Shown: positions 1 through 56,160 of the stretch, one piece after another
Layout: every line of letters starts with the position of its first letter
Position numbering within the stretch: the first letter of the stretch is position 1
IMG/VR virus record: IMGVR_UViG_3300032247_000812
Coordinates: 1-56,160 of that record
DNA: 56,160 bases
Reading direction: 5' to 3' (one strand)
From: a virus
Taxonomy: Duplodnaviria > Caudoviricetes
Notes under the pieces: generated by a model
Seen by the model: the letters and a program-made list of their open reading frames with translations, nothing else
What the model was told of the DNA's origin: nothing
Databases searched by the model: none
Position numbers and translations under genes: made by a program

Positions 1-38
1 CCAGGGGGTCCAAGGTTCGAATCCTTGTACTCCGACCA
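1..38 (+). tRNA. tRNA-Pro, 3' half (truncated by window edge)
   Basis: T-arm CAAGG-TTCGAAT-CCTTG, 3' acceptor strand TACTCCG-A-CCA (implies C1:G72, A73, typical of tRNA-Pro); anticodon lies outside the window. Confidence 0.8.
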
Positions 39-57
39 ATTTGTATAGAAAGATGTT

Positions 58-246
58 ATGAGTAAAGGTAGTAGACCAAGACCATATAGTGTTAGTCAAG
101 AGGAATTTGCGAATAGCTTTGACAGAATCTTTCGCAAGCCTGATCCAAGAGTAATTCAAGATTCATTAAATGAAGATGAAGCATTTAATGATTTAGAAAA
201 ATTCAACAAACAAAAACTTAATAAAGAAAAAGGAAATACAGAATGA
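58..246 (+). CDS. hypothetical protein
   Basis: 62-aa ORF with MSKGSRPRP...F.NSFDRIF motif seen in small phage proteins; ATGA overlap with next ORF. Confidence 0.7.
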   Translation: MSKGSRPRPYSVSQEEFANSFDRIFRKPDPRVIQDSLNEDEAFNDLEKFNKQKLNKEKGNTE

Positions 247-416
247 CATGCAGAGGATACAATCCAAAGACAGTGAAAATTTCAAAGACAATTAAACGTG
301 TAGCATCAACTATTATTGACCCACACGTTCGTGGAGAGTTTATTCGTAGTTATGTAGAAGTCGCTAAAAGCAATTCTACTGTACGTACATCGAAAAAAGA
401 TTCTTTTAAGACTTAA
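243..416 (+). CDS. hypothetical protein (57 aa, below ORF-track cutoff)
   Basis: AAGGA RBS, ATG 243 overlapping upstream TGA, MTCRGYNPKTVKISK...SFKT, TAA 414-416. Confidence 0.65.
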   Translation: MTCRGYNPKTVKISKTIKRVASTIIDPHVRGEFIRSYVEVAKSNSTVRTSKKDSFKT

Positions 417-434
417 AGGATAAATAAGATTAAT

Positions 435-509
435 GCATCCTTAGCTCAGGGGTAGAGCGTCTCCTTTACACGGAGAGGGTCCGCGGTTCGAAACCGTGAG
501 GATGTACCA
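435..509 (+). tRNA. tRNA-Val (TAC)
   Basis: Cloverleaf: GCATCCT/AGGATGT acceptor, GCTC/GAGC D-stem, TCTCC-TTTACAC-GGAGA anticodon arm, TTCGAAA T-loop, encoded CCA. Confidence 0.96.
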
Positions 510-516
510 GATAGAT

Positions 517-590
517 GCGGGTATGATGTAAAGGTAACCTGAAACCTTGCCAAGGTTTATTTGCGAGTTCGATTCTCGCTACCCGCTCCA
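517..590 (+). tRNA. tRNA-Gly (GCC)
   Basis: GCGGGTA/TACCCGC acceptor, AAACC-TTGCCAA-GGTTT anticodon arm, GCGAG-TTCGATT-CTCGC T-arm, T73, encoded CCA. Confidence 0.96.
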
Positions 591-628
591 AACAATGTCA
601 GTAGATACAACCTTATAAAGAATTAATA

Positions 629-1210
629 ATGATTAGTGAAAGTTTACTTAAAGAATTAAATCAAACCGCCGGCCCTAATATGGAAGGTAATTTGTGTTAC
701 GAACATGAACTAGTTCCTAATGATAATCAATTCTATCAAGGTTTCGAAAATAAAAGAAAAAATATAGTAACAATAGCTAAAAAATATAATAATATAACAG
801 AGATTGGGTTTAATGCAGGACATAGTGCCGCAATAATGTTATCAGCTAACCCTAATTTAAATTTAACCAGTATTGATATCGGACATCATTCATATACTGT
901 ACCGTGTGCTAATGTAATACAAAATTATTTTCCTAATAAACATAAACTAATTTTAAAAGATTCAAGAAAAATTGGTAGGGATGAGATTGGACCATCTGAT
1001 GTAGTAATAATTGACGGTGGGCATGATTTTGCCAATTGTTTTTTAGACATTGCACTATGTATAGCATATTGTAAACCGAGAACTCTTATAGTTATAGACG
1101 ATTACGTTTATCCCCCGATTGCTGAAGCAACCAGCAGATTTTTAAGTTCTCTAACACCTTGTGATGAATTCATTAGCGATCCATTCCAAGGTATTTTTTA
1201 TTTAAAGTAA
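629..1210 (+). CDS. class I SAM-dependent methyltransferase (Methyltransf_24-like)
   Basis: EIGFNAGHS motif I, IIDGGH and IVIDD motifs. Confidence 0.85.
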   Translation: MISESLLKELNQTAGPNMEGNLCYEHELVPNDNQFYQGFENKRKNIVTIAKKYNNITEIGFNAGHSAAIMLSANPNLNLTSIDIGHHSYTVPCANVIQNYFPNKHKLILKDSRKIGRDEIGPSDVVIIDGGHDFANCFLDIALCIAYCKPRTLIVIDDYVYPPIAEATSRFLSSLTPCDEFISDPFQGIFYLK

Positions 1211-1233
1211 AAACAAACAACATAAAGGAAAAC

Positions 1234-1497
1234 ATGTCATTATCATCAAGATACACAAGCGAAGATGCAGTAGCAAAAATTGGAAACAGATTTAATCTGG
1301 TTCTCATTGCAACATTACGTGCTAGAGAATTACGTGCCGGAGACCCGTCAAAAGTTTCTGATGAAGGCACAGGTCCATTATTAACTGCCCTTCGTGAAAT
1401 CGAAGAAGGACATGTTGGTGTAGAGTACTTAGAGAGGTACAAGAACACAGAACAACAACGTAAGAAAAATTTTGAACGCTACAATAGAGAATTCTAA
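1234..1497 (+). CDS. rpoZ: DNA-directed RNA polymerase omega subunit
   Basis: EDAVAKIGNRFNLVLIATLRAREL and ALREIEEG match omega conserved regions; AAGGA RBS. Confidence 0.92.
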   Translation: MSLSSRYTSEDAVAKIGNRFNLVLIATLRARELRAGDPSKVSDEGTGPLLTALREIEEGHVGVEYLERYKNTEQQRKKNFERYNREF

Positions 1498-1506
1498 ATA
1501 GAACAC

Positions 1507-1698
1507 TCGGGCTACTCTTCTCCGTTAATGAAGGCGTAATTGTAGTAACGAGAACTACACGGTGCATTGGATCTACCGCAAGGCCCGCGTAACATGGGCG
1601 ACTTGAGAAATCACAAAGGCAGAACATAACTGTCTAGATAGAGATATGTAGGACAGCACCTTAAACTCATGTTGGGGCTTGGTAGTGCAAGTAGCCGA
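1507..1698 (+). ncRNA. candidate structured non-coding RNA of unknown class
   Basis: GC-richer intergenic segment closed by TCGG(G)CTACT/AGTAGCCGA, nested helices GGTGC/GCACC and ATCTA/TAGAT, two GNRA tetraloops, CTAAATA motif 6 nt upstream. Confidence 0.65.
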
Positions 1699-1702
1699 CA
1701 AC

Positions 1703-2311
1703 TCATACGTCAGAATTTGTATTAGGTCCCCAGCTACGACCTATTAAACAAATTCTATTACCGCTAGTAATCTTAGTAACACGGTGAGGATAATTAGCAG
1801 GGAACAATACACAACTACCAAATGCTCTACTAACATGATGGTCAGCAACATATAAATCCCCGCCTTCATATTCATTACTATCTGATAATTGTATAATTAG
1901 ATTTACTTTTCTTTCTAATTGTAAATCATCGGTTATTGAGCCATCATGGTGAGTACTAAAATAATCCCCTGGATGGTATATTTTTATTTCATATGGTTCA
2001 ATAAAAACTATATCGTTTTTTATTTTACTGGCATGTAGTGTCCAAACACTATTTAATATTCGGTATATGCTATTGCTATACCCAAATGCGTACATTGTTT
2101 CATGTACCTGACATGTAGTAAATTCTGAACCATCTCCCACATTTGACTGTCTTCTATGTAATCCCGAGGCACGTTCATCCTTTGCATATGCTTTTAAGTT
2201 ATCAGCAATAGATTCAGTAATAATATCATTAATTTCAAATATATTGTTATAATCTATTATAGCAGGATCAGGAGATAAAAACGATTTGGGTTTGTATTGT
2301 ATCGGGAACAT
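1703..2311 (-). CDS. 2OG-Fe(II) oxygenase (prolyl-4-hydroxylase-like)
   Basis: HHD, YEGGDL, FPA..PHRVTKITSGNR motifs. Confidence 0.88.
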   Translation of the reverse strand: MFPIQYKPKSFLSPDPAIIDYNNIFEINDIITESIADNLKAYAKDERASGLHRRQSNVGDGSEFTTCQVHETMYAFGYSNSIYRILNSVWTLHASKIKNDIVFIEPYEIKIYHPGDYFSTHHDGSITDDLQLERKVNLIIQLSDSNEYEGGDLYVADHHVSRAFGSCVLFPANYPHRVTKITSGNRICLIGRSWGPNTNSDV

Positions 2312-2326
2312 GTAGTATTTATTTAC

Positions 2327-2355
2327 TTGACATTAATCCCAAAACGTTGTATAAT
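2327..2355 (+). promoter_or_regulatory. sigma70-type early promoter
   Basis: TTGACA-17 nt-TATAAT, perfect consensus, upstream of AAGGA RBS and ATG 2376. Confidence 0.85.
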
Positions 2356-2375
2356 TAGATTAGAAAGGAATTATT

Positions 2376-2843
2376 ATGCCATGGATTGAAAATGTAGCAG
2401 CCGCAGATATCCCAACCCGCTTTCACCATGAAGCCGGTGAGAATAGTATGCTGATTAGCATTACAGACCCTGCGAGTTGGAGGCCAACACCGGCGCATAA
2501 ATTCAAAGAGATTCATAATTTTGAATTTTTGGATGTTGAAAAGGATGACTTTGTTCTTGAGGAAGCTATGAAGTGTAGCCAAGAACAAGCAAATGAATTG
2601 GTAAGACTATTGCAACATGCATTGGAAAATAAAATGAATGTTGTTGTTCATTGCTTTGCAGGTATTTGCCGTAGTGGTGCAGTTTGTGAAGTTGGTGTAA
2701 TGATGGGTTTTGATGACACCAACAGATTTCGCAGTCCAAACTTGTTGGTCAAGCATCGTATGATGAAGGCATTGGGTTGGACTTATGATGAAAACGAAAA
2801 GCCAAATATTGATGATTGGCGGACATTTAGAAATGATTTGTAA
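2376..2843 (+). CDS. protein tyrosine/dual-specificity phosphatase-like protein
   Basis: VVHCFAGICRSGA = HCxxGxxRS P-loop. Confidence 0.85.
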   Translation: MPWIENVAAADIPTRFHHEAGENSMLISITDPASWRPTPAHKFKEIHNFEFLDVEKDDFVLEEAMKCSQEQANELVRLLQHALENKMNVVVHCFAGICRSGAVCEVGVMMGFDDTNRFRSPNLLVKHRMMKALGWTYDENEKPNIDDWRTFRNDL

Positions 2844-3070
2844 TGTACAAGGTAATAGGTAAAGAAGAAACGTTTAAAGTTTTAACACTGGCTGAGGCAA
2901 TGAATCTTGCCAAGCACATGAATGAGTTTGTTACTATCAAAGGTACAGACTTTGAAGTGTGCGGTATGTTTGGTGTTGATAGTATTGTAGATGGCAAGAC
3001 ACCTGATGGCGTTGTATATAGTTGGAATAAATCCAGTCGCATTGGACGAGTAAAGAAGGATAGAGTATAA
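2843..3070 (+). CDS. hypothetical protein
   Basis: 75-aa ORF translationally coupled (TAATG) on both sides. Confidence 0.75.
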   Translation: MYKVIGKEETFKVLTLAEAMNLAKHMNEFVTIKGTDFEVCGMFGVDSIVDGKTPDGVVYSWNKSSRIGRVKKDRV

Positions 3071-3537
3071 TGACTACGTGTTATCAATTAATTGGCGTAC
3101 CGTGTAGCGGCAAAAGCACTTGGGTAGAAAACCAAATGTGGGCTTTACCCTGTGCTAAAGTTAGTACAGATAAGTGGGTTGAATTCTATGCTAAAGAAGT
3201 GGGTCGTACTTACTCCGAGGTGTTTGAAGGATTTATGCCCACTGCTGTAGACCTAATGGCTAAGGAAGTTGTTGCGGCACGTGATATGAAGCGTGATATT
3301 ATTTGGGACCAAACTAGTACTACTATAAAAAGCCGTGCTAGAAAGTTTAATATGTTACCTAATTATGAACATATTGCTGTGGTGTTTAAAACACCAGAAC
3401 ATAAAGAATTGATGCATCGGTTATCCAATAGACCTGGTAAAGAAATTCCAGAGCATGTTATTGCTAGCATGATTGCAAATTGGGAAGACCCTTCGCTAGA
3501 AGAAGGATTTAAGGATATTTGGTATATTAACAGTTAA
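3070..3537 (+). CDS. P-loop kinase (AAA_33 / polynucleotide-kinase-like)
   Basis: GVPCSGKST Walker A, IIWDQT Walker B, lid R..R motif. Confidence 0.85.
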   Translation: MTTCYQLIGVPCSGKSTWVENQMWALPCAKVSTDKWVEFYAKEVGRTYSEVFEGFMPTAVDLMAKEVVAARDMKRDIIWDQTSTTIKSRARKFNMLPNYEHIAVVFKTPEHKELMHRLSNRPGKEIPEHVIASMIANWEDPSLEEGFKDIWYINS

Positions 3538-3548
3538 AGGAGAACAAA

Positions 3549-4133
3549 ATGCCTAGTGTATTTTTAGTTAGCGATACGCACTTTGGTCACACGGGTGTTT
3601 GTAAGTTTACACGAAATGATGGAGTAACAAAATTACGTCCATGGGATAGTCCAGAAGAAATGGATGAAGAAATGGTCAAACGTTGGAACGAACGTGTAAA
3701 GCCAACCGATAAAGTCTATCACTTGGGTGATGTGGTTATTAACCGTAAAAGTTTAGGAATCATGCGCCGCTTAAACGGTGACAAGGTTTTAATTCGAGGT
3801 AACCACGACATTTTCCGTGATGATGAATATCGTGAACACTTTCGGGAATTACGTGCATATCATGTTATGAACGGAATGATATTAAGTCACATACCATTAC
3901 ATCCTGAATCATTAGGTCGATTTGGTGTTAACATTCACGGGCATTTACATGCCAATCGTGTTATGTTACCGGGATTTGGTGGTAAGATTACCGACATTGT
4001 AGATACCCGTTATCACTGCGTTTGCGTTGAACATACTGACTTTGCTCCTATCTTATTTGAAGATGTTATAGCACGAATCAAAGACGAAGGTGGTGAGGTT
4101 GGTTTTAAAAACGGAAACGGACCCACAATGTGA
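3549..4133 (+). CDS. calcineurin-like metallophosphoesterase
   Basis: SDTHFGH, LGD, GNHD, SHIP, HGHLH motifs. Confidence 0.92.
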   Translation: MPSVFLVSDTHFGHTGVCKFTRNDGVTKLRPWDSPEEMDEEMVKRWNERVKPTDKVYHLGDVVINRKSLGIMRRLNGDKVLIRGNHDIFRDDEYREHFRELRAYHVMNGMILSHIPLHPESLGRFGVNIHGHLHANRVMLPGFGGKITDIVDTRYHCVCVEHTDFAPILFEDVIARIKDEGGEVGFKNGNGPTM

Positions 4134-4155
4134 ATAGGGCCTTCGGGCCCTATTC
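4132..4155 (+). terminator. stem-loop with cUUCGg tetraloop (terminator or stabilising hairpin)
   Basis: GAATAGGGCC-TTCG-GGCCCTATTC perfect 10-bp stem; weak U-tract. Confidence 0.65.
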
Positions 4156-4156
4156 C

Positions 4157-4164
4157 TATAAATA
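4157..4164 (+). promoter_or_regulatory. T4-late-like promoter TATAAATA
   Basis: Exact T4 late consensus 4 nt before ATG 4169; the ATAAATA core recurs upstream of many genes. Confidence 0.6.
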
Positions 4165-4168
4165 GACA

Positions 4169-4915
4169 ATGTTAAGATTTTTACTTATTTTATTTTTTCC
4201 GTTAAATTGTTTTGCAACAAGTACGGTTGTTTACAATGCAACAACTAATAGTATAGTGCAAGGAACTTTGTGTTGTGAGGAAGTAAGCATTGCTAGTATT
4301 AGTAAATTAATGACGATATACACTGTATTAGAAGCTAAACAAGATTTAGAAGAAAAGATAATTGTACCCGATAGTAATGTTCGTGGTAGATTATCTAAAG
4401 GTATGGTAGTGTCTAGATTAGATGCAATTAAATTGGCACTTGTTAGTAGCGACAATATTGCCGCTATAACACTAGCAAACAATTATCCCGGCGGGCAGAT
4501 TAAATTTGTGCAAGCAATGAATTCAAACACACAGCAATTAAACATGCAACATACTAGATTTATAGAACCCACTGGATTGAGTACAATGAATTACAGCACT
4601 ATTGGTGATGTTGTTACAATGACAAATGCATTAATTAAATATCAAGTTTTTAAAGATGCCGCAAAAATTAAAGAATTATCAATTGTAGCATATAAAAACA
4701 AGAAACCAACTGTAATACATTCAAGACCAACTAGTACTTACTTTGGTGATGAAAAAATTGTAGCACTTAAAACAGGATTTACTAATGCGGCAGGTTTTTG
4801 CATTACTATGATAGTAAACAATAATAACCAACTGTATAACATTGTGGTGTTAGGAAGTAGAACACCAAACGAAAGAAGTAGAATAGTAAAAGAATTACTA
4901 ACCAAATTGAAATAA
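4169..4915 (+). CDS. peptidase S11 (D-Ala-D-Ala carboxy/endopeptidase, PBP7-like)
   Basis: Signal peptide, ASISKLMT (SxxK), SDN, EPTGL, KTGFT motifs. Confidence 0.92.
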   Translation: MLRFLLILFFPLNCFATSTVVYNATTNSIVQGTLCCEEVSIASISKLMTIYTVLEAKQDLEEKIIVPDSNVRGRLSKGMVVSRLDAIKLALVSSDNIAAITLANNYPGGQIKFVQAMNSNTQQLNMQHTRFIEPTGLSTMNYSTIGDVVTMTNALIKYQVFKDAAKIKELSIVAYKNKKPTVIHSRPTSTYFGDEKIVALKTGFTNAAGFCITMIVNNNNQLYNIVVLGSRTPNERSRIVKELLTKLK

Positions 4916-4937
4916 TATTTCAATTTATTAAATTTTA

Positions 4938-4945
4938 TATAAATA
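4938..4945 (+). promoter_or_regulatory. T4-late-like promoter TATAAATA
   Basis: Exact consensus 4 nt before ATG 4950. Confidence 0.6.
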
Positions 4946-4949
4946 CGAT

Positions 4950-5408
4950 ATGCTTGAATTCATCAAAGACATTTCTCACACACTTTTAAGTTTCATTAAA
5001 GATGATCCAGTTCGCCCCGAAATACCAACTAACTATAGAGTTAGTGATGGTCGTATGGTTGCGGCATTAACCGATGAAGAAAAAAATCCTGAAGCAATGG
5101 TATGTGTTAGCTTTCATGATTTTGTCCCATCAGATGTTACAGAATTAGATAACACTGCACAAGTTCCAACTACTGCAATTTTTTACACTATTTGGAGTTA
5201 CAAATCAGGTAAGGGACAAGAACTGTTATTTAGGGCTGTTAAAGGGATACAAGAACAATACCCAAGTGTAACTAGGTTTGTAACCCTAAGTCCTAAAACT
5301 AATACAGCAAGACGTTTTCATTTAAAGAATGGCGCCATTATTTTACGTGAAAACATAGACACAACCAACTACGAATACCTGCAAAAACCTGAAGAAAAAT
5401 TGTTGTAA
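4950..5408 (+). CDS. GNAT-fold protein resembling the malonyl-CoA decarboxylase catalytic domain
   Basis: TAIFYTIWS...G.GQELL...YPSVTRFVTLSP resembles MCD AxFYSIS...FxTLSP. Confidence 0.6.
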   Translation: MLEFIKDISHTLLSFIKDDPVRPEIPTNYRVSDGRMVAALTDEEKNPEAMVCVSFHDFVPSDVTELDNTAQVPTTAIFYTIWSYKSGKGQELLFRAVKGIQEQYPSVTRFVTLSPKTNTARRFHLKNGAIILRENIDTTNYEYLQKPEEKLL

Positions 5409-5420
5409 AAAAGCAACAAC

Positions 5421-5475
5421 TTTTGTCACATTTTTGACACGGTTTTGTCATATTTTTGACACATTTTTGTCGTAA
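5421..5475. repeat. five 11-bp tandem repeats TTTTG(T/A)CAYAT between two TGTYG-N8-CAACA boxes
   Basis: TTTTGTCACAT TTTTGACACGG TTTTGTCATAT TTTTGACACAT TTTTGTCGTAA read directly. Confidence 0.85.
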
Positions 5476-5494
5476 AAAAGCAACATTCCTTTAG

Positions 5495-5523
5495 TTGACA
5501 ATAAATGGGCTTTCGTGTATAAT
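5495..5523 (+). promoter_or_regulatory. sigma70-type early promoter
   Basis: TTGACA-17 nt-TATAAT; ATG 5530 follows 6 nt later. Confidence 0.85.
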
Positions 5524-5529
5524 CATTAC

Positions 5530-5868
5530 ATGAACTCGAAAATCATCCGTAAACGCAGAACTGATAGAAATCAAGTTATCTACTTCATTCAAGACGTAGT
5601 GACTGAAGAATATTATATCGGTTTAACTGCTATGTGTTTTGCAGGTAACGTGCGTAAGACATTGACCCGTCGTATGCAAAAACATATGCAACGTGCAATG
5701 ACAGAAAACAAAAACTGGGGTTTGTCACGTGCATTACGTGAACGAGGCGCCGAGCGTTTTGTATTCGGTGTTATTGAAATTGTACGTGGCAAGCGTCCTG
5801 CACATGCCCGTGAAACAGAATTGATTAACAGTTTACAACCCGCATTGAACACTTTTGGAGTTAAGTAA
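5530..5868 (+). CDS. small GIY-YIG nuclease-family protein
   Basis: VIYFIQDVVTEEYYIGLT, R...H, and E..LI...P.LN motifs. Confidence 0.75.
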   Translation: MNSKIIRKRRTDRNQVIYFIQDVVTEEYYIGLTAMCFAGNVRKTLTRRMQKHMQRAMTENKNWGLSRALRERGAERFVFGVIEIVRGKRPAHARETELINSLQPALNTFGVK

Positions 5869-6092
5869 TGAACACGCAAATTGAAAAACTAATTAATGAT
5901 ACAGTAGGTATTTTGGATCGTGATCCACTAGACCAATCTGAGGATACTTATAGTATTTTACTTAAGTTTACACAAGCCCTTGCTAGTGAACTAGGTGAGA
6001 TTGTAGTAGCAGATCCTGTCAAGGATGGTGTTCGCATGTACTTTGATGAAAAGATTGCCCGCTACGTAATCAAAAAGAGTGTTGGATTATAA
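5868..6092 (+). CDS. hypothetical protein
   Basis: 74 aa, GGAG RBS, TAATG coupling. Confidence 0.75.
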   Translation: MNTQIEKLINDTVGILDRDPLDQSEDTYSILLKFTQALASELGEIVVADPVKDGVRMYFDEKIARYVIKKSVGL

Positions 6093-6097
6093 GTATA

Positions 6098-6331
6098 ATG
6101 AAAGTAAACGACATCCTGCAATGGATTGGTGCTATATTCATTATTATTGGACACGTATGTAATGCAATCGGTCCTAATGCATATCCCTACAATATTGTAG
6201 CATTTACATTGGGTACGATTGCATTTCTAGCATGGACCATTCGTGTTAAAAACACACCGCAAATGGTAGTCAATGTTGTTGCAATAGCAACATGCATAAT
6301 TGGATTGTACAATGCATACTATACAAAGTAA
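6098..6331 (+). CDS. small membrane protein (3 predicted TM helices)
   Basis: Hydrophobic segments throughout 77 aa. Confidence 0.75.
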   Translation: MKVNDILQWIGAIFIIIGHVCNAIGPNAYPYNIVAFTLGTIAFLAWTIRVKNTPQMVVNVVAIATCIIGLYNAYYTK

Positions 6332-6545
6332 AGAACAAATTATAAACGACATGTGCTATACCTATAGGCATGACTATGGGCTACGCAAAGATCCAAGTGA
6401 GCCACCTTGGACAGCCGGCATGACAGAGCAGGATGCCAAAATGCTTTACAAAACCATGGAACAGATATATAATAACAACATCGAACCACATTTAAAGGAG
6501 TTACAAGATGTTTTTGAAAGAAGTCAACGAAGCACTGGACCATAA
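6312..6545 (+). CDS. hypothetical protein
   Basis: ORF in operon; IINDMCYTYRHDYGL. Confidence 0.7.
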   Translation: MHTIQSKEQIINDMCYTYRHDYGLRKDPSEPPWTAGMTEQDAKMLYKTMEQIYNNNIEPHLKELQDVFERSQRSTGP

Positions 6546-7017
6546 AATCGTAGGTGGAAGTGATTACGGTTGGAATTGTTATCCTGATGCAAGATTTATG
6601 GATTACGAAAGTGAGTATGCACATGTGGGAGTACTTTTTAGTACAGTGACCCAAGAAATTTATTCTGCTGAAATTAACGATAAAGCAGATAAGTATAAAC
6701 CATATCGTTGGTTGAATCCTAATTATGTTGACGCATATTTGGCTGAAGCAAAGCAACGTGGTATAGACCCCAATGAAGCATGGGATGATACCAAATGGTA
6801 TGATTTAGAAGTCTCCGAAGATTGGTTAACAAAGGCTCATGCAATTTTCAATGGTCTAGAATTTGATGACCGTGTTGTAGTTCAAGTGGACCTTGAGAAT
6901 GATTTAATTTTGACTCTAGCAATGGAAGCGCATAAACGTGATATTACGCTAAATAAGATGATGGAGATTGTTTTACAAGAAGCAATTGACCGTCATGTCA
7001 ACGAACTTGTAGCCTAA
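6508..7017 (+). CDS. hypothetical protein with C-terminal ribbon-helix-helix-like segment
   Basis: AAGGAG RBS; C-terminal LAMEAHKRDITLNKMMEIVL. Confidence 0.75.
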   Translation: MFLKEVNEALDHKIVGGSDYGWNCYPDARFMDYESEYAHVGVLFSTVTQEIYSAEINDKADKYKPYRWLNPNYVDAYLAEAKQRGIDPNEAWDDTKWYDLEVSEDWLTKAHAIFNGLEFDDRVVVQVDLENDLILTLAMEAHKRDITLNKMMEIVLQEAIDRHVNELVA

Positions 7018-7053
7018 CACGTTATAAGAGTATATCACAAGAAAGGAAGCCCT

Positions 7054-7386
7054 ATGAAAAAAGTTATTTTAGCTACTATTTTGGGTTTAGGATTAGTCGG
7101 TACTGCAAGTGCCCAATATTATGGTCATCATCGTCACGGCGGATATTATCGCGGTGGTTGCTATGGTTGTGGTTGGGTAGCTCCTGCATTAATTGGCGGA
7201 GTAATTGGTTACGAATTAAGTCGCAATGCTCCGGTCGTTGTCCAGCAACCCGTGCTAGTACAGCAACAGCCTGTTATAATTGAACAGCAACCGGTCATTC
7301 AACAACCACCAATTGGTTATCATTGGCAAGAAATGATTGACCCACAAACAAACACAAGAAAAATTGTTTTAGTCCCAAATCAGTAA
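7054..7386 (+). CDS. secreted/membrane Gly- and Gln/Pro-rich protein
   Basis: Signal peptide MKKVILATILGLGLVGTASA, GWVAPALIGG, QQPV repeats. Confidence 0.8.
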   Translation: MKKVILATILGLGLVGTASAQYYGHHRHGGYYRGGCYGCGWVAPALIGGVIGYELSRNAPVVVQQPVLVQQQPVIIEQQPVIQQPPIGYHWQEMIDPQTNTRKIVLVPNQ

Positions 7387-7431
7387 CCAAAAGCTATTGC
7401 TATTTAAAGATACCTGTGATATCATTACACT

Positions 7432-7719
7432 ATGAATGATATTTTAACAGGTATTTTTGTTTGGATTAAAGATGACTACAAGACACATCCTTTTAGGTTT
7501 TTCATGGAGGTACTGGCATGGGCAATTTCAATTGGCTGTGCTATCGTTATGGCATTTACTGTACCGAATCCTCCCCTTTTTATTCTTTACCCTACTTGGA
7601 TCACTGGTTGTGCTATCTATGCTTGGTCTGCTTTTACTAGGAAATCATTTGGGATGTTGGCTAACTACATACTGTTAGTCTGTATTGATAGTGTTGGATT
7701 GATAAGGATGATAATATAA
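7432..7719 (+). CDS. small membrane protein
   Basis: 3 hydrophobic helices; weak TTGCTA-17-TATCAT promoter directly upstream. Confidence 0.75.
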   Translation: MNDILTGIFVWIKDDYKTHPFRFFMEVLAWAISIGCAIVMAFTVPNPPLFILYPTWITGCAIYAWSAFTRKSFGMLANYILLVCIDSVGLIRMII

Positions 7720-8336
7720 TGAAACATGAATTAGATAAATTGTTGTGCGAGAAGTATCCAAAGATGATGGTCAACCGTAACAAGGACATGACTGAAACTT
7801 GCATGTGTTGGGGCTTTGAGGTCGGTGATGGTTGGTTCAATATTATTAATCAACTCATGGGGAATATTCAACATCATATTGATTGGAAACGTAAGCAACG
7901 GATGAGTGCATTGCTATACAATCGTGCATTGAAACAAGCATTAAAAGGTAACAAATCTGCATTAATTCGTTACTATACATATAGTTCAGTACCCACAGAT
8001 GGTACTTATAAAAGTGTTGAAGAAGCCATTGAAAAAGCAAAGTTTCGTGATATTCCCGACACAATACCTCAAGTTACGTTAGACCAAGTTAAAGAAAAGT
8101 TTGGCACATTACGTTTTTACTACAGTGGTGGAGATGACTACATCAGCGGTATGGTAGCTATGGCAGAAAGCATGAGTGGTGTTATGTGTGAAGAATGTGG
8201 AAATCCTGCTGAAAGCAAAGGCGGTAGTTGGATACGTACAATATGTGATCCATGTGAAGAATTGCGTGAAAAGGCACACGCATTGCGTATGGCTGAATAT
8301 GAATTATCTAAAACTGTACGAAGGGTAGATGTATGA
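7719..8336 (+). CDS. conserved phage hypothetical protein with C-terminal Zn-finger-like motif
   Basis: GDGWF, QVKEKFGTLRFY, CEECG...ICDPC. Confidence 0.8.
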   Translation: MKHELDKLLCEKYPKMMVNRNKDMTETCMCWGFEVGDGWFNIINQLMGNIQHHIDWKRKQRMSALLYNRALKQALKGNKSALIRYYTYSSVPTDGTYKSVEEAIEKAKFRDIPDTIPQVTLDQVKEKFGTLRFYYSGGDDYISGMVAMAESMSGVMCEECGNPAESKGGSWIRTICDPCEELREKAHALRMAEYELSKTVRRVDV

Positions 8337-8794
8337 AACATACTGTAAAATTAGAAGAAGATCCTGAATCAGGTGACTTGATTATGCCTTTCCCTGAAGG
8401 CATGTTAGAAGAATTAGGTTGGAAAGAGGGTGATACCTTAGATTGGAAAGATAATAATGATGGTAGTTTTTCGTTAACTAAAAAGGAAGAAGTAATGTCA
8501 CAAGAAACTGAATGGGTACTAGTTGAAGCCCTATCACAATTCAAAGTAACTTATATGGTTGAAGTGCCCAAAGGTAAAGCTGAATGGGCATTGGATACTG
8601 TAACTATGGAAGATGCACAAGAGTTTAGTCAGGAGCATTTGCGTCCTACTGATATCATTCTTGGACATCGTGTGGTAACTAAAGAAGAGGCATTGAGATT
8701 GTGTGATGAACAAAATGAGTATAGTAGTACTTGGGACGAAGAAACTAAAATCAAAAACTTTTTTACAACATTGGAAGATATAAATGCTAGATAA
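8333..8794 (+). CDS. AbrB/MazE-like N-terminal DNA-binding domain protein
   Basis: GDLIMPFPEGMLEELGWKEGDTLDW swapped-hairpin signature plus C-terminal domain. Confidence 0.7.
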   Translation: MKHTVKLEEDPESGDLIMPFPEGMLEELGWKEGDTLDWKDNNDGSFSLTKKEEVMSQETEWVLVEALSQFKVTYMVEVPKGKAEWALDTVTMEDAQEFSQEHLRPTDIILGHRVVTKEEALRLCDEQNEYSSTWDEETKIKNFFTTLEDINAR

Positions 8795-9092
8795 TACAAA
8801 AACCGCAGATTGGACTGAAACAGAGTGGGATGCATTTACCACTTGGTTAAAGGGCATGTTGCATTCAGATAAAGTGGAAGTTACTTTTACCAAAGCCGAT
8901 GGTAGTGAACGGGTGATGAACTGCACATTGCAACCTGAACTGTTACCAAAGGTAGAGAAAAAAGAGTTGGCAGAAGACGCAAAGCCTAGAAAAGAAAATA
9001 CCACATCCATGCGGGTGTTTGATTTGGACCTACAGGAATGGCGCAGTTTCACTATCAAAAAGGTCAAAAAGATCCAGGTCACAATCGGTTGA
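8784..9092 (+). CDS. SH3 beta-barrel (WYL_2/DUF2693-like) protein
   Basis: VTFTKADGSERVMNCTL and VFDLDLQEWRSF. Confidence 0.8.
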   Translation: MLDNTKTADWTETEWDAFTTWLKGMLHSDKVEVTFTKADGSERVMNCTLQPELLPKVEKKELAEDAKPRKENTTSMRVFDLDLQEWRSFTIKKVKKIQVTIG

Positions 9093-9117
9093 CAATAAAC
9101 CCGTTCGGTGCTATAAT
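9089..9117 (+). promoter_or_regulatory. sigma70-type early promoter
   Basis: TTGACA-17 nt-TATAAT; TGA stop of the upstream gene lies inside the -35. Confidence 0.85.
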
Positions 9118-9123
9118 ACTTAC

Positions 9124-9276
9124 ATGAAAAAGCAAATCCTATCATTTACTATTAAACAGCCCAAAACTCGGGCCCATGTGGTGTTGTTTCAAAACAACAC
9201 TCCGTTTAAACCTAAGGTTGTAAAAGATAAGACTTTGTACAACCGTAAACCCAAACACCGTAAATCAGAGGAGTAA
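9124..9276 (+). CDS. ArfA-like basic peptide (50 aa)
   Basis: PFKPKVVKDKTLYNRKPKH resembles E. coli ArfA [23 protein letters not shown]. Confidence 0.6.
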   Translation: MKKQILSFTIKQPKTRAHVVLFQNNTPFKPKVVKDKTLYNRKPKHRKSEE

Positions 9277-9278
9277 GT

Positions 9279-9560
9279 ATGAAAGCAACTTGTCCAGTAT
9301 GCTCAGGTACCGGTCGTATGCCCGCCGGGGATTCAAAGTATAAAAATGTAATATCTGGATATAATCCAGATTCGGATACTTTTAATTGTAGTAATTGCGG
9401 TGGGCAATATATGTTTGGTCGACCCTCAGGTCAAGTAAAAACTCGGCCTGATGGAACTGCATGTACTCATACATATCAAAGTTCCAATGCCGGTCGATGC
9501 CTAACTAATTATGTGTGTGTGCATTGCGGTGATAGCTATCAGATTGATTCTGGTGATTAA
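9279..9560 (+). CDS. Cys-rich zinc-finger protein
   Basis: CPVCSGTG, CSNCGG, CTH, CVHCG; GGAG RBS. Confidence 0.8.
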   Translation: MKATCPVCSGTGRMPAGDSKYKNVISGYNPDSDTFNCSNCGGQYMFGRPSGQVKTRPDGTACTHTYQSSNAGRCLTNYVCVHCGDSYQIDSGD

Positions 9561-9577
9561 TTAATAAAGGAAACATT

Positions 9578-9817
9578 ATGACTCTAAAACAAAAAGCAAT
9601 TTTGCAAACAGTTGGTATTATATTTGGTATTATATTTGGATCAGTTTTGATTCAAACCTTAATATTCTTTCTTTCGGCCCAAACAATAGGTTATATATTA
9701 ACCGGGGCATTTATTATATTAATGGTTCGTTTAATCTATCAAATAGTCCTGGGTCGTTTGGAATCCCAAGAAACCTTGGATAATATTGCCGCTAAAATGG
9801 ACAAAACTGTTGCGTAA
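9578..9817 (+). CDS. small membrane protein
   Basis: Two hydrophobic helices; AAGGA RBS. Confidence 0.75.
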   Translation: MTLKQKAILQTVGIIFGIIFGSVLIQTLIFFLSAQTIGYILTGAFIILMVRLIYQIVLGRLESQETLDNIAAKMDKTVA

Positions 9818-9825
9818 AAACAACA
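9808..9825. promoter_or_regulatory. palindromic operator-like box TGTTG-N8-CAACA
   Basis: One of six copies (5401, 5468, 9808, 33547, 34769, 52130), all upstream of early promoters. Confidence 0.6.
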
Positions 9826-9846
9826 CCAAAAAATCTCTGAAAACGG

Positions 9847-9901
9847 TTGACAATAATTGGATTTGGCTATATAATAGAATCTTAGACAGTTAGATAAAGG
9901 A
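9847..9901 (+). repeat. early promoter-leader-RBS repeat, copy A
   Basis: TTGACA-17-TATAAT-AGAATCTTAGACAGTTAGATAAAGGA; near-identical to seven minus-strand copies. Confidence 0.9.
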
Positions 9902-9908
9902 CTACAAA

Positions 9909-10337
9909 ATGGCTTACATGAATCAAGAACGCAAAGCAAAAATCGCACAATCCCTCAAGCCCGTACTTGCAAAGTATGGCATCAAGGGTTCGCTGAGTGT
10001 CCGAAATCATTCTAGTATTGTGCTGACCCTCAAGTCCGGTAAAATCGATTTTATCGAAAACTACATCAAGACCGATGCTGATAGCAATATTGGTCGCAAG
10101 ATGGACCAAGGTCAGATTGACTATCTCCGCAAGAATCAAGCGATGGATGTAAACCCCTACTGGTTCAAGGAGCACTTTAGCGGTGCCGCTAAAAACTTTT
10201 TGACTGAGGCTATGCAGGCACTTAAGTCCGCTGATTGGTATGATGAATCGGATGCAATGACTGATTATTTCAATACGGCTTACTATGTTGATATTAACGT
10301 TGGTAAGTGGAACAAACCCTACGTACTAGAGGCTTAA
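9909..10337 (+). CDS. early protein with LPD29-like C-terminal motif
   Basis: WYDESDAMTDYFNTAYYV resembles the SD..TDYF motif of large-polyvalent-protein-associated domains. Confidence 0.65.
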   Translation: MAYMNQERKAKIAQSLKPVLAKYGIKGSLSVRNHSSIVLTLKSGKIDFIENYIKTDADSNIGRKMDQGQIDYLRKNQAMDVNPYWFKEHFSGAAKNFLTEAMQALKSADWYDESDAMTDYFNTAYYVDINVGKWNKPYVLEA

Positions 10338-10338
10338 T

Positions 10339-10578
10339 ATGAATCCTGATGAAACGAAATATCTTCGGTTCATTAGTTCAATGGACCAAGAGCAATTCGA
10401 AAATTGGTATGAACGGATTAGTAACGAAGAGGCCGATTACGCATTGAGTATCATGCAAAAAGCTAGGGCCGAAATTCGTACTAAGATGGCAGAAATTTTT
10501 GATGATGAAAGTGTAACTAAAAATTTATCTGCCGCTAAAGGTGTTCTTGGTAAATTTACATTAAATGGTGTACTATGA
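10339..10578 (+). CDS. hypothetical protein
   Basis: 79 aa, GAGG RBS, in operon. Confidence 0.75.
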   Translation: MNPDETKYLRFISSMDQEQFENWYERISNEEADYALSIMQKARAEIRTKMAEIFDDESVTKNLSAAKGVLGKFTLNGVL

Positions 10579-10730
10579 AAACATTTTGGGCTCTTGTTAA
10601 AACATCCACAAAACCCGGTGCCGGGTTTACTAGGGTTACTATTCAAGCGGACAATACTTACGCCGCTACCCAACTATTAAAAGGAATGTACGGTTCCTTG
10701 ATGTTGTCGGAATCTGCTAACCCAATTTAA
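10575..10730 (+). CDS. hypothetical protein (51 aa, below ORF-track cutoff)
   Basis: ATGA overlap; MKTFWALVKTS...MYGSLMLSESANPI. Confidence 0.65.
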   Translation: MKTFWALVKTSTKPGAGFTRVTIQADNTYAATQLLKGMYGSLMLSESANPI

Positions 10731-10752
10731 GAGATTTTGGTAATACAAATGG

Positions 10753-10781
10753 TTGACAATAATTCCGTTCTGTGTTATCAT
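10753..10781 (+). promoter_or_regulatory. sigma70-type promoter
   Basis: TTGACA-17 nt-TATCAT with TG extended -10 element. Confidence 0.75.
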
Positions 10782-10848
10782 TATAACAGTGCTGAGTGAT
10801 ATCGGCACATTTTTTAAACTTAGCTAAACTCTATAAAGGAAACTGAAA

Positions 10849-11229
10849 ATGGCTAATCAATTGTTCAAAGTCGCTGGTCTTACTACTCACAACGGTAATA
10901 CTAAGGTTCGTTTTACTGATGATATGGTTCGCCGTATCAAGCAGTTCACTAAAGGTGGTGCAAGTCGCATTGACTTGGTAGAATTGCCTAGTGAGATGAC
11001 TAAGGTTGAGGCTCTCAACTATTTGGCGAAGTGCCCTGAATTTCAATCAGCCGGTGACCAAGCAACTATTGCTGACACACTTGCTGACAAAACAAAGGAA
11101 GCAAGCAAGGGTACTGTAAAGGTTAAAGTAGCAAAGGCTAAACCTAGCATTGATGCTATCAAGGCTCGTACTAAAAAAGTAACTAAAGAAGTTACCGCTG
11201 AAGAAGTCCTGTCCGCAGTTCAAGAGTAA
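10849..11229 (+). CDS. hypothetical basic protein
   Basis: AAGGA RBS; biased codon use suggesting high expression; followed by terminator. Confidence 0.85.
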   Translation: MANQLFKVAGLTTHNGNTKVRFTDDMVRRIKQFTKGGASRIDLVELPSEMTKVEALNYLAKCPEFQSAGDQATIADTLADKTKEASKGTVKVKVAKAKPSIDAIKARTKKVTKEVTAEEVLSAVQE

Positions 11230-11233
11230 TTGC

Positions 11234-11258
11234 AACGGGGCTTAGGCCCCGTTTTCTT
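11234..11258 (+). terminator. rho-independent terminator
   Basis: AACGGGGC-TTAG-GCCCCGTT followed by TTCTT. Confidence 0.75.
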
Positions 11259-11271
11259 AAAGAAAGAATTT

Positions 11272-11523
11272 ATGCATTATACTAATCTTAATTCGATAGC
11301 AAATCAACGCAGGCTTTTTACTCCTTCAAATAAACAAGATTTGTTGGAATTGAAACACTTTATTCAACATGGTCGTTGGATCGGAAATTGTCCTTTTTAT
11401 CTTGAAGAATATTGGGATAATATTCCTACAATGTGCTTGCATAAGTATGCATTGTACATGCTAGTCTCGCTTGATAAGCCGACTAAGAAAAAACCTATCA
11501 GAAAAAAATTGGTAGTGTCCTAA
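11272..11523 (+). CDS. hypothetical protein
   Basis: ATG 11272; RRLFTPSNKQDL...CPFYLEEYW. Confidence 0.7.
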   Translation: MHYTNLNSIANQRRLFTPSNKQDLLELKHFIQHGRWIGNCPFYLEEYWDNIPTMCLHKYALYMLVSLDKPTKKKPIRKKLVVS

Positions 11524-11528
11524 AAAGT

Positions 11529-11552
11529 AAAAGCCCCGCAAGGGGCTTTTTT
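11529..11552. terminator. bidirectional terminator between convergent genes
   Basis: AAAAGCCCC-GCAA-GGGGCTTTTTT. Confidence 0.9.
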
Positions 11553-12397
11553 TATGGATTGTCAACTGATTTTATTACCCAATAATCTTCGCTCATACCG
11601 GGCTTGATAATATCGAAAGGCATGTAGAAATAACCTTTATCGCCCCAACTCGTTCCCCAACTGTTACGAACAATAAAAACTTTTTTGGTTTTATCGTATC
11701 CAACAAGTAACACCGCATGTCCACCTAATAGTTTTTCACGCTTTGTGTTTGGATAAGGCATCATGCCGGTCTTAGCAACATTCATTGACATAAAGCTATC
11801 ATACACATAGAAACCTATTACAACTGGATAACCATTTGACAAAGCATCAATACACCCATTGAAATCATCTACTCTTTCGTATCGTGTTACTTTGCGTTTT
11901 AATGCATCTGTTTTTGCTTCTGTAATTGGTTCTTTTTTATAGTTAGTAATGTCATATGGCCAGTACGATTCTAAACTTGCACCATACTTGTTGGTAGCTT
12001 TAATTCCATCTCGTATGTACGCCCCGCTATCATAGTTAACTGTACCAAGTAATAGTCGTTCATAATAATAAATGAACAATCTACTTACATCGGTTGGTTT
12101 ACCATTTCGTTTGTTTAGCAATTCAATTGCACCTGCAATAGATTGACCGGTACAGCTACCTAAATTACCTTGATTTTCAATAGGACTACAATAGCTTCTT
12201 AAGTCAACAATATTAGGAGTTTGTTTAGATGTTACTTGATACTTATAATCTCTGTTGTCTACTGTATCTGATTTCCACACTAATGAAAAAGTTTGTTCGT
12301 TTTGTTCAAGTATTTTAGGTATGACTTTTTTGGCAGCAGGTTTATTAAAAGTGTGATCCTGACTTGTATCTATAATTGTGCGCGGGTCTTGTTTCAT
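11552..12397 (-). CDS. papain-family (C1) cysteine peptidase
   Basis: NQGNLGSC, GGHAVLLVGYD, RNSWGTSWGDKGY. Confidence 0.95.
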   Translation of the reverse strand: MKQDPRTIIDTSQDHTFNKPAAKKVIPKILEQNEQTFSLVWKSDTVDNRDYKYQVTSKQTPNIVDLRSYCSPIENQGNLGSCTGQSIAGAIELLNKRNGKPTDVSRLFIYYYERLLLGTVNYDSGAYIRDGIKATNKYGASLESYWPYDITNYKKEPITEAKTDALKRKVTRYERVDDFNGCIDALSNGYPVVIGFYVYDSFMSMNVAKTGMMPYPNTKREKLLGGHAVLLVGYDKTKKVFIVRNSWGTSWGDKGYFYMPFDIIKPGMSEDYWVIKSVDNP

Positions 12398-13074
12398 ATG
12401 TCTTTCCTTAAATCAAACAGAATAATCTCTGAGTTGTTTGGGTTAGTTATTGTGATGATTGACTCACCTTCATAACTTAATCCATCACCTTCAATCAAAT
12501 ATCTACCATTTACATTTGCTGTTCCTGACACAACATACAAATAGTATTTTCGCAAAGTGTCCAGGTTGTATGTGTAATCACTAGTAAAGATACCTGCAAG
12601 TAGTTTAGCGTCTTGTTTGATTGGTAACTTCTCTGTGATGTTACAGAATGTATTTAGTTTATCTTCACGGGTAAACTGATGCCAATCATGTCTAGGTTCT
12701 GTGTCAAATTCGTTAGGACGAATCCATAACTGTAAGTAACGATTGGGTGTGTTACTTGTGTTGCCTTCAGTATGACTGATGCCACGACCACTGCTCATTC
12801 GTTGTACAGCGCCAGCTGGTACTTCAACATCATTGCCTAAGCTGTCAACATGATGGCTACTACCTTCAACTACATAGCCAAAGATTTCCATGTTCTTATG
12901 TTCATGCCAAGGTACTTGCCAAGCATATTGAACACGGTCATCATTGATTGTTTGAAGGTCGCTATAGTTCATATAGCGACTGTCATAATAACTAGGGAAA
13001 CTAAAAGTCCTGTAACTGTTTATAAAATCTGCACGAGGATTGCCCCTTGTATTTGCAGGACGATGTATTATCAT
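12394..13074 (-). CDS. pirin family protein (YhhW-like)
   Basis: TFSF..YYD, INDDRV, HEHKNMEI, HVDSLGN, QRMSSGRGISHTEGN, LQLWI. Confidence 0.93.
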   Translation of the reverse strand: MIIHRPANTRGNPRADFINSYRTFSFPSYYDSRYMNYSDLQTINDDRVQYAWQVPWHEHKNMEIFGYVVEGSSHHVDSLGNDVEVPAGAVQRMSSGRGISHTEGNTSNTPNRYLQLWIRPNEFDTEPRHDWHQFTREDKLNTFCNITEKLPIKQDAKLLAGIFTSDYTYNLDTLRKYYLYVVSGTANVNGRYLIEGDGLSYEGESIITITNPNNSEIILFDLRKDI

Positions 13075-13773
13075 TTACAATGCTATAAATCCTGCTGGGA
13101 TTGAGTATGTGAACAGAGACACTTCCATAGCGTCAATGAAATTGTAGGCACCTGGATTCACTGCAGGATACATTGCCGTTCCACTTCCTGCTGTTCCGGT
13201 GCCATTTATTAACAAGCTGACACCGTTGGTGCCGATTGCTGGATCGGCTAATGGATTACCATTCCAAAGACCGCCGTTTACTCGCACCCAGAAAAGGCCT
13301 GTGTCAAGATTAACAGCCATATCTAAATAATCGCCGGGGCCATATGTTGGTAATCCTGATGTGTATGCTGAGCCAGCGTAATGGGCTTCGCCATTCTGGC
13401 ACCAGCCTACTCCATATCCACTAACATCATCGCCCAAGGCACTATTCAAATCAACATATTGATAGGCAAAACCTATGTGTGCCAGATTCAACGGAACATC
13501 TGCCGGGTCTTCTGTGGTGACTTGTACAGTATACATTATCTTAGCGCCATAATCATACAGACTACCACTACCATCCATTAATCCCAATGACAAGCTAGTT
13601 TCTGGATTGTTAGCTTCTACTCCACGGTTGGAGTTATATAGACTCAAGTTAGATCCTGTGTAACTAGGATCAAATGACCAGATACCTTGAGTTGGTGTAG
13701 TTGGTCCTCCGCTGTCACCTATAGTTACACCTTGCTCTATACGAACATCACCTGTTATTGTTATTCCACTCAT
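13075..13773 (-). CDS. putative virion protein with SPRY/concanavalin-like domain
   Basis: Gly/Thr-rich; GDYLDMAVNLDTGLFWVRVNGGLWN SPRY-like segment. Confidence 0.7.
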   Translation of the reverse strand: MSGITITGDVRIEQGVTIGDSGGPTTPTQGIWSFDPSYTGSNLSLYNSNRGVEANNPETSLSLGLMDGSGSLYDYGAKIMYTVQVTTEDPADVPLNLAHIGFAYQYVDLNSALGDDVSGYGVGWCQNGEAHYAGSAYTSGLPTYGPGDYLDMAVNLDTGLFWVRVNGGLWNGNPLADPAIGTNGVSLLINGTGTAGSGTAMYPAVNPGAYNFIDAMEVSLFTYSIPAGFIAL

Positions 13774-13792
13774 ATATTATCCTTATTAGTTT

Positions 13793-14356
13793 TTAGCACC
13801 ATTGATTTGTGTTAACGATATTTGGTGTAATTATTGTAAATGTAGCAGGTAAGTTCCAAGTTCCTGCTAATGTGTAAATAGGACCGTTGTAGTAATTAGT
13901 TCCAGAAGTTTGCCAGATAGGATTACTAGTATCAACCACGCCCATAAACAAAAATTGGTCAGCGGGGCCGTCCCAAAAACGCATAATAACCACACCAGAT
14001 GCAAGTGTGCTACCGGCTCCCCAGTTGACATTAAACATATACGCATCGTTATTAGTATTCAATCCATTACTAGCCCAGTACGCACGAATCTCATCAAGTT
14101 TAGCAGGACTACCGCCGTTGCCAGGAGTTAATTCAGGAGACCAATATGCTTCACCTGGGCCACCTTGTCCAGTAGTGGTAAATCCTGTATTACCGTTAGG
14201 AGTTATATAGGTTCCATTATAAGGGGCAATAGTAAAGTCTGTTGAACTTAATGAGAATGAAGTTGTTGGTGTTGCACCCAACCCAATGCCAGCACCAAAA
14301 CTAATGCCTGCTCCTACTTGTATTCCGCTTGGGGGAACTCCGAATGGTAAACTCAT
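13793..14356 (-). CDS. putative virion protein, C-terminal WC domain
   Basis: GIQVGAGISFGAGIGLG N-terminus; homologous to C-terminal part of 14376-15566. Confidence 0.7.
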   Translation of the reverse strand: MSLPFGVPPSGIQVGAGISFGAGIGLGATPTTSFSLSSTDFTIAPYNGTYITPNGNTGFTTTGQGGPGEAYWSPELTPGNGGSPAKLDEIRAYWASNGLNTNNDAYMFNVNWGAGSTLASGVVIMRFWDGPADQFLFMGVVDTSNPIWQTSGTNYYNGPIYTLAGTWNLPATFTIITPNIVNTNQWC

Positions 14357-14375
14357 TTTTTATCCTTAATTATTT

Positions 14376-15566
14376 TTAACACCAACTTCCAGAGCCACCT
14401 AGTGTCGTTGTTGGTATATACGGTGTCAATGTTACAGGTAATGTAAACACTCCTTGCAATGCAGGAACTTGGTCTGTCGGAGTAATCTGCCAATCTTGGA
14501 ATGAGGTGTCTATAGGCACAATAAATATCTGCTGAGTGCCACCATTGGGGTTCAATTTCATTCTTACCACACCCGTACCGCCTGTAGCCCAAGTTGCATT
14601 CCAAGCATATGAATATGTGTTATAATCATACCCGGCATTAGTCCAGTTCGCTACCCACTGTGCCAACACACCAGCAGATGCCGAACCAAATTCTATAGCA
14701 CAAGCTATGCTACCGTCAGCATAAGGAGGTCCCGAGAATCCTACATTAATATCCCAAGATCCTGAACCTGAATAAACTCCTAAACCGCCAAAGATACCGG
14801 GACTTGCAATATCTGACAACTTTATAACAAAAGATGACAACTGACTACCATATGGATTTGTTGTGCTTGTTGTTACTGTATTAACATTTGTAACTGTGAA
14901 TGCATTTGCTGAAGTATCATCAAAGTAATTAGGAGCAACTGTATTCAACAACAATTGACATTGTGTTCCAGTAATTGCTGAAATATTTGTACCAGAACCT
15001 TGTGTAGTTGCTAATGGCGCAGATGGAACTACAAAACTACCAGTATAAACTGCTACGCCTTTTGTCACACGCAGATTTGAAACATTTCCTCTGAAAGGAT
15101 CACTGCCAGCTGGAGTATAGCATCCAATTTGAGTTGTTGCTAGCGATCCTACTAAACCACTAACACCGGCACTGCCTTGAAACCCACCATTAACAAAAAG
15201 TGATATTGAACCAGAACCGTCGTAGACCATAGCCACATGATACCAATTATTTATTGGAAAACCAGCTTGTGAATTTATTTGAAATCCAACACCTGATTGG
15301 TCTACGCTAAATGTATTACCACCGTATACCAGTCCCAAAAACCCACTAGTATTTTGCATGTAAATATACCCTTGTGTACCGTTTGTGGGATACACATAGC
15401 ATTCTACTGCCCAAGCACCGTTATTTTGGTCAAACGCACTATTATTGGGTACTCTGAGCCAATTACCACCATTAAACACTACGCTTCCACTTACTATTGG
15501 TGCTGAACCCCCTCCGATATTAATACTTCCACCTATTTCTATTCCACCTTCGATTGTAATTGCCAT
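14376..15566 (-). CDS. putative virion protein with LamG/concanavalin-like domain
   Basis: NNWYHVAMVYDG...LFVNG, FRGNVSNLRVTKGVAVYT typical of phage LamG proteins. Confidence 0.8.
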   Translation of the reverse strand: MAITIEGGIEIGGSINIGGGSAPIVSGSVVFNGGNWLRVPNNSAFDQNNGAWAVECYVYPTNGTQGYIYMQNTSGFLGLVYGGNTFSVDQSGVGFQINSQAGFPINNWYHVAMVYDGSGSISLFVNGGFQGSAGVSGLVGSLATTQIGCYTPAGSDPFRGNVSNLRVTKGVAVYTGSFVVPSAPLATTQGSGTNISAITGTQCQLLLNTVAPNYFDDTSANAFTVTNVNTVTTSTTNPYGSQLSSFVIKLSDIASPGIFGGLGVYSGSGSWDINVGFSGPPYADGSIACAIEFGSASAGVLAQWVANWTNAGYDYNTYSYAWNATWATGGTGVVRMKLNPNGGTQQIFIVPIDTSFQDWQITPTDQVPALQGVFTLPVTLTPYIPTTTLGGSGSWC

Positions 15567-15610
15567 TTTATTAATCCTCTGCTATATTTATGTTAACTTA
15601 CAATCAACTT

Positions 15611-17989
15611 TTAAAGTTTAGTGTAACCCCAATTTACAACTGCGTTGGCACCGCTATTGTTAGTAATACCAAATGTAAACACATTGGCAGTTGTAGTACT
15701 GACTGTAGCAGTACTAATACCGTTCACAGTTCCAATAATTTGAGTGGGTATTGCAGTAAGCACTAAATTATTACCGTCTACATAATACCAACCATAACTA
15801 CTACCTAGTACCGGCACATTAGTATTAGTTACAACTACTGTAGCGGTATATGAAACAATACCACTTGGAATATTTCCTCTAACCCATATTGAGTAAGTAC
15901 CGTTTATTGGTACTGTAAGACTTACTGTGTTAACTCCGGGTGTAAGTGTCCAACTACCTGTTGTTTGTGTAGGAATGCCAGTAAGTTGGCTACCATTACC
16001 AATAAAGTTATTAGCTGAGACATTACCAGTAACTGATAGGCTTGATAGTGTGCCAACACTCGTGATGTTTGGTTGTGCATTAGTATATATAGTGCCTGCT
16101 ACAAGAGCATTACCCACTTGACCACTAACGTTTGCACCAGCAATATTGCTGATGTTACTACCATCACCTTTTAAGTATTGAGCACCGATAACATTAGCGT
16201 TAGCAAAGAAGTCAACATTGGTATTGATTCTACCATACTGACTTAATTCTATATTATAAGTAGACCAATTAATAGAACTAACTTGTTGTGGGAAATTGAT
16301 GGCTCCGTATATATCCACATTGCCCGGAGTTCTTAAATTACCAGCTGTATCAAATATCCAATTTTTACTACCACTACTTCTTAAGGTGTAACCGTCTGTA
16401 TTAGTATAGAAACCGCGACCACTAGTATCACGCAAATCTAAACTAGTAGTTACTGTATTGTCTGTTGCAAATACTCCACCACCGCCTCCACCAATCTTAG
16501 CACCAGTTGGTATTGTTAGTAAACCATTAGTGCCAAAGTTCCAGCTATTGCCATTGACTGTGATGTCAGTGCCAATACTAACTAGTGGCCCGGTAAATGT
16601 GTAGTTTTCTCCATCTTGAAATTGTGGACCACCTGAGTTTCTATCTAAAATTATAGTTTGACCAGCCGCGTCAATGCTCTGTATCACACCATTACTAACG
16701 CCAGGACCGTTTACAACCCAAGTTGTATCAAGACCAGTATAGTTCAATGTAGTGAAGATTCCTGTATAGCTGTTGCTGCCAAATGAATTTAGTGCCGGGC
16801 CTTTTATTAAGTTAGTTTCTTTATTGCTTATTCTAGTGCCATTAGGCAATGATAAATTACCATCTGCACCAAATACCCAAGTTTGTACAGACTGACTATT
16901 ACCAATATTACCGGCTTGTATATTAATATTGCCGTAAGTATTATATAATGATACTGCGTTACCGTCACCATTAGCAGGGATGTCAATTCCTGCGGTCTGA
17001 CCATTAGCTAAATCTGAATTGTTTACAACAACGCCTGTAAGAGAATAAATCACATTGTCATCAAATCCAATATTACCTGTATTCGCATTGCCTCCACCTA
17101 ATTGAACTTGTTGTCCATTAGCATAGTTAACACTAAATGTATTACCAGGTAGTGTTAGGTTACCTGTAGGATCAAAAATCCAATCATATCCCAAAACATC
17201 TTGTGGATCACCGAGAGTTCTTATTCTAACACTAACATTAGGACTATATGTATCAATATAAGCAACATTGGTTCCTGAACCAATCCATACTAAATTGTCA
17301 GGGCGATGTAAATTCCATCCGTCGTTTGTTGGGTAGTATATACCACTGCCATCACCTTGTATTACAGTACCATCGGGAAATGTTGTGTTACCGTCAGTAT
17401 CAAATAACCAAGTCTGTGGACTTCCTGAGTCTGCTCGTACCGATACATTTCCATCGACACCAACAACAATATTAGCACCCTCATCACGGCCAAGAATTAG
17501 ATTCTCACCGTTACCTGCAATGTGAATATCTGGACCACTAGTTAGATAAACATCTAAGTATGCATCAGTATTACTTGGATTTGGTTGTAAATATAAATTA
17601 CCATCGCCAATAATATTAACATCATTAAATGTTACATTGCCTGTATTACCCCCACCACCTGATTGTGCTACCCAAGATAAATTTCCTGCGCCATCTGTAC
17701 TTAATACTTGGTCTGCTGAACCACCACTGATTTTCAATGTATTGACACTTAATGTACCAACACTTGTGATGTTTGGTTGTGCGGCATTAGCAACAGATAA
17801 TGCTATGTTGGCTATGTTTGCATTTTGATATGCAGTACCTGCACCGGCTAATATTGAATTAGCAATATTACCCATTGTTGCTTTTTGCGTAGTAGAAACA
17901 CCTGTCATGTTAACTACCGGCACTAATGTAGTATTTGCTATATTATTGCCAATATCAGAAAGCTGTGTAATTTTAATTTGTGATGTCAT
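15611..17989 (-). CDS. long tail-fibre-like repeat protein
   Basis: Two AQPNITSVGTL repeats, five W.F...G.(L/T).(L/F/I/T)P repeats, Gly/Asn/Thr-rich. Confidence 0.8.
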   Translation of the reverse strand: MTSQIKITQLSDIGNNIANTTLVPVVNMTGVSTTQKATMGNIANSILAGAGTAYQNANIANIALSVANAAQPNITSVGTLSVNTLKISGGSADQVLSTDGAGNLSWVAQSGGGGNTGNVTFNDVNIIGDGNLYLQPNPSNTDAYLDVYLTSGPDIHIAGNGENLILGRDEGANIVVGVDGNVSVRADSGSPQTWLFDTDGNTTFPDGTVIQGDGSGIYYPTNDGWNLHRPDNLVWIGSGTNVAYIDTYSPNVSVRIRTLGDPQDVLGYDWIFDPTGNLTLPGNTFSVNYANGQQVQLGGGNANTGNIGFDDNVIYSLTGVVVNNSDLANGQTAGIDIPANGDGNAVSLYNTYGNINIQAGNIGNSQSVQTWVFGADGNLSLPNGTRISNKETNLIKGPALNSFGSNSYTGIFTTLNYTGLDTTWVVNGPGVSNGVIQSIDAAGQTIILDRNSGGPQFQDGENYTFTGPLVSIGTDITVNGNSWNFGTNGLLTIPTGAKIGGGGGGVFATDNTVTTSLDLRDTSGRGFYTNTDGYTLRSSGSKNWIFDTAGNLRTPGNVDIYGAINFPQQVSSINWSTYNIELSQYGRINTNVDFFANANVIGAQYLKGDGSNISNIAGANVSGQVGNALVAGTIYTNAQPNITSVGTLSSLSVTGNVSANNFIGNGSQLTGIPTQTTGSWTLTPGVNTVSLTVPINGTYSIWVRGNIPSGIVSYTATVVVTNTNVPVLGSSYGWYYVDGNNLVLTAIPTQIIGTVNGISTATVSTTTANVFTFGITNNSGANAVVNWGYTKL

Positions 17990-17999
17990 AATTTAATCC

Positions 18000-19100
18000 T
18001 TAACCGAAGGTTACTCCATTTTGTCCTATGCAGAACCATTTATTGTTTATATATTGTAATGTACATCCAGCACCAATGTCACCGAATGTGATTGTACCTG
18101 TACCACTTGATTTCCATCCTGCATTGGTAACAGTAATAATCATGTCACCTCCGTCAGCAAGCATCATAAATGTTTTAATTAATCCATTAGTGCCGGCGGC
18201 TAATGTTGCTGTACTTGATCCTGTTGTTGAAAAATAGCTTGCAGTTACAGCTAGATTTGCGGCATTGCCGCTTACTAGATTCTCATTACCGCTTAATAAC
18301 AAGCTACCTGCTACTTGAACATTACTTGGTAAATCAACTGTTATTGTTCCTGCGGTTGTAATTGCACCGCTAGAAACATTTAATGTAGTACTTGATATAC
18401 CAACACTAGTAACTGTTCCACCTGTTTGTGTTGCACTAACTGTAATATTGCCGTTGCTTCCTGTTAATCCAATACCAGTACCAGCTGTTAATCTAGTAAC
18501 ACCTGTGTTAACAACAGTGATATTTCCTGCTGTGGTTATTGGTCCACCTGAAACTTGTATACCTGCACCACTAGCAACAAGACCAACGCTTGTTACAGTA
18601 CCAACACTATTTGCATTTGCTATGTTAGTAATACGACCGTATTGGTCAACTGTCAATGTAGGGTATGCATAGTTACCAGCAATAACACCTGAGTTTGCTA
18701 AATCTATTGAAATTGTGCCATTGCTAACGACCGGGCTATTTGTAATCGTTAGTCTATTATTTGAAATTGGAACTAAACCCACACTAGTTACCGTTCCGCC
18801 AGCGCCATTGCCGCCGCCTGTAGAACTTATAGTGATATTTCCAGTACTAGCATCTAAGATAATGCCTGTACCAGCGTTTAATTGCGTTACACCGGTGTTT
18901 GTTATTGTAATAGTACCGGTGTTGGCATTGGCACTAGTACTAATTCCAGTGTTACCTACGAAGGTATTATATGGACTAGCGCATCCAAATAGTGTAGTGA
19001 AGTTTGTTTGTGTTTTGGTAAATGCGGAATACAATGAGTCACTGCCTGTTGACTCATTAGGTAAACCTATTTGTATAACCTGTAAATTTCCAATTGCCAT
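18000..19100 (-). CDS. tail-fibre-like repeat protein
   Basis: Three GTVTSVG and repeated NTGVT.L.AGTGI units; TVDQYGRIT. Confidence 0.8.
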   Translation of the reverse strand: MAIGNLQVIQIGLPNESTGSDSLYSAFTKTQTNFTTLFGCASPYNTFVGNTGISTSANANTGTITITNTGVTQLNAGTGIILDASTGNITISSTGGGNGAGGTVTSVGLVPISNNRLTITNSPVVSNGTISIDLANSGVIAGNYAYPTLTVDQYGRITNIANANSVGTVTSVGLVASGAGIQVSGGPITTAGNITVVNTGVTRLTAGTGIGLTGSNGNITVSATQTGGTVTSVGISSTTLNVSSGAITTAGTITVDLPSNVQVAGSLLLSGNENLVSGNAANLAVTASYFSTTGSSTATLAAGTNGLIKTFMMLADGGDMIITVTNAGWKSSGTGTITFGDIGAGCTLQYINNKWFCIGQNGVTFG

Positions 19101-19150
19101 TTTATCATCCTTATACTGTATTTATCAATAAGGATGAAATAAACAATTAG

Positions 19151-19477
19151 TTATCCAGGGCTAAAGCTACTTCCGCATCCGCATGTTGTTTGAGCATTTG
19201 GATTTTTAATGCTAAATCTTGACCCTTGTAAGTCATCAATATAGTCTACAGTGGCATTTTCTACATATTGCATACTCATACTATCTACTAAAACAAGTGT
19301 AGAACCTGCAGTAATTTCCCAATCATCCTCGTTTTGTTCTTCATCAAGGGTAAATCCATACTGCATCCCTGAACAACCCCCACCTTGAACAAACATACGG
19401 AGTTTGATTTTTGGATTGTTTTCTTCTGCTAAAATATCTGCAATTTTAGTTGATGCGTTTTCGGTAATTGTAATCAT
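19151..19477 (-). CDS. erpA: iron-sulfur cluster insertion protein ErpA (A-type carrier)
   Basis: [21 protein letters not shown] and [14 protein letters not shown]. Confidence 0.93.
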
Positions 19478-20758
19478 TTAATTTCTCTCAAATTCTGTTG
19501 CGTTTCCGTCTAAATCTACATGCCAAGCATAAAATCTAGTATCGGGATGGTCTTTTTTAAGACTGACAAAAGCATTTAAATTTGGCACTGCATCATCATA
19601 CATGATAGCCTTATTATACTGCTCTTTGTCTAATAGTCTATTAATAATTATCTTTTTCTTTTCTTCGGTAGAAATTTTATCTGTCATATTTCCTGCACGA
19701 TATACATGCACTTTGCTCATGTCAACACCGTATTTACGGAAAGTATCTAGGAATAATTCTCTGTCATTAAAATCACTACGGGCAGTTACCATTACAACTT
19801 TGTTACCCGTATTAATATCACGCTTTAGTTGATTAATCATTGGAATGATTGGTTTTGCGTTTTCAAAGAATTCACGTGCATTACTAAAATCACCAAAATC
19901 AAATTCTTCACCGGGCTTTAATTTGTAGTGTGTAAAATCATGACTGTTCAAACTATGTGTTACTTTACCATTTTTTACTACATGAACCTTAGTTTGTGTA
20001 TGCACAAGTGTATCATCAATGTCAAAAATAACTAATTTATTTTGTTCACTATCTTCTTTTAATTGTTCATCATCCCAGTGCTTATTTTTTTGTAAATTTA
20101 TCCAAGACTTGGCAGCATTTTTGTTTGGTTCTTGATTAGTAAACTTTACTAGTTTTTTATATGTATTTGTAATCTGTTCGTCAGTAGTTTCTTTATTACC
20201 GCTATTGTCAATAATAGCAAAATTTTCAAAGATGTTAGCGAACTTACCTATGTTGTTTTGTACACCATACCATTTTTTAGTTACAATTTCATCAGGTACT
20301 GTTCTAAATCTAGATTGATTTCTTTGTTTAGCAACTTCAAGTTTAGTGTTAACTACAACTAAGAAATTATTATAACCAAGTGCATCAAAGTTATACTTTA
20401 TCTTTGATATTTTTTCAAAGTTATCACCTGTACCGTCAATAACAATACCCAGTCTGCCCTGTATTGCAAGCACACTTTTATCTGCTGTAATGTTTTTTGC
20501 TCTGTCTCTAACAATATCACGCTGTGACTGTTCTTCCGGTGGCATTTTAGGATTTAAATTATTCTTTTTTAACAAATATTCAAATGCTATGTCACTATTA
20601 ATAGTGGTGTAACCTAATGCGGATAGGGCTAATTGCTTTGATATATAGCTTTTGCCGCTACCAGGACCACCAATTAAGAATACAACCTTAAATATGGCAG
20701 GGTCGTTGATTCCTTCTTTAAGTTGGTTCTCTAAAATTACAAATTCTTTGGCTCTCAT
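19478..20758 (-). CDS. fusion of P-loop kinase (zeta-toxin/AAA-like) and HAD-family phosphatase
   Basis: GGPGSGKS, VIDGT; second domain IFDIDDTL, VTAR, YDD; N-terminal MRAKEF leader. Confidence 0.8.
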   Translation of the reverse strand: MRAKEFVILENQLKEGINDPAIFKVVFLIGGPGSGKSYISKQLALSALGYTTINSDIAFEYLLKKNNLNPKMPPEEQSQRDIVRDRAKNITADKSVLAIQGRLGIVIDGTGDNFEKISKIKYNFDALGYNNFLVVVNTKLEVAKQRNQSRFRTVPDEIVTKKWYGVQNNIGKFANIFENFAIIDNSGNKETTDEQITNTYKKLVKFTNQEPNKNAAKSWINLQKNKHWDDEQLKEDSEQNKLVIFDIDDTLVHTQTKVHVVKNGKVTHSLNSHDFTHYKLKPGEEFDFGDFSNAREFFENAKPIIPMINQLKRDINTGNKVVMVTARSDFNDRELFLDTFRKYGVDMSKVHVYRAGNMTDKISTEEKKKIIINRLLDKEQYNKAIMYDDAVPNLNAFVSLKKDHPDTRFYAWHVDLDGNATEFERN

Positions 20759-21309
20759 AAACTTTTACCCCAGCGAGTGTTGATAACATTCCAATTAATT
20801 ATCTTCCATTGTTCACTTAAATATTTCTTTTTATCACTACCGTAATCCAATATCCAAGCATGTTCCCACCAATCAACTAACAATAGTATATCATCACGCA
20901 CTTCATGATTTTTAATTGTTTTAATTTTACCATCATATGCTAAGTAAACCCAACCGCTACCTTGAATAGTCATTGCAGTTTCTTCAAAAGCATTTTTCAT
21001 ACCTTCATAACTACCAAAGTGTTTGTTAATAAATCCAAACATTGGACCATTTGGTTTGTTAGTATTTCTTACTTCACGAAATTGCGGAAACCATGTATTA
21101 TGTAAGAACGCCCCCGCATAATTAAAGTCACTATCACCCTCACCCTTATTGTATCTTTCAGCATAGCCCTTAGCTAACTTGTCATAGTGCAAGTGTATTG
21201 CGGGTTTACTCAGTACAGGTGCAAGGTCATTTTCCTCAAAGTTAAGTGGAATTATTTCGATGTCTTGTTGTTTAGACTTTTCTTCAAGTAATGTAATTAT
21301 ATCACGCAT
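20755..21309 (-). CDS. Fe/Mn superoxide dismutase family protein
   Basis: HLHYDK, HN, GSGWVYL, DWWEHAW.LDY motifs. Confidence 0.9.
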   Translation of the reverse strand: MRDIITLLEEKSKQQDIEIIPLNFEENDLAPVLSKPAIHLHYDKLAKGYAERYNKGEGDSDFNYAGAFLHNTWFPQFREVRNTNKPNGPMFGFINKHFGSYEGMKNAFEETAMTIQGSGWVYLAYDGKIKTIKNHEVRDDILLLVDWWEHAWILDYGSDKKKYLSEQWKIINWNVINTRWGKSL

Positions 21310-21330
21310 TAAGTATTTATCGTGAATATC

Positions 21331-22107
21331 TTATAACAGTGTTTGTAATTTGTTTGATATTTGATTAGCAATTGATTTATTACTGAATCTTCCTGAGTGT
21401 AAGTTATCTCTGGCCTTATCCATAATGTCCCATAAAAATAAAACATTTTTCAATTGAAATCCTTTTGATATTTTCATACCAGGAAAATACATGTCAATGA
21501 TAGGTACATCTACTATATTTTCTATCATTTTTTTCTTCATTTCATACTGATGTTCAAAATATTTTATTTCATCACCTAATATAAAAAATTTAAGTTTATT
21601 TTGTTCACTCTCAGAAAAATTACTATTATCTACAAACCATGGCCCACCTTTACCAATCATAGAACCTTCTTCTTTAAAAGAAAATCTAGTGTAGTTTGGA
21701 TTCTGTAAAACAATAAATTTGGGTTTTTGCTTTACTTTAGATAACCAAGTTATTAGATTGTAGAATAAAATGTCTATTCCTGTTCCACCTAATCCCAAGT
21801 TATAATAGTCACAATTTAACTTTTTGCTTAATACATGTGAATATGTATCTTCTAAGTGTAACCCTATTCCTTCTGTGTTACTACAACCAGTAGTAAGAAA
21901 ATAGTTATCCAAATTAATATCTTCAATATCTTTACAACGATGTCCTAACTTATTTGTCAAATAAGTTATAGGATTGTTTCTATAATACCAATCATTGGGT
22001 GCAGTCTTTAGTGATTCATTAAATTTATTTTCACTATCTTGGTGGCTGAAAAAGATATTTTTATTTTTTGACATACCTATAAAATCGTCAATATAAATTA
22101 AAGACAC
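21331..22107 (-). CDS. SGNH/GDSL-like hypothetical protein
   Basis: GCSNTEGIG, YNLGLGG, ARDNLH motifs. Confidence 0.65.
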   Translation of the reverse strand: MSLIYIDDFIGMSKNKNIFFSHQDSENKFNESLKTAPNDWYYRNNPITYLTNKLGHRCKDIEDINLDNYFLTTGCSNTEGIGLHLEDTYSHVLSKKLNCDYYNLGLGGTGIDILFYNLITWLSKVKQKPKFIVLQNPNYTRFSFKEEGSMIGKGGPWFVDNSNFSESEQNKLKFFILGDEIKYFEHQYEMKKKMIENIVDVPIIDMYFPGMKISKGFQLKNVLFLWDIMDKARDNLHSGRFSNKSIANQISNKLQTLL

Positions 22108-22322
22108 TATCTTCTCCGTGTTATTCTGCCCCTAGCTAAATCATAAGGACTGAACTCTATTTCTACCTTATCGCCCAATAATACTTTAATATCGTTTTGG
22201 CGCATCTTGCCCGATATATAACCTAAAACTGTTTGTCCTGCAGTTAATGTTATTCTGAATGTAGCATTGGGTAGAACCTCTGCTACAGTACCATCCATTT
22301 TAATACCTTCTTCTTTTGCCAT
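22107..22322 (-). CDS. infA: translation initiation factor IF-1
   Basis: [19 protein letters not shown]...ISGKMR...GDKV..E.SPYDL.RGRI. Confidence 0.96.
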
Positions 22323-22334
22323 ACTACGTGTTAC

Positions 22335-22760
22335 TCATCTCTTTAAAATACTCCAGATTTTTTCTTTTTCAATGATTTCTTTTTCTAACGCTACATAAGC
22401 CTCACGTAAGCCACGTAGATTTTCCCATTTTTCTTCTAATTCTTCGTTTGGATGAAGTATAGCTAGTTTTTCTTCAATTTTTTCTAATGAGTTACGTAGG
22501 CTTTTGCCTTTAATTTTTATATCACCTTCAAAGTTAGCATCACCTATTACTCTAAGTGAGTTACCTTGTATATTGGGCTCTGCTGAGATAGTAGCCCAAC
22601 TTGGACCAGTATTGCTTGCCATGTAAACTTGTCCGGCAGACCCAACACTATTTGGGGTTGATGTGATAGTATATGTACCTGATGTATTGTTACTGGTAGT
22701 AACATACAGGTTTGCTAAGTCCTGTTGTGTGATTGGCGGGAACGAATGTTGAGTAATCAT
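22335..22760 (-). CDS. hypothetical protein
   Basis: Thr/Ser-rich N-terminus, GDANFEGDI, coiled-coil C-terminus. Confidence 0.75.
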   Translation of the reverse strand: MITQHSFPPITQQDLANLYVTTSNNTSGTYTITSTPNSVGSAGQVYMASNTGPSWATISAEPNIQGNSLRVIGDANFEGDIKIKGKSLRNSLEKIEEKLAILHPNEELEEKWENLRGLREAYVALEKEIIEKEKIWSILKR

Positions 22761-22945
22761 AATCTTTTTAAAATATATCTACCGTCACTATCTACTGTAA
22801 AATCGATAGTATCACCCGGTTTCCAATTCAAAGCATCTAAAAGAGTTTGTGGAATGGGCAACAGTAAGTCGCCGTTTTCAGGGTCTTCTTGCGCTATTAC
22901 CTCATAGCGAATGTGGTCTTGGCCAGGTTTAGTGTTAACGCTCAT
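22757..22945 (-). CDS. AbrB/MazE-like DNA-binding protein
   Basis: EDPENGDLLLPIPQTLLDALNWKPGDTI; paralogue of 8333 N-terminus. Confidence 0.75.
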   Translation of the reverse strand: MSVNTKPGQDHIRYEVIAQEDPENGDLLLPIPQTLLDALNWKPGDTIDFTVDSDGRYILKRL

Positions 22946-23005
22946 GTGTTGTATGATACTGTTTTATAACAGCGAATGCAAGTATTTTGGTTACCATGCA
23001 TGTAT

Positions 23006-23533
23006 TTATAGCCAACGGCTATAAATCATAGTTAATATATTGATTGTCCTATCCGTTGTGCTGTCATGATGTTTAACTGCAATACCACCGTTTTCTACGA
23101 ATGGACCTAAGTACACGTGATAATCATCTACTAACACATTTGGATGACCGTCAGTCATTGCATATTTATATTTGTCCCTATCAAAGATACAACTTGCACT
23201 AGTGCCGGGGTTATGAATATCTAACCAATCACGTTTACCTCGTATGCATTCTTCAGTATGTCTTTTAAAAGGAGCACTCAATACTGTAAAAGGTATATTA
23301 TTATCTCGTAGCCATTTAATTATTCTTAGTCCCCCGGGTAATGGTCTAAGATTTCTAAACAAATCATAGACAAATTCAGGACCTCTAGCCTTAATAACAT
23401 CTGTAGCAGACTCTTTATTGGGCACGTCATCCCAACCCGACACATTATGAAGTCTAGCTAGTTCGTGGAACAAATCGGCCTGCACTCCGTCCATGTCCAA
23501 ATACAAATGCGGCATTCTTAAATTGTTATCCAT
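23006..23533 (-). CDS. 5'(3')-deoxyribonucleotidase-like HAD protein (NT5C)
   Basis: LYLDMDGVQAD, GK..WL, K.KYA, VLVDD. Confidence 0.85.
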   Translation of the reverse strand: MDNNLRMPHLYLDMDGVQADLFHELARLHNVSGWDDVPNKESATDVIKARGPEFVYDLFRNLRPLPGGLRIIKWLRDNNIPFTVLSAPFKRHTEECIRGKRDWLDIHNPGTSASCIFDRDKYKYAMTDGHPNVLVDDYHVYLGPFVENGGIAVKHHDSTTDRTINILTMIYSRWL

Positions 23534-24273
23534 GGCATCTTTTCTTTAATTAAATTATTTCTGTTGTGTACATATACATCATATGATTTTTTTATTTTAT
23601 CATTTATTGGATGCCCTGTCAAGTGTATAAGGTCATTTAATGTGCTAGCATTGTATATATTTTGATAGGGTATTATTAATGTTTTGTCTATAAAATCATT
23701 TGGTACAGGACTATCCATGAACCTTTTCCAAGACAACATTTGCGGTTTCCAAAAAGCAAGCATTTTATTAAAAATTTGTTCTAGTTTATCTAGTGTCAAT
23801 TCATTCTCATCATATTCTTTGCTGAACAGTTCTTTGTATATTTCACAAATATGGTTGAATGTCATAGATTTCCTAGTTTTATCAGCAAAAAATAAGTCAA
23901 ATCCATTTTTGTACATCAGATTACCTACTATCTCAGGAATGTCATTTTCACCATATGTAATAATTATGATTTTTGTTTTTGGAAATCTTTCACGAACTAT
24001 ATCCCAATTGGGATAGGTGTGAGAAGTCATTATACCTATATCCGACGTAAAATTAAAAATCTCATAAGCAGTTGGTCCATTAACACTCCATTCAATGCTA
24101 GGCTCATTTAATTTCACATCCCAATTTTTGGTCCATGGTTTTTCATAATGAGCAGAGTTAAACATGGTGTACTTAGTTTCAGTAGTTGAATTATTAATCA
24201 TATTCCAAAGAATATTTGATAAAAATCTACCACTAGTTCCAGCTACAAAGCTGACTATATATGTGTCGTTCAT
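23518..24273 (-). CDS. AT-rich hypothetical protein, sulfotransferase-like P-loop family
   Basis: VSFVAGTSGRFL N-terminus shared with 33536-34162. Confidence 0.65.
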   Translation of the reverse strand: MNDTYIVSFVAGTSGRFLSNILWNMINNSTTETKYTMFNSAHYEKPWTKNWDVKLNEPSIEWSVNGPTAYEIFNFTSDIGIMTSHTYPNWDIVRERFPKTKIIIITYGENDIPEIVGNLMYKNGFDLFFADKTRKSMTFNHICEIYKELFSKEYDENELTLDKLEQIFNKMLAFWKPQMLSWKRFMDSPVPNDFIDKTLIIPYQNIYNASTLNDLIHLTGHPINDKIKKSYDVYVHNRNNLIKEKMPWITI

Positions 24274-24340
24274 ATCAATATTTATTGGATATACCCAATG
24301 ATTTTAATTTTTAACTAAATACACACAAAGGAGGCCACAA

Positions 24341-24877
24341 ATGGCAGAAGAACAAAAACCCCTATCACGCAGTGAACGTGAAGCAAAAATTAAAGACAAG
24401 GCAGGCTGGGTAATTACATTACTAGCGTTAATGTTAGCAATCAACACATATATTGCTAATGGATTTACTGGTAAAGTATTGACTAACACGATTGCCGCAA
24501 ATAACATGTATAGCTTTTACCAAGCTAAATCAATCAAGCAAACATTAGCTGAACAGAGTTTGGATGATGCTATGATTCGTAAAGAAACAGCTAAGATTGA
24601 AAAACTAAAAGCAAAGATTGAACGCTACGAAAGCGATCCTGTATCTGGTGAAGGCAAAAAAGAATTGTTAGCAAAGGCTCGACAACTAGAGGCTGACCGA
24701 GATGAAGCTAGAAGACATAGCCCTTGGCTAACATTTAGTGGCACTAGTTTTCAGTTAGCAATTGTTTTGTTATCAGCAAGTATTTTAGCAGTTAGCATGC
24801 CGATGTATTGGGGAAGTCTAATAGTTGGCTTTATAGGTATGCTATTGATGGGCCAAGGCTTTTGGCTTTGGATATAA
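24341..24877 (+). CDS. DUF4337-like membrane protein
   Basis: FYQAKSIKQ motif, three TM helices; AAGGAGG RBS. Confidence 0.85.
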   Translation: MAEEQKPLSRSEREAKIKDKAGWVITLLALMLAINTYIANGFTGKVLTNTIAANNMYSFYQAKSIKQTLAEQSLDDAMIRKETAKIEKLKAKIERYESDPVSGEGKKELLAKARQLEADRDEARRHSPWLTFSGTSFQLAIVLLSASILAVSMPMYWGSLIVGFIGMLLMGQGFWLWI

Positions 24878-24894
24878 TTTAAAAGGAGAATGAC

Positions 24895-25131
24895 ATGAGT
24901 TTACCAACAGCGTTAGTACTTTTAGGCTTAGTAGTAGCACTAATTTATATCTATATCAGTAATAAAAGACATGATGCGGAAGTGGCAGCTTTAAAGGCTG
25001 TTCAGGCTGAATCATGGAAAACTGATTACCACAACCCAAACAGCCCTACATATGATCCTGTTCGTGTAGCGGCTGAAGAGGCAGAAGCACAAGCTAATCC
25101 AAGACCTAGCGATTACGCAGGCGATAGATAA
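24895..25131 (+). CDS. small membrane-anchored protein
   Basis: AAGGAG RBS; N-terminal TM helix. Confidence 0.75.
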   Translation: MSLPTALVLLGLVVALIYIYISNKRHDAEVAALKAVQAESWKTDYHNPNSPTYDPVRVAAEEAEAQANPRPSDYAGDR

Positions 25132-26214
25132 TTAGCCTCTTTCGGGGAAGTAATCTTCCATTACACCTTCTCTATGCAGGTCTGATGTAATACAATGTAA
25201 CCCGCCATCCCAAAAGTAACGATGGCGAAAGTTACATATGTGTGGGGTAATTCCATATCTATCAAACGCATCAAATACAAGTTTATTGTACCCATTGACA
25301 ATAGCATTTTTCTTATCTATCATAAGCATATTAACATCAAATACACTTTCTTCTGCGTATCCTACCCAATGGTTCATCCATGTCTCTACAAAGTTAGTAA
25401 AGTCATCATTTAACTCTTCACCAGGCACCCACCATTTGCCGTAATTTTTTTTCTTTAACTTAGTAAAATCTTGCATCTTAGACCAAGATTCATTTTCAAG
25501 ATACACTACTTCCCAATCAGGGAATGTTTCTTTATAATTAAGTGGTGAGGTTATACTAAAGATAAGTCCTGGTACAGCAGGACAAAAATAGCCGTCATTA
25601 TGACCTTGTGTGTCTACTATGTGTATTCTATTATCAGGGAATTTCTTCTCAAGGATACTCTGAAGATTGTCTAATATATTAGTAGAATGTATACCTTGAT
25701 GTGTTCCTATATATAAATCTTTACCGACACGTGTAGTCATTGCACCATTAGCCAGTGAAGGGCCTCTTAGTTCAGTATTATGCCATTCAATTCTATCACC
25801 TATTAATAACTCATTGTTGTCATAAAGTGTATTACCGTTTTCAATGATATGCTGATTGATATTATGCCAAACCTTATGATGTGGATTAACAAAATACTTT
25901 TCACCAATCATTATGGTATGGTCTCTGGGTTGCATAAAAAAGGGATTTGGAACAGATGCACCCGACCCGTCATTTTCAATAGCTTCTTTAGCATAGCCCA
26001 CTGGACTAGTAATATCGGGTCTAATAACCTTTACATTAAAACGTTCCAAAATAGAAATTAACTTTTGATAATCTTCTTCTGTTTCTTCAGCAATTTTATA
26101 AAAAACTTTTCTTATTTTTTCATTTTTAATATAGTCGTATAATTCGGGGGGATATGATTTCCCCACTACACAAACCTTAAGTGGATCCCAATGCTGATAA
26201 ACTGAATATGTCAT
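25132..26214 (-). CDS. amidinotransferase/pentein-superfamily enzyme
   Basis: WDPLKVCVVG, QPRD, HNDG, FDVN and GGLHCIT (catalytic Cys) motifs; ATGA overlap with upstream gene. Confidence 0.88.
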   Translation of the reverse strand: MTYSVYQHWDPLKVCVVGKSYPPELYDYIKNEKIRKVFYKIAEETEEDYQKLISILERFNVKVIRPDITSPVGYAKEAIENDGSGASVPNPFFMQPRDHTIMIGEKYFVNPHHKVWHNINQHIIENGNTLYDNNELLIGDRIEWHNTELRGPSLANGAMTTRVGKDLYIGTHQGIHSTNILDNLQSILEKKFPDNRIHIVDTQGHNDGYFCPAVPGLIFSITSPLNYKETFPDWEVVYLENESWSKMQDFTKLKKKNYGKWWVPGEELNDDFTNFVETWMNHWVGYAEESVFDVNMLMIDKKNAIVNGYNKLVFDAFDRYGITPHICNFRHRYFWDGGLHCITSDLHREGVMEDYFPERG

Positions 26215-26543
26215 AATGTATCTGGCCAATCTCTAAAAAGTGCATGTTGAATATTGCTTCCAACAAATTGATTAAAACTACGATGTTTATTTTCTAACTC
26301 GCCCTCCAATGGAGCAACTCTACTGAATGCTTCATCCATTTGTGCCATGCTAGTGAATTCCATCATTATATGCCATTCTGGCAAATCTTGTATACTACGG
26401 AATCCCATCTTGCATCTAGTGATGCGATACGATTCCATTTTCTTTTCTGTAATTAAATGGTCTAAAAAACTTTTCATATTATTGACCCATTGGGTGTCTG
26501 ATATGCCTTGTATTTTGTCACACCATATATGGTATATGTTCAT
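26211..26543 (-). CDS. DUF6614-like protein (alpha/beta barrel)
   Basis: YHIWCD, YRITRCKMGF, PEWHIMMEF..MAQMDEAF, ALFRDWPD. Confidence 0.75.
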   Translation of the reverse strand: MNIYHIWCDKIQGISDTQWVNNMKSFLDHLITEKKMESYRITRCKMGFRSIQDLPEWHIMMEFTSMAQMDEAFSRVAPLEGELENKHRSFNQFVGSNIQHALFRDWPDTL

Positions 26544-26980
26544 GTTAAAGGTCCTAATATTTCATAGCCATCTAATTGGCTTTTATAGTTGTCTGCTAAT
26601 CCTAGATACAAATACTTAAAACCCTGATTTTTATAGTATGCACACTCATGCTCTAAACTCGCTATCCCTAATTTAATATCGGGGTTAGAATAGTCCCAAG
26701 CAAATTGCAGTGATTCTGCATTTTCTATGTCATATTTTTTCACTATGCTAAATGCACAAAATGTATCTTCAGGGTAGTAAGATATTATATCAGTATTCTT
26801 ATCAAATATCAAGCCGTGGAATAAAGGCATCACGCTTGTAAATTTTTTGTAAGCACAGTATTTTCTATAGATGTTTTGCAGAATGTCCATTTGTGAGTCA
26901 CGCTCACTCATAGACATGTGATGACCAAACTTTAAAATACTGTAGTTTGTTTTGGATAAGTTAATTCTGCAAAATTTCAT
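26540..26980 (-). CDS. GNAT protein resembling arginyl/leucyl-tRNA-protein transferase C-terminal domain (ATE_C)
   Basis: FAWDY...LGIASLEHECAYYKNQGFKYLYLG...YK aligns by eye with ATE1/Bpt SLGT..IL.EI..A...G..Y.YLG..M.YK. Confidence 0.7.
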   Translation of the reverse strand: MKFCRINLSKTNYSILKFGHHMSMSERDSQMDILQNIYRKYCAYKKFTSVMPLFHGLIFDKNTDIISYYPEDTFCAFSIVKKYDIENAESLQFAWDYSNPDIKLGIASLEHECAYYKNQGFKYLYLGLADNYKSQLDGYEILGPLT

Positions 26981-26984
26981 TAAC

Positions 26985-27479
26985 TTATTTATTTCGCCAA
27001 TCCACTACGTCATTTAAATTATGTTTTGACCAAACATCATAATAACCCTTTTCTTTTAAAAGGTCACTTGCTTCAGTTAACTTACTTAATTTTTGTAGCA
27101 ATAATAGGCCACAATGTCCAAAGTTCATTTTGACACCGTTTACGTATTCGGGTGTGTTTGGGTGGTCTTCTAAAATAACATAGTCATTTTTCATTAGCAA
27201 GGTGTTTGTGCCCACTACAAACTCTTGTAAGAATTCAGGACTAATTCTGTTATGGTCAAAGCAAATAATTATTACATCTTTGTGTTCTAGTTTACTTAAT
27301 TGTTGATTTATAGTTTCAAACATATTAGAAACCTCAGTAAACTGAACTTCAATTTTATTTGCTATTCTTGCTTGTCTGGCATATGGACAGGGAGCCCAAT
27401 TACCTAAAAGGCTATTGGGTTTTTCTATAAAATTAACCATCCACTCGGATAGTTGTTCTTTAATGAATTCTTCGTTCAT
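26985..27479 (-). CDS. DUF1415-like protein
   Basis: W...F...PCPYAR, DHP, LLQ motifs. Confidence 0.65.
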   Translation of the reverse strand: MNEEFIKEQLSEWMVNFIEKPNSLLGNWAPCPYARQARIANKIEVQFTEVSNMFETINQQLSKLEHKDVIIICFDHNRISPEFLQEFVVGTNTLLMKNDYVILEDHPNTPEYVNGVKMNFGHCGLLLLQKLSKLTEASDLLKEKGYYDVWSKHNLNDVVDWRNK

Positions 27480-27751
27480 TATTTTGAAAATTGATTTTTA
27501 TCTTTTTTAGGAACATAATCAACACCGGGTACAGGAGTAAAATCCTTGCACACTCTATTAATCATATCTTCCCCGTACTTTAATGTAAGTAAACTAAACT
27601 GTTGGTCAGCGTCTTTATTGTAGTGGTTGTCAATACCAATCATAAAATGTTGCCACCAACGAATTTTTGTAGTGGCATATTTCTTAATAATTATATCTTT
27701 TTCGATATCTGTAAAATCATTATTTTCACGGTAGAATGTATAGTATTTCAT
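27479..27751 (-). CDS. hypothetical protein
   Basis: Coupled ORF in operon. Confidence 0.7.
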   Translation of the reverse strand: MKYYTFYRENNDFTDIEKDIIIKKYATTKIRWWQHFMIGIDNHYNKDADQQFSLLTLKYGEDMINRVCKDFTPVPGVDYVPKKDKNQFSK

Positions 27752-27948
27752 TGTTTCCACATTTTAAAGGCAACTAAATCCTTTTCATTTTCAAAGTAAA
27801 ATTCATAAATGCCCGCATCACGCCCTGCTGGTTGCTTGCACTCATAGCCCCAGTCATCAATGCAATTGCGTTCTAGCCAAGATACCATGGGCCTTAATTC
27901 ACCAAACTCAATAAAAATATCAGCCTTCAGCTTCGTATTTAGTAACAT
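27748..27948 (-). CDS. hypothetical protein
   Basis: GGAG RBS; YEFYFENEKDLVAFKMW. Confidence 0.7.
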   Translation of the reverse strand: MLLNTKLKADIFIEFGELRPMVSWLERNCIDDWGYECKQPAGRDAGIYEFYFENEKDLVAFKMWKQ

Positions 27949-28444
27949 GTACTCCACTCTTGTTTAAGAAATCAATACCATCGGTGCTACGATATGTATC
28001 ACGATAGATTAAGCGAGATATACCACTTTGATATATTAGTTTGGCACAATCAATACAGGGTGCATGTGTGCAAAACATAACAGCATTGTCCCCTGCTTCA
28101 TTGCTTTTGGCAAGTTTACTAATTGCATTTGTTTCTGCATGTAAGACTTCAGGTTTTGTTTTTAGTCTATAACGACCTTGCATTACATTGCCATCAATAT
28201 CTAGGTATGAACCTTCATATGGCCAACCTTCTTCAATTTCTTCTGGATCAAGCCAACCACCTGCACTACACCATTCTTTATCTTCGCAATCGTTGTCCCA
28301 CCCTGCAGGCATACCGTTATAACCAATACTAATGATTCTATCATCTTTGACTACAATAGCACCTACATTAAGTCGTTTAGCATAGCTTAATTTACTTGTG
28401 CGTTCAGCAACATCCATGAAATAATCTATAAATTTCTTTTTCAT
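27920..28444 (-). CDS. dCMP deaminase
   Basis: IGYNGMP, LHAETNAI, HAPCIDCAK. Confidence 0.94.
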   Translation of the reverse strand: MKKKFIDYFMDVAERTSKLSYAKRLNVGAIVVKDDRIISIGYNGMPAGWDNDCEDKEWCSAGGWLDPEEIEEGWPYEGSYLDIDGNVMQGRYRLKTKPEVLHAETNAISKLAKSNEAGDNAVMFCTHAPCIDCAKLIYQSGISRLIYRDTYRSTDGIDFLNKSGVHVTKYEAEG

Positions 28445-28713
28445 TTTACGTAAAACTTTTTAATATGTGCTATAGCAGATTTATTTGGTAAGATACTTAG
28501 TACATAATTTGGTTCGTCATACTTTTTGCAAAATGCTTCGCCTAATTTAGTATTACCCTTTAATTGTTCAAAGAGAAATCCTTTGCAAAAATCGTCAAAC
28601 TCTTGTTTACTAATCTTAAAATCTTTCTTACCTTTTCCCAGTGTTTGTACTTCTAATTGTTTTACCATTTGTTCAAACATATCAATCCCAGAGGTTTCTA
28701 TAATATTTTGCAA
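28441..28713 (-). CDS. hypothetical protein
   Basis: ORF in operon; start uncertain. Confidence 0.65.
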   Translation of the reverse strand: MQNIIETSGIDMFEQMVKQLEVQTLGKGKKDFKISKQEFDDFCKGFLFEQLKGNTKLGEAFCKKYDEPNYVLSILPNKSAIAHIKKFYVK

Positions 28714-29218
28714 ATAAATCCAAACCTTCTTGGATACGTTCTTCGTGTAGTTGATGACCCTCGTAATCGTACCAATGATTTTCGGGGTTCTTATCTACCA
28801 TTTGAAATGTTTCTTCTACTTTGCCTGTTAGTGGATTAGGAAATGTTTTATCACTTTTAACCCAATCATATTCAGCATGACCATGATGATATTGTTCATC
28901 ATAATCACCTTTAAGCAATTGCTCAAAAGACCAAATCATTTTGTCTAGTGTTTCTTCCCAACGCTTAACACCTTCATTGAAGGCTTCATCATTACTTTCT
29001 TCATAGAAATCAAAACTTTGTTGACTATGATGTTTCTCGCCACCTACGTCACCAAACTGATTTGGTATGCCGTGCTTGGTATTTCTAAGTTGAACCAATG
29101 CTGGGTATATAATAAGTGCTAATGTGTGGTCTAGATTCCATGTATCATACCCGTCAATAGTCACATTTACTTTTCTATTGTTATTCTTTCTAGGGAATTT
29201 ACCTAAACTAACTTTCAT
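28682..29218 (-). CDS. conserved phage hypothetical protein
   Basis: DTWNLDHTLA.II.P.L, LDKMIWSFE, GL.LFAKYY.NLWD. Confidence 0.85.
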   Translation of the reverse strand: MKVSLGKFPRKNNNRKVNVTIDGYDTWNLDHTLALIIYPALVQLRNTKHGIPNQFGDVGGEKHHSQQSFDFYEESNDEAFNEGVKRWEETLDKMIWSFEQLLKGDYDEQYHHGHAEYDWVKSDKTFPNPLTGKVEETFQMVDKNPENHWYDYEGHQLHEERIQEGLDLFAKYYRNLWD

Positions 29219-29577
29219 AATGCATCCTTAATAGCACCGTTGATAAAGTAATAATGCTCTTTATCATGTACAACCACTGCTACGTCTACTCCACCGTACT
29301 CCTTAGAATTTTTAGCTAATTCTTGCACCGTCTTACCTTGACAAATAAAAGACTTGTCTTCAAAATCATACAGTAATAGTGAGTTATCAGCCCTTTCTAT
29401 AACTAATTTTCTAACAACTAATTCAGTAACCTCATCGGATTCAAGTTGAATACCACGTCTTTTGGCTTCTAACTTAACAGCTTCACGGATACGCAATGTA
29501 AAGAACATCTCGCCGGCTCTAAAGCCCGCAACAAAGACTACGATTATGGCTACTAGTGTGTCGAAATCTAAACTCAT
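29215..29577 (-). CDS. membrane-anchored hypothetical protein
   Basis: N-terminal TM; FICQG. Confidence 0.75.
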   Translation of the reverse strand: MSLDFDTLVAIIVVFVAGFRAGEMFFTLRIREAVKLEAKRRGIQLESDEVTELVVRKLVIERADNSLLLYDFEDKSFICQGKTVQELAKNSKEYGGVDVAVVVHDKEHYYFINGAIKDAL

Positions 29578-29581
29578 ATTT

Positions 29582-29863
29582 TTATTTATTAATTTCTAAG
29601 TTAGACCATTTCTTTAATTTTTCAAACTTATTCTTTTTAGCCTGTTCAATGCCCTCATTGGACACTCCGATATTTAAGTCAGTAAGCAACTCAACCATTG
29701 CAAACAGGTCACCGATTTCTTCTTCAAGCATGTTTAAGTTTGTTCGGTCTTTACCGGGCTTCATTTGGTCAGGACCAAACCGCATACACTTGCTAACGGC
29801 TTGGGTAACCTCCGCACATTCCTCTTGTAAAATTAATAAAATTTCTTTTAGATTATCATTCAT
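29582..29863 (-). CDS. MazG-like nucleotide pyrophosphohydrolase
   Basis: LQEECAEV and EEEIGDL motifs. Confidence 0.85.
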   Translation of the reverse strand: MNDNLKEILLILQEECAEVTQAVSKCMRFGPDQMKPGKDRTNLNMLEEEIGDLFAMVELLTDLNIGVSNEGIEQAKKNKFEKLKKWSNLEINK

Positions 29864-30170
29864 CTTTAACTACTTCCAACGTTGTGGTGTTGCCACCTAA
29901 TTCTTTTAAATCTTTTTCCAATGTACTTAATACAGATGCACCATAACCAGTAGTACCTTCACGACCTTTATAGCATATGTAAAGACTTCCTGAGTAATTA
30001 GTATACTCATATCTATCTTCAAATTCTACTGTTTCTGTAATACCAGAACTTAGTTTCCAACTGTCACTTCCAGTATAACCACCATACCAATTTGCAAATA
30101 CTTTTTTTGTCTTTTCATCTTTGTGTGTTACTTCTACTATAATCCACTTATCAGGTGTGTAAGTACTCAT
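29856..30170 (-). CDS. conserved phage hypothetical protein
   Basis: YTPDKW, WYGGYTGSDSWKLSSGI, SGSLYIC. Confidence 0.85.
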   Translation of the reverse strand: MSTYTPDKWIIVEVTHKDEKTKKVFANWYGGYTGSDSWKLSSGITETVEFEDRYEYTNYSGSLYICYKGREGTTGYGASVLSTLEKDLKELGGNTTTLEVVKDE

Positions 30171-30622
30171 TTTAATCCCTCTAGATAATTTTCATGTTGA
30201 ATCCATTTGCCGTTTTTCAAAAAGCCCCAATCACGTGATTGTGGTCCCATGAAAAATAATGTAGTAACTGGTTTTTCATTTTGTAATTCTAACCAATGAT
30301 AATCATTTGCTTTACGAACAATAACACTGCCCGGACCACGCCATTCTTGAAACACCCCTATTTGTTTATTCTCTTTGTTATAGACAGGGTAGTGTTCCCA
30401 ATAACCACCTTTTAGTATAATGGTCATGTATCCCCATGGGTGGTCATGTAAAATAGGATCATCACTTTTTACAATTTTATGTAGTGTTACATTAAATGGG
30501 AACCATTTTCTATCCTTCAGAAACAGGTAATAACGATGCATGTAATCTGCACCTGTTCTACGGTCTGGGATAAGACGATACCTGCCAAGTTTATCCATAA
30601 GTTTGTGAAATATACTACTCAT
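30167..30622 (-). CDS. cupin-fold protein
   Basis: LHDHPW, ILKGGYWE, H.LEL, TLFFMGP..RDWGF; GGAGG RBS. Confidence 0.8.
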   Translation of the reverse strand: MSSIFHKLMDKLGRYRLIPDRRTGADYMHRYYLFLKDRKWFPFNVTLHKIVKSDDPILHDHPWGYMTIILKGGYWEHYPVYNKENKQIGVFQEWRGPGSVIVRKANDYHWLELQNEKPVTTLFFMGPQSRDWGFLKNGKWIQHENYLEGLK

Positions 30623-30642
30623 TTAATCCTCCGGCAAATATT

Positions 30643-30683
30643 AAGAAAAGTTGACGGGCTTTAATTAATTGGGCGCCCGTCAA
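30643..30683 (-). terminator. terminator-like hairpin
   Basis: TTGACGGGC...GCCCGTCAA stem then CTTTTCTT on minus strand; small TTACC-GTGA-GGTAA hairpin just upstream. Confidence 0.65.
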
Positions 30684-30706
30684 GCCCTTGTTACCTCACG
30701 GTAATA

Positions 30707-30961
30707 TTAAACGCCCAATGCCAATGCACGATAGCCAGCTGCCACGATTGCACGTGAAGGCTTGCCCAAACGATACTTAGTAGTCACACGACCTTTAGTA
30801 TCAGTATGCTTGTTTGCATATACTGCATAACCTTCAAAACGCAAATTGCTGATAGTAGCAGTTGGGTTCTTCACGCTAAAACGTGCGGCGATTTGTTTAG
30901 CAGTCAATTGCTCACCAGCTTGAAGTGCTGATAGTACACGGGTTTGTTTAGTTTCTGTCAT
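30707..30961 (-). CDS. winged helix-turn-helix protein
   Basis: AAGGA RBS at ATG 30961; VLSALQAGEQLTAKQIAARF...ATISNLR. Confidence 0.8.
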   Translation of the reverse strand: MTETKQTRVLSALQAGEQLTAKQIAARFSVKNPTATISNLRFEGYAVYANKHTDTKGRVTTKYRLGKPSRAIVAAGYRALALGV

Positions 30962-31057
30962 TTTGTTTTCCTTTAAAATTTCATTGTTCTCACAATGTGC
31001 ATCTATTATATGATAATATCTAAGAATACACAATATTAATTGGTCGCCTAGTTTAAG

Positions 31058-31900
31058 TTAGATATCCAAAAACAATAACTCAAATTCATCTGCACGGGCC
31101 TCATGGTTAATATAACCGCGTGGATTACAAATAACCCTAGTATCACCTACCTTATAATCACTTACATTATGCATATGACCATGTGTCCATAATGCAATCT
31201 GTGGATGATCCAAAATGAATTCAGTTAAGTTACTGAAATAACCACCATTCATTAATGTATCATTATGATACATTTCATCTACACTTTCAAAGCTAGGTGC
31301 ATGATGGCCTACTACCACGCATTTTTTATCTTTGTTTTCACTTAATACAAATTTAAAATATTGCAAGGTTTCACGGTGTCGCAATACCACATCCTGAGTA
31401 CTCATGGATGCATAATTTCTTTTATCGTTTTTAATAATACGGAAATCATTCATCATGGATCCAACGGCATGCAGTGTAAGAGGATCTGCCCTATTCATAT
31501 CAGTCCATAATGTACCACCCACAAACACTACATCATTAATTATCTTAGTATCACGTTCCAAAAAGTATACATTAGGAAACTTGGCGCATTCTTCACGCAG
31601 GTAATCAATACTTGCATAAAACTTCCCATGATAAAACTCATGGTTACCTGCAATAAAAATTACGTGCGGAAATTGAAAACTGCAACGGCTTAAAAAGTCA
31701 CGATATCTTTGTGCCGCGGCTTGTCTACGTCCCAAATTACTAATTTGAGTTGGGTCGTTAGGATGCACCTGTGGATGGTCATGCAAATCTTGTGCGACCA
31801 TAATATCACCACTGAGAATTAATACCTCAGCATTATCTGTATTCTTAAGTACAATATCTCCAAACTCTAAATGCAAATCACTGCATACTGCTACTCTCAT
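31058..31900 (-). CDS. calcineurin-like metallophosphoesterase
   Basis: SDLHLE, GDI, GNHEFY, HHAPS, HGHMH, CNPRGY. Confidence 0.92.
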   Translation of the reverse strand: MRVAVCSDLHLEFGDIVLKNTDNAEVLILSGDIMVAQDLHDHPQVHPNDPTQISNLGRRQAAAQRYRDFLSRCSFQFPHVIFIAGNHEFYHGKFYASIDYLREECAKFPNVYFLERDTKIINDVVFVGGTLWTDMNRADPLTLHAVGSMMNDFRIIKNDKRNYASMSTQDVVLRHRETLQYFKFVLSENKDKKCVVVGHHAPSFESVDEMYHNDTLMNGGYFSNLTEFILDHPQIALWTHGHMHNVSDYKVGDTRVICNPRGYINHEARADEFELLFLDI

Positions 31901-31908
31901 ATTATCCT

Positions 31909-32310
31909 TTACCCCCGGCGCATACGGGAAATATCTTGCGCTTCCTCATCACTAAAAACAGGTACAGCGTTACTCTTATGCATTGTTGCGATACCTTTTA
32001 CCTTTGTACCAGTGTATATTTTTGGTGGAGCCAATGTTGCACTACCCACATTGCTATTCAAACTTTTAATGTGTGCAGTGGTATTTCTACCTTCGGGAAT
32101 CTTCAATGAATATGACCCACTAAGTGAACCTGCACTCAGTGCCCTTACTCGTTTCTTTTCCTCTTGCTCAATACCTTGACGCTTGAGTAATTCTTTCCAA
32201 GACTCGTCTAATTCACGTGCCTTACGTGCCTCGGCGGCATTACGAAATTTAACTTTACCTTTTTTCTTACCAGAGGTACTAAGCCAAGGACCTTCTAAAT
32301 GCATACTCAT
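31909..32310 (-). CDS. conserved myophage hypothetical protein
   Basis: YTGT.VKGIATMHKSNAVPVF...DISRMRR motif. Confidence 0.85.
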   Translation of the reverse strand: MSMHLEGPWLSTSGKKKGKVKFRNAAEARKARELDESWKELLKRQGIEQEEKKRVRALSAGSLSGSYSLKIPEGRNTTAHIKSLNSNVGSATLAPPKIYTGTKVKGIATMHKSNAVPVFSDEEAQDISRMRRG

Positions 32311-32642
32311 TTGATTAACTCCGCAATATGTTTACAAGCACCTCGGTATGTAAACCCAGGACACGTGCATGTTTTATCCTCTGTGTCAAGTGAATACACA
32401 GAACCTTTACTACCAGTAACTTTAATAATTGTACTCTTTTCTTTGACTTTTGTAAAGGGATTTGGCTTAACTGTTGTAAACTTACGACCGCGCCTGTCAA
32501 AGTTCTTAATTGGATTTTTGAAATAGAAGGGTGTACTTTCACCCTTCTTGATGTATGCTACTAGATTAGTTCCATCCAACAAGTAAGTATGATTCGGCGA
32601 CTCTGAGCCGGGCCATACTGTTGTCTCTAGTAATGCTTCCAT
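32307..32642 (-). CDS. SWIM zinc-finger protein
   Basis: GSKGSVY...CTCPGF..RGACKH. Confidence 0.85.
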   Translation of the reverse strand: MEALLETTVWPGSESPNHTYLLDGTNLVAYIKKGESTPFYFKNPIKNFDRRGRKFTTVKPNPFTKVKEKSTIIKVTGSKGSVYSLDTEDKTCTCPGFTYRGACKHIAELIK

Positions 32643-32652
32643 TTGTATCTCC

Positions 32653-33150
32653 TTACAGGGGCAATACTTCTACTGTTTCTAGTATTTCTTCAATCAGTGC
32701 TACTGCTAAGGGTTTAAAGTCACCACCGTGATCCGATACAAACCAAGTAGCAACACCATTTACACTTCGCAAAATGTAATCGTATTCTTCAGCTTGACCA
32801 TTGGCACGATAATCTGCAAAATCTTTGAAGTATCGTGCATACACATTGTGTTCACTACGGTCACGACCATAGAAGGTAGTCATGTTACCATAGAGTTCCT
32901 CAAACTTGCCATCCTTGCTTAGAGGGCTATCAGCCGACAAATCAAAAACACTAAAAGGATGCTTGGTACCGATTGTGGGACGCAAACTAGAAACGTCACC
33001 GAGGTCAATCAAGTCACGCAATACAAAGGGATTAGAATAATTTTCTTGCAAGATTTTACCGTTGTGTGACAAGTAACCATCCCAATGACAGTATACCTGA
33101 CCAACTGTACCGTCAGCGAATTCAAGAGCGATTGTAGAACGTGTAGCCAT
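32653..33150 (-). CDS. conserved early hypothetical protein
   Basis: MATRS.I...VYCHWDGY, FYGRDR, EYDY; behind promoter repeat B. Confidence 0.85.
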   Translation of the reverse strand: MATRSTIALEFADGTVGQVYCHWDGYLSHNGKILQENYSNPFVLRDLIDLGDVSSLRPTIGTKHPFSVFDLSADSPLSKDGKFEELYGNMTTFYGRDRSEHNVYARYFKDFADYRANGQAEEYDYILRSVNGVATWFVSDHGGDFKPLAVALIEEILETVEVLPL

Positions 33151-33157
33151 TTTCGAG

Positions 33158-33212
33158 TCCTTTTCTTTACTGTCTAAGATTCTATTATATCAGAAAGCCC
33201 ATTTATTGTCAA
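33158..33212 (-). repeat. early promoter-leader-RBS repeat, copy B
   Basis: TTGACA-17-TATAAT-AGAATCTTAGACAGTAAAGAAAAGGA. Confidence 0.9.
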
Positions 33213-33214
33213 AT

Positions 33215-33472
33215 TTAAGCAAATTCGTAAAACTTGACTGATGGATCCAATTTCTTTAATTCACGTGCCGCAGTAGTTAATTCCTTGTATCGGGCTTGAA
33301 CAAGACTACGTGGCAGTTCACCGTCGCATGTAAGATTTTCGGGACTCAAATCTGAATCGATTGAATCGGCAATCTTTTGACGGTCGGTTGCATTGTCCAA
33401 AGTAAGTTCTTTGGCACCAAAAATTGTACCGTATGCGTTTTTACGAACCAGATATGTTTTTAATGCTGACAT
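33215..33472 (-). CDS. early hypothetical protein
   Basis: LSPENLTCDGE motif; behind promoter repeat C. Confidence 0.85.
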   Translation of the reverse strand: MSALKTYLVRKNAYGTIFGAKELTLDNATDRQKIADSIDSDLSPENLTCDGELPRSLVQARYKELTTAARELKKLDPSVKFYEFA

Positions 33473-33478
33473 TTTTAA

Positions 33479-33534
33479 CTCCGTTATCTAACTGTCTAAG
33501 ATTCTATTATATAGCCAAACGGATTTATTGTCAA
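33479..33534 (-). repeat. early promoter-leader-RBS repeat, copy C
   Basis: TTGACA-17-TATAAT-AGAATCTTAGACAGTTAGATAACGGAG. Confidence 0.9.
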
Positions 33535-33535
33535 C

Positions 33536-34162
33536 CTAATGGGGAATGTTGTTTTCCTGCAACATTTTGTTCCTGCCGTCAACGTAGGATTTGTAGTTTT
33601 TTAATATTGATTCTGTAATTGGTTTATTTAAAAACTTACTTATTTTCTCTAAAGCTACAAATGAATCATTATGTGGTTCATATATTTCATCATACATAAT
33701 AACCAGTGTAATTTCTTTAAATTCATCTGGAATTTTTATATCTGTATAATTACCCCAAACAGATTTAGTATTAGTTAATATGTTTACCGGTTTTGTAACA
33801 TCCATTTTATTTTTAGTTAATATATTATTAATAATTTCATCTGAATTATTTGGTGATATACCAATTAAAATGGTTTTACAATTAGGGGCTTTTTCAGTAA
33901 TTAATTTTGGTAACTGTGTAGCCGGCGCAGGCACCAATCTAGATTTAAGATTAGGGAATGCATGAGTACACATTATTTCTTTATACTTCCAACGTTGTGC
34001 AGGAGTTAGGTATTTGATTGGATAATCATGACCGCTATTGTTTCTCCAAACAATATTTTCTATATCTAGGTCATCTCGTAGCATATGGCAAATAGCCGCT
34101 AAGAATCTTCCGGAAGTACCCGGGGCAAATGCAACTACCAATTCTACTAGCGGCTGATTCAT
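33536..34162 (-). CDS. AT-rich hypothetical protein, sulfotransferase-like P-loop family
   Basis: VAFAPGTSGRFL; paralogue of 23518-24273. Confidence 0.65.
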   Translation of the reverse strand: MNQPLVELVVAFAPGTSGRFLAAICHMLRDDLDIENIVWRNNSGHDYPIKYLTPAQRWKYKEIMCTHAFPNLKSRLVPAPATQLPKLITEKAPNCKTILIGISPNNSDEIINNILTKNKMDVTKPVNILTNTKSVWGNYTDIKIPDEFKEITLVIMYDEIYEPHNDSFVALEKISKFLNKPITESILKNYKSYVDGRNKMLQENNIPH

Positions 34163-34188
34163 TACTTAAGTAATCTCCTATTTAATAA

Positions 34189-34683
34189 TCAAGAACCTGT
34201 TGACAAGAACAAAATTTCTTTGCTAATCGAACTTTGTTGAAACTGCTCAATGTAAACGTGGTGATTGTCTGTGCTACTACGCATAGCCGCATTAGCCGCA
34301 ACATACAATGCCGCCCAAGTAAGACCGTTCACTTCAACAGTGATATCTTTGTTGGTATTCCAATCTTTGTACACTACCTGAGTAGCACCTTCATAGGGGT
34401 GACGGTCATTAAGATTGTCGACCTCGTAGATAGACCAAACAGTCTGTAAACCTAGGTCTGTACGGACATTATCGTAATGTTCATGTTTGGTTTCAAACGC
34501 CTTGTCATCTTGCTCATATGCACCCTTGAGTCCATCGGCAATTTGCGTTTGAGCCTTGAGCAATTTTTTCAGTAATGAGGGATGAATCGTATCTTCCAAT
34601 TGACCGATGATTGAGGCCAATTCACACATTCCGTTGTGTACGTTTTTGAATTCTTGGGCTGTCAGAGTAGGGTTGCAATTCAT
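34189..34683 (-). CDS. early hypothetical protein
   Basis: TWAALY.AA..A...S.D.HHVYIE.F...L.TGS; behind promoter repeat D. Confidence 0.8.
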   Translation of the reverse strand: MNCNPTLTAQEFKNVHNGMCELASIIGQLEDTIHPSLLKKLLKAQTQIADGLKGAYEQDDKAFETKHEHYDNVRTDLGLQTVWSIYEVDNLNDRHPYEGATQVVYKDWNTNKDITVEVNGLTWAALYVAANAAMRSSTDNHHVYIEQFQQSSISKEILFLSTGS

Positions 34684-34690
34684 AAATTCG

Positions 34691-34746
34691 CTCCGTTAGT
34701 TAACTGTCTATGTATGTATTATATAGCCAAATCCATTTATTGTCAA
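34691..34746 (-). repeat. early promoter-leader-RBS repeat, copy D (variant)
   Basis: TTGACA-17-TATAAT-ACATACATAGACAGTTAACTAACGGAG. Confidence 0.85.
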
Positions 34747-34787
34747 CCATTTCTGCCGCTTTTTTGGGTGTTGTTTTTACACAACAC

Positions 34788-35363
34788 TTAGATTGTGTCT
34801 AAAATATAATCGGCCGCATTATATCCAACCATTTCCTCTGCATTTAAATATACATCACTTGGTTGTAATAGTTTCTTTTTAATAGTATTAATATCTAAAT
34901 CAGTTGCCGTAGTTAATACATCAACCATTCTATCATTTAATCTGTCATTTTCTTTTATCATTGCTTTAATATCATGGTACTTAAGTTCCCCGTCATTACC
35001 TGAAAATTGATGACACATAATGCCAGTATTTTTACCAATATAACGATGACCTTTAGTACCACTAGCAAATATTAAAAATGCCGCACTCATAATACTACCT
35101 AATCCAATAGTTCTAATAGGATGTATACTATTATGCATTATGTCAATTAATCCCAATGCTTCATATAAATCACCACCACAGCTATTAATATATAATGTTA
35201 ATAGTTTCTCTGGTTTTTTATCCATATTTTCATATACAATCCATTTAATAGTTTCATTAATGGTTTCAGTATTAATCTCACCTATTAAAAAATGTGTGTG
35301 ATTTTCTAATAGTTTAACACTAATTCTATCTTCCGCATTAAATTCTTCTATTTTCTTTGGCAT
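34788..35363 (-). CDS. divergent ClpP-family protease
   Basis: LYINSCGG, MSAAFLIFASG, MCHQ, DVYLNAEE (Ser-His-Asp apparently retained). Confidence 0.88.
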   Translation of the reverse strand: MPKKIEEFNAEDRISVKLLENHTHFLIGEINTETINETIKWIVYENMDKKPEKLLTLYINSCGGDLYEALGLIDIMHNSIHPIRTIGLGSIMSAAFLIFASGTKGHRYIGKNTGIMCHQFSGNDGELKYHDIKAMIKENDRLNDRMVDVLTTATDLDINTIKKKLLQPSDVYLNAEEMVGYNAADYILDTI

Positions 35364-35372
35364 TTTATTCTT

Positions 35373-36017
35373 TCAAAATGTATATGACGCTAAACTATCT
35401 TCTTTTACACCAGTTAATCCAGTCCAAAATGTATTAAATGATAATGACCTACGATTCCAAGGCATATCAGTTGGAACCTCTTCTACAAAATGATGTTGAT
35501 TACTTAAAAATAATACCATGTGATGTTGTAAATTATTAATAGTAGCAGGGTCAATTTGCTGGTCTTTGATTAATGCATTCAATGATGCATAGGTTTTATT
35601 CTTTGTAATAAAATAAGGTACTTGTGGTAAATATGATTCAATGTATAAATTTAAATTACTTGGATTATTATCCAAATAAATCACACCACTGATTACGCTA
35701 AATGGATGTACATGTTCATGGTGATTCTGACCCGGCTCAGTTTTATTAGCCCATGAGTTTGTCATTTTTAAATCTTGATAAAAATCACCGATGTTTAATG
35801 TATGTTTTAAAAACAAACTACATTCATCTTCAATAGCTTTTTTACTATCAGCAAACACATCTTTATCAAAGAAATTTTTATCAATACTAATTTCGTTATT
35901 GATATTTTTTTTATATTCTAATTTAGATAATTCATCTTCTACGTTATTAAAGTTTACCATTTCAGATAAATCTTTAATAAGAATTAATTGTTGGCTTACA
36001 TTAAATAGCAAATTCAT
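35373..36017 (-). CDS. putative 2OG-Fe(II) oxygenase (TIGR02466-like)
   Basis: SWAN, HHEHVHP.SVISGVIY, H.V, RRSLSFN. Confidence 0.82.
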   Translation of the reverse strand: MNLLFNVSQQLILIKDLSEMVNFNNVEDELSKLEYKKNINNEISIDKNFFDKDVFADSKKAIEDECSLFLKHTLNIGDFYQDLKMTNSWANKTEPGQNHHEHVHPFSVISGVIYLDNNPSNLNLYIESYLPQVPYFITKNKTYASLNALIKDQQIDPATINNLQHHMVLFLSNQHHFVEEVPTDMPWNRRSLSFNTFWTGLTGVKEDSLASYTF

Positions 36018-36605
36018 TTATTGTCTCTTTTCAAGTATTTTATCAGCTAATCCATATGTCACGGCTTGATCCGCACTCATAAAGTTATCACGTTCCATAT
36101 CCCGTGTTAAATCTTCAAATGACTTACCTGCACTATTGTGCTTAACATAGATATTGGTTAGATTTCGTTTCATTTCAAGGATTTCTTCAACTTGAATTAA
36201 CATGTCAGTTGCTTGACCACGTGCGCCACCACTTGGTTGATGAATCATATGTCGTGCATTGGGTAATATATAACGCTTACCTTTGGCTCCTGCTTGTGCA
36301 AGCAAGCTACCCATACTACATGCTTGACCCATAACAATAGTCATAACATCGGGCTTAATAAATTGCATTGCATCATAGATAGCCATACCAGCAGTTACGC
36401 TACCACCTGGGCTATTAATATAAAGGCTGATATCTTTTTCACCTTCACTTTCCAAATAAAGCAATTGGGCAACAACTAGATTTGCCATTTGGTCATGTAC
36501 TTCGCCCTCAAGCAAAATCACACGGTCACGCAACATGCGGCTGTAGATATCGTAACTACGCTCGCCTTTTGCGGTTTGTTCTAAAACCATTGGTACTAAA
36601 CTCAT
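36018..36605 (-). CDS. clpP: ATP-dependent Clp protease proteolytic subunit
   Basis: [47 protein letters not shown]. Confidence 0.97.
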
Positions 36606-36693
36606 AACACTCCTTAAGTAGATTTATATGTAACATTGTACATGCTATATTTACTTAATTCAAATGTTATGGCTAGTTATTTTTTATATTGGG

Positions 36694-38151
36694 TTAATCT
36701 GTGACTTTGAAACTTAAGCCCGCATCACCTGGGCTACCCGGTGACATTTTGGTATGTAGTGCAACATTACCGTCAACCTTACCTGGCCACAATACTTTGG
36801 TAACCAATTTCTTACTGATAATACGTGAGAAGATTTGGATAAAGTTTTCGTCTAATAACTCTAACACAGTTTTTCTAAATTTATCAATTAGTGTACTTGT
36901 GTTAATGATGTTAACTAAGTCTTTGGTGACAACATAAGCTAACTTACCACCATCAGTACCTTTACTTTGCTGAATGCTAGGAGTACTGATTAATTTGTTA
37001 AACTTTTCAGGCATTGGTTCAGCACCTTTGCTATTGATATTCTTTAACACTTTACGCATGTCTTCGCTGTAAAAAGGTAACAGACCGGCATATTGTTCTG
37101 GAATTAAATCAGGATAGTGATTGTATAACCAATTCATTCCTGCGAATCCTTGTACTGTAACAGGTTTAACTTGAATGATATGATTGATAAAGTCTAATGA
37201 ATTACCAGGCTTAATTTTATCTTTACGCTTTTGAAGTGAAGGAGCTAGACCACTAAGTGCAGGAGCCGCACCTGTTGCAGTACTACCCTTACCACCTTTG
37301 CTACTAATCATAATTGTATGTCCAGTAGCCGCATTTTGTACACCGTAACTATCACTCAATGATGCATTTTGTTCACCTGGGAATATTAGTGATAATCCTT
37401 TAAGGTCAGGTGCACCCAAGAATTTTAAAAATCTATCTTGTTTCGGAAATTCTGCAACTTCGTTTATCATTGCAAGTATTCCTAAATACTCACCTGCATC
37501 GATGGCTATTTTCTTTTGTATAGTTTCATCATACATGCTTAAGTCAGGTACTTTTTTAGCCTGCATTTGTTTAGCAACTTCTTTAATCCCTACACCTAAC
37601 TCACCTGCTTGGTCAAGTATTTCGTTGTTCATAATAGTTTGATATAAACTACCTGCAGGAATTTCTTTATGTGCATCTAGTGCATTTTTAACTTCTTCAT
37701 CTGTAGTAAGTACAACTTTATCTTTTGGTTTAGTTCCGGGCTTATTGATAGGATCAGTTGCAATACCGATACCAATTGGTTGAACATTAACGTCAGTTGT
37801 TACCTGACCTTTCTTAGTTTGTAAGTCAGCTTTTTCAAACTTACTAACAGGTATAACTTTACCCGGTAATTCTTCACCCTGAGGTGTAACTATTTTTTCA
37901 ATCTTTAGTGACAGACTTGGTAAAGATGCATTTGGTTGTTTCTTTAGTGTATCCAACAAATTATAAACTTGTGTAGCTATATTATCAACCTGTGTTTTGT
38001 CCGGGAAGTATTGATTTCCGTCTTTATCAAGGAATGGTGTTCCATCAACTATTTTTTTAAGGAAATTAGTAGGTCTCCAGTCTAGGTGACGAGGATCAAA
38101 TAAATTTGCCGGGGTTAGGGGACTTTCGGTTAAAAATTCTGTGGCTCGCAT
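36694..38151 (-). CDS. hypothetical protein, putative internal head protein
   Basis: 485 aa; MRATEFLTE leader; ATAAATA upstream; GE...D...ISSK could be a PD-(D/E)XK-like core. Confidence 0.75.
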   Translation of the reverse strand: MRATEFLTESPLTPANLFDPRHLDWRPTNFLKKIVDGTPFLDKDGNQYFPDKTQVDNIATQVYNLLDTLKKQPNASLPSLSLKIEKIVTPQGEELPGKVIPVSKFEKADLQTKKGQVTTDVNVQPIGIGIATDPINKPGTKPKDKVVLTTDEEVKNALDAHKEIPAGSLYQTIMNNEILDQAGELGVGIKEVAKQMQAKKVPDLSMYDETIQKKIAIDAGEYLGILAMINEVAEFPKQDRFLKFLGAPDLKGLSLIFPGEQNASLSDSYGVQNAATGHTIMISSKGGKGSTATGAAPALSGLAPSLQKRKDKIKPGNSLDFINHIIQVKPVTVQGFAGMNWLYNHYPDLIPEQYAGLLPFYSEDMRKVLKNINSKGAEPMPEKFNKLISTPSIQQSKGTDGGKLAYVVTKDLVNIINTSTLIDKFRKTVLELLDENFIQIFSRIISKKLVTKVLWPGKVDGNVALHTKMSPGSPGDAGLSFKVTD

Positions 38152-38255
38152 GATATAAGTATTTATTCAAAATTATAATTTATTCATATAAAAAAATGAC
38201 TATTAGCCGTTCCTGTGTTAAATATACTGTACAGTTCAAAATTAAAGGAGAATAT

Positions 38256-38594
38256 ATGTTTGAATTTTTGAAAAAGTTATTTTCAAGTAAGCCTAAGACA
38301 ACAGAAACACCCGCACCAGCGTGGGATAATACAGTACCTTATAAGGTCCCTGAGCCACCTGCAACAACACTGATTCCATTAGTTGTTACTAACAGCAATC
38401 CTGCAGATAATGTACCTTTAGTTGCAAAAGTAGAACCAGTTGTTCCTAAAGCTGAAACATCTGCTAAAAAACCACGTGCTCCACGTGCTCCAAAAGTAGC
38501 AAAAACTGAAACTGCGCCTAAGGCAAAAAAAGTTAAAGAAACAACTGATAAGCCTAAGGCACCTAAAAAGCCAAGAATTAGTATTGCCAAATAA
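38256..38594 (+). CDS. Lys/Ala/Pro-rich low-complexity protein
   Basis: AAGGAG RBS; MFEFLKKLF amphipathic start, histone-H1-like basic tail. Confidence 0.8.
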   Translation: MFEFLKKLFSSKPKTTETPAPAWDNTVPYKVPEPPATTLIPLVVTNSNPADNVPLVAKVEPVVPKAETSAKKPRAPRAPKVAKTETAPKAKKVKETTDKPKAPKKPRISIAK

Positions 38595-38597
38595 TAG

Positions 38598-39299
38598 ATG
38601 AACACGATTGGTTTTGATTTAATTAGCGACCTGAATCTTAACAATCAGGACAGTTTTAATTGGGAAGGTAAAGCTACAAGTTTATATTGTATCATTGCGG
38701 GTAACTTAAGTGATGACTTACAAGTTATAAGAGAAACACTAACTCATTTAGCTAACTGTTATCAGGGTGTATTTTACACACTGGGGTCAATGGAATATAA
38801 TAATACCAATGACATTATTACTCGTACTGCTGAAATACATAAATTATGCAGGACAATTAAAAATGTAGCTGTTATGCACCATCACGTGGTTGTAGTAGAT
38901 GGTATAGCTGTTGTTGGGGCAAATGGATGGTATGGTAATGTAGTACCTACTAATCCTGAAATCAATGCGTTAGTAGAACAACATCGCAATGAAGATATAC
39001 TGTATCTAAAAAATACAATTGAAAAACTACAAAAACATTTGGATGTTAAAAAGATTATCGTAGTAAGTAACTCAGTTCCTAGTCCAAATTTATATTTTGG
39101 ACAACAACCAGAAACAATTCAAAATCAATTAAATCTTACTATAGCCCTACTTTCAGATAGTGAAAGTAAAGTAACTCATTGGGCATTTGGGACATTTGAC
39201 AAATTAGTTGATGTCGGTATTAGCGGCATCAACTATGTCAACAATGGATGTTTTAGAAAAAACCCTTATTGGGCTAAAAGAATAGAAATTACCTGTTAA
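38598..39299 (+). CDS. degenerate metallophosphoesterase-fold protein
   Basis: ISDLNL, IAGN, LGSMEY, HWAFG: fold motifs kept but metal-binding His replaced. Confidence 0.7.
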   Translation: MNTIGFDLISDLNLNNQDSFNWEGKATSLYCIIAGNLSDDLQVIRETLTHLANCYQGVFYTLGSMEYNNTNDIITRTAEIHKLCRTIKNVAVMHHHVVVVDGIAVVGANGWYGNVVPTNPEINALVEQHRNEDILYLKNTIEKLQKHLDVKKIIVVSNSVPSPNLYFGQQPETIQNQLNLTIALLSDSESKVTHWAFGTFDKLVDVGISGINYVNNGCFRKNPYWAKRIEITC

Positions 39300-39601
39300 G
39301 CCTCTTGCTCAATTTTTACTTGAAGAGGAAAGCCCTTGCTACGTGCGTCTAGTGTAACTTCAACGCCCTTTTGTTCAGCAATTTCGTAAGGTAATACAGC
39401 TACTACAGCACTACCGGCTTCATGGATATTATGCGTAATGTTTTGTGCATGTTCCATATTGTAGTCAAAGTAATTAATTAAACTACCAACAACAAACTCC
39501 ATACTTGTTACTTCATCATTAAAATAAATGATTTTAAATAACGGTGGTTCACTCAATGCTAGATTGGGTCTAATTTTTACTTTTGTTTCTGCTTTTGACA
39601 T
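39296..39601 (-). CDS. clpS: Clp protease adaptor ClpS
   Basis: PPLFKIIYFNDEVTSMEFVV, IHEAGSAVV, EIAEQK, GFPL. Confidence 0.93.
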   Translation of the reverse strand: MSKAETKVKIRPNLALSEPPLFKIIYFNDEVTSMEFVVGSLINYFDYNMEHAQNITHNIHEAGSAVVAVLPYEIAEQKGVEVTLDARSKGFPLQVKIEQEA

Positions 39602-39632
39602 GGTTTAGATAGCCTTTAAAATGTTGTTATAA

Positions 39633-39656
39633 GTGTGTAGCCTTGCGACTACACAC
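39633..39656 (-). other. GNRA-capped stem-loop between hsp20 and clpS
   Basis: GTGTGTAGTC-GCAA-GGCTACACAC on minus strand. Confidence 0.65.
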
Positions 39657-39667
39657 ATGCTATTATA

Positions 39668-40126
39668 TTATTTAGTGTAGGTAATAGCAATAGACTTGGG
39701 CTTTTGTTCCTCAGGAACTTCACGCTTTAAGTGAACATTAAGAATACCCAATTCTAAATGAGCATTTTCAATCTCAACATGGTCAGCAAGTTTGAATTCT
39801 CTACGGAAATCTCTTGCACTAATTCCACGATGTAGATATGTAGGCGCGCCTTCAAGTGTTTCTTCTTCCTTAATAGTATTTTTACCTTCAATAATCAAAA
39901 AGTTTTTGTCTTTTGTTACTGAAAGGTTATCAAGGCCAAACCCAGCCACAGCCAAACTAATCATATACTCGTCCTCATTGATTTGGACTACGTTATATGG
40001 GGGATAGTTTGTTGTTGATTGTTGGGATTGAATTCTCATCAACTCGTCAAACATGTTATCGAAACCGATACCAAATTTGTGTAGTTGTGGAATGTCGAGG
40101 GAACGAAGGGTTAATGTGTTAGTCAT
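39668..40126 (-). CDS. ibpA: small heat shock protein Hsp20 (IbpA-like)
   Basis: IGFD, NYPPYN, LAVAGF, YLHRGISARDFRREF.LA, PEEQKPKSI.I. Confidence 0.94.
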   Translation of the reverse strand: MTNTLTLRSLDIPQLHKFGIGFDNMFDELMRIQSQQSTTNYPPYNVVQINEDEYMISLAVAGFGLDNLSVTKDKNFLIIEGKNTIKEEETLEGAPTYLHRGISARDFRREFKLADHVEIENAHLELGILNVHLKREVPEEQKPKSIAITYTK

Positions 40127-40186
40127 GTTTTATCTCCTTATTAAGCAAGACTGTTATATAGTAGACCCGACTATCGGCATCTACAT
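40127..40186 (-). promoter_or_regulatory. ROSE-like RNA thermometer in hsp20 5' UTR
   Basis: TCTTGCTT-AAT-AAGGAGA pairs U(U/C)GCU with the SD; upstream hairpin GTAGA(TG)CCGA-TAG-TCGGGTCTAC; ATAAATA promoter at 40190-40196. Confidence 0.75.
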
Positions 40187-40240
40187 ACGTATTTATTATA
40201 ATAAAAATACGCAAAAAATTCTACTATTTTGGTTATACTA

Positions 40241-40981
40241 CTACTTAGTTTGGTCAAGCCAGGGCATATATTTGCTAGCAAATTCTTGTTGTCTTTTACT
40301 ATAATTATTATAACTTTCTATTAATGCATCTGTTCGTGGAATTTCAGTTATTTCTTCTATAAGGCTTATTGTTGTATCTATAGAATTTATTAAATCGTTG
40401 TATTTCAGTATACAAATTCTATTTGGATATAAATTTTTAAAATTATCCCAATATTTTAACTTTACATTTTCATCCACATTTCCTTTTTTGACTATAAATC
40501 TAGTTAGTAGCTCTCTTACTTCTTCATCAGTAAACTCAGAAAACGCCTGTAAATTAGGTCGTAAGTTACTGTTAGTTTTAGATTCTTCTATATAAAAATT
40601 CCAATAGTTACGATATTGGAAACCTAAACTTACTTTATAAAAATGATTAAACTCAATTCTTAACCTTTCTGAATTGGACTCAGAAATTACTACCAATTTA
40701 GATTTTGGATACGTAGTTAATAACTCATCCGGGCTTGCAAATGACTTATTATTTAATTTGCAGTCTTCAGTAATTACCATAGTAAACAGTGTGTTATTTG
40801 GATGAGGTTGTATTGTTCCGCTTCGAAAGGGTAATGTATATTCATGTGCAGTTCCTATTTTTGGAAAAACAATAGGATTGGTGTCTTTAGATAAAGAATG
40901 TAAAATTAAAGCCGCCACAAACGAATGCCCAGAGCCACCCACAACACGTATAAAGCAAGGACTATTCATATTATTAATCAA
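40241..40981 (-). CDS. AT-rich hypothetical protein, sulfotransferase-like P-loop family
   Basis: VGGSGHSFVAAL N-terminus and Y..L...I..I.....Y..Y C-terminus similar to 23518 and 33536 genes. Confidence 0.6.
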   Translation of the reverse strand: MINNMNSPCFIRVVGGSGHSFVAALILHSLSKDTNPIVFPKIGTAHEYTLPFRSGTIQPHPNNTLFTMVITEDCKLNNKSFASPDELLTTYPKSKLVVISESNSERLRIEFNHFYKVSLGFQYRNYWNFYIEESKTNSNLRPNLQAFSEFTDEEVRELLTRFIVKKGNVDENVKLKYWDNFKNLYPNRICILKYNDLINSIDTTISLIEEITEIPRTDALIESYNNYSKRQQEFASKYMPWLDQTK

Positions 40982-41199
40982 AACAATTTTTTAGGTAACT
41001 CTTGTTCACGTAATTGTCGTTTCCATCTACTCTTTGCTTGCCCTCTGGCAATTTTTCTCTTAGTAGTTGGTTTAGTGTATTCTTGGCGGTCACGGACTTC
41101 TTGCAGTAAATTAGACTCTGCTATTTTCTTTTTGAATTTACGTAATGCCTTTTCAACATTTCCGTCCTGTACAATGACTTTTCTGCCTCTGAGAATCAT
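40978..41199 (-). CDS. rpsU: 30S ribosomal protein bS21
   Basis: NVEKALRKFKKK...LLQEVRDRQEYTKPTTKRK. Confidence 0.95.
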   Translation of the reverse strand: MILRGRKVIVQDGNVEKALRKFKKKIAESNLLQEVRDRQEYTKPTTKRKIARGQAKSRWKRQLREQELPKKLF

Positions 41200-42407
41200 A
41201 TAATCTTTTTTGGTTCCAAAACTAGTGCTTGATTAATATTTATCTCTTTTACATTATTTTCTCTATAGTCTCTAGTGTTGTACATGTGTGGCATCAATAC
41301 ACGTTCAATCTCAGTATGCAATCCGCGAGCGCCTGTTTTTAGTGCCAAGCAGTTATCAACGATTTGGTCTAGTGCCTCATCATCAAATGACAATTCGATA
41401 CCATCAATACTGAACAAGTACTTGTATTGGTCAATATAACTGTTTTTAACATCAATAAGTACCTTTTTAAGTTCCTCTTTAGACAGTTCAGTGATACTAA
41501 CTGTTGTAGTAAAACGACCAATGAATTCAGGAATCATACCAAACTTAACTAGGTCATCGGGCGTAGTTAGTGCCAAGTCACCTTCTTTTTTGCTGTCCTT
41601 AACCTCAGCACTGAATCCAATACTACTGCCATTTGTTCGTTTATTGATAACTTCTTTTAACCCTACAAACGCACCACCGGCAATAAACAAAATATTCTTT
41701 GTGTTAATCTCTAACATATCACCACCGGGGTGTTTTCTACCACCACCATTTGGAATTCTACAAACTGTACCCTCAACCAGTTTAAGTAATGCTTGTTGAA
41801 CACCCTCACCTGATACATCACGTGTTATGCTAGCACCTTCACTTTTACGTGCAATCTTATCAATCTCGTCAATAAACACAATACCACGCTCTGCTAGTTT
41901 AGCATCACCGCCTGCCGCATTAACTAACATGGCTATCATACTTTCGGCGTCATCACCAACATAACCTGCTTCAGTTAAACTGGTTGCATCAGCTACAACA
42001 AAGGGAACTTCTAAATACTTTGCTACTGTTTTAGCTAATAATGTTTTACCACTACCGGTTGGACCTAACAACAATACATTGCCTTTTTGAATTTCTAAAT
42101 CTTTGGGCGGGTGAGTAATACGTTTATAGTGATTAGCAATGGCAACACTTAAAATAGTTTTAGCCCAGTCTTGACCTATAACATGTAAATCTAAAAACGT
42201 TTTAATAGTACAAGGATCATACTTAGTATTATTTTCTTTTGTAACTTCAGTTTCTGGTGTAACTGCTTCTTCGTCCATTAAGTGAACACACAAGTCAATG
42301 CATTCACTACATATAGCAACATCATCCCCTACAATTAGTTTTTTTACTTTATCTTTGTGATTGTTACAAAACGAACAGTGGTTCAATGGTTTAGTTTCAT
42401 TAGTCAT
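41196..42407 (-). CDS. clpX: ATP-dependent Clp protease ATPase subunit ClpX
   Basis: CSFC/ICSEC Zn domain, GPTGSGKT, TEAGYVG, IDEIDK, RDVSGEGVQQALLK, RKH and IGF loops. Confidence 0.97.
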   Translation of the reverse strand: MTNETKPLNHCSFCNNHKDKVKKLIVGDDVAICSECIDLCVHLMDEEAVTPETEVTKENNTKYDPCTIKTFLDLHVIGQDWAKTILSVAIANHYKRITHPPKDLEIQKGNVLLLGPTGSGKTLLAKTVAKYLEVPFVVADATSLTEAGYVGDDAESMIAMLVNAAGGDAKLAERGIVFIDEIDKIARKSEGASITRDVSGEGVQQALLKLVEGTVCRIPNGGGRKHPGGDMLEINTKNILFIAGGAFVGLKEVINKRTNGSSIGFSAEVKDSKKEGDLALTTPDDLVKFGMIPEFIGRFTTTVSITELSKEELKKVLIDVKNSYIDQYKYLFSIDGIELSFDDEALDQIVDNCLALKTGARGLHTEIERVLMPHMYNTRDYRENNVKEININQALVLEPKKII

Positions 42408-42438
42408 ATGTTATATTTATATTAATATTTTTTAGATT

Positions 42439-43431
42439 TTAATTTTGACAATTGCTATGTGGTACAACTGATACTTCAATAGTAATTATCTTTTGTAAAA
42501 TCCATTCGTACTTTGGATCAATAGTTGCTCGTAGTACGTTTTCCTCTGATTCATTACCGTATATAATGAGATTGCTTGGATCACCTAAACCATAAAAAGA
42601 TGCTTTTCTTCCCGTCACCGAATCGGGAATCCAACAGCTACTATATAATGCATCATTATTTCTATCACGCAATACCATTTTAATGCGTACTTCTCTGTTA
42701 CCAGTCATTGAAGATTTAATATCATCAATCATTGGTATATCATTAAATTGATAATGATTGCGATTTCCTAATACATAATCTTTGGGATCCTTTGCCATGA
42801 CTGTTACATTAGCAGGAGCCTTTTGTAAAAAATTAAATTTATTATCCTGTGTTATTTTCAATGCCTCATTAACGGCTACGATGTAGTCATAGTTCCAATT
42901 CAATTTATAAGGTACTTCTAACACAGCGTTTTGATTTTTATCAACCACAATGCTATATGATTTGGTTTTAATGGTGTACGCATTTTGTGGATATGTTCTC
43001 AACACAGCAGATATAATACCATTGGCATTACTTTTTTGAGTCCTATATGAATTTATTTTATCGCTAAGTTTAGTACCGTCAATGTAATCTTCAACCTTTC
43101 CCCTGTTAAGGGTTTGGTCAATTAATTTACTCGGAGCAACAAGAACATCCATTGTAATCCTTACAGTTGAACCTGATGCTATTGAAACGATTTTGTAATC
43201 GTTAATATATCCAGCACTATACAAAGAAATATTGTCACGGGTTAGGTTGTTAATATTTGATTCTAGTTCACTGACAACAACCAAACCAACTCTCGTTTGT
43301 ATTGCTTGTTTAAAGGCATTGTTTTTTGCCTCAACAATTGAAGTGCCTTCTGCGGTTACACGAATGTAATCATTAGCAAAACATTTAATTGAGGCAAACA
43401 AACATGCTACTACGCATAGTAGTCGCAACAT
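42439..43431 (-). CDS. exported hypothetical protein
   Basis: Signal peptide; AKNNAF..AI...VG..V.SE (LPP20/FlgT-like N-terminus). Confidence 0.75.
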   Translation of the reverse strand: MLRLLCVVACLFASIKCFANDYIRVTAEGTSIVEAKNNAFKQAIQTRVGLVVVSELESNINNLTRDNISLYSAGYINDYKIVSIASGSTVRITMDVLVAPSKLIDQTLNRGKVEDYIDGTKLSDKINSYRTQKSNANGIISAVLRTYPQNAYTIKTKSYSIVVDKNQNAVLEVPYKLNWNYDYIVAVNEALKITQDNKFNFLQKAPANVTVMAKDPKDYVLGNRNHYQFNDIPMIDDIKSSMTGNREVRIKMVLRDRNNDALYSSCWIPDSVTGRKASFYGLGDPSNLIIYGNESEENVLRATIDPKYEWILQKIITIEVSVVPHSNCQN

Positions 43432-43434
43432 AGT

Positions 43435-44070
43435 TTAATTACTGCCAAATTTCTTACGCAATTGAGCCGCGGTACTATCACTGTTTTTATCCCAACGAAT
43501 GGTAACAGTAACTTCTTGATTACCAGTTACTTCTTGTTTTACAGGATAAAAACCACGCAACCTAGCTTGTGCATTCACACGAATATTTTCAGCTAATGAA
43601 TGTGCAGTATCATTGCTATTTTCAAGAATACTATAGTTAGTATCCTTTTCAGCTTCAGTATCGCTCATACTAACCGCTTCACCAGTCGTAGTGCGTGATT
43701 TAACACGGTCACTGGCTTTTTCAATGTTCTTAGCAATAGTGTTTGATACTTTATTGCTACCAACTTCTTCATTCATAAAATGAGCCACATTAGCCAATGC
43801 CTTCATTTGGGCACGTGTTAATGCAGTCATGCGGTTGTTATTACTATTGCCATTTGTAGTAGCACTGCCAGAACTGGTGATAGAAACAATCTCACAATCA
43901 GACTTCCATGGCTTATACCATACACAATCAGTTTCAATCTTGATTGTATCCTGATTAAAGGATGTTGAGAGTTTTTGATTGCGGATGGGTTCAATTTCAC
44001 CCTCACCGCGTTTAACTGTACTGCAACCCACCAATGCCAAAACTGCGGCTGAAATAATTAAGAGTTTCAT
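43435..44070 (-). CDS. lipoprotein (LPP20-like)
   Basis: Lipobox LVGC; A..KALANVA.F; VTVTIRWD. Confidence 0.8.
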   Translation of the reverse strand: MKLLIISAAVLALVGCSTVKRGEGEIEPIRNQKLSTSFNQDTIKIETDCVWYKPWKSDCEIVSITSSGSATTNGNSNNNRMTALTRAQMKALANVAHFMNEEVGSNKVSNTIAKNIEKASDRVKSRTTTGEAVSMSDTEAEKDTNYSILENSNDTAHSLAENIRVNAQARLRGFYPVKQEVTGNQEVTVTIRWDKNSDSTAAQLRKKFGSN

Positions 44071-44115
44071 ATAGAATCCTCAAGAGTTAATGATGTATAT
44101 ATTATACTACAAATC

Positions 44116-45798
44116 TTAATTCTTGTCATCTTTTTTGGTTAAATATTCTTCGATTTGTTGTTTCTCACTTTCGGACAACAAGTCAATGTCATATTCACCA
44201 TTATCGATTTTTTGGATCAAATATTTGACGTACTCAATGTCATGCAAGTAGCTTGTGGATATGTCTTTATTGACAACAATCCATCTTAGCCCGTCAAATT
44301 TGTACACACGGTTTGGTAATACATCAACACGGACAAAAGTGTCACCTTTAATTGCTAATTTGGGAAACTCTACTCCAAAACTAGTATTACTTTGTCTTTC
44401 GTTGTCCGCAACCAATTTCAACACATCTGGGCGCATGTTCTTTAGTACGTCCATGTGCATGTGTTTACCCTCGTAAACCACGTAATTACCTTCCAACATT
44501 TGGTATGGTTTTTCAGCGGTTACACCATCTGTAATTATGGTTTCGGTTGAATCCACTGTTATATCATCATTGACAGTAGGTTCTTTACGGATTTCTATTG
44601 TGGGTTGGTTTTCTTTATATGTTACTATGGGCTCACTAAAGGTATAATTACCGTTACCAAAATTGGGCTTTTTAGTTTCGGGTTTAGTGAATTCCCAATC
44701 TATACCATAAGTATTGTCTACAACATCACATTCTTTGTTGGGACAGAATGGTCCAATACCGGGTGCGTCTATTAATGGTGTACCACATTTATAACAAGGT
44801 CCTAATTTGTCATCATCTTCTTCGGGAAACAATTCAGTTTTGGTAATCAGTTCGTCTTTGGGTAAATCTTCTTTTACCCGTTCACGTAATGCATTTAGTG
44901 CTTCTTCATTTATGGGGCCGTCATCTGGTTCATACGCAGGTTTAATTGGATTCTCTACATTTTCTTTGACACGATCCTCAAACATTTTCATGTAGTCAGG
45001 TGCATCTAAAACAGTCTTTTCTCTTTCTTCTCTATCCCACACACGACTTTGATTTGCCGCAATAACCATCATTAATGCCAATGGGTCAAATACTAAAACA
45101 ATAAGAATGATTACCCAACGTACAGCACGTTCTAATAAGTTACTGTCTGGGTTATCACCGTACATGAATGCCGCAATATATTTTATTGGTCCAACCTCTG
45201 CTTCCACTTTTCTGACCTCGGCGGCAATAGGCGCACGGGCATCACTAAGTTCCGCAATAGACTTCTGCGACTGTAATATTTCATTTTGAAGGCGAGTACG
45301 TTCTTTCTGCTGGGACTTACGCATAGCCACAGCTTTGTCGGCACCTTTTTCATCTGTTGAGCGGCCCAGTACTTGGTCCACTCCCTCATCCATCTGTTTA
45401 AGTGCCTTACGGTTTGCTTCAATATTCTCTTTCTCGGTTTTAATTTTTTCATCATATACTGCAATCTTAGCGATAACGTCACCGCTAACTAAATTTTGGT
45501 CACTATGTGCTTTACTTAGGTAGCCAAAGATACCCATACTCGTCATTAGTGCCAGTGCAAGTACAGCGGGAATCAAATACACTTTGAGAAGAAAACTTAC
45601 ACGTTCCCAATATATTTTTAACCAAACAGTGGTCACAATCTTAGATAGTTCTAGTATTGAACCCATGATAATGATTGGGATTACTGCCCCGGCAAAGATG
45701 GCAGTAAGTCCTGATATACTATACCATGCGGCAACAGCACTTAATGAAAGTGCTACTAGTAGTGTAAAATTGGAAAAGGTGAATATTCTTTTTATCAT
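44116..45798 (-). CDS. membrane protein with coiled coil and acidic C-terminal region
   Basis: YSISGLTAIFAG, TSMGIFGYLSKAH, EAEVGPIKYIA, VFDPLA; CYKC..FCPNKEC insert. Confidence 0.85.
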   Translation of the reverse strand: MIKRIFTFSNFTLLVALSLSAVAAWYSISGLTAIFAGAVIPIIIMGSILELSKIVTTVWLKIYWERVSFLLKVYLIPAVLALALMTSMGIFGYLSKAHSDQNLVSGDVIAKIAVYDEKIKTEKENIEANRKALKQMDEGVDQVLGRSTDEKGADKAVAMRKSQQKERTRLQNEILQSQKSIAELSDARAPIAAEVRKVEAEVGPIKYIAAFMYGDNPDSNLLERAVRWVIILIVLVFDPLALMMVIAANQSRVWDREEREKTVLDAPDYMKMFEDRVKENVENPIKPAYEPDDGPINEEALNALRERVKEDLPKDELITKTELFPEEDDDKLGPCYKCGTPLIDAPGIGPFCPNKECDVVDNTYGIDWEFTKPETKKPNFGNGNYTFSEPIVTYKENQPTIEIRKEPTVNDDITVDSTETIITDGVTAEKPYQMLEGNYVVYEGKHMHMDVLKNMRPDVLKLVADNERQSNTSFGVEFPKLAIKGDTFVRVDVLPNRVYKFDGLRWIVVNKDISTSYLHDIEYVKYLIQKIDNGEYDIDLLSESEKQQIEEYLTKKDDKN

Positions 45799-45807
45799 AA
45801 TTAGTAT

Positions 45808-46032
45808 TTATTCGAAAAGGTATCCGTAGATTTCTAAAAACGTGACCAGAGGTAGTATAAGTTTCTGTGGTATACCTGGACCTTGATAGGCAAAATATGT
45901 AACAGATGCGCCACCCCTGCGTTCATCCCTCTCGTTAATTCTAATTATTTCTAATTTATTACCATCTTCAAACGTATGCATCATGCCCTCTTTTAAAGAG
46001 TGCTGTGGTAAATCATCAGTATCCTCTATCAT
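45808..46032 (-). CDS. hypothetical protein
   Basis: 74-aa coupled ORF. Confidence 0.7.
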   Translation of the reverse strand: MIEDTDDLPQHSLKEGMMHTFEDGNKLEIIRINERDERRGGASVTYFAYQGPGIPQKLILPLVTFLEIYGYLFE

Positions 46033-46589
46033 TCATTATCCATTTTTTCATCGTCTAATGCCGCCCAACGTGCTTCACGTTCTTTGCGTTCTGCCAAGTC
46101 TCTGACACCTTCTTCAGTCAATTCGGTATCACTATCACACATTGGACACACATCCTTTGTATTATGTGATTCTTCATCAGTGCTATAGTAATCTATAATT
46201 ACTGAACCATCTTCACGTAGGTGTTGAGTAATTGTATTGTAAACATTACCTCTCCAACGACATTTAGTACACTTATGTGTTGGTTCTGGTTCTTGCTGTG
46301 CCTCTACCCAACTTTCGCTGTCACCATATTCATATGTAACATCGTATCCACCTTTACGGTCAGTCCAACAATCATCGTATTGAAAGTCCCATTCAATTTC
46401 AATATCGTTGTTCCAAGCCTCGTTGATAATTTCTTCAATATCAGCTTCACCGTTTTCAAGTTCTTGCATTAGGTTTGCAATTTCATCTTCATCCATGTCT
46501 GGATAAATTTCACTTAGCATATCTTCATCAAGGTCAATACAATATTGTCTGTCAACTTGATGCCATTCATGTTTTACAATAGTTACCAT
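46029..46589 (-). CDS. acidic protein with C-terminal Zn-finger motif
   Basis: AAGGA RBS; CTKC...CPMC. Confidence 0.8.
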   Translation of the reverse strand: MVTIVKHEWHQVDRQYCIDLDEDMLSEIYPDMDEDEIANLMQELENGEADIEEIINEAWNNDIEIEWDFQYDDCWTDRKGGYDVTYEYGDSESWVEAQQEPEPTHKCTKCRWRGNVYNTITQHLREDGSVIIDYYSTDEESHNTKDVCPMCDSDTELTEEGVRDLAERKEREARWAALDDEKMDNE

Positions 46590-46658
46590 AATTTATTCCT
46601 TTTAAAATACTATTATACTTATGTTTGAGAAAAAAGCAAAAGAAAACGGAAAACTTGC

Positions 46659-47195
46659 TTAAATTTTTTCTAGCTTAAGTATGGGCAAACCTTTGCGTTT
46701 TCCTTTGGTCATTATATCAAATGACCCCATTAAGATTTTCAATGGTTTATTGTATAGCATGGTTTCAGTAAAATAGGGAGCATAGTATGCTGTGTTCTGT
46801 GCTATCCAATCACCCTTAACCATTGGTGCTAATGCCGCAAAAAACTCTGTACAGTCTTTGTTACGTGCAACAAATAAGTATTCACTGGTTCTGTCTGACA
46901 ATGACCCGCCACGAAACCTTACACGTGAACCCATTGATTGGGCAACTTTAATTTCTAATGGTACGTCACCACTAGGAAATTTAAATAAATTATCTGGGTC
47001 AACATCTGCTCGACCTGGTAATACTTTAATGCCTAACTTGTTAGTAAAATGAGCCGCGGACACTTGCTCCAATAACTTAGAACATAGCTCAGAAATAACT
47101 TTTTGCCCTACATCATATTTTGATGAGGGCAAATTATCACGTACTTCAGTTATAATTGTTTTAAAATCATCAGTAGTAAAACATTGTTGAATCAT
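46659..47195 (-). CDS. hypothetical protein, possible PD-(D/E)XK nuclease fold
   Basis: LLE...DPD.....PLEIKV pattern. Confidence 0.6.
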   Translation of the reverse strand: MIQQCFTTDDFKTIITEVRDNLPSSKYDVGQKVISELCSKLLEQVSAAHFTNKLGIKVLPGRADVDPDNLFKFPSGDVPLEIKVAQSMGSRVRFRGGSLSDRTSEYLFVARNKDCTEFFAALAPMVKGDWIAQNTAYYAPYFTETMLYNKPLKILMGSFDIMTKGKRKGLPILKLEKI

Positions 47196-47422
47196 TATAC
47201 AATCTTTCCAAGTCCTGCATAAATTAGTTGGTCTAATTCATATTGATAGTCACGACCTTCTCTGCGTTTAAGCCAAATTGTTTCTAATAAATTTTTACTA
47301 GATTCTGATACAGAAAAACCCATTCCTCGACTTTCAAGTTCCTCAATGAGGTCTTCGCTGTCAAACTCACTAATGTCTACATCAACTTCAACTTCTGTAT
47401 ATATGGTTTTATATTTGCTCAT
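47195..47422 (-). CDS. hypothetical protein
   Basis: EVEVDVDISEFDSEDLIEELESRG. Confidence 0.8.
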   Translation of the reverse strand: MSKYKTIYTEVEVDVDISEFDSEDLIEELESRGMGFSVSESSKNLLETIWLKRREGRDYQYELDQLIYAGLGKIV

Positions 47423-47715
47423 TACTCAATACTTTCGATTCCAAAATGTTCTTCAACCGGCATATCAGGGATATTTTCTGTATCGCCGTCTTGTGCAAAG
47501 ACAAAACCCAAACCTAACAATGTTTCCATTTCAAATTGTGTACAGTTACCACGGAAGATAAAAATTCTACGGGTTAGATTGTCTTTAGAATAATAGATTC
47601 TATAACTTACCCGAGGAACATCAAATTTTTCAGCAAGCATTGTCGCAGTAACCTCATCACCCCAATCTTCGGTGATAGATTCACGATGTTGCTCATAGTA
47701 AAAATCTTTCATCAT
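47422..47715 (-). CDS. hypothetical protein
   Basis: Coupled ORF. Confidence 0.7.
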   Translation of the reverse strand: MMKDFYYEQHRESITEDWGDEVTATMLAEKFDVPRVSYRIYYSKDNLTRRIFIFRGNCTQFEMETLLGLGFVFAQDGDTENIPDMPVEEHFGIESIE

Positions 47716-47912
47716 TCTTCTACTCCAAAATGTTGTTTAATCAAATCATTAGACTTGTATGGCTCTGCTTTATCAGCAATATCAGCACATTGCCGAACAA
47801 TCAACTCGGCGAACATTCTGTAATCAAAATCACGCAACCCTTCACGGTCACTACCATATGGAGCAATAAGACCAGCCTTTCTGGCTAGGTCTTTAATTAG
47901 TTGGTCGTTCAT
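47712..47912 (-). CDS. hypothetical protein
   Basis: FAELIVRQCA...IKQHFGVEE motif common in freshwater phage small proteins. Confidence 0.8.
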   Translation of the reverse strand: MNDQLIKDLARKAGLIAPYGSDREGLRDFDYRMFAELIVRQCADIADKAEPYKSNDLIKQHFGVEE

Positions 47913-49258
47913 TTGTCATCCCTAAATCTGACAAAGCGGGGAAAACGTAAACTGTAAGTACCATCTTGATTTTGTGTAATCACATCACACAAGACCTCAG
48001 CAGTTCGACCAATGACCAGATTACGATTATTCCAATAATCATCTCTATCAGAGTCAGAAAAACCACTACCAACATTGACGGTAATAAATTTCCCATCATC
48101 AACGCCTGAGCAAACCAATGCTCCAAGGCGTCCTGCGTTTCTTCCAGTACCTTCTTCAACACCGATAACCTCCAAATCTACTGTGATTGTTGGCTTCCAC
48201 TTCATCCAACTTGTACTACGTTTACATTCATAGGGAGCATCTGTGTTTTTAATCATAATGCCCTCAAATCCTGCATTCACTTGATCCTTAGCATAACGAT
48301 TCAATTGGTCATGTCCTTCGGCAGTATCAAGGTCAACCATGATGTGTGGTAACAATTCAACATTAGGCATTGTTTCAATTACACCACGCATTGATTCTAG
48401 CAATTTAATTCTTTTGCTTAATTGAGCATTCCAATAACCTCTACGAAAGTCAGCTAGTGGGATAATGTCAAAGACATTGAACACACTATCAGTAGCTTGT
48501 ACATCAGTTTTGCGGCGTGCTTGTCGCATTAGTTCTTGGAATGTGTTGCCAATCACCTCACCGTCAAGAACAAAGCCATCTATAAGACCACGACCTTGAT
48601 CCACACTTACTGCCGCACGTAAAATTTTTGTAAATTTGTCACGTACTTGTTCTTCAATGTGTGTAAAGTTTTCAAATACTTTACCATTACGACTAAAACA
48701 AATGGTTGTAATATCTCCAAAGTCACTTGGTATAACCATCATCAATACACGAACGCCATCAAGTTTAGGCTCAAGTCGTTTTGTTCCCTGCATTTCTGGC
48801 CGACCTTCGCTGTTAGTTGCAAGTTGACAACCAAAGATTGGAATCTCGTAGTCTGTCTTTTTACAGATTTTATTGATTGTCTTGTCGCTGATACCCGCAC
48901 GAAGGTCTCTACGCAATACAGGTGCTAAGAATGTATTCCATTCGTTGCTATCAAAACGTTCTGCCATTTCCTGAATAGCATCACGTGCGGCATGACCTGT
49001 TAACCTGCGTTGGCTAAGTTGTAGCATCAATTCATTAAAATCATCCCAAGGGTTTTCAGCATCAACAATGCCCACCGTATCAGGAATTTGTTTGACACCA
49101 AATGTTATATAGGGGTTGTAACAGGCTTTTGTGAATGAAAGAAAATTGATAGCATTCGTGCTACCAAGGACACTTGCCTCAAGCGCCTGTTTTATGATAT
49201 CCTCTTTATAAAGACGGCTATCGCTTTCATTTAATTTATTAATCCAACTTGCACTCAT
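47909..49258 (-). CDS. ATP-dependent DNA ligase
   Basis: EPKLDGVR (motif I), SRNGK, LDGE, FEGIMIK, WMKWK, VGSGFSD, SLRFPRF..FRDDK. Confidence 0.97.
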   Translation of the reverse strand: MSASWINKLNESDSRLYKEDIIKQALEASVLGSTNAINFLSFTKACYNPYITFGVKQIPDTVGIVDAENPWDDFNELMLQLSQRRLTGHAARDAIQEMAERFDSNEWNTFLAPVLRRDLRAGISDKTINKICKKTDYEIPIFGCQLATNSEGRPEMQGTKRLEPKLDGVRVLMMVIPSDFGDITTICFSRNGKVFENFTHIEEQVRDKFTKILRAAVSVDQGRGLIDGFVLDGEVIGNTFQELMRQARRKTDVQATDSVFNVFDIIPLADFRRGYWNAQLSKRIKLLESMRGVIETMPNVELLPHIMVDLDTAEGHDQLNRYAKDQVNAGFEGIMIKNTDAPYECKRSTSWMKWKPTITVDLEVIGVEEGTGRNAGRLGALVCSGVDDGKFITVNVGSGFSDSDRDDYWNNRNLVIGRTAEVLCDVITQNQDGTYSLRFPRFVRFRDDK

Positions 49259-49267
49259 TATTATTCC

Positions 49268-49477
49268 TTAAACACCGTTTACTGAAATTCTTTTTCGGGT
49301 AGCACACTCGGTGATGACCTCATCGGGTACAAACGTATATTGGTCTAACATTGAACAACGGTAGTCTACTGTTACAACATCAGGATCGTCTTCCTCAACT
49401 GGATCTGATTTCATCCAAAGCAATAACACTATTACACCGAGTAGGAAAAATAGTGTTAGTCTAGCTTCCCTATTCAT
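49268..49477 (-). CDS. small membrane-anchored protein
   Basis: N-terminal TM; two Cys. Confidence 0.7.
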   Translation of the reverse strand: MNREARLTLFFLLGVIVLLLWMKSDPVEEDDPDVVTVDYRCSMLDQYTFVPDEVITECATRKRISVNGV

Positions 49478-49659
49478 TTTTTGCTCACAGCAACATGGAA
49501 GAAACTATGTGCAACAAGTATTGCACACCATGTTTCAAACGAATACGCAATATTCAAACTAGGGAACAACACATTCAATGCCCAAATATAAGCAAAAGGG
49601 GCAAAAATTACTAAAACAATTACCAATATAATAATTGGGACTAGCGACAATTTAAACAT
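49474..49659 (-). CDS. small membrane protein
   Basis: AAGGA RBS, IWALNVLFP.L.I.Y.FETW. Confidence 0.75.
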   Translation of the reverse strand: MFKLSLVPIIILVIVLVIFAPFAYIWALNVLFPSLNIAYSFETWCAILVAHSFFHVAVSKK

Positions 49660-49663
49660 AATA

Positions 49664-49795
49664 TTATTCCTTTGCCTGTTCAACAGTTACTTGTTTGACC
49701 TTGTTGACACCGTTGTCAAGAAGTTTTGCGATTCCACTAAATCCAATCGTTGAAACTACAATACCAAATATGGTTCCTAAAATAAAGTTACGCAT
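49664..49795 (-). CDS. small membrane protein (43 aa, below ORF-track cutoff)
   Basis: AGGA RBS; MRNFILGTIFGIVVSTIGFSGIAKLLDNGV; TTGACA-17-TATAAT promoter near 49828-49856. Confidence 0.7.
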   Translation of the reverse strand: MRNFILGTIFGIVVSTIGFSGIAKLLDNGVNKVKQVTVEQAKE

Positions 49796-49852
49796 AAATG
49801 TTCCTAGATAAAAGTTGATGATAGCTTATTATAAATCATTTAACAATTAATG

Positions 49853-50503
49853 TCAAACAATCTTTACCCTATTCAGTTGGGTGCTGTTATCACGGTGTGC
49901 CTTAACAGTACCTTGTACTTTAACCTTACGGTCAATTTCACAACCATTTTTATGACCAAAGAACACGACCTTATCATCGGCTGTGATACCAGTCACGTAA
50001 TAAATATTCCATTGTTGAGAAAACACCGACTTGACAACATCCAATTCAAGTTGTACCTTGTCACCAACGCTACCAACAAAACCACCTTTAGCAAAAAAGA
50101 TACGCTGGTCTGCATTGTGACGTTTAACACCGCGCTCGTAAGAACTGGGAAGACTTGCAATCACCGCCAAATCATAAGTACTTTCAACCGTATCACGATT
50201 GGCAATCAGCATTGCATTGTTGTCAAACTCGGACAACTTGATACCTTTGAGGATTTTAAAAGTAAACGCCTGATAGAATTTACGAACTTGGACACCCTGC
50301 TCACGATCCTCATCGGTGATTTGGGTAGTATCAGTAAGAAGGCTTTCAACAATCTGACGATTAGATTTGCGTTCCAAATCAGGATCCGATTCAGACATAA
50401 CACTCAATTTAACATAAGCACCGTTGATGCGTTGGGCTTGACAAGCCGCGGCCCAAACATCATCGGCATTGAAATTCAGTACGGGTTTCTGATAGCGAGC
50501 CAT
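49853..50503 (-). CDS. hypothetical protein with C-terminal OB-fold-like region
   Basis: GAGG RBS; FVGSVGDK...GTVKAH...TQLNRVK. Confidence 0.8.
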   Translation of the reverse strand: MARYQKPVLNFNADDVWAAACQAQRINGAYVKLSVMSESDPDLERKSNRQIVESLLTDTTQITDEDREQGVQVRKFYQAFTFKILKGIKLSEFDNNAMLIANRDTVESTYDLAVIASLPSSYERGVKRHNADQRIFFAKGGFVGSVGDKVQLELDVVKSVFSQQWNIYYVTGITADDKVVFFGHKNGCEIDRKVKVQGTVKAHRDNSTQLNRVKIV

Positions 50504-50529
50504 GATTACCTCTGAGATTAAAAAATTAA

Positions 50530-50811
50530 TTAAGCAACAGTCAACATGTTAGCCGGCACACGCCAGTTAGCACTAATCAATCCATTCTCACGTACAATAA
50601 CAAACTTACGATTTACCTTTTCTACGGTACCAGTCACAACTTTACCTGTCCGTGAACTAGTAAATTTCACAATCGAGCCTTTACCCAATACGCACTTGTT
50701 GCGTTCAACGATACGGGCACGTGCGAATTTAACCGCATCGATAACACTATTCAAGTCCTCGTTAGTAAGAGAGCCTGAAATAATTGCGCTATTGATTTCT
50801 TGCAAAGTCAT
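50530..50811 (-). CDS. early hypothetical protein (SH3-like C-terminus)
   Basis: Behind repeat E; GTVEKVNRK...WRVPANML. Confidence 0.85.
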   Translation of the reverse strand: MTLQEINSAIISGSLTNEDLNSVIDAVKFARARIVERNKCVLGKGSIVKFTSSRTGKVVTGTVEKVNRKFVIVRENGLISANWRVPANMLTVA

Positions 50812-50817
50812 TTTGTT

Positions 50818-50872
50818 TCCTTTATCTAACTGTCTAAGATTCTATTATATACCCAAACTGATTTATTGTCAA
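50818..50872 (-). repeat. early promoter-leader-RBS repeat, copy E
   Basis: TTGACA-17-TATAAT-AGAATCTTAGACAGTTAGATAAAGGA. Confidence 0.9.
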
Positions 50873-50876
50873 CCGT

Positions 50877-51149
50877 TTACACTAGGTCGACCTGAATTTG
50901 CTTGCCACGAATAGTAGTGCCAAGTCCAGTTGGAACTACCTCGTTTTTGCGTTTGGCTTCGTAGCGCAAAAACGACAATTGAATTAGTGCGTCCCAGCAA
51001 GTTACTCGGGCGTTAACAGTAGCAAATTGCTCGGTCATTTGCTGGACCGTCATATACATGCCAATGTCATTTTCAGAACCATCGCCCTTGAAAATCACAC
51101 GGAATTTTTGAGAATTTTTCAAACCGTCAATGATAGTTTTTGTACGCAT
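50877..51149 (-). CDS. early hypothetical protein
   Basis: Behind repeat F. Confidence 0.85.
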   Translation of the reverse strand: MRTKTIIDGLKNSQKFRVIFKGDGSENDIGMYMTVQQMTEQFATVNARVTCWDALIQLSFLRYEAKRKNEVVPTGLGTTIRGKQIQVDLV

Positions 51150-51156
51150 TTCCTAG

Positions 51157-51211
51157 TCCTTTATCTAACTGTCTAAGATTCTATTATATACCCAAATCGA
51201 TTTATTGTCAA
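51157..51211 (-). repeat. early promoter-leader-RBS repeat, copy F
   Basis: TTGACAATAAATCGATTTGGGTATATAATAGAATCTTAGACAGTTAGATAAAGGA. Confidence 0.9.
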
Positions 51212-51516
51212 ATTTTGGCGTATTGAGCTACCTGCTCTTGGATGTACTTGTCAAAACCTGCTTTAGAAACCTCGTAGCCGTTTTGCTTGAGGTACTTTTT
51301 GATATGCGGGAGAAGGTAACCTTTGGATTCTACAATTTTCAGTGGAGCCTCGCCACCTTCCAATCGACCAAAATACTCTTCAACCGTAAAATTCTTAGCC
51401 AAAAACGTCAAGAACGTACCCTTGCTACCTTTTTGGTATTTGAATCGGGCAACGAATTTACCCTGATAGTTGATGTACTCGGAACCTGAGAAGTCTGCTT
51501 TGATAAATTTAGTCAT
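51208..51516 (-). CDS. early hypothetical protein
   Basis: Behind repeat G; FVARFKY, FL.KNFTVEEYF. Confidence 0.85.
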   Translation of the reverse strand: MTKFIKADFSGSEYINYQGKFVARFKYQKGSKGTFLTFLAKNFTVEEYFGRLEGGEAPLKIVESKGYLLPHIKKYLKQNGYEVSKAGFDKYIQEQVAQYAKI

Positions 51517-51522
51517 TTCTTA

Positions 51523-51578
51523 CTCCGTTATCTAACTGTCTAAGATTCTATTATATACCCAAATCGATTTATTGTCAA
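51523..51578 (-). repeat. early promoter-leader-RBS repeat, copy G
   Basis: TTGACAATAAATCGATTTGGGTATATAATAGAATCTTAGACAGTTAGATAACGGAG. Confidence 0.9.
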
Positions 51579-51583
51579 CCGTT

Positions 51584-51799
51584 TTAGTACTTGACCACAC
51601 GAACTACCTGATCCAAATAAGCCCAGCTACCTTCGTAACCAATGCCCGGCCGTCCGTTTTTGATGTTGTCTTCCACTTCGTCTACTACAACCTGTTGGGG
51701 TACACCGTTGCCAAAGTTTCCGCGGACAACGACCACGCTACCTTCCCGAATGTCGCTGATCCGAACACGGTTGAGAACCGTTGAATACTGTGTAAACAT
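51584..51799 (-). CDS. early hypothetical protein
   Basis: AGGA RBS; DNIKNGRPGIGY..WAYLDQV. Confidence 0.8.
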   Translation of the reverse strand: MFTQYSTVLNRVRISDIREGSVVVVRGNFGNGVPQQVVVDEVEDNIKNGRPGIGYEGSWAYLDQVVRVVKY

Positions 51800-51810
51800 T
51801 TTATTTCCTA

Positions 51811-52044
51811 TTAACCGATTACGATAACACGGGGAGAATCATCACGATCCATGAACTGTTCACCTTGAACCGGGGCAGTGAAAAAGTCGGTCTTGAACTT
51901 TTTGTCCTCAACACCTTCCCAAACACGCTTGATGAATTCAGCACGGAACAAGCCGTCGAATTGAATTCCGACAACTTTACCAACCATGTAGCAGTTGTCA
52001 ATTCCATTAAAGTCTAAAGACTTTACAATATCACCGATTTTCAT
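51811..52044 (-). CDS. early hypothetical protein
   Basis: Behind repeat H; MKIGDIVKSLDF...CYMVGKV. Confidence 0.85.
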   Translation of the reverse strand: MKIGDIVKSLDFNGIDNCYMVGKVVGIQFDGLFRAEFIKRVWEGVEDKKFKTDFFTAPVQGEQFMDRDDSPRVIVIG

Positions 52045-52051
52045 AGATTTT

Positions 52052-52107
52052 CTCCGTCATCTAACTGTCTAAGATTCTATTATATAGCCAAATCCATTTA
52101 TTGTCAA
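52052..52107 (-). repeat. early promoter-leader-RBS repeat, copy H
   Basis: TTGACA-17-TATAAT-AGAATCTTAGACAGTTAGATGACGGAG. Confidence 0.9.
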
Positions 52108-52154
52108 CCAAAAATCGGGGGTTCCATAGTGTTGTTTTTACACAACATTTTGGC

Positions 52155-53408
52155 TTAATTTAGTGTAATTAATGAATGATATCCCCATGCTTGACCAAAA
52201 TAGCTATTAATAGTTTTTTGCTCAGTTAAATCGTTTGAAATTTCCCAACTACAGCAATAATATTGATATGTTGGATTGTTAATATCGCTAAAATTCTTGT
52301 CTTGTAACCAAGGTGAGAATTCATTAAAACTCACACCAATTGCAATGTCACCTAATTCTAATCCAATTATTTCAAAGAATGCTTTTACTTTAAGTGATTT
52401 TAATTCCGTATTTGCAACTTTAGCCTGAGTAGCACCAAGAGCAAAGTTTGTAAACATTGCTCCCCAAAAATCAGGGGGAACTACTCCCACACCCACATCA
52501 GCTCCAGTAGAAGCCAATCCTAAAATTACCTTTTTACCATACTTATTGTAAATTTCTTTTAATACTTTAACTTGGTCTATACCATAAATGTCATTATGAT
52601 ATAATTTTGTAATTGCTTTTAAATCATTTAATGGGGTATTAGATAATCCATTTGATAAAATTATGCTAGGGTAATCAACATAATTCCAAACTGGTGTATC
52701 TTGAATCATAGGAGTAGAATATGAAAGTTTACCAGAATACACTGATTTGATGTTAGAGATTAAATACTGCCAGTAATAAACATGACTCTCTGAATCAAAA
52801 TTGTAATTGCCCTCGCTAACAAATATACCATCAACCTTATGACTTTCTGCAAGTGCGGCAATAGGCTTGTCGTAATTTGCAATGTTGTTAAACATTTGTT
52901 GTTCGGAATATTTGGTAAAGTCAGGGGTTAAGAAACAATCTGAAACACTATCTACAATAGCCAATGATATCCAAACTTTTAACCCTTGACTTTTAGCATA
53001 GTCAACTACTTGCCAAGTAGCCTTAGGCAAAACTTTAATATTAGTAGGATCATCATTGATAGCGCCGGTCTTAGCATTTACCGGGGCCTGTAATTGAATA
53101 ACTACTCCGTTAAATCCAATAGATTTTATTTGGTCTATTAGTGGAGTAACTGCTTCGTATGATGTTGTATGAACACCTGCTTTATTTACAGAACTAGTTG
53201 GTGTATCATATCGGTAATCTAATCTAGCAAATCTAAAATTGTTTACCGTAATTGGTTGTATGAAACCAGACTGGTTAACAATTACACTTGAAGTGGTATT
53301 GGTTGGTGTATTAGAACTTAGTGTACCGCCGCCACCTCCACCGCATGCCGTAAGAACAAGGCTAAGTACAGTTGTACATATAACACTACGGAACATAAGA
53401 AACTCCAT
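52155..53408 (-). CDS. lipoprotein with glycoside-hydrolase TIM barrel (GH113-like)
   Basis: Lipobox LTACGGGG; IKSIGFNGV, VDYAKSQGLKV, ALAE.HKVDG..V.E, W..LI..IKSVYSGKLSY. Confidence 0.7.
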   Translation of the reverse strand: MEFLMFRSVICTTVLSLVLTACGGGGGGTLSSNTPTNTTSSVIVNQSGFIQPITVNNFRFARLDYRYDTPTSSVNKAGVHTTSYEAVTPLIDQIKSIGFNGVVIQLQAPVNAKTGAINDDPTNIKVLPKATWQVVDYAKSQGLKVWISLAIVDSVSDCFLTPDFTKYSEQQMFNNIANYDKPIAALAESHKVDGIFVSEGNYNFDSESHVYYWQYLISNIKSVYSGKLSYSTPMIQDTPVWNYVDYPSIILSNGLSNTPLNDLKAITKLYHNDIYGIDQVKVLKEIYNKYGKKVILGLASTGADVGVGVVPPDFWGAMFTNFALGATQAKVANTELKSLKVKAFFEIIGLELGDIAIGVSFNEFSPWLQDKNFSDINNPTYQYYCCSWEISNDLTEQKTINSYFGQAWGYHSLITLN

Positions 53409-53428
53409 GAGTTGACAATAATGTAGCT

Positions 53429-53457
53429 ATTGTACTACACTATCCATTTAATGTCAA
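53429..53457 (-). promoter_or_regulatory. sigma70-type promoter for the lipoprotein gene
   Basis: TTGACA-17 nt-TACAAT on minus strand. Confidence 0.75.
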
Positions 53458-53462
53458 CCGAG

Positions 53463-54587
53463 TTATTCTAGCAATAAAGTTTTGGGCACATCGTTGTACC
53501 ATTCTTTAACTTCATTGTTACTGATTAATTTTAATTCACTATCAGTATATTTTTGCCCTAAATTATTTTCTTCTACCCAAATATTATATGTCTCTACGCA
53601 TTGGTCAAAGTTTTTTATAATTTTTCTTTTCTCTGCTAATGTTTGTAATTTAATCGGAACTCCTGTGGGAAGTGTACCTGTTTGTACCAACTCTTGTATT
53701 CCTTTATAAGTATTGGTATATTTTTCACTATGTTGTTTTAAATAATTTTGATCCGTTAATGATAAGTTATTGCTTAATTTATCAATTACCATTAATTTTT
53801 TTTCTGTGGTATTTTTCTCATTACCATCATAACCCAATGATGCAATATCTTCTACGCTACCCAAATCACTTATTAATTTGTGACATTTATTCCAATCATT
53901 CCATTCAATTGAAAAAATATCATTCCAAGACTTCTTTTCTTTGTTGGGGAAAATATCTAAATTTAAAATATAACTTTCAATATCTTTCAAATCCTTTTCA
54001 TAATTAAAATAACTATTAACTTGAAAATGATTTTCTACCCATTTTAAATAATCTTTGTATCTATTTAAATGGTGTGTTAGTACCGTTTGGTCTACGGTTA
54101 AACCATTTTTATATATGTCATAAAATACATTTAATTTTTCAATGTGACTGTATACATTTAATTTTTTACTATGTGTAGAAATTGCCCAACTAATTGCATG
54201 TTCAAATAAATTTTCTCGTCTAGCTGAAATAATAAAAAAATTCTCATTAACGTAATTGTAAAAACGTAGTTGGTCTGCTAAGGAATCTTGTCTGTTTATT
54301 ATATGATATAATGCTAACCTAGATGTTTTATAATGGTCTGCACTTTCTAGCAAATCAATAATCTCATCTAATGATTGATGATATCCCCATTTATCACGCT
54401 CCCACATTGGAGGCTTACTTAACATTTCTCTACCATATGTGGTATTGTAATTAATGTTTAATCCATTAGTAAGTTCATGCAAATTGATAACAGGTTTATC
54501 ATACTGATGTCCTGCCATATATATGGTAATCAATCGTTGTAGTAAAGTACTACCCACTCTGTCCGGGGTTAAGATAAGAACATTCAT
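53463..54587 (-). CDS. sulfotransferase-like hypothetical protein
   Basis: ILTPDRVGSTLL (PAPS-loop-like), LHE, RRENLFEHAISW. Confidence 0.7.
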   Translation of the reverse strand: MNVLILTPDRVGSTLLQRLITIYMAGHQYDKPVINLHELTNGLNINYNTTYGREMLSKPPMWERDKWGYHQSLDEIIDLLESADHYKTSRLALYHIINRQDSLADQLRFYNYVNENFFIISARRENLFEHAISWAISTHSKKLNVYSHIEKLNVFYDIYKNGLTVDQTVLTHHLNRYKDYLKWVENHFQVNSYFNYEKDLKDIESYILNLDIFPNKEKKSWNDIFSIEWNDWNKCHKLISDLGSVEDIASLGYDGNEKNTTEKKLMVIDKLSNNLSLTDQNYLKQHSEKYTNTYKGIQELVQTGTLPTGVPIKLQTLAEKRKIIKNFDQCVETYNIWVEENNLGQKYTDSELKLISNNEVKEWYNDVPKTLLLE

Positions 54588-54607
54588 TTTCTATTTATTA
54601 CCCGTGG

Positions 54608-54631
54608 ATAGAGGATCAAAAGATCCTCTAT
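54608..54631 (-). terminator. stem-loop after 54649-54930 gene
   Basis: ATAGAGGATC-AAAA-GATCCTCTAT perfect inverted repeat. Confidence 0.6.
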
Positions 54632-54648
54632 TGTTACTTAATTAAGAA

Positions 54649-54930
54649 TTACTTCTTATTAGTAGTACCAGCATTAACAAATGAGTACATTTTTTCTGCT
54701 GTTTCTAGAACTTTGTCAAGTCCTGGAAACTGTGGCATTTCAACTTTGCTAACGATTTGACCAGTCTTTGCATCACGTGTGGCAGTCATTTCCCATCCTT
54801 GGAATTTAGCATGGAAATCGTCTTGTACTAGGCTTTTGGCCATGCCCAAGATATCTGTACGGATTTCATAACCGTTTTTGTTGAATTTAACTTCAGGCAA
54901 TTTTGGTGCCCAATCATTTGAGTTTGACAT
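54649..54930 (-). CDS. conserved phage hypothetical protein
   Basis: AAGGAG RBS; KNGYEIRTDIL.MAK...VLETAEKMYSFV. Confidence 0.85.
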   Translation of the reverse strand: MSNSNDWAPKLPEVKFNKNGYEIRTDILGMAKSLVQDDFHAKFQGWEMTATRDAKTGQIVSKVEMPQFPGLDKVLETAEKMYSFVNAGTTNKK

Positions 54931-54982
54931 AATTATCTCCTTTTAAAATAGTGTGTATGTCTGTTTGGCTTCTTGACTCAGC

Positions 54983-55258
54983 TTAGGCCGTTGCTGTTTT
55001 TTCTTTTGGAAAGAAAATCTTTGTATACGAATCTACACTATGTGCAGTAATATCAATTGTATTCTTTACTAACATTTTTGCAAATACTGATTGGGCGTCT
55101 ATAAATGCATGGCATGCCTTGTTTAATACTGCATCCTTGTAGACTTGATTAGTAGTCATCTTTTTAGATGTCTGTAATAAGTCAATATAAAAATCTGGTG
55201 TAAACATCGTAGTTTCCTTAAATAGAAGATGTGTGGGATAAAAATATGGCGAAAACAT
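54983..55258 (-). CDS. small helical protein, phasin-like; two in-frame starts (55258, 55207)
   Basis: ID..QTSKK, FIDAQSVFAK; both ATGs have AAGGAAACTA RBS. Confidence 0.7.
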   Translation of the reverse strand: MFSPYFYPTHLLFKETTMFTPDFYIDLLQTSKKMTTNQVYKDAVLNKACHAFIDAQSVFAKMLVKNTIDITAHSVDSYTKIFFPKEKTATA

Positions 55259-55275
55259 AATAGTTTCCTTATTTG

Positions 55276-55401
55276 TTATTTAGGTAGATTCATCATGTCT
55301 TTGGCAAGGTCATAGCGACCCATTTGAGCAAAATGTGCTGCCGCTCTAACTTTACCCATATGGTACAAGAAGTTATAAAAATTATCAAGTATTTTTTTCA
55401 T
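55276..55401 (-). CDS. small hypothetical protein (41 aa, below ORF-track cutoff)
   Basis: ATGA overlap; MKKILDNFYNFLYHMGKVRAAAHFAQMGRYDLAKDMM. Confidence 0.7.
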   Translation of the reverse strand: MKKILDNFYNFLYHMGKVRAAAHFAQMGRYDLAKDMMNLPK

Positions 55402-55580
55402 GCTATCCACCCTTGACGTTGAGTAATTCTTTCGTATTGGCGAGTAAGCATATCAATATCTGCCGCGCTTTGTGGGTGTTTTGAAGCAATATATGCTTCT
55501 AGTGCTGAGCCATATGATTGTGGCTTGTGAAAAGATTCAGCTAGGCTTTTGACCCAACCTAATAATGGTTGTATAAACAT
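55398..55580 (-). CDS. DUF3563-like small protein
   Basis: AGGAG RBS; LEAYIASKHPQSAADIDMLTRQYER. Confidence 0.7.
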   Translation of the reverse strand: MFIQPLLGWVKSLAESFHKPQSYGSALEAYIASKHPQSAADIDMLTRQYERITQRQGWIA

Positions 55581-55658
55581 GTTTTCTCCTGTGTAAGTGT
55601 GTTTATATCAATTTTTACAGAATTGTAACTGTTGTACTTTTATTTAGTCTTTGTATGA

Positions 55659-56160
55659 TTACTTAATATTAATATACTTTGATTTCATCAAGTTGTCAAC
55701 AAAATTGGTTGCCGTTAATATGTCATAGTGATGCCCGTCTCTAGCCAAATCGAGCACCTCGTAATTAACACGTACTGCATTTAATTTCTCAAACTCATCC
55801 TCAAAATGGTTAATATATGCATCATCCATAAGTCCTGGTATAAAACTATTAAGTAGTGTTATTTGATTGTTACAGGCATGTAGACCATTTTTTATGTTAC
55901 CTATTAAATTTTTAACATCCTCAGTGGATTGCATTTCTTTTACATACCAAATTCTTCTGTCATAGTCATTTAACTTGTCCGCTGATATTGTACTTTCTCT
56001 GCGATTTATATAACTCCATTGAGCAATGATTAATTTTGGTTTTATTACATCTGCTATTCTTACAATTTTTCGTGATATCCAATCATTGCTAGCACCATCC
56101 ATTGATATATTGATAGTGCGAATGTTCAGTCTTTTTGCTAGTACTTGCGGCCATATATAC
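55659..56160 (-). CDS. SGNH-like hypothetical protein (5' truncated)
   Basis: Frame open to window edge (YIWPQVLAKRL..INISMDGASND), QWS...RRE, DLARDGHH; related to 21331-22107. Confidence 0.7.
   Translation of the reverse strand, partial: YIWPQVLAKRLNIRTINISMDGASNDWISRKIVRIADVIKPKLIIAQWSYINRRESTISADKLNDYDRRIWYVKEMQSTEDVKNLIGNIKNGLHACNNQITLLNSFIPGLMDDAYINHFEDEFEKLNAVRVNYEVLDLARDGHHYDILTATNFVDNLMKSKYINIK

What the first reader, a model, noticed from the sequence alone, without database searches (positions are those of the whole stretch)
1507..1698. Compact multi-helix RNA of unknown class downstream of rpoZ
Seen: a ~190-nt gap in a genome with almost no intergenic space, GC-richer than its flanks. 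Terminal helix 1507-1516/1690-1698; hairpins CTTC/GAAG (1517-1533) and TGTAGT/ACTACA (1541-1559); helix GGTGC/GCACC (1561-65/1656-60) enclosing ATCTA/TAGAT (1571-75/1635-39). That helix closes a junction with CC-GCAA-GG, GCCC/GGGC, TGA-GAAA-TCA and GGCAG/CTGTC. Two loops each carry AACAT, complementary to TATGT (1645-49) and ATGTT (1669-73), giving possible pseudoknots. A CTAAATA late-promoter-like motif ends 6 nt before the first paired base. Inference: an independently transcribed, tertiary-folded RNA (ribozyme-like or RNAP/ribosome-binding); I cannot match it to tRNA, tmRNA, SRP, RNase P or 6S.
Basis: partly seen in the sequence, partly recalled or inferred. Interest (0 to 1): 0.85.

Follow-up and report, generated by a model that had tools for sequence, protein, structure and literature searches.

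The report
New pseudoknotted RNA in phage tRNA islands
The gap after the phage rpoZ gene encodes a real, roughly 200-base, intricately folded RNA of a family in no catalogue, which in related giant freshwater phages sits inside the tRNA gene arrays; its function is unknown.

Summary
The 205-nt gap (window 1498-1702) is a genuine non-coding RNA gene on the + strand (core 1503-1706). Single-sequence folding is unremarkable (z -0.77), and Rfam 15 gives no hit even at E<=10. Comparative data are decisive. I found homologues in well over 100 IMG/VR phage contigs. On a structure-blind alignment of 36 distinct RNAs, my 53-pair structure is 77.7% paired against 64.7% in shuffles (0 of 500). On an independent sample of 79 distinct RNAs it is 81.3% against 67.4% (0 of 500).

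Its terminal helix, GGTGC/GCACC, ATCTA/TAGAT and second pseudoknot behave like shuffles. A second pseudoknot it did not see (P4 loop with the P6/P7 linker) is 99% paired.

The link to rpoZ is incidental (2 of 91). The usual setting is a tRNA array on the same strand, often starting 2-5 nt after a tRNA CCA end. A Ro60-like gene adjoins in 19 of 91 but is absent from 62.6 kb around this copy. Lake metatranscriptome contigs cover the RNA. First-stage notes of this scan describe look-alikes on other DNA.

Most likely it is a stable trans-acting RNA released by tRNA processing. Its partner and function are unknown.

The parts
1503..1706 (+). whole RNA (family model positions 1-207 match 1504-1705)
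   Evidence: cmsearch with R1: 149.8 bits, E 4.8e-48. nhmmer 1505-1704, E 2.2e-35, the only copy in the window.
1503..1510 (+). conserved 5' motif ACACUCGG (A(A)CCCGG in most relatives). CACU 1504-1507 may pair with the P10 loop AGUG 1684-1687 (PK3).
   Evidence: Pair 1507:1684 is CG 86, UA 9, UG 1 in 96 of 96 sequences. The partner-swap z is only -3.6, at the edge of the null, so this is tentative.
1515..1534 (+). P2 hairpin (C1515:G1534, 1517-1520:1530-1533) with the conserved loop UCCGUUAAU
   Evidence: z -10.0. 96.2% paired on A6, with all 5 pairs changed on both sides.
1541..1559 (+). P3 hairpin UGUAGU/ACUACA
   Evidence: z -9.3. The outer pairs show 5-6 pair types. The inner pairs are poorly aligned between subfamilies (47-52% paired by column).
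1560..1578 (+). P4 (1560-1563:1575-1578) closing an 11-nt loop
   Evidence: 95-98% paired. GGU/ACC changes to AGU/ACU and UGU/ACA.
1567..1616 (+). PK2 pseudoknot: P4 loop UUG 1567-1569 with CAA 1614-1616 (5-6 bp in relatives)
   Evidence: 99.0% paired against 64.0 +- 2.0 in shuffles. 98.6% on A6, where it was not part of the model. z -8.5.
1579..1605 (+). P5/P6 bulged hairpin (1579-1582:1602-1605 and 1583-1586:1596-1599)
   Evidence: z -9.3. All 8 pairs changed on both sides; 76.9% paired.
1617..1635 (+). P7 hairpin AGGCAG/CUGUCU, loop AACAUAA
   Evidence: z -6.0. The outer GG/CC is conserved and the inner pairs covary.
1624..1649 (+). PK1 pseudoknot: P7 loop ACAUA 1624-1628 with UAUGU 1645-1649
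   Evidence: z -5.3. The pairing reads ACAU/AUGU here, GCAU/AUGC in L138, ACUUG/CAAGU in L163 and UAACA/UGUUA in L152, read. By column 60% paired against 44% shuffled.
1651..1667 (+). conserved GGAC followed by short P8 (A1655:U1667, G1656:C1666)
   Evidence: 96.1% paired against 83.0% shuffled, AU 69 and GC 30. The partner-swap test is weak (z -1.1).
1671..1699 (+). 3' domain: P9 (1671-1675:1695-1699), internal loop GG/UAG, P10 (1678-1681:1688-1691), loop GUAGUG
   Evidence: P9 z -11.9 and P10 z -8.7. P9 is 94.4% paired with all 5 pairs changed on both sides.
1494..1500 (+). CTAAATA motif overlapping the rpoZ stop codon (possible late-type promoter; unproven)
   Evidence: The same motif follows the stop codon of the Ro60-like gene in about half of 80 loci. 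It is not enriched in the window.

Best explanation
Window 1503-1706 (+) is the gene of a stable, trans-acting structured RNA. It belongs to a previously uncatalogued family that lives in the tRNA/ncRNA islands of uncultured giant freshwater phages.

The RNA folds into eight helices (P2-P10) tied together by at least two pseudoknots. PK2 joins the P4 loop to the P6/P7 linker. PK1 joins the P7 loop to the P7/P8 linker. A possible third contact joins the 5' end to the P10 loop.

In most relatives it is transcribed as part of a tRNA array. Flanking tRNA maturation probably releases it: 3' processing of the upstream tRNA and RNase P cleavage at the downstream tRNA. In this phage the unit has ended up at the distal edge of the island, after rpoZ. 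There it is made by read-through or from a late-type promoter.

The compact, conserved tertiary fold and the invariant loop nucleotides (P2 loop CGUUA, P10 loop GURGUG, GGAC) imply that it works by presenting a specific 3-D surface to a partner. That partner is most plausibly a protein or RNA of the tRNA, translation or RNA-surveillance machinery.

Shown: the family exists, its strand, its structure, its context, and its presence in RNA libraries. Inferred: release by tRNA processing, action in trans, and the class of partner.
For: 1. Homologues. Found in 36 distinct sequences from neighbour-gene searches. With the covariance model, 97 matches in 100 sources; 93 of them cover model positions 1-207, 90 of those at 85-181 bits.
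2. Covariation.
- A5: 77.7% paired against 64.7 +- 0.6 in shuffles; 312 cells changed on both sides against 132 +- 9; covariation score 0.404 against 0.200, all 0 of 500; slid controls 0.07-0.18.
- A6, an independent sample: 81.3% against 67.4%; 628 against 242; score 0.400 against 0.181, all 0 of 500.
- Partner-swap z from -5.3 to -11.9 for nine elements, against a null of mean 0.11, sd 1.39, minimum -3.6.
3. Strand. There are many G:U cells, which would be C-A mismatches on the other strand. Every tRNA in 91 loci lies on the RNA's strand, none opposite.
4. Not coding. A frame open for 60 aa or more occurs in 3 of 103 sequences (+) and 20 of 103 (-). Lengths run 187-217 nt with no 3-nt periodicity.
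5. Context among 91 distinct RNAs: a same-strand tRNA 10 nt or less upstream in 32, 300 nt or less downstream in 59, and within 1 kb in 76. Junctions read tRNA...CCA, then 2-5 nt, then A(A)CCCGG; the next tRNA starts about 10-12 nt after P9.
6. This phage's own island. Contig L170 overlaps window 1-595 at 100% identity. It carries 22 tRNAs and a GOLLD RNA.
7. RNA libraries. A 194-nt contig covers 1515-1708 at depth 19.3, against 2.7 for a flanking-gene contig of the same run (X18). X17 has a contig at 1423-1642, depth 14.8. X19 has contigs within 1502-1620 at depth up to 140. These come from three studies.
8. No sigma-70 promoter or intrinsic terminator in 1400-1750 on either strand.
9. In the near-identical contig L001 the gap is unchanged, while both flanking genes carry substitutions.
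Against: - No function, partner or transcript ends have been shown.
- The RNA-library data are assembled contigs. They cannot show ends, strand or level, and DNA carry-over is possible.
- Single-sequence stability is ordinary, and RNAalifold recovered only P4 and P6.
- By-column support is weak for the inner pairs of P3 (47-52% paired), for P5 and for PK1 (about 60%), because subfamilies differ by indels. For these I rely on the partner-swap test.
- Here, and in L007, the RNA is not flanked by tRNAs, so processing by tRNA enzymes cannot define its ends in this phage.
- Related sequences share ancestry, which inflates shuffle-based tests.
Confidence: 0.62

Rival explanations
1. It is a Y-RNA-like partner of the phage Ro60-like protein (Pfam DUF2828 + DUF7788, PHROG 850). 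The RNA would bind the ring protein and gate or tether it, as Y RNAs do for Ro60/Rsr.
For: - In 36 of the 80 best loci of that protein, the RNA lies within 480 nt downstream on the same strand. In the RNA-first sample the gene is directly upstream in 19 of 91 and 1-5 kb downstream in 12 of 91.
- In the records of L002-L004 the gene lies about 4.6 kb upstream on the same strand.
- The protein's AlphaFold model (pLDDT 92, pTM 0.91) matches Ro60 over its full length: 2i91, 1yvp, 9kop, 9l5y and 2nvo, E 1e-9 to 3e-7, TM 0.48-0.64.
- Phage Ro60/Y-RNA pairs are known (PMC4201824 sections 5-6 read; PMC12135203 passages read).
Against: - No Ro-like gene in the 56-kb window, in the 6.5 kb upstream (L170) or in the 40-kb record of L007.
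- 60 of 91 RNA loci hold no such gene, and 39 of these have 1.7 kb or more of upstream sequence.
- The gene has other, tighter RNA companions. One is a handle RNA directly upstream (AGG-initiated stem + CAGCAA, L008 5166-5219; sub-threshold Rfam Dicty Class I hits in 7 loci). The other is a stem-bulge F element with GCGAAAG in 38 loci. Neither is in the window.
- No CGAA motif, no conserved 5'-3' stem, and no YrlA hit.
Confidence: 0.18
2. It is a ribozyme of the tRNA array. It would either be self-cleaving and release the upstream tRNA 3' end (as HDV-like theta ribozymes do), or act in trans on tRNA precursors.
For: - It starts 2-5 nt after a tRNA CCA in 21 of 65 distinct loci.
- It has multiple pseudoknots and invariant unpaired nucleotides.
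- Theta ribozymes sit next to phage tRNAs (PMC10879173, abstract read).
Against: - No hit to any Rfam ribozyme family at E<=10.
- At about 205 nt it is far larger than the minimal theta ribozymes.
- The linker after CCA varies in length and sequence.
- The 5' segment has no clearly covarying P1-type partner; best z -4.1 and -3.8, near the null extreme.
- In this window and 18 other loci it follows a protein gene, not a tRNA.
Confidence: 0.1
3. It is an RNA-polymerase-directed RNA (6S-like) or a cis element of the rpoZ or oxygenase mRNAs, such as a 3' UTR stabiliser or a bidirectional terminator.
For: It lies immediately after rpoZ here and in L007. One RNA contig joins the rpoZ 3' end to the RNA.
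Against: - rpoZ is adjacent in 2 of 91 and the convergent oxygenase in 8 of 91.
- L009-L012 and L021 have rpoZ followed by a simple hairpin terminator and no such RNA.
- No terminator-like site.
- No 6S hit, and the fold is branched and pseudoknotted, not a bubble hairpin.
Confidence: 0.04
4. It is not functional: a decayed tRNA or mobile-element remnant whose helices arise by chance.
For: The single-sequence fold is ordinary. RNAalifold support is weak.
Against: The covariation and partner-swap statistics. Full-length conservation in well over 100 contigs. Higher depth than flanking genes in RNA libraries.
Confidence: 0.01

Closest known systems
GOLLD and ROOL RNAs (large ornate phage RNAs)
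   Same: Structured, pseudoknotted RNAs of unknown function, encoded in phages 'often near tRNA islands' (bioRxiv 10.1101/2024.12.08.627333, passages read). A GOLLD RNA (RF02032, 199.9 bits) lies in this same phage's tRNA island, about 2.3 kb upstream of the window (L170 3711-4175).
   Different: No sequence or structure relation: there is no Rfam hit on 1400-1800 at E<=10. It is about 205 nt against several hundred nt or more. Whether it multimerises is unknown.
Phage T4 species 1 and 2 RNAs (rnaC, rnaD)
   Same: Small stable RNAs of unknown function encoded inside the phage tRNA cluster, directly after a tRNA on the same strand (NC_000866 annotation).
   Different: No homology: the family profile finds nothing in the T4 tRNA region. 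The T4 RNAs are shorter (139 and 119 nt). rnaC carries a T-arm-like GGUUCGAAUCC and rnaD ends in CCA (read). This RNA has neither.
Bacterial and phage Y RNAs (YrlA, RF02553; phiLo Yrl1/2) with Ro60
   Same: A structured RNA often found next to, and on the same strand as, a Ro60-fold protein gene in a phage RNA-metabolism region.
   Different: It lacks the CGAA/GNCGAA motif, the 5'-3' stem and the tRNA-like T/D arms, and has no YrlA hit. The linkage to the gene is loose (19 of 91 adjacent) and absent here.
HDV-like theta ribozymes next to phage tRNAs
   Same: It begins a few nucleotides after a tRNA 3' end (PMC10879173 abstract).
   Different: It is several times larger, has no HDV-family hit and no conserved first nucleotide or P1 partner. 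Activity is untested.

Membership tests
Any Rfam 15 family (4227 models) | score at or above the gathering threshold, or any match at E<=10 | tested here: not met
   Window at gathering threshold: two tRNAs only. Region 1400-1800 at E<=10: 0 matches. For 16 related loci, no hit on the RNA.
tRNA / tmRNA | cloverleaf or tmRNA detected by ARAGORN | tested here: not met
   ARAGORN finds only tRNA-Val 435-509 and tRNA-Gly 517-590 in the window.
YrlA / bacterial Y RNA | encoded within about 4 kb of a Ro60 orthologue on the same strand (PMC4201824, section 5) | tested here: not met
   For this copy there is no Ro60-like gene in the window or in 6.5 kb upstream. Across the family it holds for 31 of 91.
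YrlA / bacterial Y RNA | GNCGAAN0-1G (CGAA) motif near the 5' end | tested here: not met
   There is no CGAA anywhere in 1503-1706 (sequence). The 5' motif is ACACUCGG, or A(A)CCCGG in relatives.
YrlA / bacterial Y RNA | tRNA-like domain with T and D stem-loops | tested here: not met
   The RF02553 and tRNA models give no match at E<=10.
Y RNA (general) | helix formed by the 5' and 3' ends | tested here: not met
The 3' strand instead covaries with a strand 25 nt upstream (P9).
6S RNA | long hairpin with a central bubble that mimics an open promoter; 6S covariance model | tested here: not met
   No Rfam hit. The supported fold is multi-branched with pseudoknots.
HDV-like / theta ribozyme | nested double pseudoknot with P1 starting at the cleavage site | tested here: inconclusive
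   No HDV-family hit. The linker after the tRNA CCA is a variable 2-5 nt. The 5' segment has no partner beyond the null range. The topology does not obviously map, but I did not model it exhaustively.
HDV-like / theta ribozyme | self-scission in vitro | not testable with these tools
   Needs transcription and cleavage assays.
GOLLD RNA | match to RF02032 | tested here: not met
   GOLLD is found at L170 3711-4175, not at 1498-1702.
T4 rnaC / rnaD | sequence homology to the T4 species 1 and 2 RNAs | tested here: not met
   nhmmer with the family profile at E<=10 finds nothing in T4 69500-74500.
Ro60-like 'handle' RNAs (earlier notes of this scan) | AGG-initiated end-to-end stem followed by unpaired CAGCAA, closing strand, then GU | tested here: not met
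   That element is present upstream of the Ro-like gene in L008. It is not part of this RNA, and no convincing copy is in the window or L170.

The most novel reading that the evidence does not exclude
This is a new class of compact, multiply pseudoknotted RNA that giant phages embed in their tRNA arrays to act on tRNAs themselves. It could be a trans-acting or self-processing ribozyme. It could instead be a tRNA- or nuclease-binding decoy that protects or matures the phage tRNA set during infection. Either would give tRNA islands a dedicated RNA-based accessory machine alongside GOLLD.
Probability: 0.15. Interest if true: 0.9.

Novelty: new variant of a known kind. Interest (0 to 1): 0.7.

Why it matters
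Phage tRNA islands are known to hold enigmatic structured RNAs: T4 rnaC and rnaD, GOLLD and ROOL. None of these has an assigned function. This adds a third, mid-sized class that is abundant in freshwater giant phages, well defined by covariation and present in lake RNA libraries.

Its size (about 205 nt) and rigid-looking double-pseudoknot core make it tractable for probing, crystallography or cryo-EM, and pull-downs. Its variable neighbourhood (tRNAs, a Ro60-like protein, rpoZ, an RNA-modifying-type oxygenase) gives testable candidates for partners.

It also shows that the 'rpoZ-linked' reading of this locus is an accident of gene order.

Tried and rejected
1. BLAST-level DNA searches were too insensitive. 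Window 1200-2400 against GenBank phages gave no match. The 205-nt gap against the records of L002-L004 gave no match, although the RNA is in L002 and L003/L004.
2. Profile search of the Ro60-like protein against PDB sequences found nothing meaningful (best E 0.047, a capsid protein). Only the fold search showed the Ro60 relation.
3. A literature search for DUF2828 returned 5 papers, none about phages or RNA (listing only).
4. I first took the RNA to be the Ro60-like protein's partner, because neighbour-gene sampling found it downstream of that gene. The RNA-first scan, contig L170, the handle RNA and the F RNA lowered that reading.
5. I considered an RNase P-like reading, from a 5' RRAAACCCGG motif and a 3' GGACAG...CCGGGGCU motif recalled to resemble CR-I and CR-V. 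I rejected it. P9 covaries with its local partner, subfamilies with a GUUCUAU/AUAGAAC P9 have no complementarity to the 5' end, and no RNase P model hits.
6. Scanning conserved unpaired segments for covarying partners gave nothing clearly beyond the null.
7. The same motif searched in one genome per prokaryote species gave 101 stretches. None matches the RNA beyond the roughly 30-60 nt around the motif itself. About 280 chance matches are expected by my own arithmetic.
8. Isolated phages with the Ro60-like gene lack this RNA beside it: Serratia phage BF and Synechococcus phage BUCT-ZZ01.
9. Six literature searches found no description of this RNA. The IMG/VR catalogue of candidate structured RNAs (PMC10690425, passages read) lists motifs of 29-151 nt. 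Its supplementary tables, which I could not open, might contain pieces of this RNA.
10. Parts of the window without RNA-library cover are not evidence of silence.
Full report
**The locus.** The window is an IMG/VR virus record of 56,160 bases that CheckV rates 16% complete, so it is a fragment of a very large phage. An rpoZ-like ORF (1234-1497, +; Pfam RNA_pol_Rpb6, E 1e-12) and a 2OG-Fe(II) oxygenase ORF (1703-2311, -) converge on a 205-nt gap. The gap has a GC content of 0.52 at 1501-1600, against about 0.29-0.37 in its flanks and similar to the two tRNA genes nearby. Neither strand holds a sigma-70-like promoter or an intrinsic terminator between 1400 and 1750.

**First checks.** The minimum-free-energy fold is no better than dinucleotide shuffles: z -0.77 on the + strand and -0.40 on the - strand. 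The sequence alone therefore did not exceed chance. Rfam 15 finds only the two tRNAs in the whole window and nothing in 1400-1800 even at E<=10. ARAGORN finds no tRNA or tmRNA in the gap.

**Homologues.**
- A near-identical contig (L001) has the gap unchanged, while both flanking genes carry substitutions.
- Searching IMG/VR with the oxygenase protein brought in loci with an obviously related RNA in the same place (L007, L008, L013-L020).
- In most of these loci the upstream gene is not rpoZ. It is a 472-aa protein with Pfam DUF2828 + DUF7788 that is 82-88% identical among loci.
- Eighty loci of that protein (412 relatives exist in IMG/VR) yielded more RNAs. A MAFFT alignment of 36 distinct sequences is A5.
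- To remove the sampling bias I then scanned IMG/VR for an RNA motif from the P10 region.
- A profile HMM of A5 hits 115 of these 120 loci, giving 91 distinct RNAs.
- A covariance model (R1) gives 97 matches in 100 sources. Ninety-three of them cover model positions 1-207, 90 of those at 85-181 bits. The window copy is 1504-1705 at 149.8 bits.
- The window holds one copy.

**Structure.** I derived the structure by eye from the alignments and then tested it three ways.

(a) Structure-blind alignment A5.

| Measure | Observed | Shuffles |
|---|---|---|
| Cells paired, 53 pairs | 77.7% | 64.7 +- 0.6 |
| Cells changed on both sides | 312 | 132 +- 9 |
| Covariation score | 0.404 | 0.200 |

All three are 0 of 500 shuffles. 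Slid versions of the structure score 0.07-0.18.

(b) Partner-swap test. For each proposed pairing I compared the duplex energy of a sequence's two segments with the energy after swapping partners among the 36 sequences.

| Element | z |
|---|---|
| P2 | -10.0 |
| P3 | -9.3 |
| P4 | -6.5 |
| PK2 | -8.5 |
| P5/6 | -9.3 |
| P7 | -6.0 |
| PK1 | -5.3 |
| P9 | -11.9 |
| P10 | -8.7 |

An empirical null of 150 random region pairs has mean 0.11, sd 1.39 and minimum -3.6.

(c) Independent RNA-first sample. On the model-derived alignment A6 (79 distinct rows), 81.3% of cells pair against 67.4 +- 0.4 in shuffles. Cells changed on both sides number 628 against 242 +- 14, and the score is 0.400 against 0.181, all 0 of 500. 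A6 is fitted to the nested helices and so leans towards them. PK2 was not in the model and is still 98.6% paired.

On a purely sequence-based HMM alignment of 103 distinct RNAs:

| Element | Paired | Shuffled |
|---|---|---|
| PK2 | 99.0% | 64.0% |
| P8 | 96.1% | 83.0% |
| P4 | 94.9% | 80.5% |
| P9 | 91.7% | 75.4% |

For PK2 the pair 1567:1616 is UA 57 and CG 46, 1568:1615 is UA 54 and AU 47, and 1569:1614 shows six pair types.

Weak spots remain. The inner pairs of P3, P5 and PK1 are badly aligned between subfamilies (47-60% paired by column). P8 is only 2 bp. The contact between the 5' end and the P10 loop rests mainly on one pair (1507:1684: CG 86, UA 9, UG 1) and a z of -3.6. RNAalifold on A5 returns only P4 and P6.

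- Right: four hairpins (P2, P3, P6, P7) and the pseudoknot between the P7 loop and 1645-1649.
- Wrong or unsupported: the terminal helix, GGTGC/GCACC, ATCTA/TAGAT and the second pseudoknot. Together these are 57.7% paired against 57.9% in shuffles (332 of 500), and each equals its shuffle on 103 sequences.
- The 3' strand of the supposed terminal helix instead covaries with a strand 25 nt upstream (P9). Examples read are GUUGG/CCGAC, AUUGG/CCAAU, GACCGG/CCGGUC, GUUCUAU/AUAGAAC and GUCUAG/CUAGAC.

**Strand and coding.** G:U and U:G cells are frequent in supported pairs, and these would be mismatches on the minus strand. All tRNAs in the 91 loci lie on the RNA's strand. The region is not coding: a frame open for 60 aa or more occurs in 3 of 103 sequences (+) and 20 of 103 (-), and lengths vary from 187 to 217 nt without triplet periodicity.

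**Context.** Among the 91 distinct RNAs of the RNA-first sample:

| Neighbour | Count of 91 |
|---|---|
| Same-strand tRNA ends 10 nt or less upstream | 32 |
| Same-strand tRNA begins 300 nt or less downstream | 59 |
| tRNA within 1 kb | 76 |
| rpoZ directly upstream | 2 |
| Convergent oxygenase directly downstream | 8 |

The junctions read tRNA...CCA, then 2-5 variable nucleotides, then A(A)CCCGG. Where a tRNA follows closely, it begins about 10-12 nt after P9. The family is therefore a resident of phage tRNA arrays. The rpoZ neighbourhood seen here, and in L007, is a minority arrangement.

A metagenome contig (L170) is identical to window 1-595 and extends 6.5 kb upstream. It shows this phage's own island: 22 tRNAs and a GOLLD RNA (RF02032, 199.9 bits against a gathering score of 150). 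The RNA in the window sits at the far end of that island, after two more tRNAs, a methyltransferase and rpoZ.

**Expression.** Four metatranscriptome runs hold parts of the stretch. Laid on 900-2400:
- Run X18 (lake water) has a 194-nt contig at 1515-1708 with depth 19.3, against 2.7 for its contig on the neighbouring gene.
- Run X17 has a contig at 1423-1642, depth 14.8.
- Run X19 has several short contigs within 1502-1620 at depths up to 140. It also has one contig that joins a relative's upstream RNA module to this RNA.

These are assemblies, so they show presence in RNA libraries from three studies. They do not show ends, strand or amount, and DNA carry-over cannot be excluded.

**The Ro60-like protein.** Its AlphaFold model from a 76-sequence alignment (pLDDT 92.1, pTM 0.91) matches Ro60 structures over the whole chain. 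These include the Ro60 of Thermus phage phiLo and Deinococcus Rsr (Foldseek E 1e-9 to 3e-7, TM 0.48-0.64). It is PHROG 850, 'RNA-binding protein', and occurs in 702 GenBank phage records.

The RNA follows this gene in 36 of the 80 best loci, which at first suggested a Y-RNA-like partner. Against that reading:
- In the unbiased sample the gene is adjacent in only 19 of 91.
- It is missing from 60 of 91 loci, from the window, from L170 and from the 40-kb record of L007.
- The gene has closer RNA companions. One is a small RNA with an AGG-initiated stem and CAGCAA directly upstream (sub-threshold Rfam 'Dicty Class I' hits). The other is a stem-bulge element with GCGAAAG downstream in 38 loci. Neither occurs in the window.
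- The defining Y-RNA features are not met: the CGAA motif, the terminal stem and the tRNA-like arms (PMC4201824 sections 5-6; PMC12135203 passages).

Earlier follow-up notes of this scan had already proposed the CAGCAA 'handle' RNAs as that protein's partners. I checked only that the element is present in L008.

**Comparison with what is known.** The nearest kind is the set of enigmatic structured RNAs of phage tRNA islands: T4 rnaC and rnaD (annotation; no homology), and GOLLD and ROOL ('often near tRNA islands'). This RNA shares their setting but not their sequence or fold.

Theta ribozymes also abut phage tRNAs (PMC10879173, abstract). They are minimal HDV-like folds, and I see no HDV-type P1 partner for the 5' end.

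I found no published description in six searches.

Several first-stage notes of this scan describe look-alike elements of about 200 nt after tRNA-Thr or tRNA-Pro in other genomes. They share 3-6 of 54 short words with this RNA, and I did not examine them.

**Verdict.** This is a real, new RNA family with a well-supported double-pseudoknot fold, belonging to the tRNA islands of giant freshwater phages.

The mechanism I commit to has confidence 0.62. The RNA is co-transcribed with tRNAs, or here made by read-through or a late-type promoter. Flanking tRNA maturation releases it where tRNAs abut it. It then acts in trans as a folded RNA that binds a partner in tRNA, translation or RNA-surveillance pathways.

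The Ro60-partner reading has confidence 0.18 and the ribozyme reading 0.10; both remain open. The rpoZ/RNAP reading is essentially excluded.

Noticed in passing
L170 3711-4175 (+), about 2.3-2.8 kb upstream of the window's first base: GOLLD RNA (RF02032, 199.9 bits, E 7e-56) with an embedded tRNA-Lys (3774-3845). It lies in the same phage's tRNA island of 22 tRNAs.
   Followed up: partly
window 1-38: The window begins inside a tRNA-Pro(TGG) gene, complete in L170 at 6433-6509. The window is therefore the distal part of a larger tRNA island.
   Followed up: yes
L008 3718-5136 (-) and 80 loci L086-L165: The 472-aa DUF2828 + DUF7788 protein (PHROG 850) is predicted with high confidence to fold like Ro60 (TROVE ring + vWA). 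It occurs in 702 GenBank phage records, including Escherichia, Mycobacterium, Salmonella, Vibrio, Listeria and Staphylococcus phages.
   Followed up: partly
L008 5166-5219 (-), and sub-threshold Rfam hits in L013, L018, L103, L142, L156, L161: A small RNA lies directly upstream of the Ro60-like gene: an AGG-initiated stem, CAGCAA, a variable body, the closing strand, then GU. It scores 26-30 bits against the Dictyostelium Class I RNA model, whose gathering score is 41.5.
   Followed up: partly
38 loci, e.g. L116 2950-3040, L099 3140-3230: 'F element': an RNA of about 90 nt with a long 5'-3' stem around a bulge, carrying CCUGCCCGAUAAGACAGG and GCGAAAG. It always lies near the Ro60-like gene and has a Y-RNA-like outline. 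It is absent from the window.
   Followed up: partly
L090, L093, L108-L110, L113, L128-L136, L142, L150, L156, L158 (downstream of the Ro60-like gene): A different conserved element of about 120 nt ('E', with GGGAUGGGCUG and an internal terminator-like hairpin) replaces the main RNA in 19 of 80 loci. Further modules 'B' (about 65 nt, GAUUAGGUGAGUG...CCUAAUC) and 'C' (about 120 nt, closed by UUUGAUAUG/CAUAUCAAA with covarying stems) precede the main RNA in some loci.
   Followed up: no
L210 5867-6068, L262 4810-5013 (-), L217 14244-14444 (-): Weak full-length second matches to the family model (33-37 bits, E 4e-10 to 7e-9) occur in contigs that also hold a strong copy. This may be a divergent paralogue family.
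   Followed up: no
L175 4060-4300 (Synechococcus phage BUCT-ZZ01, downstream of its Ro60-like gene): Two tRNA-like genes appear to carry similar insertions of about 40 nt (AAAACGCAUUCUGUAAAGAAUGAAUUCUGCAAUC) in the anticodon region. This was read by eye.
   Followed up: no
L090 85-200 (+): A sub-threshold full-length match to YrlA (RF02553, 30.8 bits, E 0.006) lies between tRNAs, upstream of a Ro60-like gene. The similar weak hit in L170 (998-1117) overlaps two tRNAs, so it may be tRNA-likeness only.
   Followed up: no
L174 810-4018 (Serratia phage BF): In this 357-kb isolate the Ro60-like gene (annotated 'RNA-binding protein') lies two genes after an RNA ligase, suggesting an RNA-repair setting.
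   Followed up: no

Follow-up and report, generated by a model that had tools for sequence, protein, structure and literature searches.

The DNA analysed here is a stretch of 56,160 nucleotides from an uncultured freshwater giant phage and is called the window below. Parts of it were found in 20 DNA sequencing entries from 13 studies, with a freshwater, lake or aquatic habitat wherever one was given, and no RNA sequencing run was among the matches listed. The minus strand carries four consecutive genes which are named g164, g146, g110 and g360 for short. The first, g164 (positions 26985–27479), encodes a putative thiolate-heme enzyme of 164 aa with remote similarity to DUF6875/cytochrome P422 and DUF1415 and with an AglA-like fold. 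It is followed by g146 (26540–26980), which encodes a single-domain GNAT of 146 aa with an ATE_C/Bpt-like core, and by g110 (26211–26543) for a DUF6614 protein of 110 aa. The last gene, g360 (25132–26214), encodes a pentein-fold amidinotransferase-like protein (AGAT/HsvA/SxtG/StrB1-like) that has 360 aa when counted from its ATG; its ORF call reaches an alternative TTG start at 26229. Of the four products, only the DUF6614 protein passes a curated family threshold in Pfam or NCBIfam.

The four genes are tightly coupled. As read from the sequence, g164 and g146 are separated by a gap of four nucleotides (taa-gtta-ATG), and the junctions g146/g110 and g110/g360 are both ATGA overlaps. A plus-strand ORF of 78 aa, itself preceded by a DUF4337 gene, stops at 25131 and abuts the 3' end of g360 in convergent orientation. 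Coupling and convergent gene had been described in an earlier sequence-only reading of this DNA and were confirmed. That reading had also regarded the genes as a four-gene operon. The coupling stood, but a separate operon did not, as a 93-aa gene upstream of g164 shares one base with its start (TAATG). The T4-type late promoter TATAAATA was found nowhere within 23170–42414 and not near the cassette; it occurs five times in the window compared to 9.4 expected occurrences. Scans of the window for sigma-70-like promoters and for terminators remained near background or were non-specific. Because the 93-aa gene is coupled to g164 and TATAAATA is missing over this range, the four genes are a conserved cassette within a longer co-directional gene string and not a stand-alone operon.

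Linkage, fusions and distribution

The four genes travel together in other viral genomes. Among 26 viral loci anchored on g146, g164 was present in 24, g360 in 17 and g110 in 15. In 12 loci anchored on g360, g164 was found ten times and g146 and g110 seven times each. The complete set occurs in 18 of these 38 loci and shows at least four different orders and orientations. IMG/VR holds at least 572 DUF6614 loci, and in 80 of these, anchored on g110, g146 was found in 73, g164 in 69 and g360 in 29. In the 51 loci in which g360 was not adjacent, it was present elsewhere on all seven checked contigs of at least 77 kb. DUF6614 was not found in four cassette contigs that have no nearby copy; these contigs are 8–19% complete.

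Natural fusions connect the same proteins. In P0192, a g164-like domain is joined to an amidinotransferase that is 40% identical to g360 along its full length (E 5e-109), and in P0273 and P0274, with 16 and 8 member sequences, respectively, an amidinotransferase is joined to DUF6614. Conserved co-occurrence had been named beforehand by the sequence-only reading as a point on which its pathway could be refuted; the genes do co-occur, with shuffled order and with fusions.

Relatives of g164 form 1074 clusters at 50% identity, and the g146-like cluster contains 3,698 proteins of which 99% are viral. No g146 match was obtained in the INPHARED phage collection, and g360 had only distant matches there, with 28–52% identity in four records and in other contexts. 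The 'glycine amidinotransferase' of Synechococcus phage S-SCSM2R (28.5% identity) was considered as a member of the same cassette and rejected, since its gene lies among 2OG oxygenases and KdsA/KdsB and lacks the other three genes. Within cellular genomes, a single cassette contig was detected among 185,579 species genomes, a 6.3 kb contig of a metagenome-assembled genome. The cassette is genuine and common among aquatic phages that are uncultured, and it is hardly seen in cultured phages or cellular genomes. No published description of it was found in the literature searched on DUF6614, DUF1415/DUF6875, phage amidinotransferases and phage arginyltransferase/ATE.

Family and fold of g360, g110 and g164

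g360 was compared with the PDB using phmmer and matched seven chains with E values from 6.6e-9 to 8.8e-4, namely HsvA (6.6e-9), AGAT (2.7e-8), SxtG (1.1e-7) and also StrB1. All these closest solved relatives are small-molecule enzymes. Like them, g360 has the PRD motif (R97-D98), the His/Asp pair of HxD (H205 and D207) and the Cys of GGxHC (C341), and all these residues are invariant in 23 relatives. C341, located in GGLHC, aligns with the Cys region of AGAT and HsvA. By AGAT numbering, we take these positions to correspond to the catalytic Cys, His and Asp and to the substrate-binding Asp. The retention of Asp, His and Cys motifs that had been read from the sequence was thereby borne out. g360 differs from the AGAT family in that the significant alignment is confined to its last ∼65 residues, the C-terminal Cys region, and in having inserts of variable length. 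It had no Pfam match at all and matched no amidinotransferase model in NCBIfam either.

The DUF6614 label of g110 is solid. PF20319 was matched with 84.5 bits (cut-off 25, E 6.9e-24) over residues 1–109 of 110, and g110 is the most conserved of the four proteins, with a mean column identity of 75% over 16 relatives. Against the PDB, the DUF6614 profile gave chance-level matches only. DUF6614 also appears in an anti-defence preprint, as a weak annotation of a single ORF.

g164 had previously been labelled 'DUF1415-like'. This label is weak, as DUF1415 was matched by 6 of 25 family members (E ≤ 1), whereas DUF6875 was matched by 16 and fits better. g164 itself matched DUF6875 (PF21780) with 19.2 bits (E 1.3e-3) over residues 8–63 only, which is below the gathering cut-off of 24.5. 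DUF6875 was also the sole recurrent Pfam family in a set of 139 diverse relatives (43 at E ≤ 0.01, best 1e-5), and two relatives with 54–55% identity carry a precomputed PF21780 label. In 151 Bacteroidota genomes DUF6875 had no match, but neither had the controls. Across the 139 relatives, Cys31 is the single invariant residue, and the motif CP[FYWLM] is present in 136 of 138.

In a preprint, DUF6875 is described as cytochrome P422, a thiolate-heme family of tryptophan hydroxylases and C-S bond-forming enzymes with a conserved Cys in ..VCP and a four-strand sandwich (10.64898/2025.12.11.692455). g164 likewise has a Cys-Pro motif of the heme-ligand type near its N-terminus, and its model shows four strands flanked by helices. 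It differs from P422 in scoring under the gathering cut-off and in keeping RxGxVCP only partly: within its context ..GNWAPCP, the Arg and Gly positions are unmatched. None of the substrate (Trp-binding) motifs, as they are quoted in the preprint, is evident in g164 and therefore, a different substrate is likely.

The AF2 model of g164 (pLDDT 94.3) was subjected to a structure search in which ranks 1 to 5 were all AglA entries, with 143–150 of 164 residues aligned at an rmsd of 3.4–3.9 and with Z scores of 7.5–8.3, a range that the comparison tool calls common for best matches. The first match other than AglA had a Z score of 4.7. Foldseek yielded no match of the model in the PDB at E ≤ 0.001, and g164 profiles (A2, A6) gave only chance-level matches to the PDB, so that AglA was not reached by sequence. 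AglA is reported as a Cys-ligated heme guanidine N-hydroxylase; its substrate AMPn-Arg is made with ArgRS, tRNA and AglC (PMC12866846). For YqcI/YcgG (PF08892), a sequence search of the window stayed empty up to E ≤ 10, where controls matched, and the family was absent from the Pfam matches of both the 25 and the 139 g164 relatives.

Given the repeated weak DUF6875 matches, the invariant Cys of the Cys-Pro motif and AglA as the sole clear structural match, we infer heme binding and consider g164 to be probably a thiolate-heme enzyme. This reading of the 'DUF1415-like' protein is new here. A search for 2Fe-2S ferredoxins in the window and in two complete genomes that carry the cassette found none (0 of 3), which speaks against the proposed chemistry; the electrons for g164 would be drawn from redox partners of the host. 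PADLOC gave no meaningful match; a Csn2 match to g164 (E 5e-4) was taken as chance.

The transferase g146 and alternative readings of the cassette

g146 matched Pfam ATE_C (PF04377) with 20.3 bits (E 8.7e-4), under the gathering cut-off of 25, and the NCBIfam arginyltransferase model with 15.4 bits compared to a cut-off of 170. Within the family, ATE_C was matched by 23 of 25 proteins (E ≤ 1, best 1.8e-7), and it is the sole Pfam family matched repeatedly; Acetyltransf_6 was matched by one of the 25. From the 'ATE1/Bpt C-terminal GNAT signature' of the sequence-only reading, the GNAT assignment stands, while ATE_C is recurrent in the relatives but sub-threshold for g146 itself. The absence of the ATE N-terminal domain was verified, as ATE_N had no match in any of the 25 relatives (Pfam, E ≤ 1). 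Using hhalign, g146 was aligned with six Bpt-like proteins over 109 columns, starting around their residue 84 (E 3.4e-4, probability 37.8%). MAFFT placed the motifs RI.L, LG..S..E, Y.Y.G and YK against the Bpt-like proteins, and the C-terminal motifs LG..S..E, Y.Y.G and YK..F.G.E are shared with ATE1/Bpt. However, with 146 aa, g146 is shorter than the compared Bpt-like proteins (∼220–260 aa), and its family is almost entirely viral. Longer g146-like proteins of 226 and 263 aa with a GW..G N-terminal part occur in two loci (L031 and L038) and had no Pfam match at E ≤ 0.1. A search of 8000 candidates for fused long forms found none; the evidence from this is weak.

According to a further proposal of the sequence-only reading, the acceptor-binding half of an ATE may come from the two DUF proteins. 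For g164 this was rejected: hhalign against the six Bpt-like proteins gave a probability of 0.05%, and ATE_N had no Pfam match.

The recurrence of ATE_C, the weak arginyltransferase match, the aligned motifs and the longer GW..G forms would suit a trimmed Bpt/ATE enzyme that acts as an N-degron writer and transfers amino acids from aminoacyl-tRNA to protein N-termini for degradation by the phage's ClpS/Clp protease. g164, g360 and g110 would then pre-modify N-terminal residues by oxidation and guanidino chemistry, like the tertiary steps in eukaryotes. ClpS (PF02617) is indeed encoded in the window (39317–39550) and in four of five large contigs with the cassette, both complete genomes among them. 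It lies at least 12 kb away from the cassette, however, and is not linked to it. The missing ATE_N, the longer forms without a Pfam match and an hhalign probability of only 37.8% speak against such an enzyme as well. Furthermore, the nearest relatives of the partner proteins have small molecules or free amino acids as their substrates, and the amidinotransferase is left without explanation. We consider this function unlikely.

The neighbouring genes could instead point to hypermodification of nucleic acids, in which an aminoacyl or guanidino side chain would be attached to phage DNA bases or tRNA (e.g. as an amidinated amine-bearing base) and serve nuclease resistance or packaging. A putative dCMP deaminase ORF, with its label read from the translation, precedes the cassette in the same string in the window and in four further loci (L027–L030, 57–58% identity in tblastn). 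Related loci contain radical SAM genes, one family in 19 loci and another directly upstream of g146 in 11, as well as a PLP-enzyme-like gene, a weak PP-loop gene (TilS_N, E 0.006) and a weak 2OG-oxygenase-like gene. Enzymes of the radical SAM, PLP and PP-loop classes take part in the hypermodification of thymidine and in 7-deazaguanine pathways. None of these related-locus neighbours had a tblastn match in the window. On the other hand, the deaminase synteny is restricted to four closely related loci of 38. No hallmark gene of the DNA-transferase, kinase or glycosylase type was found beside the cassette, and in fold and family searches none of the four proteins resembled a known DNA- or tRNA-modifying enzyme. 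This reading is improbable.

The AF2 model of g146 (pLDDT 95.1) matched the second GNAT lobe of MprF, L-PGS and FemX with Z scores of 14.4–15.7. The top five scores all belong to the aminoacyl-tRNA-dependent MprF/L-PGS (14.8–15.7), closely followed by the CoA-dependent GNATs VipF (14.5) and the polyamine acetyltransferase DpA (12.5), and ATE1 was outside the top 50. The modelled fold of g146 does not separate aminoacyl-tRNA-dependent from CoA-dependent GNATs (MprF 15.7 vs VipF 14.5). With g146 as an acyl-CoA GNAT and g360 as an enzyme like HsvA, its top PDB sequence match, which reportedly prefers polyamines, the cassette might tailor polyamines or other amines without tRNA, the amidinated or acylated products serving DNA condensation or host manipulation, but this is very improbable in view of the 23 ATE_C matches vs one Acetyltransf_6 match among g146 relatives, the five best Z scores and the lack of a role for the heme-like g164 or DUF6614.

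A proposed role in arginine or guanidine tailoring

In the argolaphos pathway of Streptomyces monomycini, AglC is reported to be an Arg-tRNA-dependent GNAT-type ligase whose product AMPn-Arg is then N-hydroxylated by AglA, a thiolate-heme enzyme of the YqcI/YcgG type (PMC12866846). The phage cassette is similar to AglC/AglA in that it, too, combines a transferase of the GNAT type with a small protein which is modelled as an α/β sandwich and has an N-terminal Cys. There are also differences: g164 has no PF08892 sequence match and resembles AglA (Cys44) by fold only, and g146 resembles ATE_C, whereas the GNATs of the argolaphos cluster are reported as PF13480 type (PMC8976061). Moreover, the cassette belongs to a phage and not to an actinomycete, has no phosphonate genes and adds an amidinotransferase and a DUF6614 protein.

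The idea of an arginine-centred pathway, put forward in the sequence-only reading, is strengthened by AglA, the clear structural match of g164, being a guanidine N-hydroxylase that follows an Arg-tRNA-dependent ligase, and by the co-occurrence of the genes; it is weakened by g360, which is adjacent in only 29 of the 80 g110-anchored loci. The radical SAM, PP-loop and 2OG-oxygenase-like genes of related loci are context in favour of a tailoring pathway as well, and the window's lack of a radical SAM neighbour speaks against it. Pathways of the pseudouridimycin type, which are said to employ an amidinotransferase, an N-hydroxylase and amide ligases, are similar by analogy only, as they combine amidino transfer, N-hydroxylation and amide-bond formation. 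Pseudouridimycin is described as an N-hydroxylated, formamidinylated dipeptide (PMC10127198, PMC6586884). Other enzyme families are responsible for hydroxylation and ligation there, and the phage cassette has no nucleoside part.

We propose, at about an even chance of being right, that the cassette is a phage biosynthetic or tailoring pathway whose substrate is a small molecule of the arginine or guanidine type, i.e. an amino-acid derivative. The proposal is built on the genes and their coupling, on their conserved linkage and fusions, on the protein folds and on the catalytic residues that are conserved. From these we infer the arginine substrate, the tRNA donor, the product and the sequence of the steps. 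g360 would take an amidino group from arginine or another guanidine and pass it via a Cys-amidine intermediate to an amine acceptor. As a thiolate-ligated heme enzyme, g164 would oxidise this same substrate or the product, and N-hydroxylation of a guanidine or amine is the most plausible reaction. g146 would transfer an aminoacyl group, probably from aminoacyl-tRNA as in ATE/Bpt, MprF and FemX, onto the amine or hydroxylamine of the intermediate. The DUF6614 protein g110 may be an accessory or a further catalytic subunit which is physically close to the amidinotransferase.

A more specific version of the tailoring pathway is more daring and rather doubtful. In it, giant aquatic phages would widely possess a natural-product-like pathway. 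A new viral branch of thiolate-heme N-oxygenases (P422/YqcI-type) would cooperate with two partners, an amidinotransferase and a tRNA-dependent aminoacyl transferase of minimal size, and yield an N-hydroxy-guanidino or N-N-bonded aminoacyl compound. During infection, this compound might serve as a signal or antimetabolite directed at the host or at competitors.

If the proposed role is true, phages would run a dedicated amino-acid-derived chemistry with a heme N-oxygenase and possibly with amino acids carried by tRNA. Two heme families that were described only in 2025 would be extended by a large viral branch, and DUF6614 would gain a testable context.

Layout and genomic setting of the cassette

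The cassette consists of four minus-strand genes named here after the length of their products, g164 (26985-27479), g146 (26540-26980), g110 (26211-26543) and g360, whose ORF covers 25132-26229 and whose most sensible start, the ATG at 26214, gives 360 aa. In the sequence, g164 and g146 are separated by 4 nt, and ATGA overlaps join g146 to g110 and g110 to g360; the tight coupling described in the sequence-only reading was thus confirmed at all three junctions. The convergent gene that it had placed at the end of the cassette was found as well, as a plus-strand ORF of 78 aa without family (24895-25131) stops at 25131 and abuts g360. It is preceded by the gene of a DUF4337 membrane-type protein (24341-24877, plus strand, 107 bits), and these two, the sole plus-strand pair in that stretch, are convergent on the cassette.

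Upstream, three minus-strand genes for 93, 69 and 174 aa (27479-28444) are translationally coupled to the cassette, the 93-aa gene sharing one base with the start of g164 (TAATG). A motif scan detected no T4-type late promoter motif between 23170 and 42414 of the window. Given this coupling and the lack of a late promoter motif, the cassette lies inside a long co-directional string. The four genes accordingly are a coupled cassette and do not constitute an operon of their own. Synteny of the three upstream genes was restricted to the related loci L027-L030. The 174-aa ORF reads like a candidate dCMP deaminase.

The window comprises 56,160 bases of viral DNA with ~36% G+C and was estimated as 16% complete by CheckV, which makes it part of a phage genome of about 350 kb. 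Genes for tRNA-Val(tac) and tRNA-Gly(gcc) are located at 435-590 (plus strand), and no tRNA-Arg was detected in this 16% fragment. The translation of a 71-aa ORF at 22107-22322 (minus strand) resembles translation initiation factor IF-1 by eye.

Conserved linkage and distribution

Conserved co-occurrence, which the sequence-only reading had proposed to check by gene-neighbourhood analysis, was tested with g146, g360 and g110 as anchors, and linkage was conserved from all three. Around g146 (26 IMG/VR loci, tblastn, 5 kb on each side), g164 was present in 24/26, g360 in 17/26 and g110 in 15/26 loci. With g360 as anchor (12 loci), g164 was found in ten, g146 in seven and g110 in seven, and clustering revealed longer g146-like ORFs in three further g360-anchored loci. 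The full set of four was present in 18 of the 38 loci obtained with these two anchors, among which several duplicate one phage type. Relatives of g110 are encoded by at least 572 stretches; in the best 80 loci, g146 accompanied it in 73, g164 in 69 and g360 in 29. Where at least 4 kb were available on both sides (n = 49), the values were 47, 47 and 22 for g164, g146 and g360, respectively.

The commonest order was g164-g146-g110 (41 of the 80 g110-anchored loci). The order of the window, g164-g146-g110-g360, was observed besides g164-g146-g360-g110 and an arrangement with g146 convergent with g164-g360-g110. When the amidinotransferase was not adjacent, a member of its family was encoded elsewhere on the same contig in 7/7 examined contigs of at least 77 kb. 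Several phages (L016, L035, G161, G163 and G164) encode two or three paralogues of the amidinotransferase, either next to each other or separated by tens of kb, and one of those in G164 contains an in-frame TGA. In L002 and L005, genes for a sigma-70-type sigma factor of 502 aa and a subtilase of 681 aa lie on the flanks of the cassette.

In its distribution, the cassette is essentially confined to viruses. The atlas clusters that contain relatives of g146 and g164 were 83-100% viral, and bacterial and archaeal contigs (one genome per species) yielded one locus. It lies on a contig of 6.3 kb from a metagenome-assembled Bacteroidetes genome, and the genes next to it match a viral contig. No g146 relative was found in 50,697 GenBank phage records. 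DNA from part of the window was detected in metagenome runs of 13 studies, and the habitat, where labelled, was freshwater, lake or aquatic.

Properties of the four proteins

The AF2 model of g164 (pLDDT 94.3) contains four strands with flanking helices. Foldseek gave no significant match for it, while apo-AglA was first in the full VIA-align comparison with 48,161 chains (Z 7.5, 148/164 residues aligned; next chain 4.6). A second VIA-align comparison placed all five AglA entries on top with Z 7.5-8.3 (next 4.7), values which on their own are no proof of kinship. AglA, from the argolaphos pathway of Streptomyces monomycini, is reported to be the prototype of the YqcI/YcgG family, a four-strand sandwich with Cys44 as heme iron ligand that N-hydroxylates the guanidine of AMPn-Arg; the latter was prepared with ArgRS, tRNA and AglC (PMC12866846).

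The label DUF1415-like given earlier to the 164-aa protein is weak, and DUF6875 fits better. DUF6875 was the sole Pfam family repeatedly matched by g164 relatives, with 16/25 at E<=1 and, in a diverse set of 139, 43 at E<=0.01 (lowest E 1e-5), compared to 6/25 and 8/139 for DUF1415 in second place. A preprint of December 2025 identifies DUF6875 as cytochrome P422, a group of b-heme enzymes in which a thiolate is the ligand, the fold is a four-strand sandwich and the ligand Cys lies in RxGxVCP (10.64898/2025.12.11.692455). The match on g164 spans residues 8-63 and includes Cys31, the sole invariant residue in 139 relatives (from 1074 clusters at 50% identity); this Cys is followed by Pro, and CP[FYWLM] was present in 136/138. 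The Cys motif agrees with that of P422 only in part, and the near-invariant D105, H106, P107, Y146, Y147 and W150 differ from the Trp-binding motifs quoted for P422. g164 resembles both P422 and AglA, but its scores were all below the curated thresholds, and PF08892 (YqcI/YcgG) had no match in the window. It is likely a thiolate-heme enzyme of the P422/YqcI-YcgG fold with Cys31 as putative ligand.

g146 was modelled as a single GNAT domain (pLDDT 95.1). Its best VIA-align matches were the second GNAT lobes of aminoacyl-phosphatidylglycerol synthases, namely, MprF 7f47 (Z 15.7, rmsd 2.5, 140 aligned), 5vrv (15.4) and L-PGS 4v36 (15.1), followed by the acetyl-CoA-dependent VipF (14.5), FemX (14.4), N-myristoyltransferase (13.4) and Sba18/Sbb17 (13.0); ATE1 was also among the Foldseek matches. 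As the top matches are spread over ~1 Z unit, the fold cannot separate a tRNA-dependent from a CoA-dependent enzyme. On the sequence level, ATE_C was the sole recurrent family (23/25 relatives at E<=1, best 1.8e-7). This similarity bears out the former ATE-like assignment in part, but g146 of the window scored 20.3 bits, below the cut-off of 25, and its NCBIfam arginyltransferase match was weak. Against six Bpt-like proteins of Bacteroidota, hhalign gave E 3.4e-4 and a probability of 37.8% over 109 columns that correspond to their C-terminal half, and in the joint alignment the invariant Arg5 of g146 (CRINL) falls on their RI.L strand. g146-like proteins of 226 and 263 aa in L031 and L038 have an extra GW..G N-terminal part and were not recognised by Pfam. 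From these results, g146 is regarded as a divergent ATE/Bpt-like core in trimmed form, which would work like these enzymes yet falls outside their families. Aminoacyl-tRNA is its probable though undemonstrated donor.

g360 had no Pfam match. A phmmer search against the PDB retrieved HsvA (6.6e-9), AGAT (2.7e-8 and weaker), SxtG (1.1e-7) and StrB1 (8.8e-4), significant over ~65 C-terminal residues including the catalytic Cys. R97-D98 (PRD motif), H205, D207 and C341 (GGxHC) were invariant across 23 relatives, in agreement with the Asp, His and Cys motifs reported before, and make up the active site of a pentein amidinotransferase. We take them to correspond to Asp170, His303, Asp305 and Cys407 of AGAT, and g360 would work like AGAT-type amidinotransferases. 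To our knowledge, all solved relatives use free arginine and small amines as substrates. g110 clearly belongs to DUF6614 (84.5 bits) and shows the highest conservation in the cassette, its mean column identity being 75% vs 41-52% for the other three. From its hydrophobic strand/helix pattern, a ferredoxin-like alpha+beta barrel is suspected.

Natural fusions were also observed. In P0192 (572 aa), a g164-like domain precedes a complete amidinotransferase that shares 40% identity with g360 (E 5e-109), and in P0273 (16 member sequences) and P0274 (8) an amidinotransferase precedes DUF6614. These fusions show that g164, g360 and g110 are brought into close proximity, and the three presumably share one substrate. 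P0215 (572 aa) is a radical SAM/SPASM enzyme with a C-terminal g164-like domain. In P0284, a g146-like protein is joined to part of DUF6614; its end appears frame-shifted and it is unreliable as a fusion.

Proposed pathway and alternatives

For three of the four proteins, the evidence suggests chemistry on small molecules that resemble amino acids, and for two of these it suggests guanidines. Guanidine chemistry is proposed because the solved relatives of g360 use arginine and because hydroxylation in the AglA family takes place at guanidine nitrogens of arginine derivatives. The persistent adjacency of g164 and g146 mirrors the AglC/AglA pair, in which aminoacyl transfer and heme N-oxygenation act on one molecule. 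We hold with about even confidence that the cassette encodes a pathway that tailors a compound of the arginine or guanidine type. g360 would perform amidino transfer, g164 a heme-dependent oxidation, most plausibly N-hydroxylation, and g146 aminoacylation from aminoacyl-tRNA, while g110 may have a scaffold role or catalyse a further step of unspecified kind. Neither the window nor two complete genomes that carry the cassette encode a plant-type ferredoxin (0/3); therefore, electrons for g164 would have to be host-derived.

One class of related phages carries the cassette among radical SAM genes, with one family in 19 loci and a second immediately upstream of g146 in 11, together with an aminotransferase-like gene and with genes that weakly match PP-loop proteins and 2OG-oxygenases; none of these neighbours occurs in the window. 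A divergent form of the cassette (L006, L017, L021-L023, L026 and relatives) has a radical SAM gene of 240-314 aa directly upstream of g146 and, within 5 kb, up to three more, a gene resembling aminotransferases and two with weak similarity, one to TilS_N-type PP-loop proteins and one to Asp/Arg hydroxylases. This radical SAM-rich neighbourhood fits a biosynthetic island.

An N-degron writer is an unlikely alternative: the sole sequence kin of g146 is ATE/Bpt, and a ClpS homologue (PF02617, 80.6 bits) is encoded in the window at 39317-39550 (minus strand) and in 4/5 large viral contigs with the cassette, two of them complete genomes (352 kb and 329 kb), but this gene is not linked to the cassette and the partner enzymes of g146 resemble small-molecule enzymes. 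DNA or tRNA hypermodification would agree with the candidate dCMP deaminase (by eye) upstream in the window and in four close relatives and with radical SAM and PP-loop genes in other loci; as no hallmark nucleic-acid enzyme is linked to the cassette, it is considered improbable. CoA-dependent polyamine tailoring, suggested by HsvA as best PDB match of g360 and by CoA-dependent GNATs near the top of the g146 fold scores, assigns no role to g164 or g110 and is likewise improbable.

With regard to the tailoring pathway, each part belongs to, or falls just outside, a known enzyme kind. No description of the four-gene combination was found in the literature searched, and the sole phage mention found there was an annotated distant amidinotransferase in S-SCSM2R. 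The cassette is filed as a proposed phage-borne, tRNA-assisted amino-acid tailoring pathway with a heme-N-oxygenase that would be new as a combination of known enzyme kinds.
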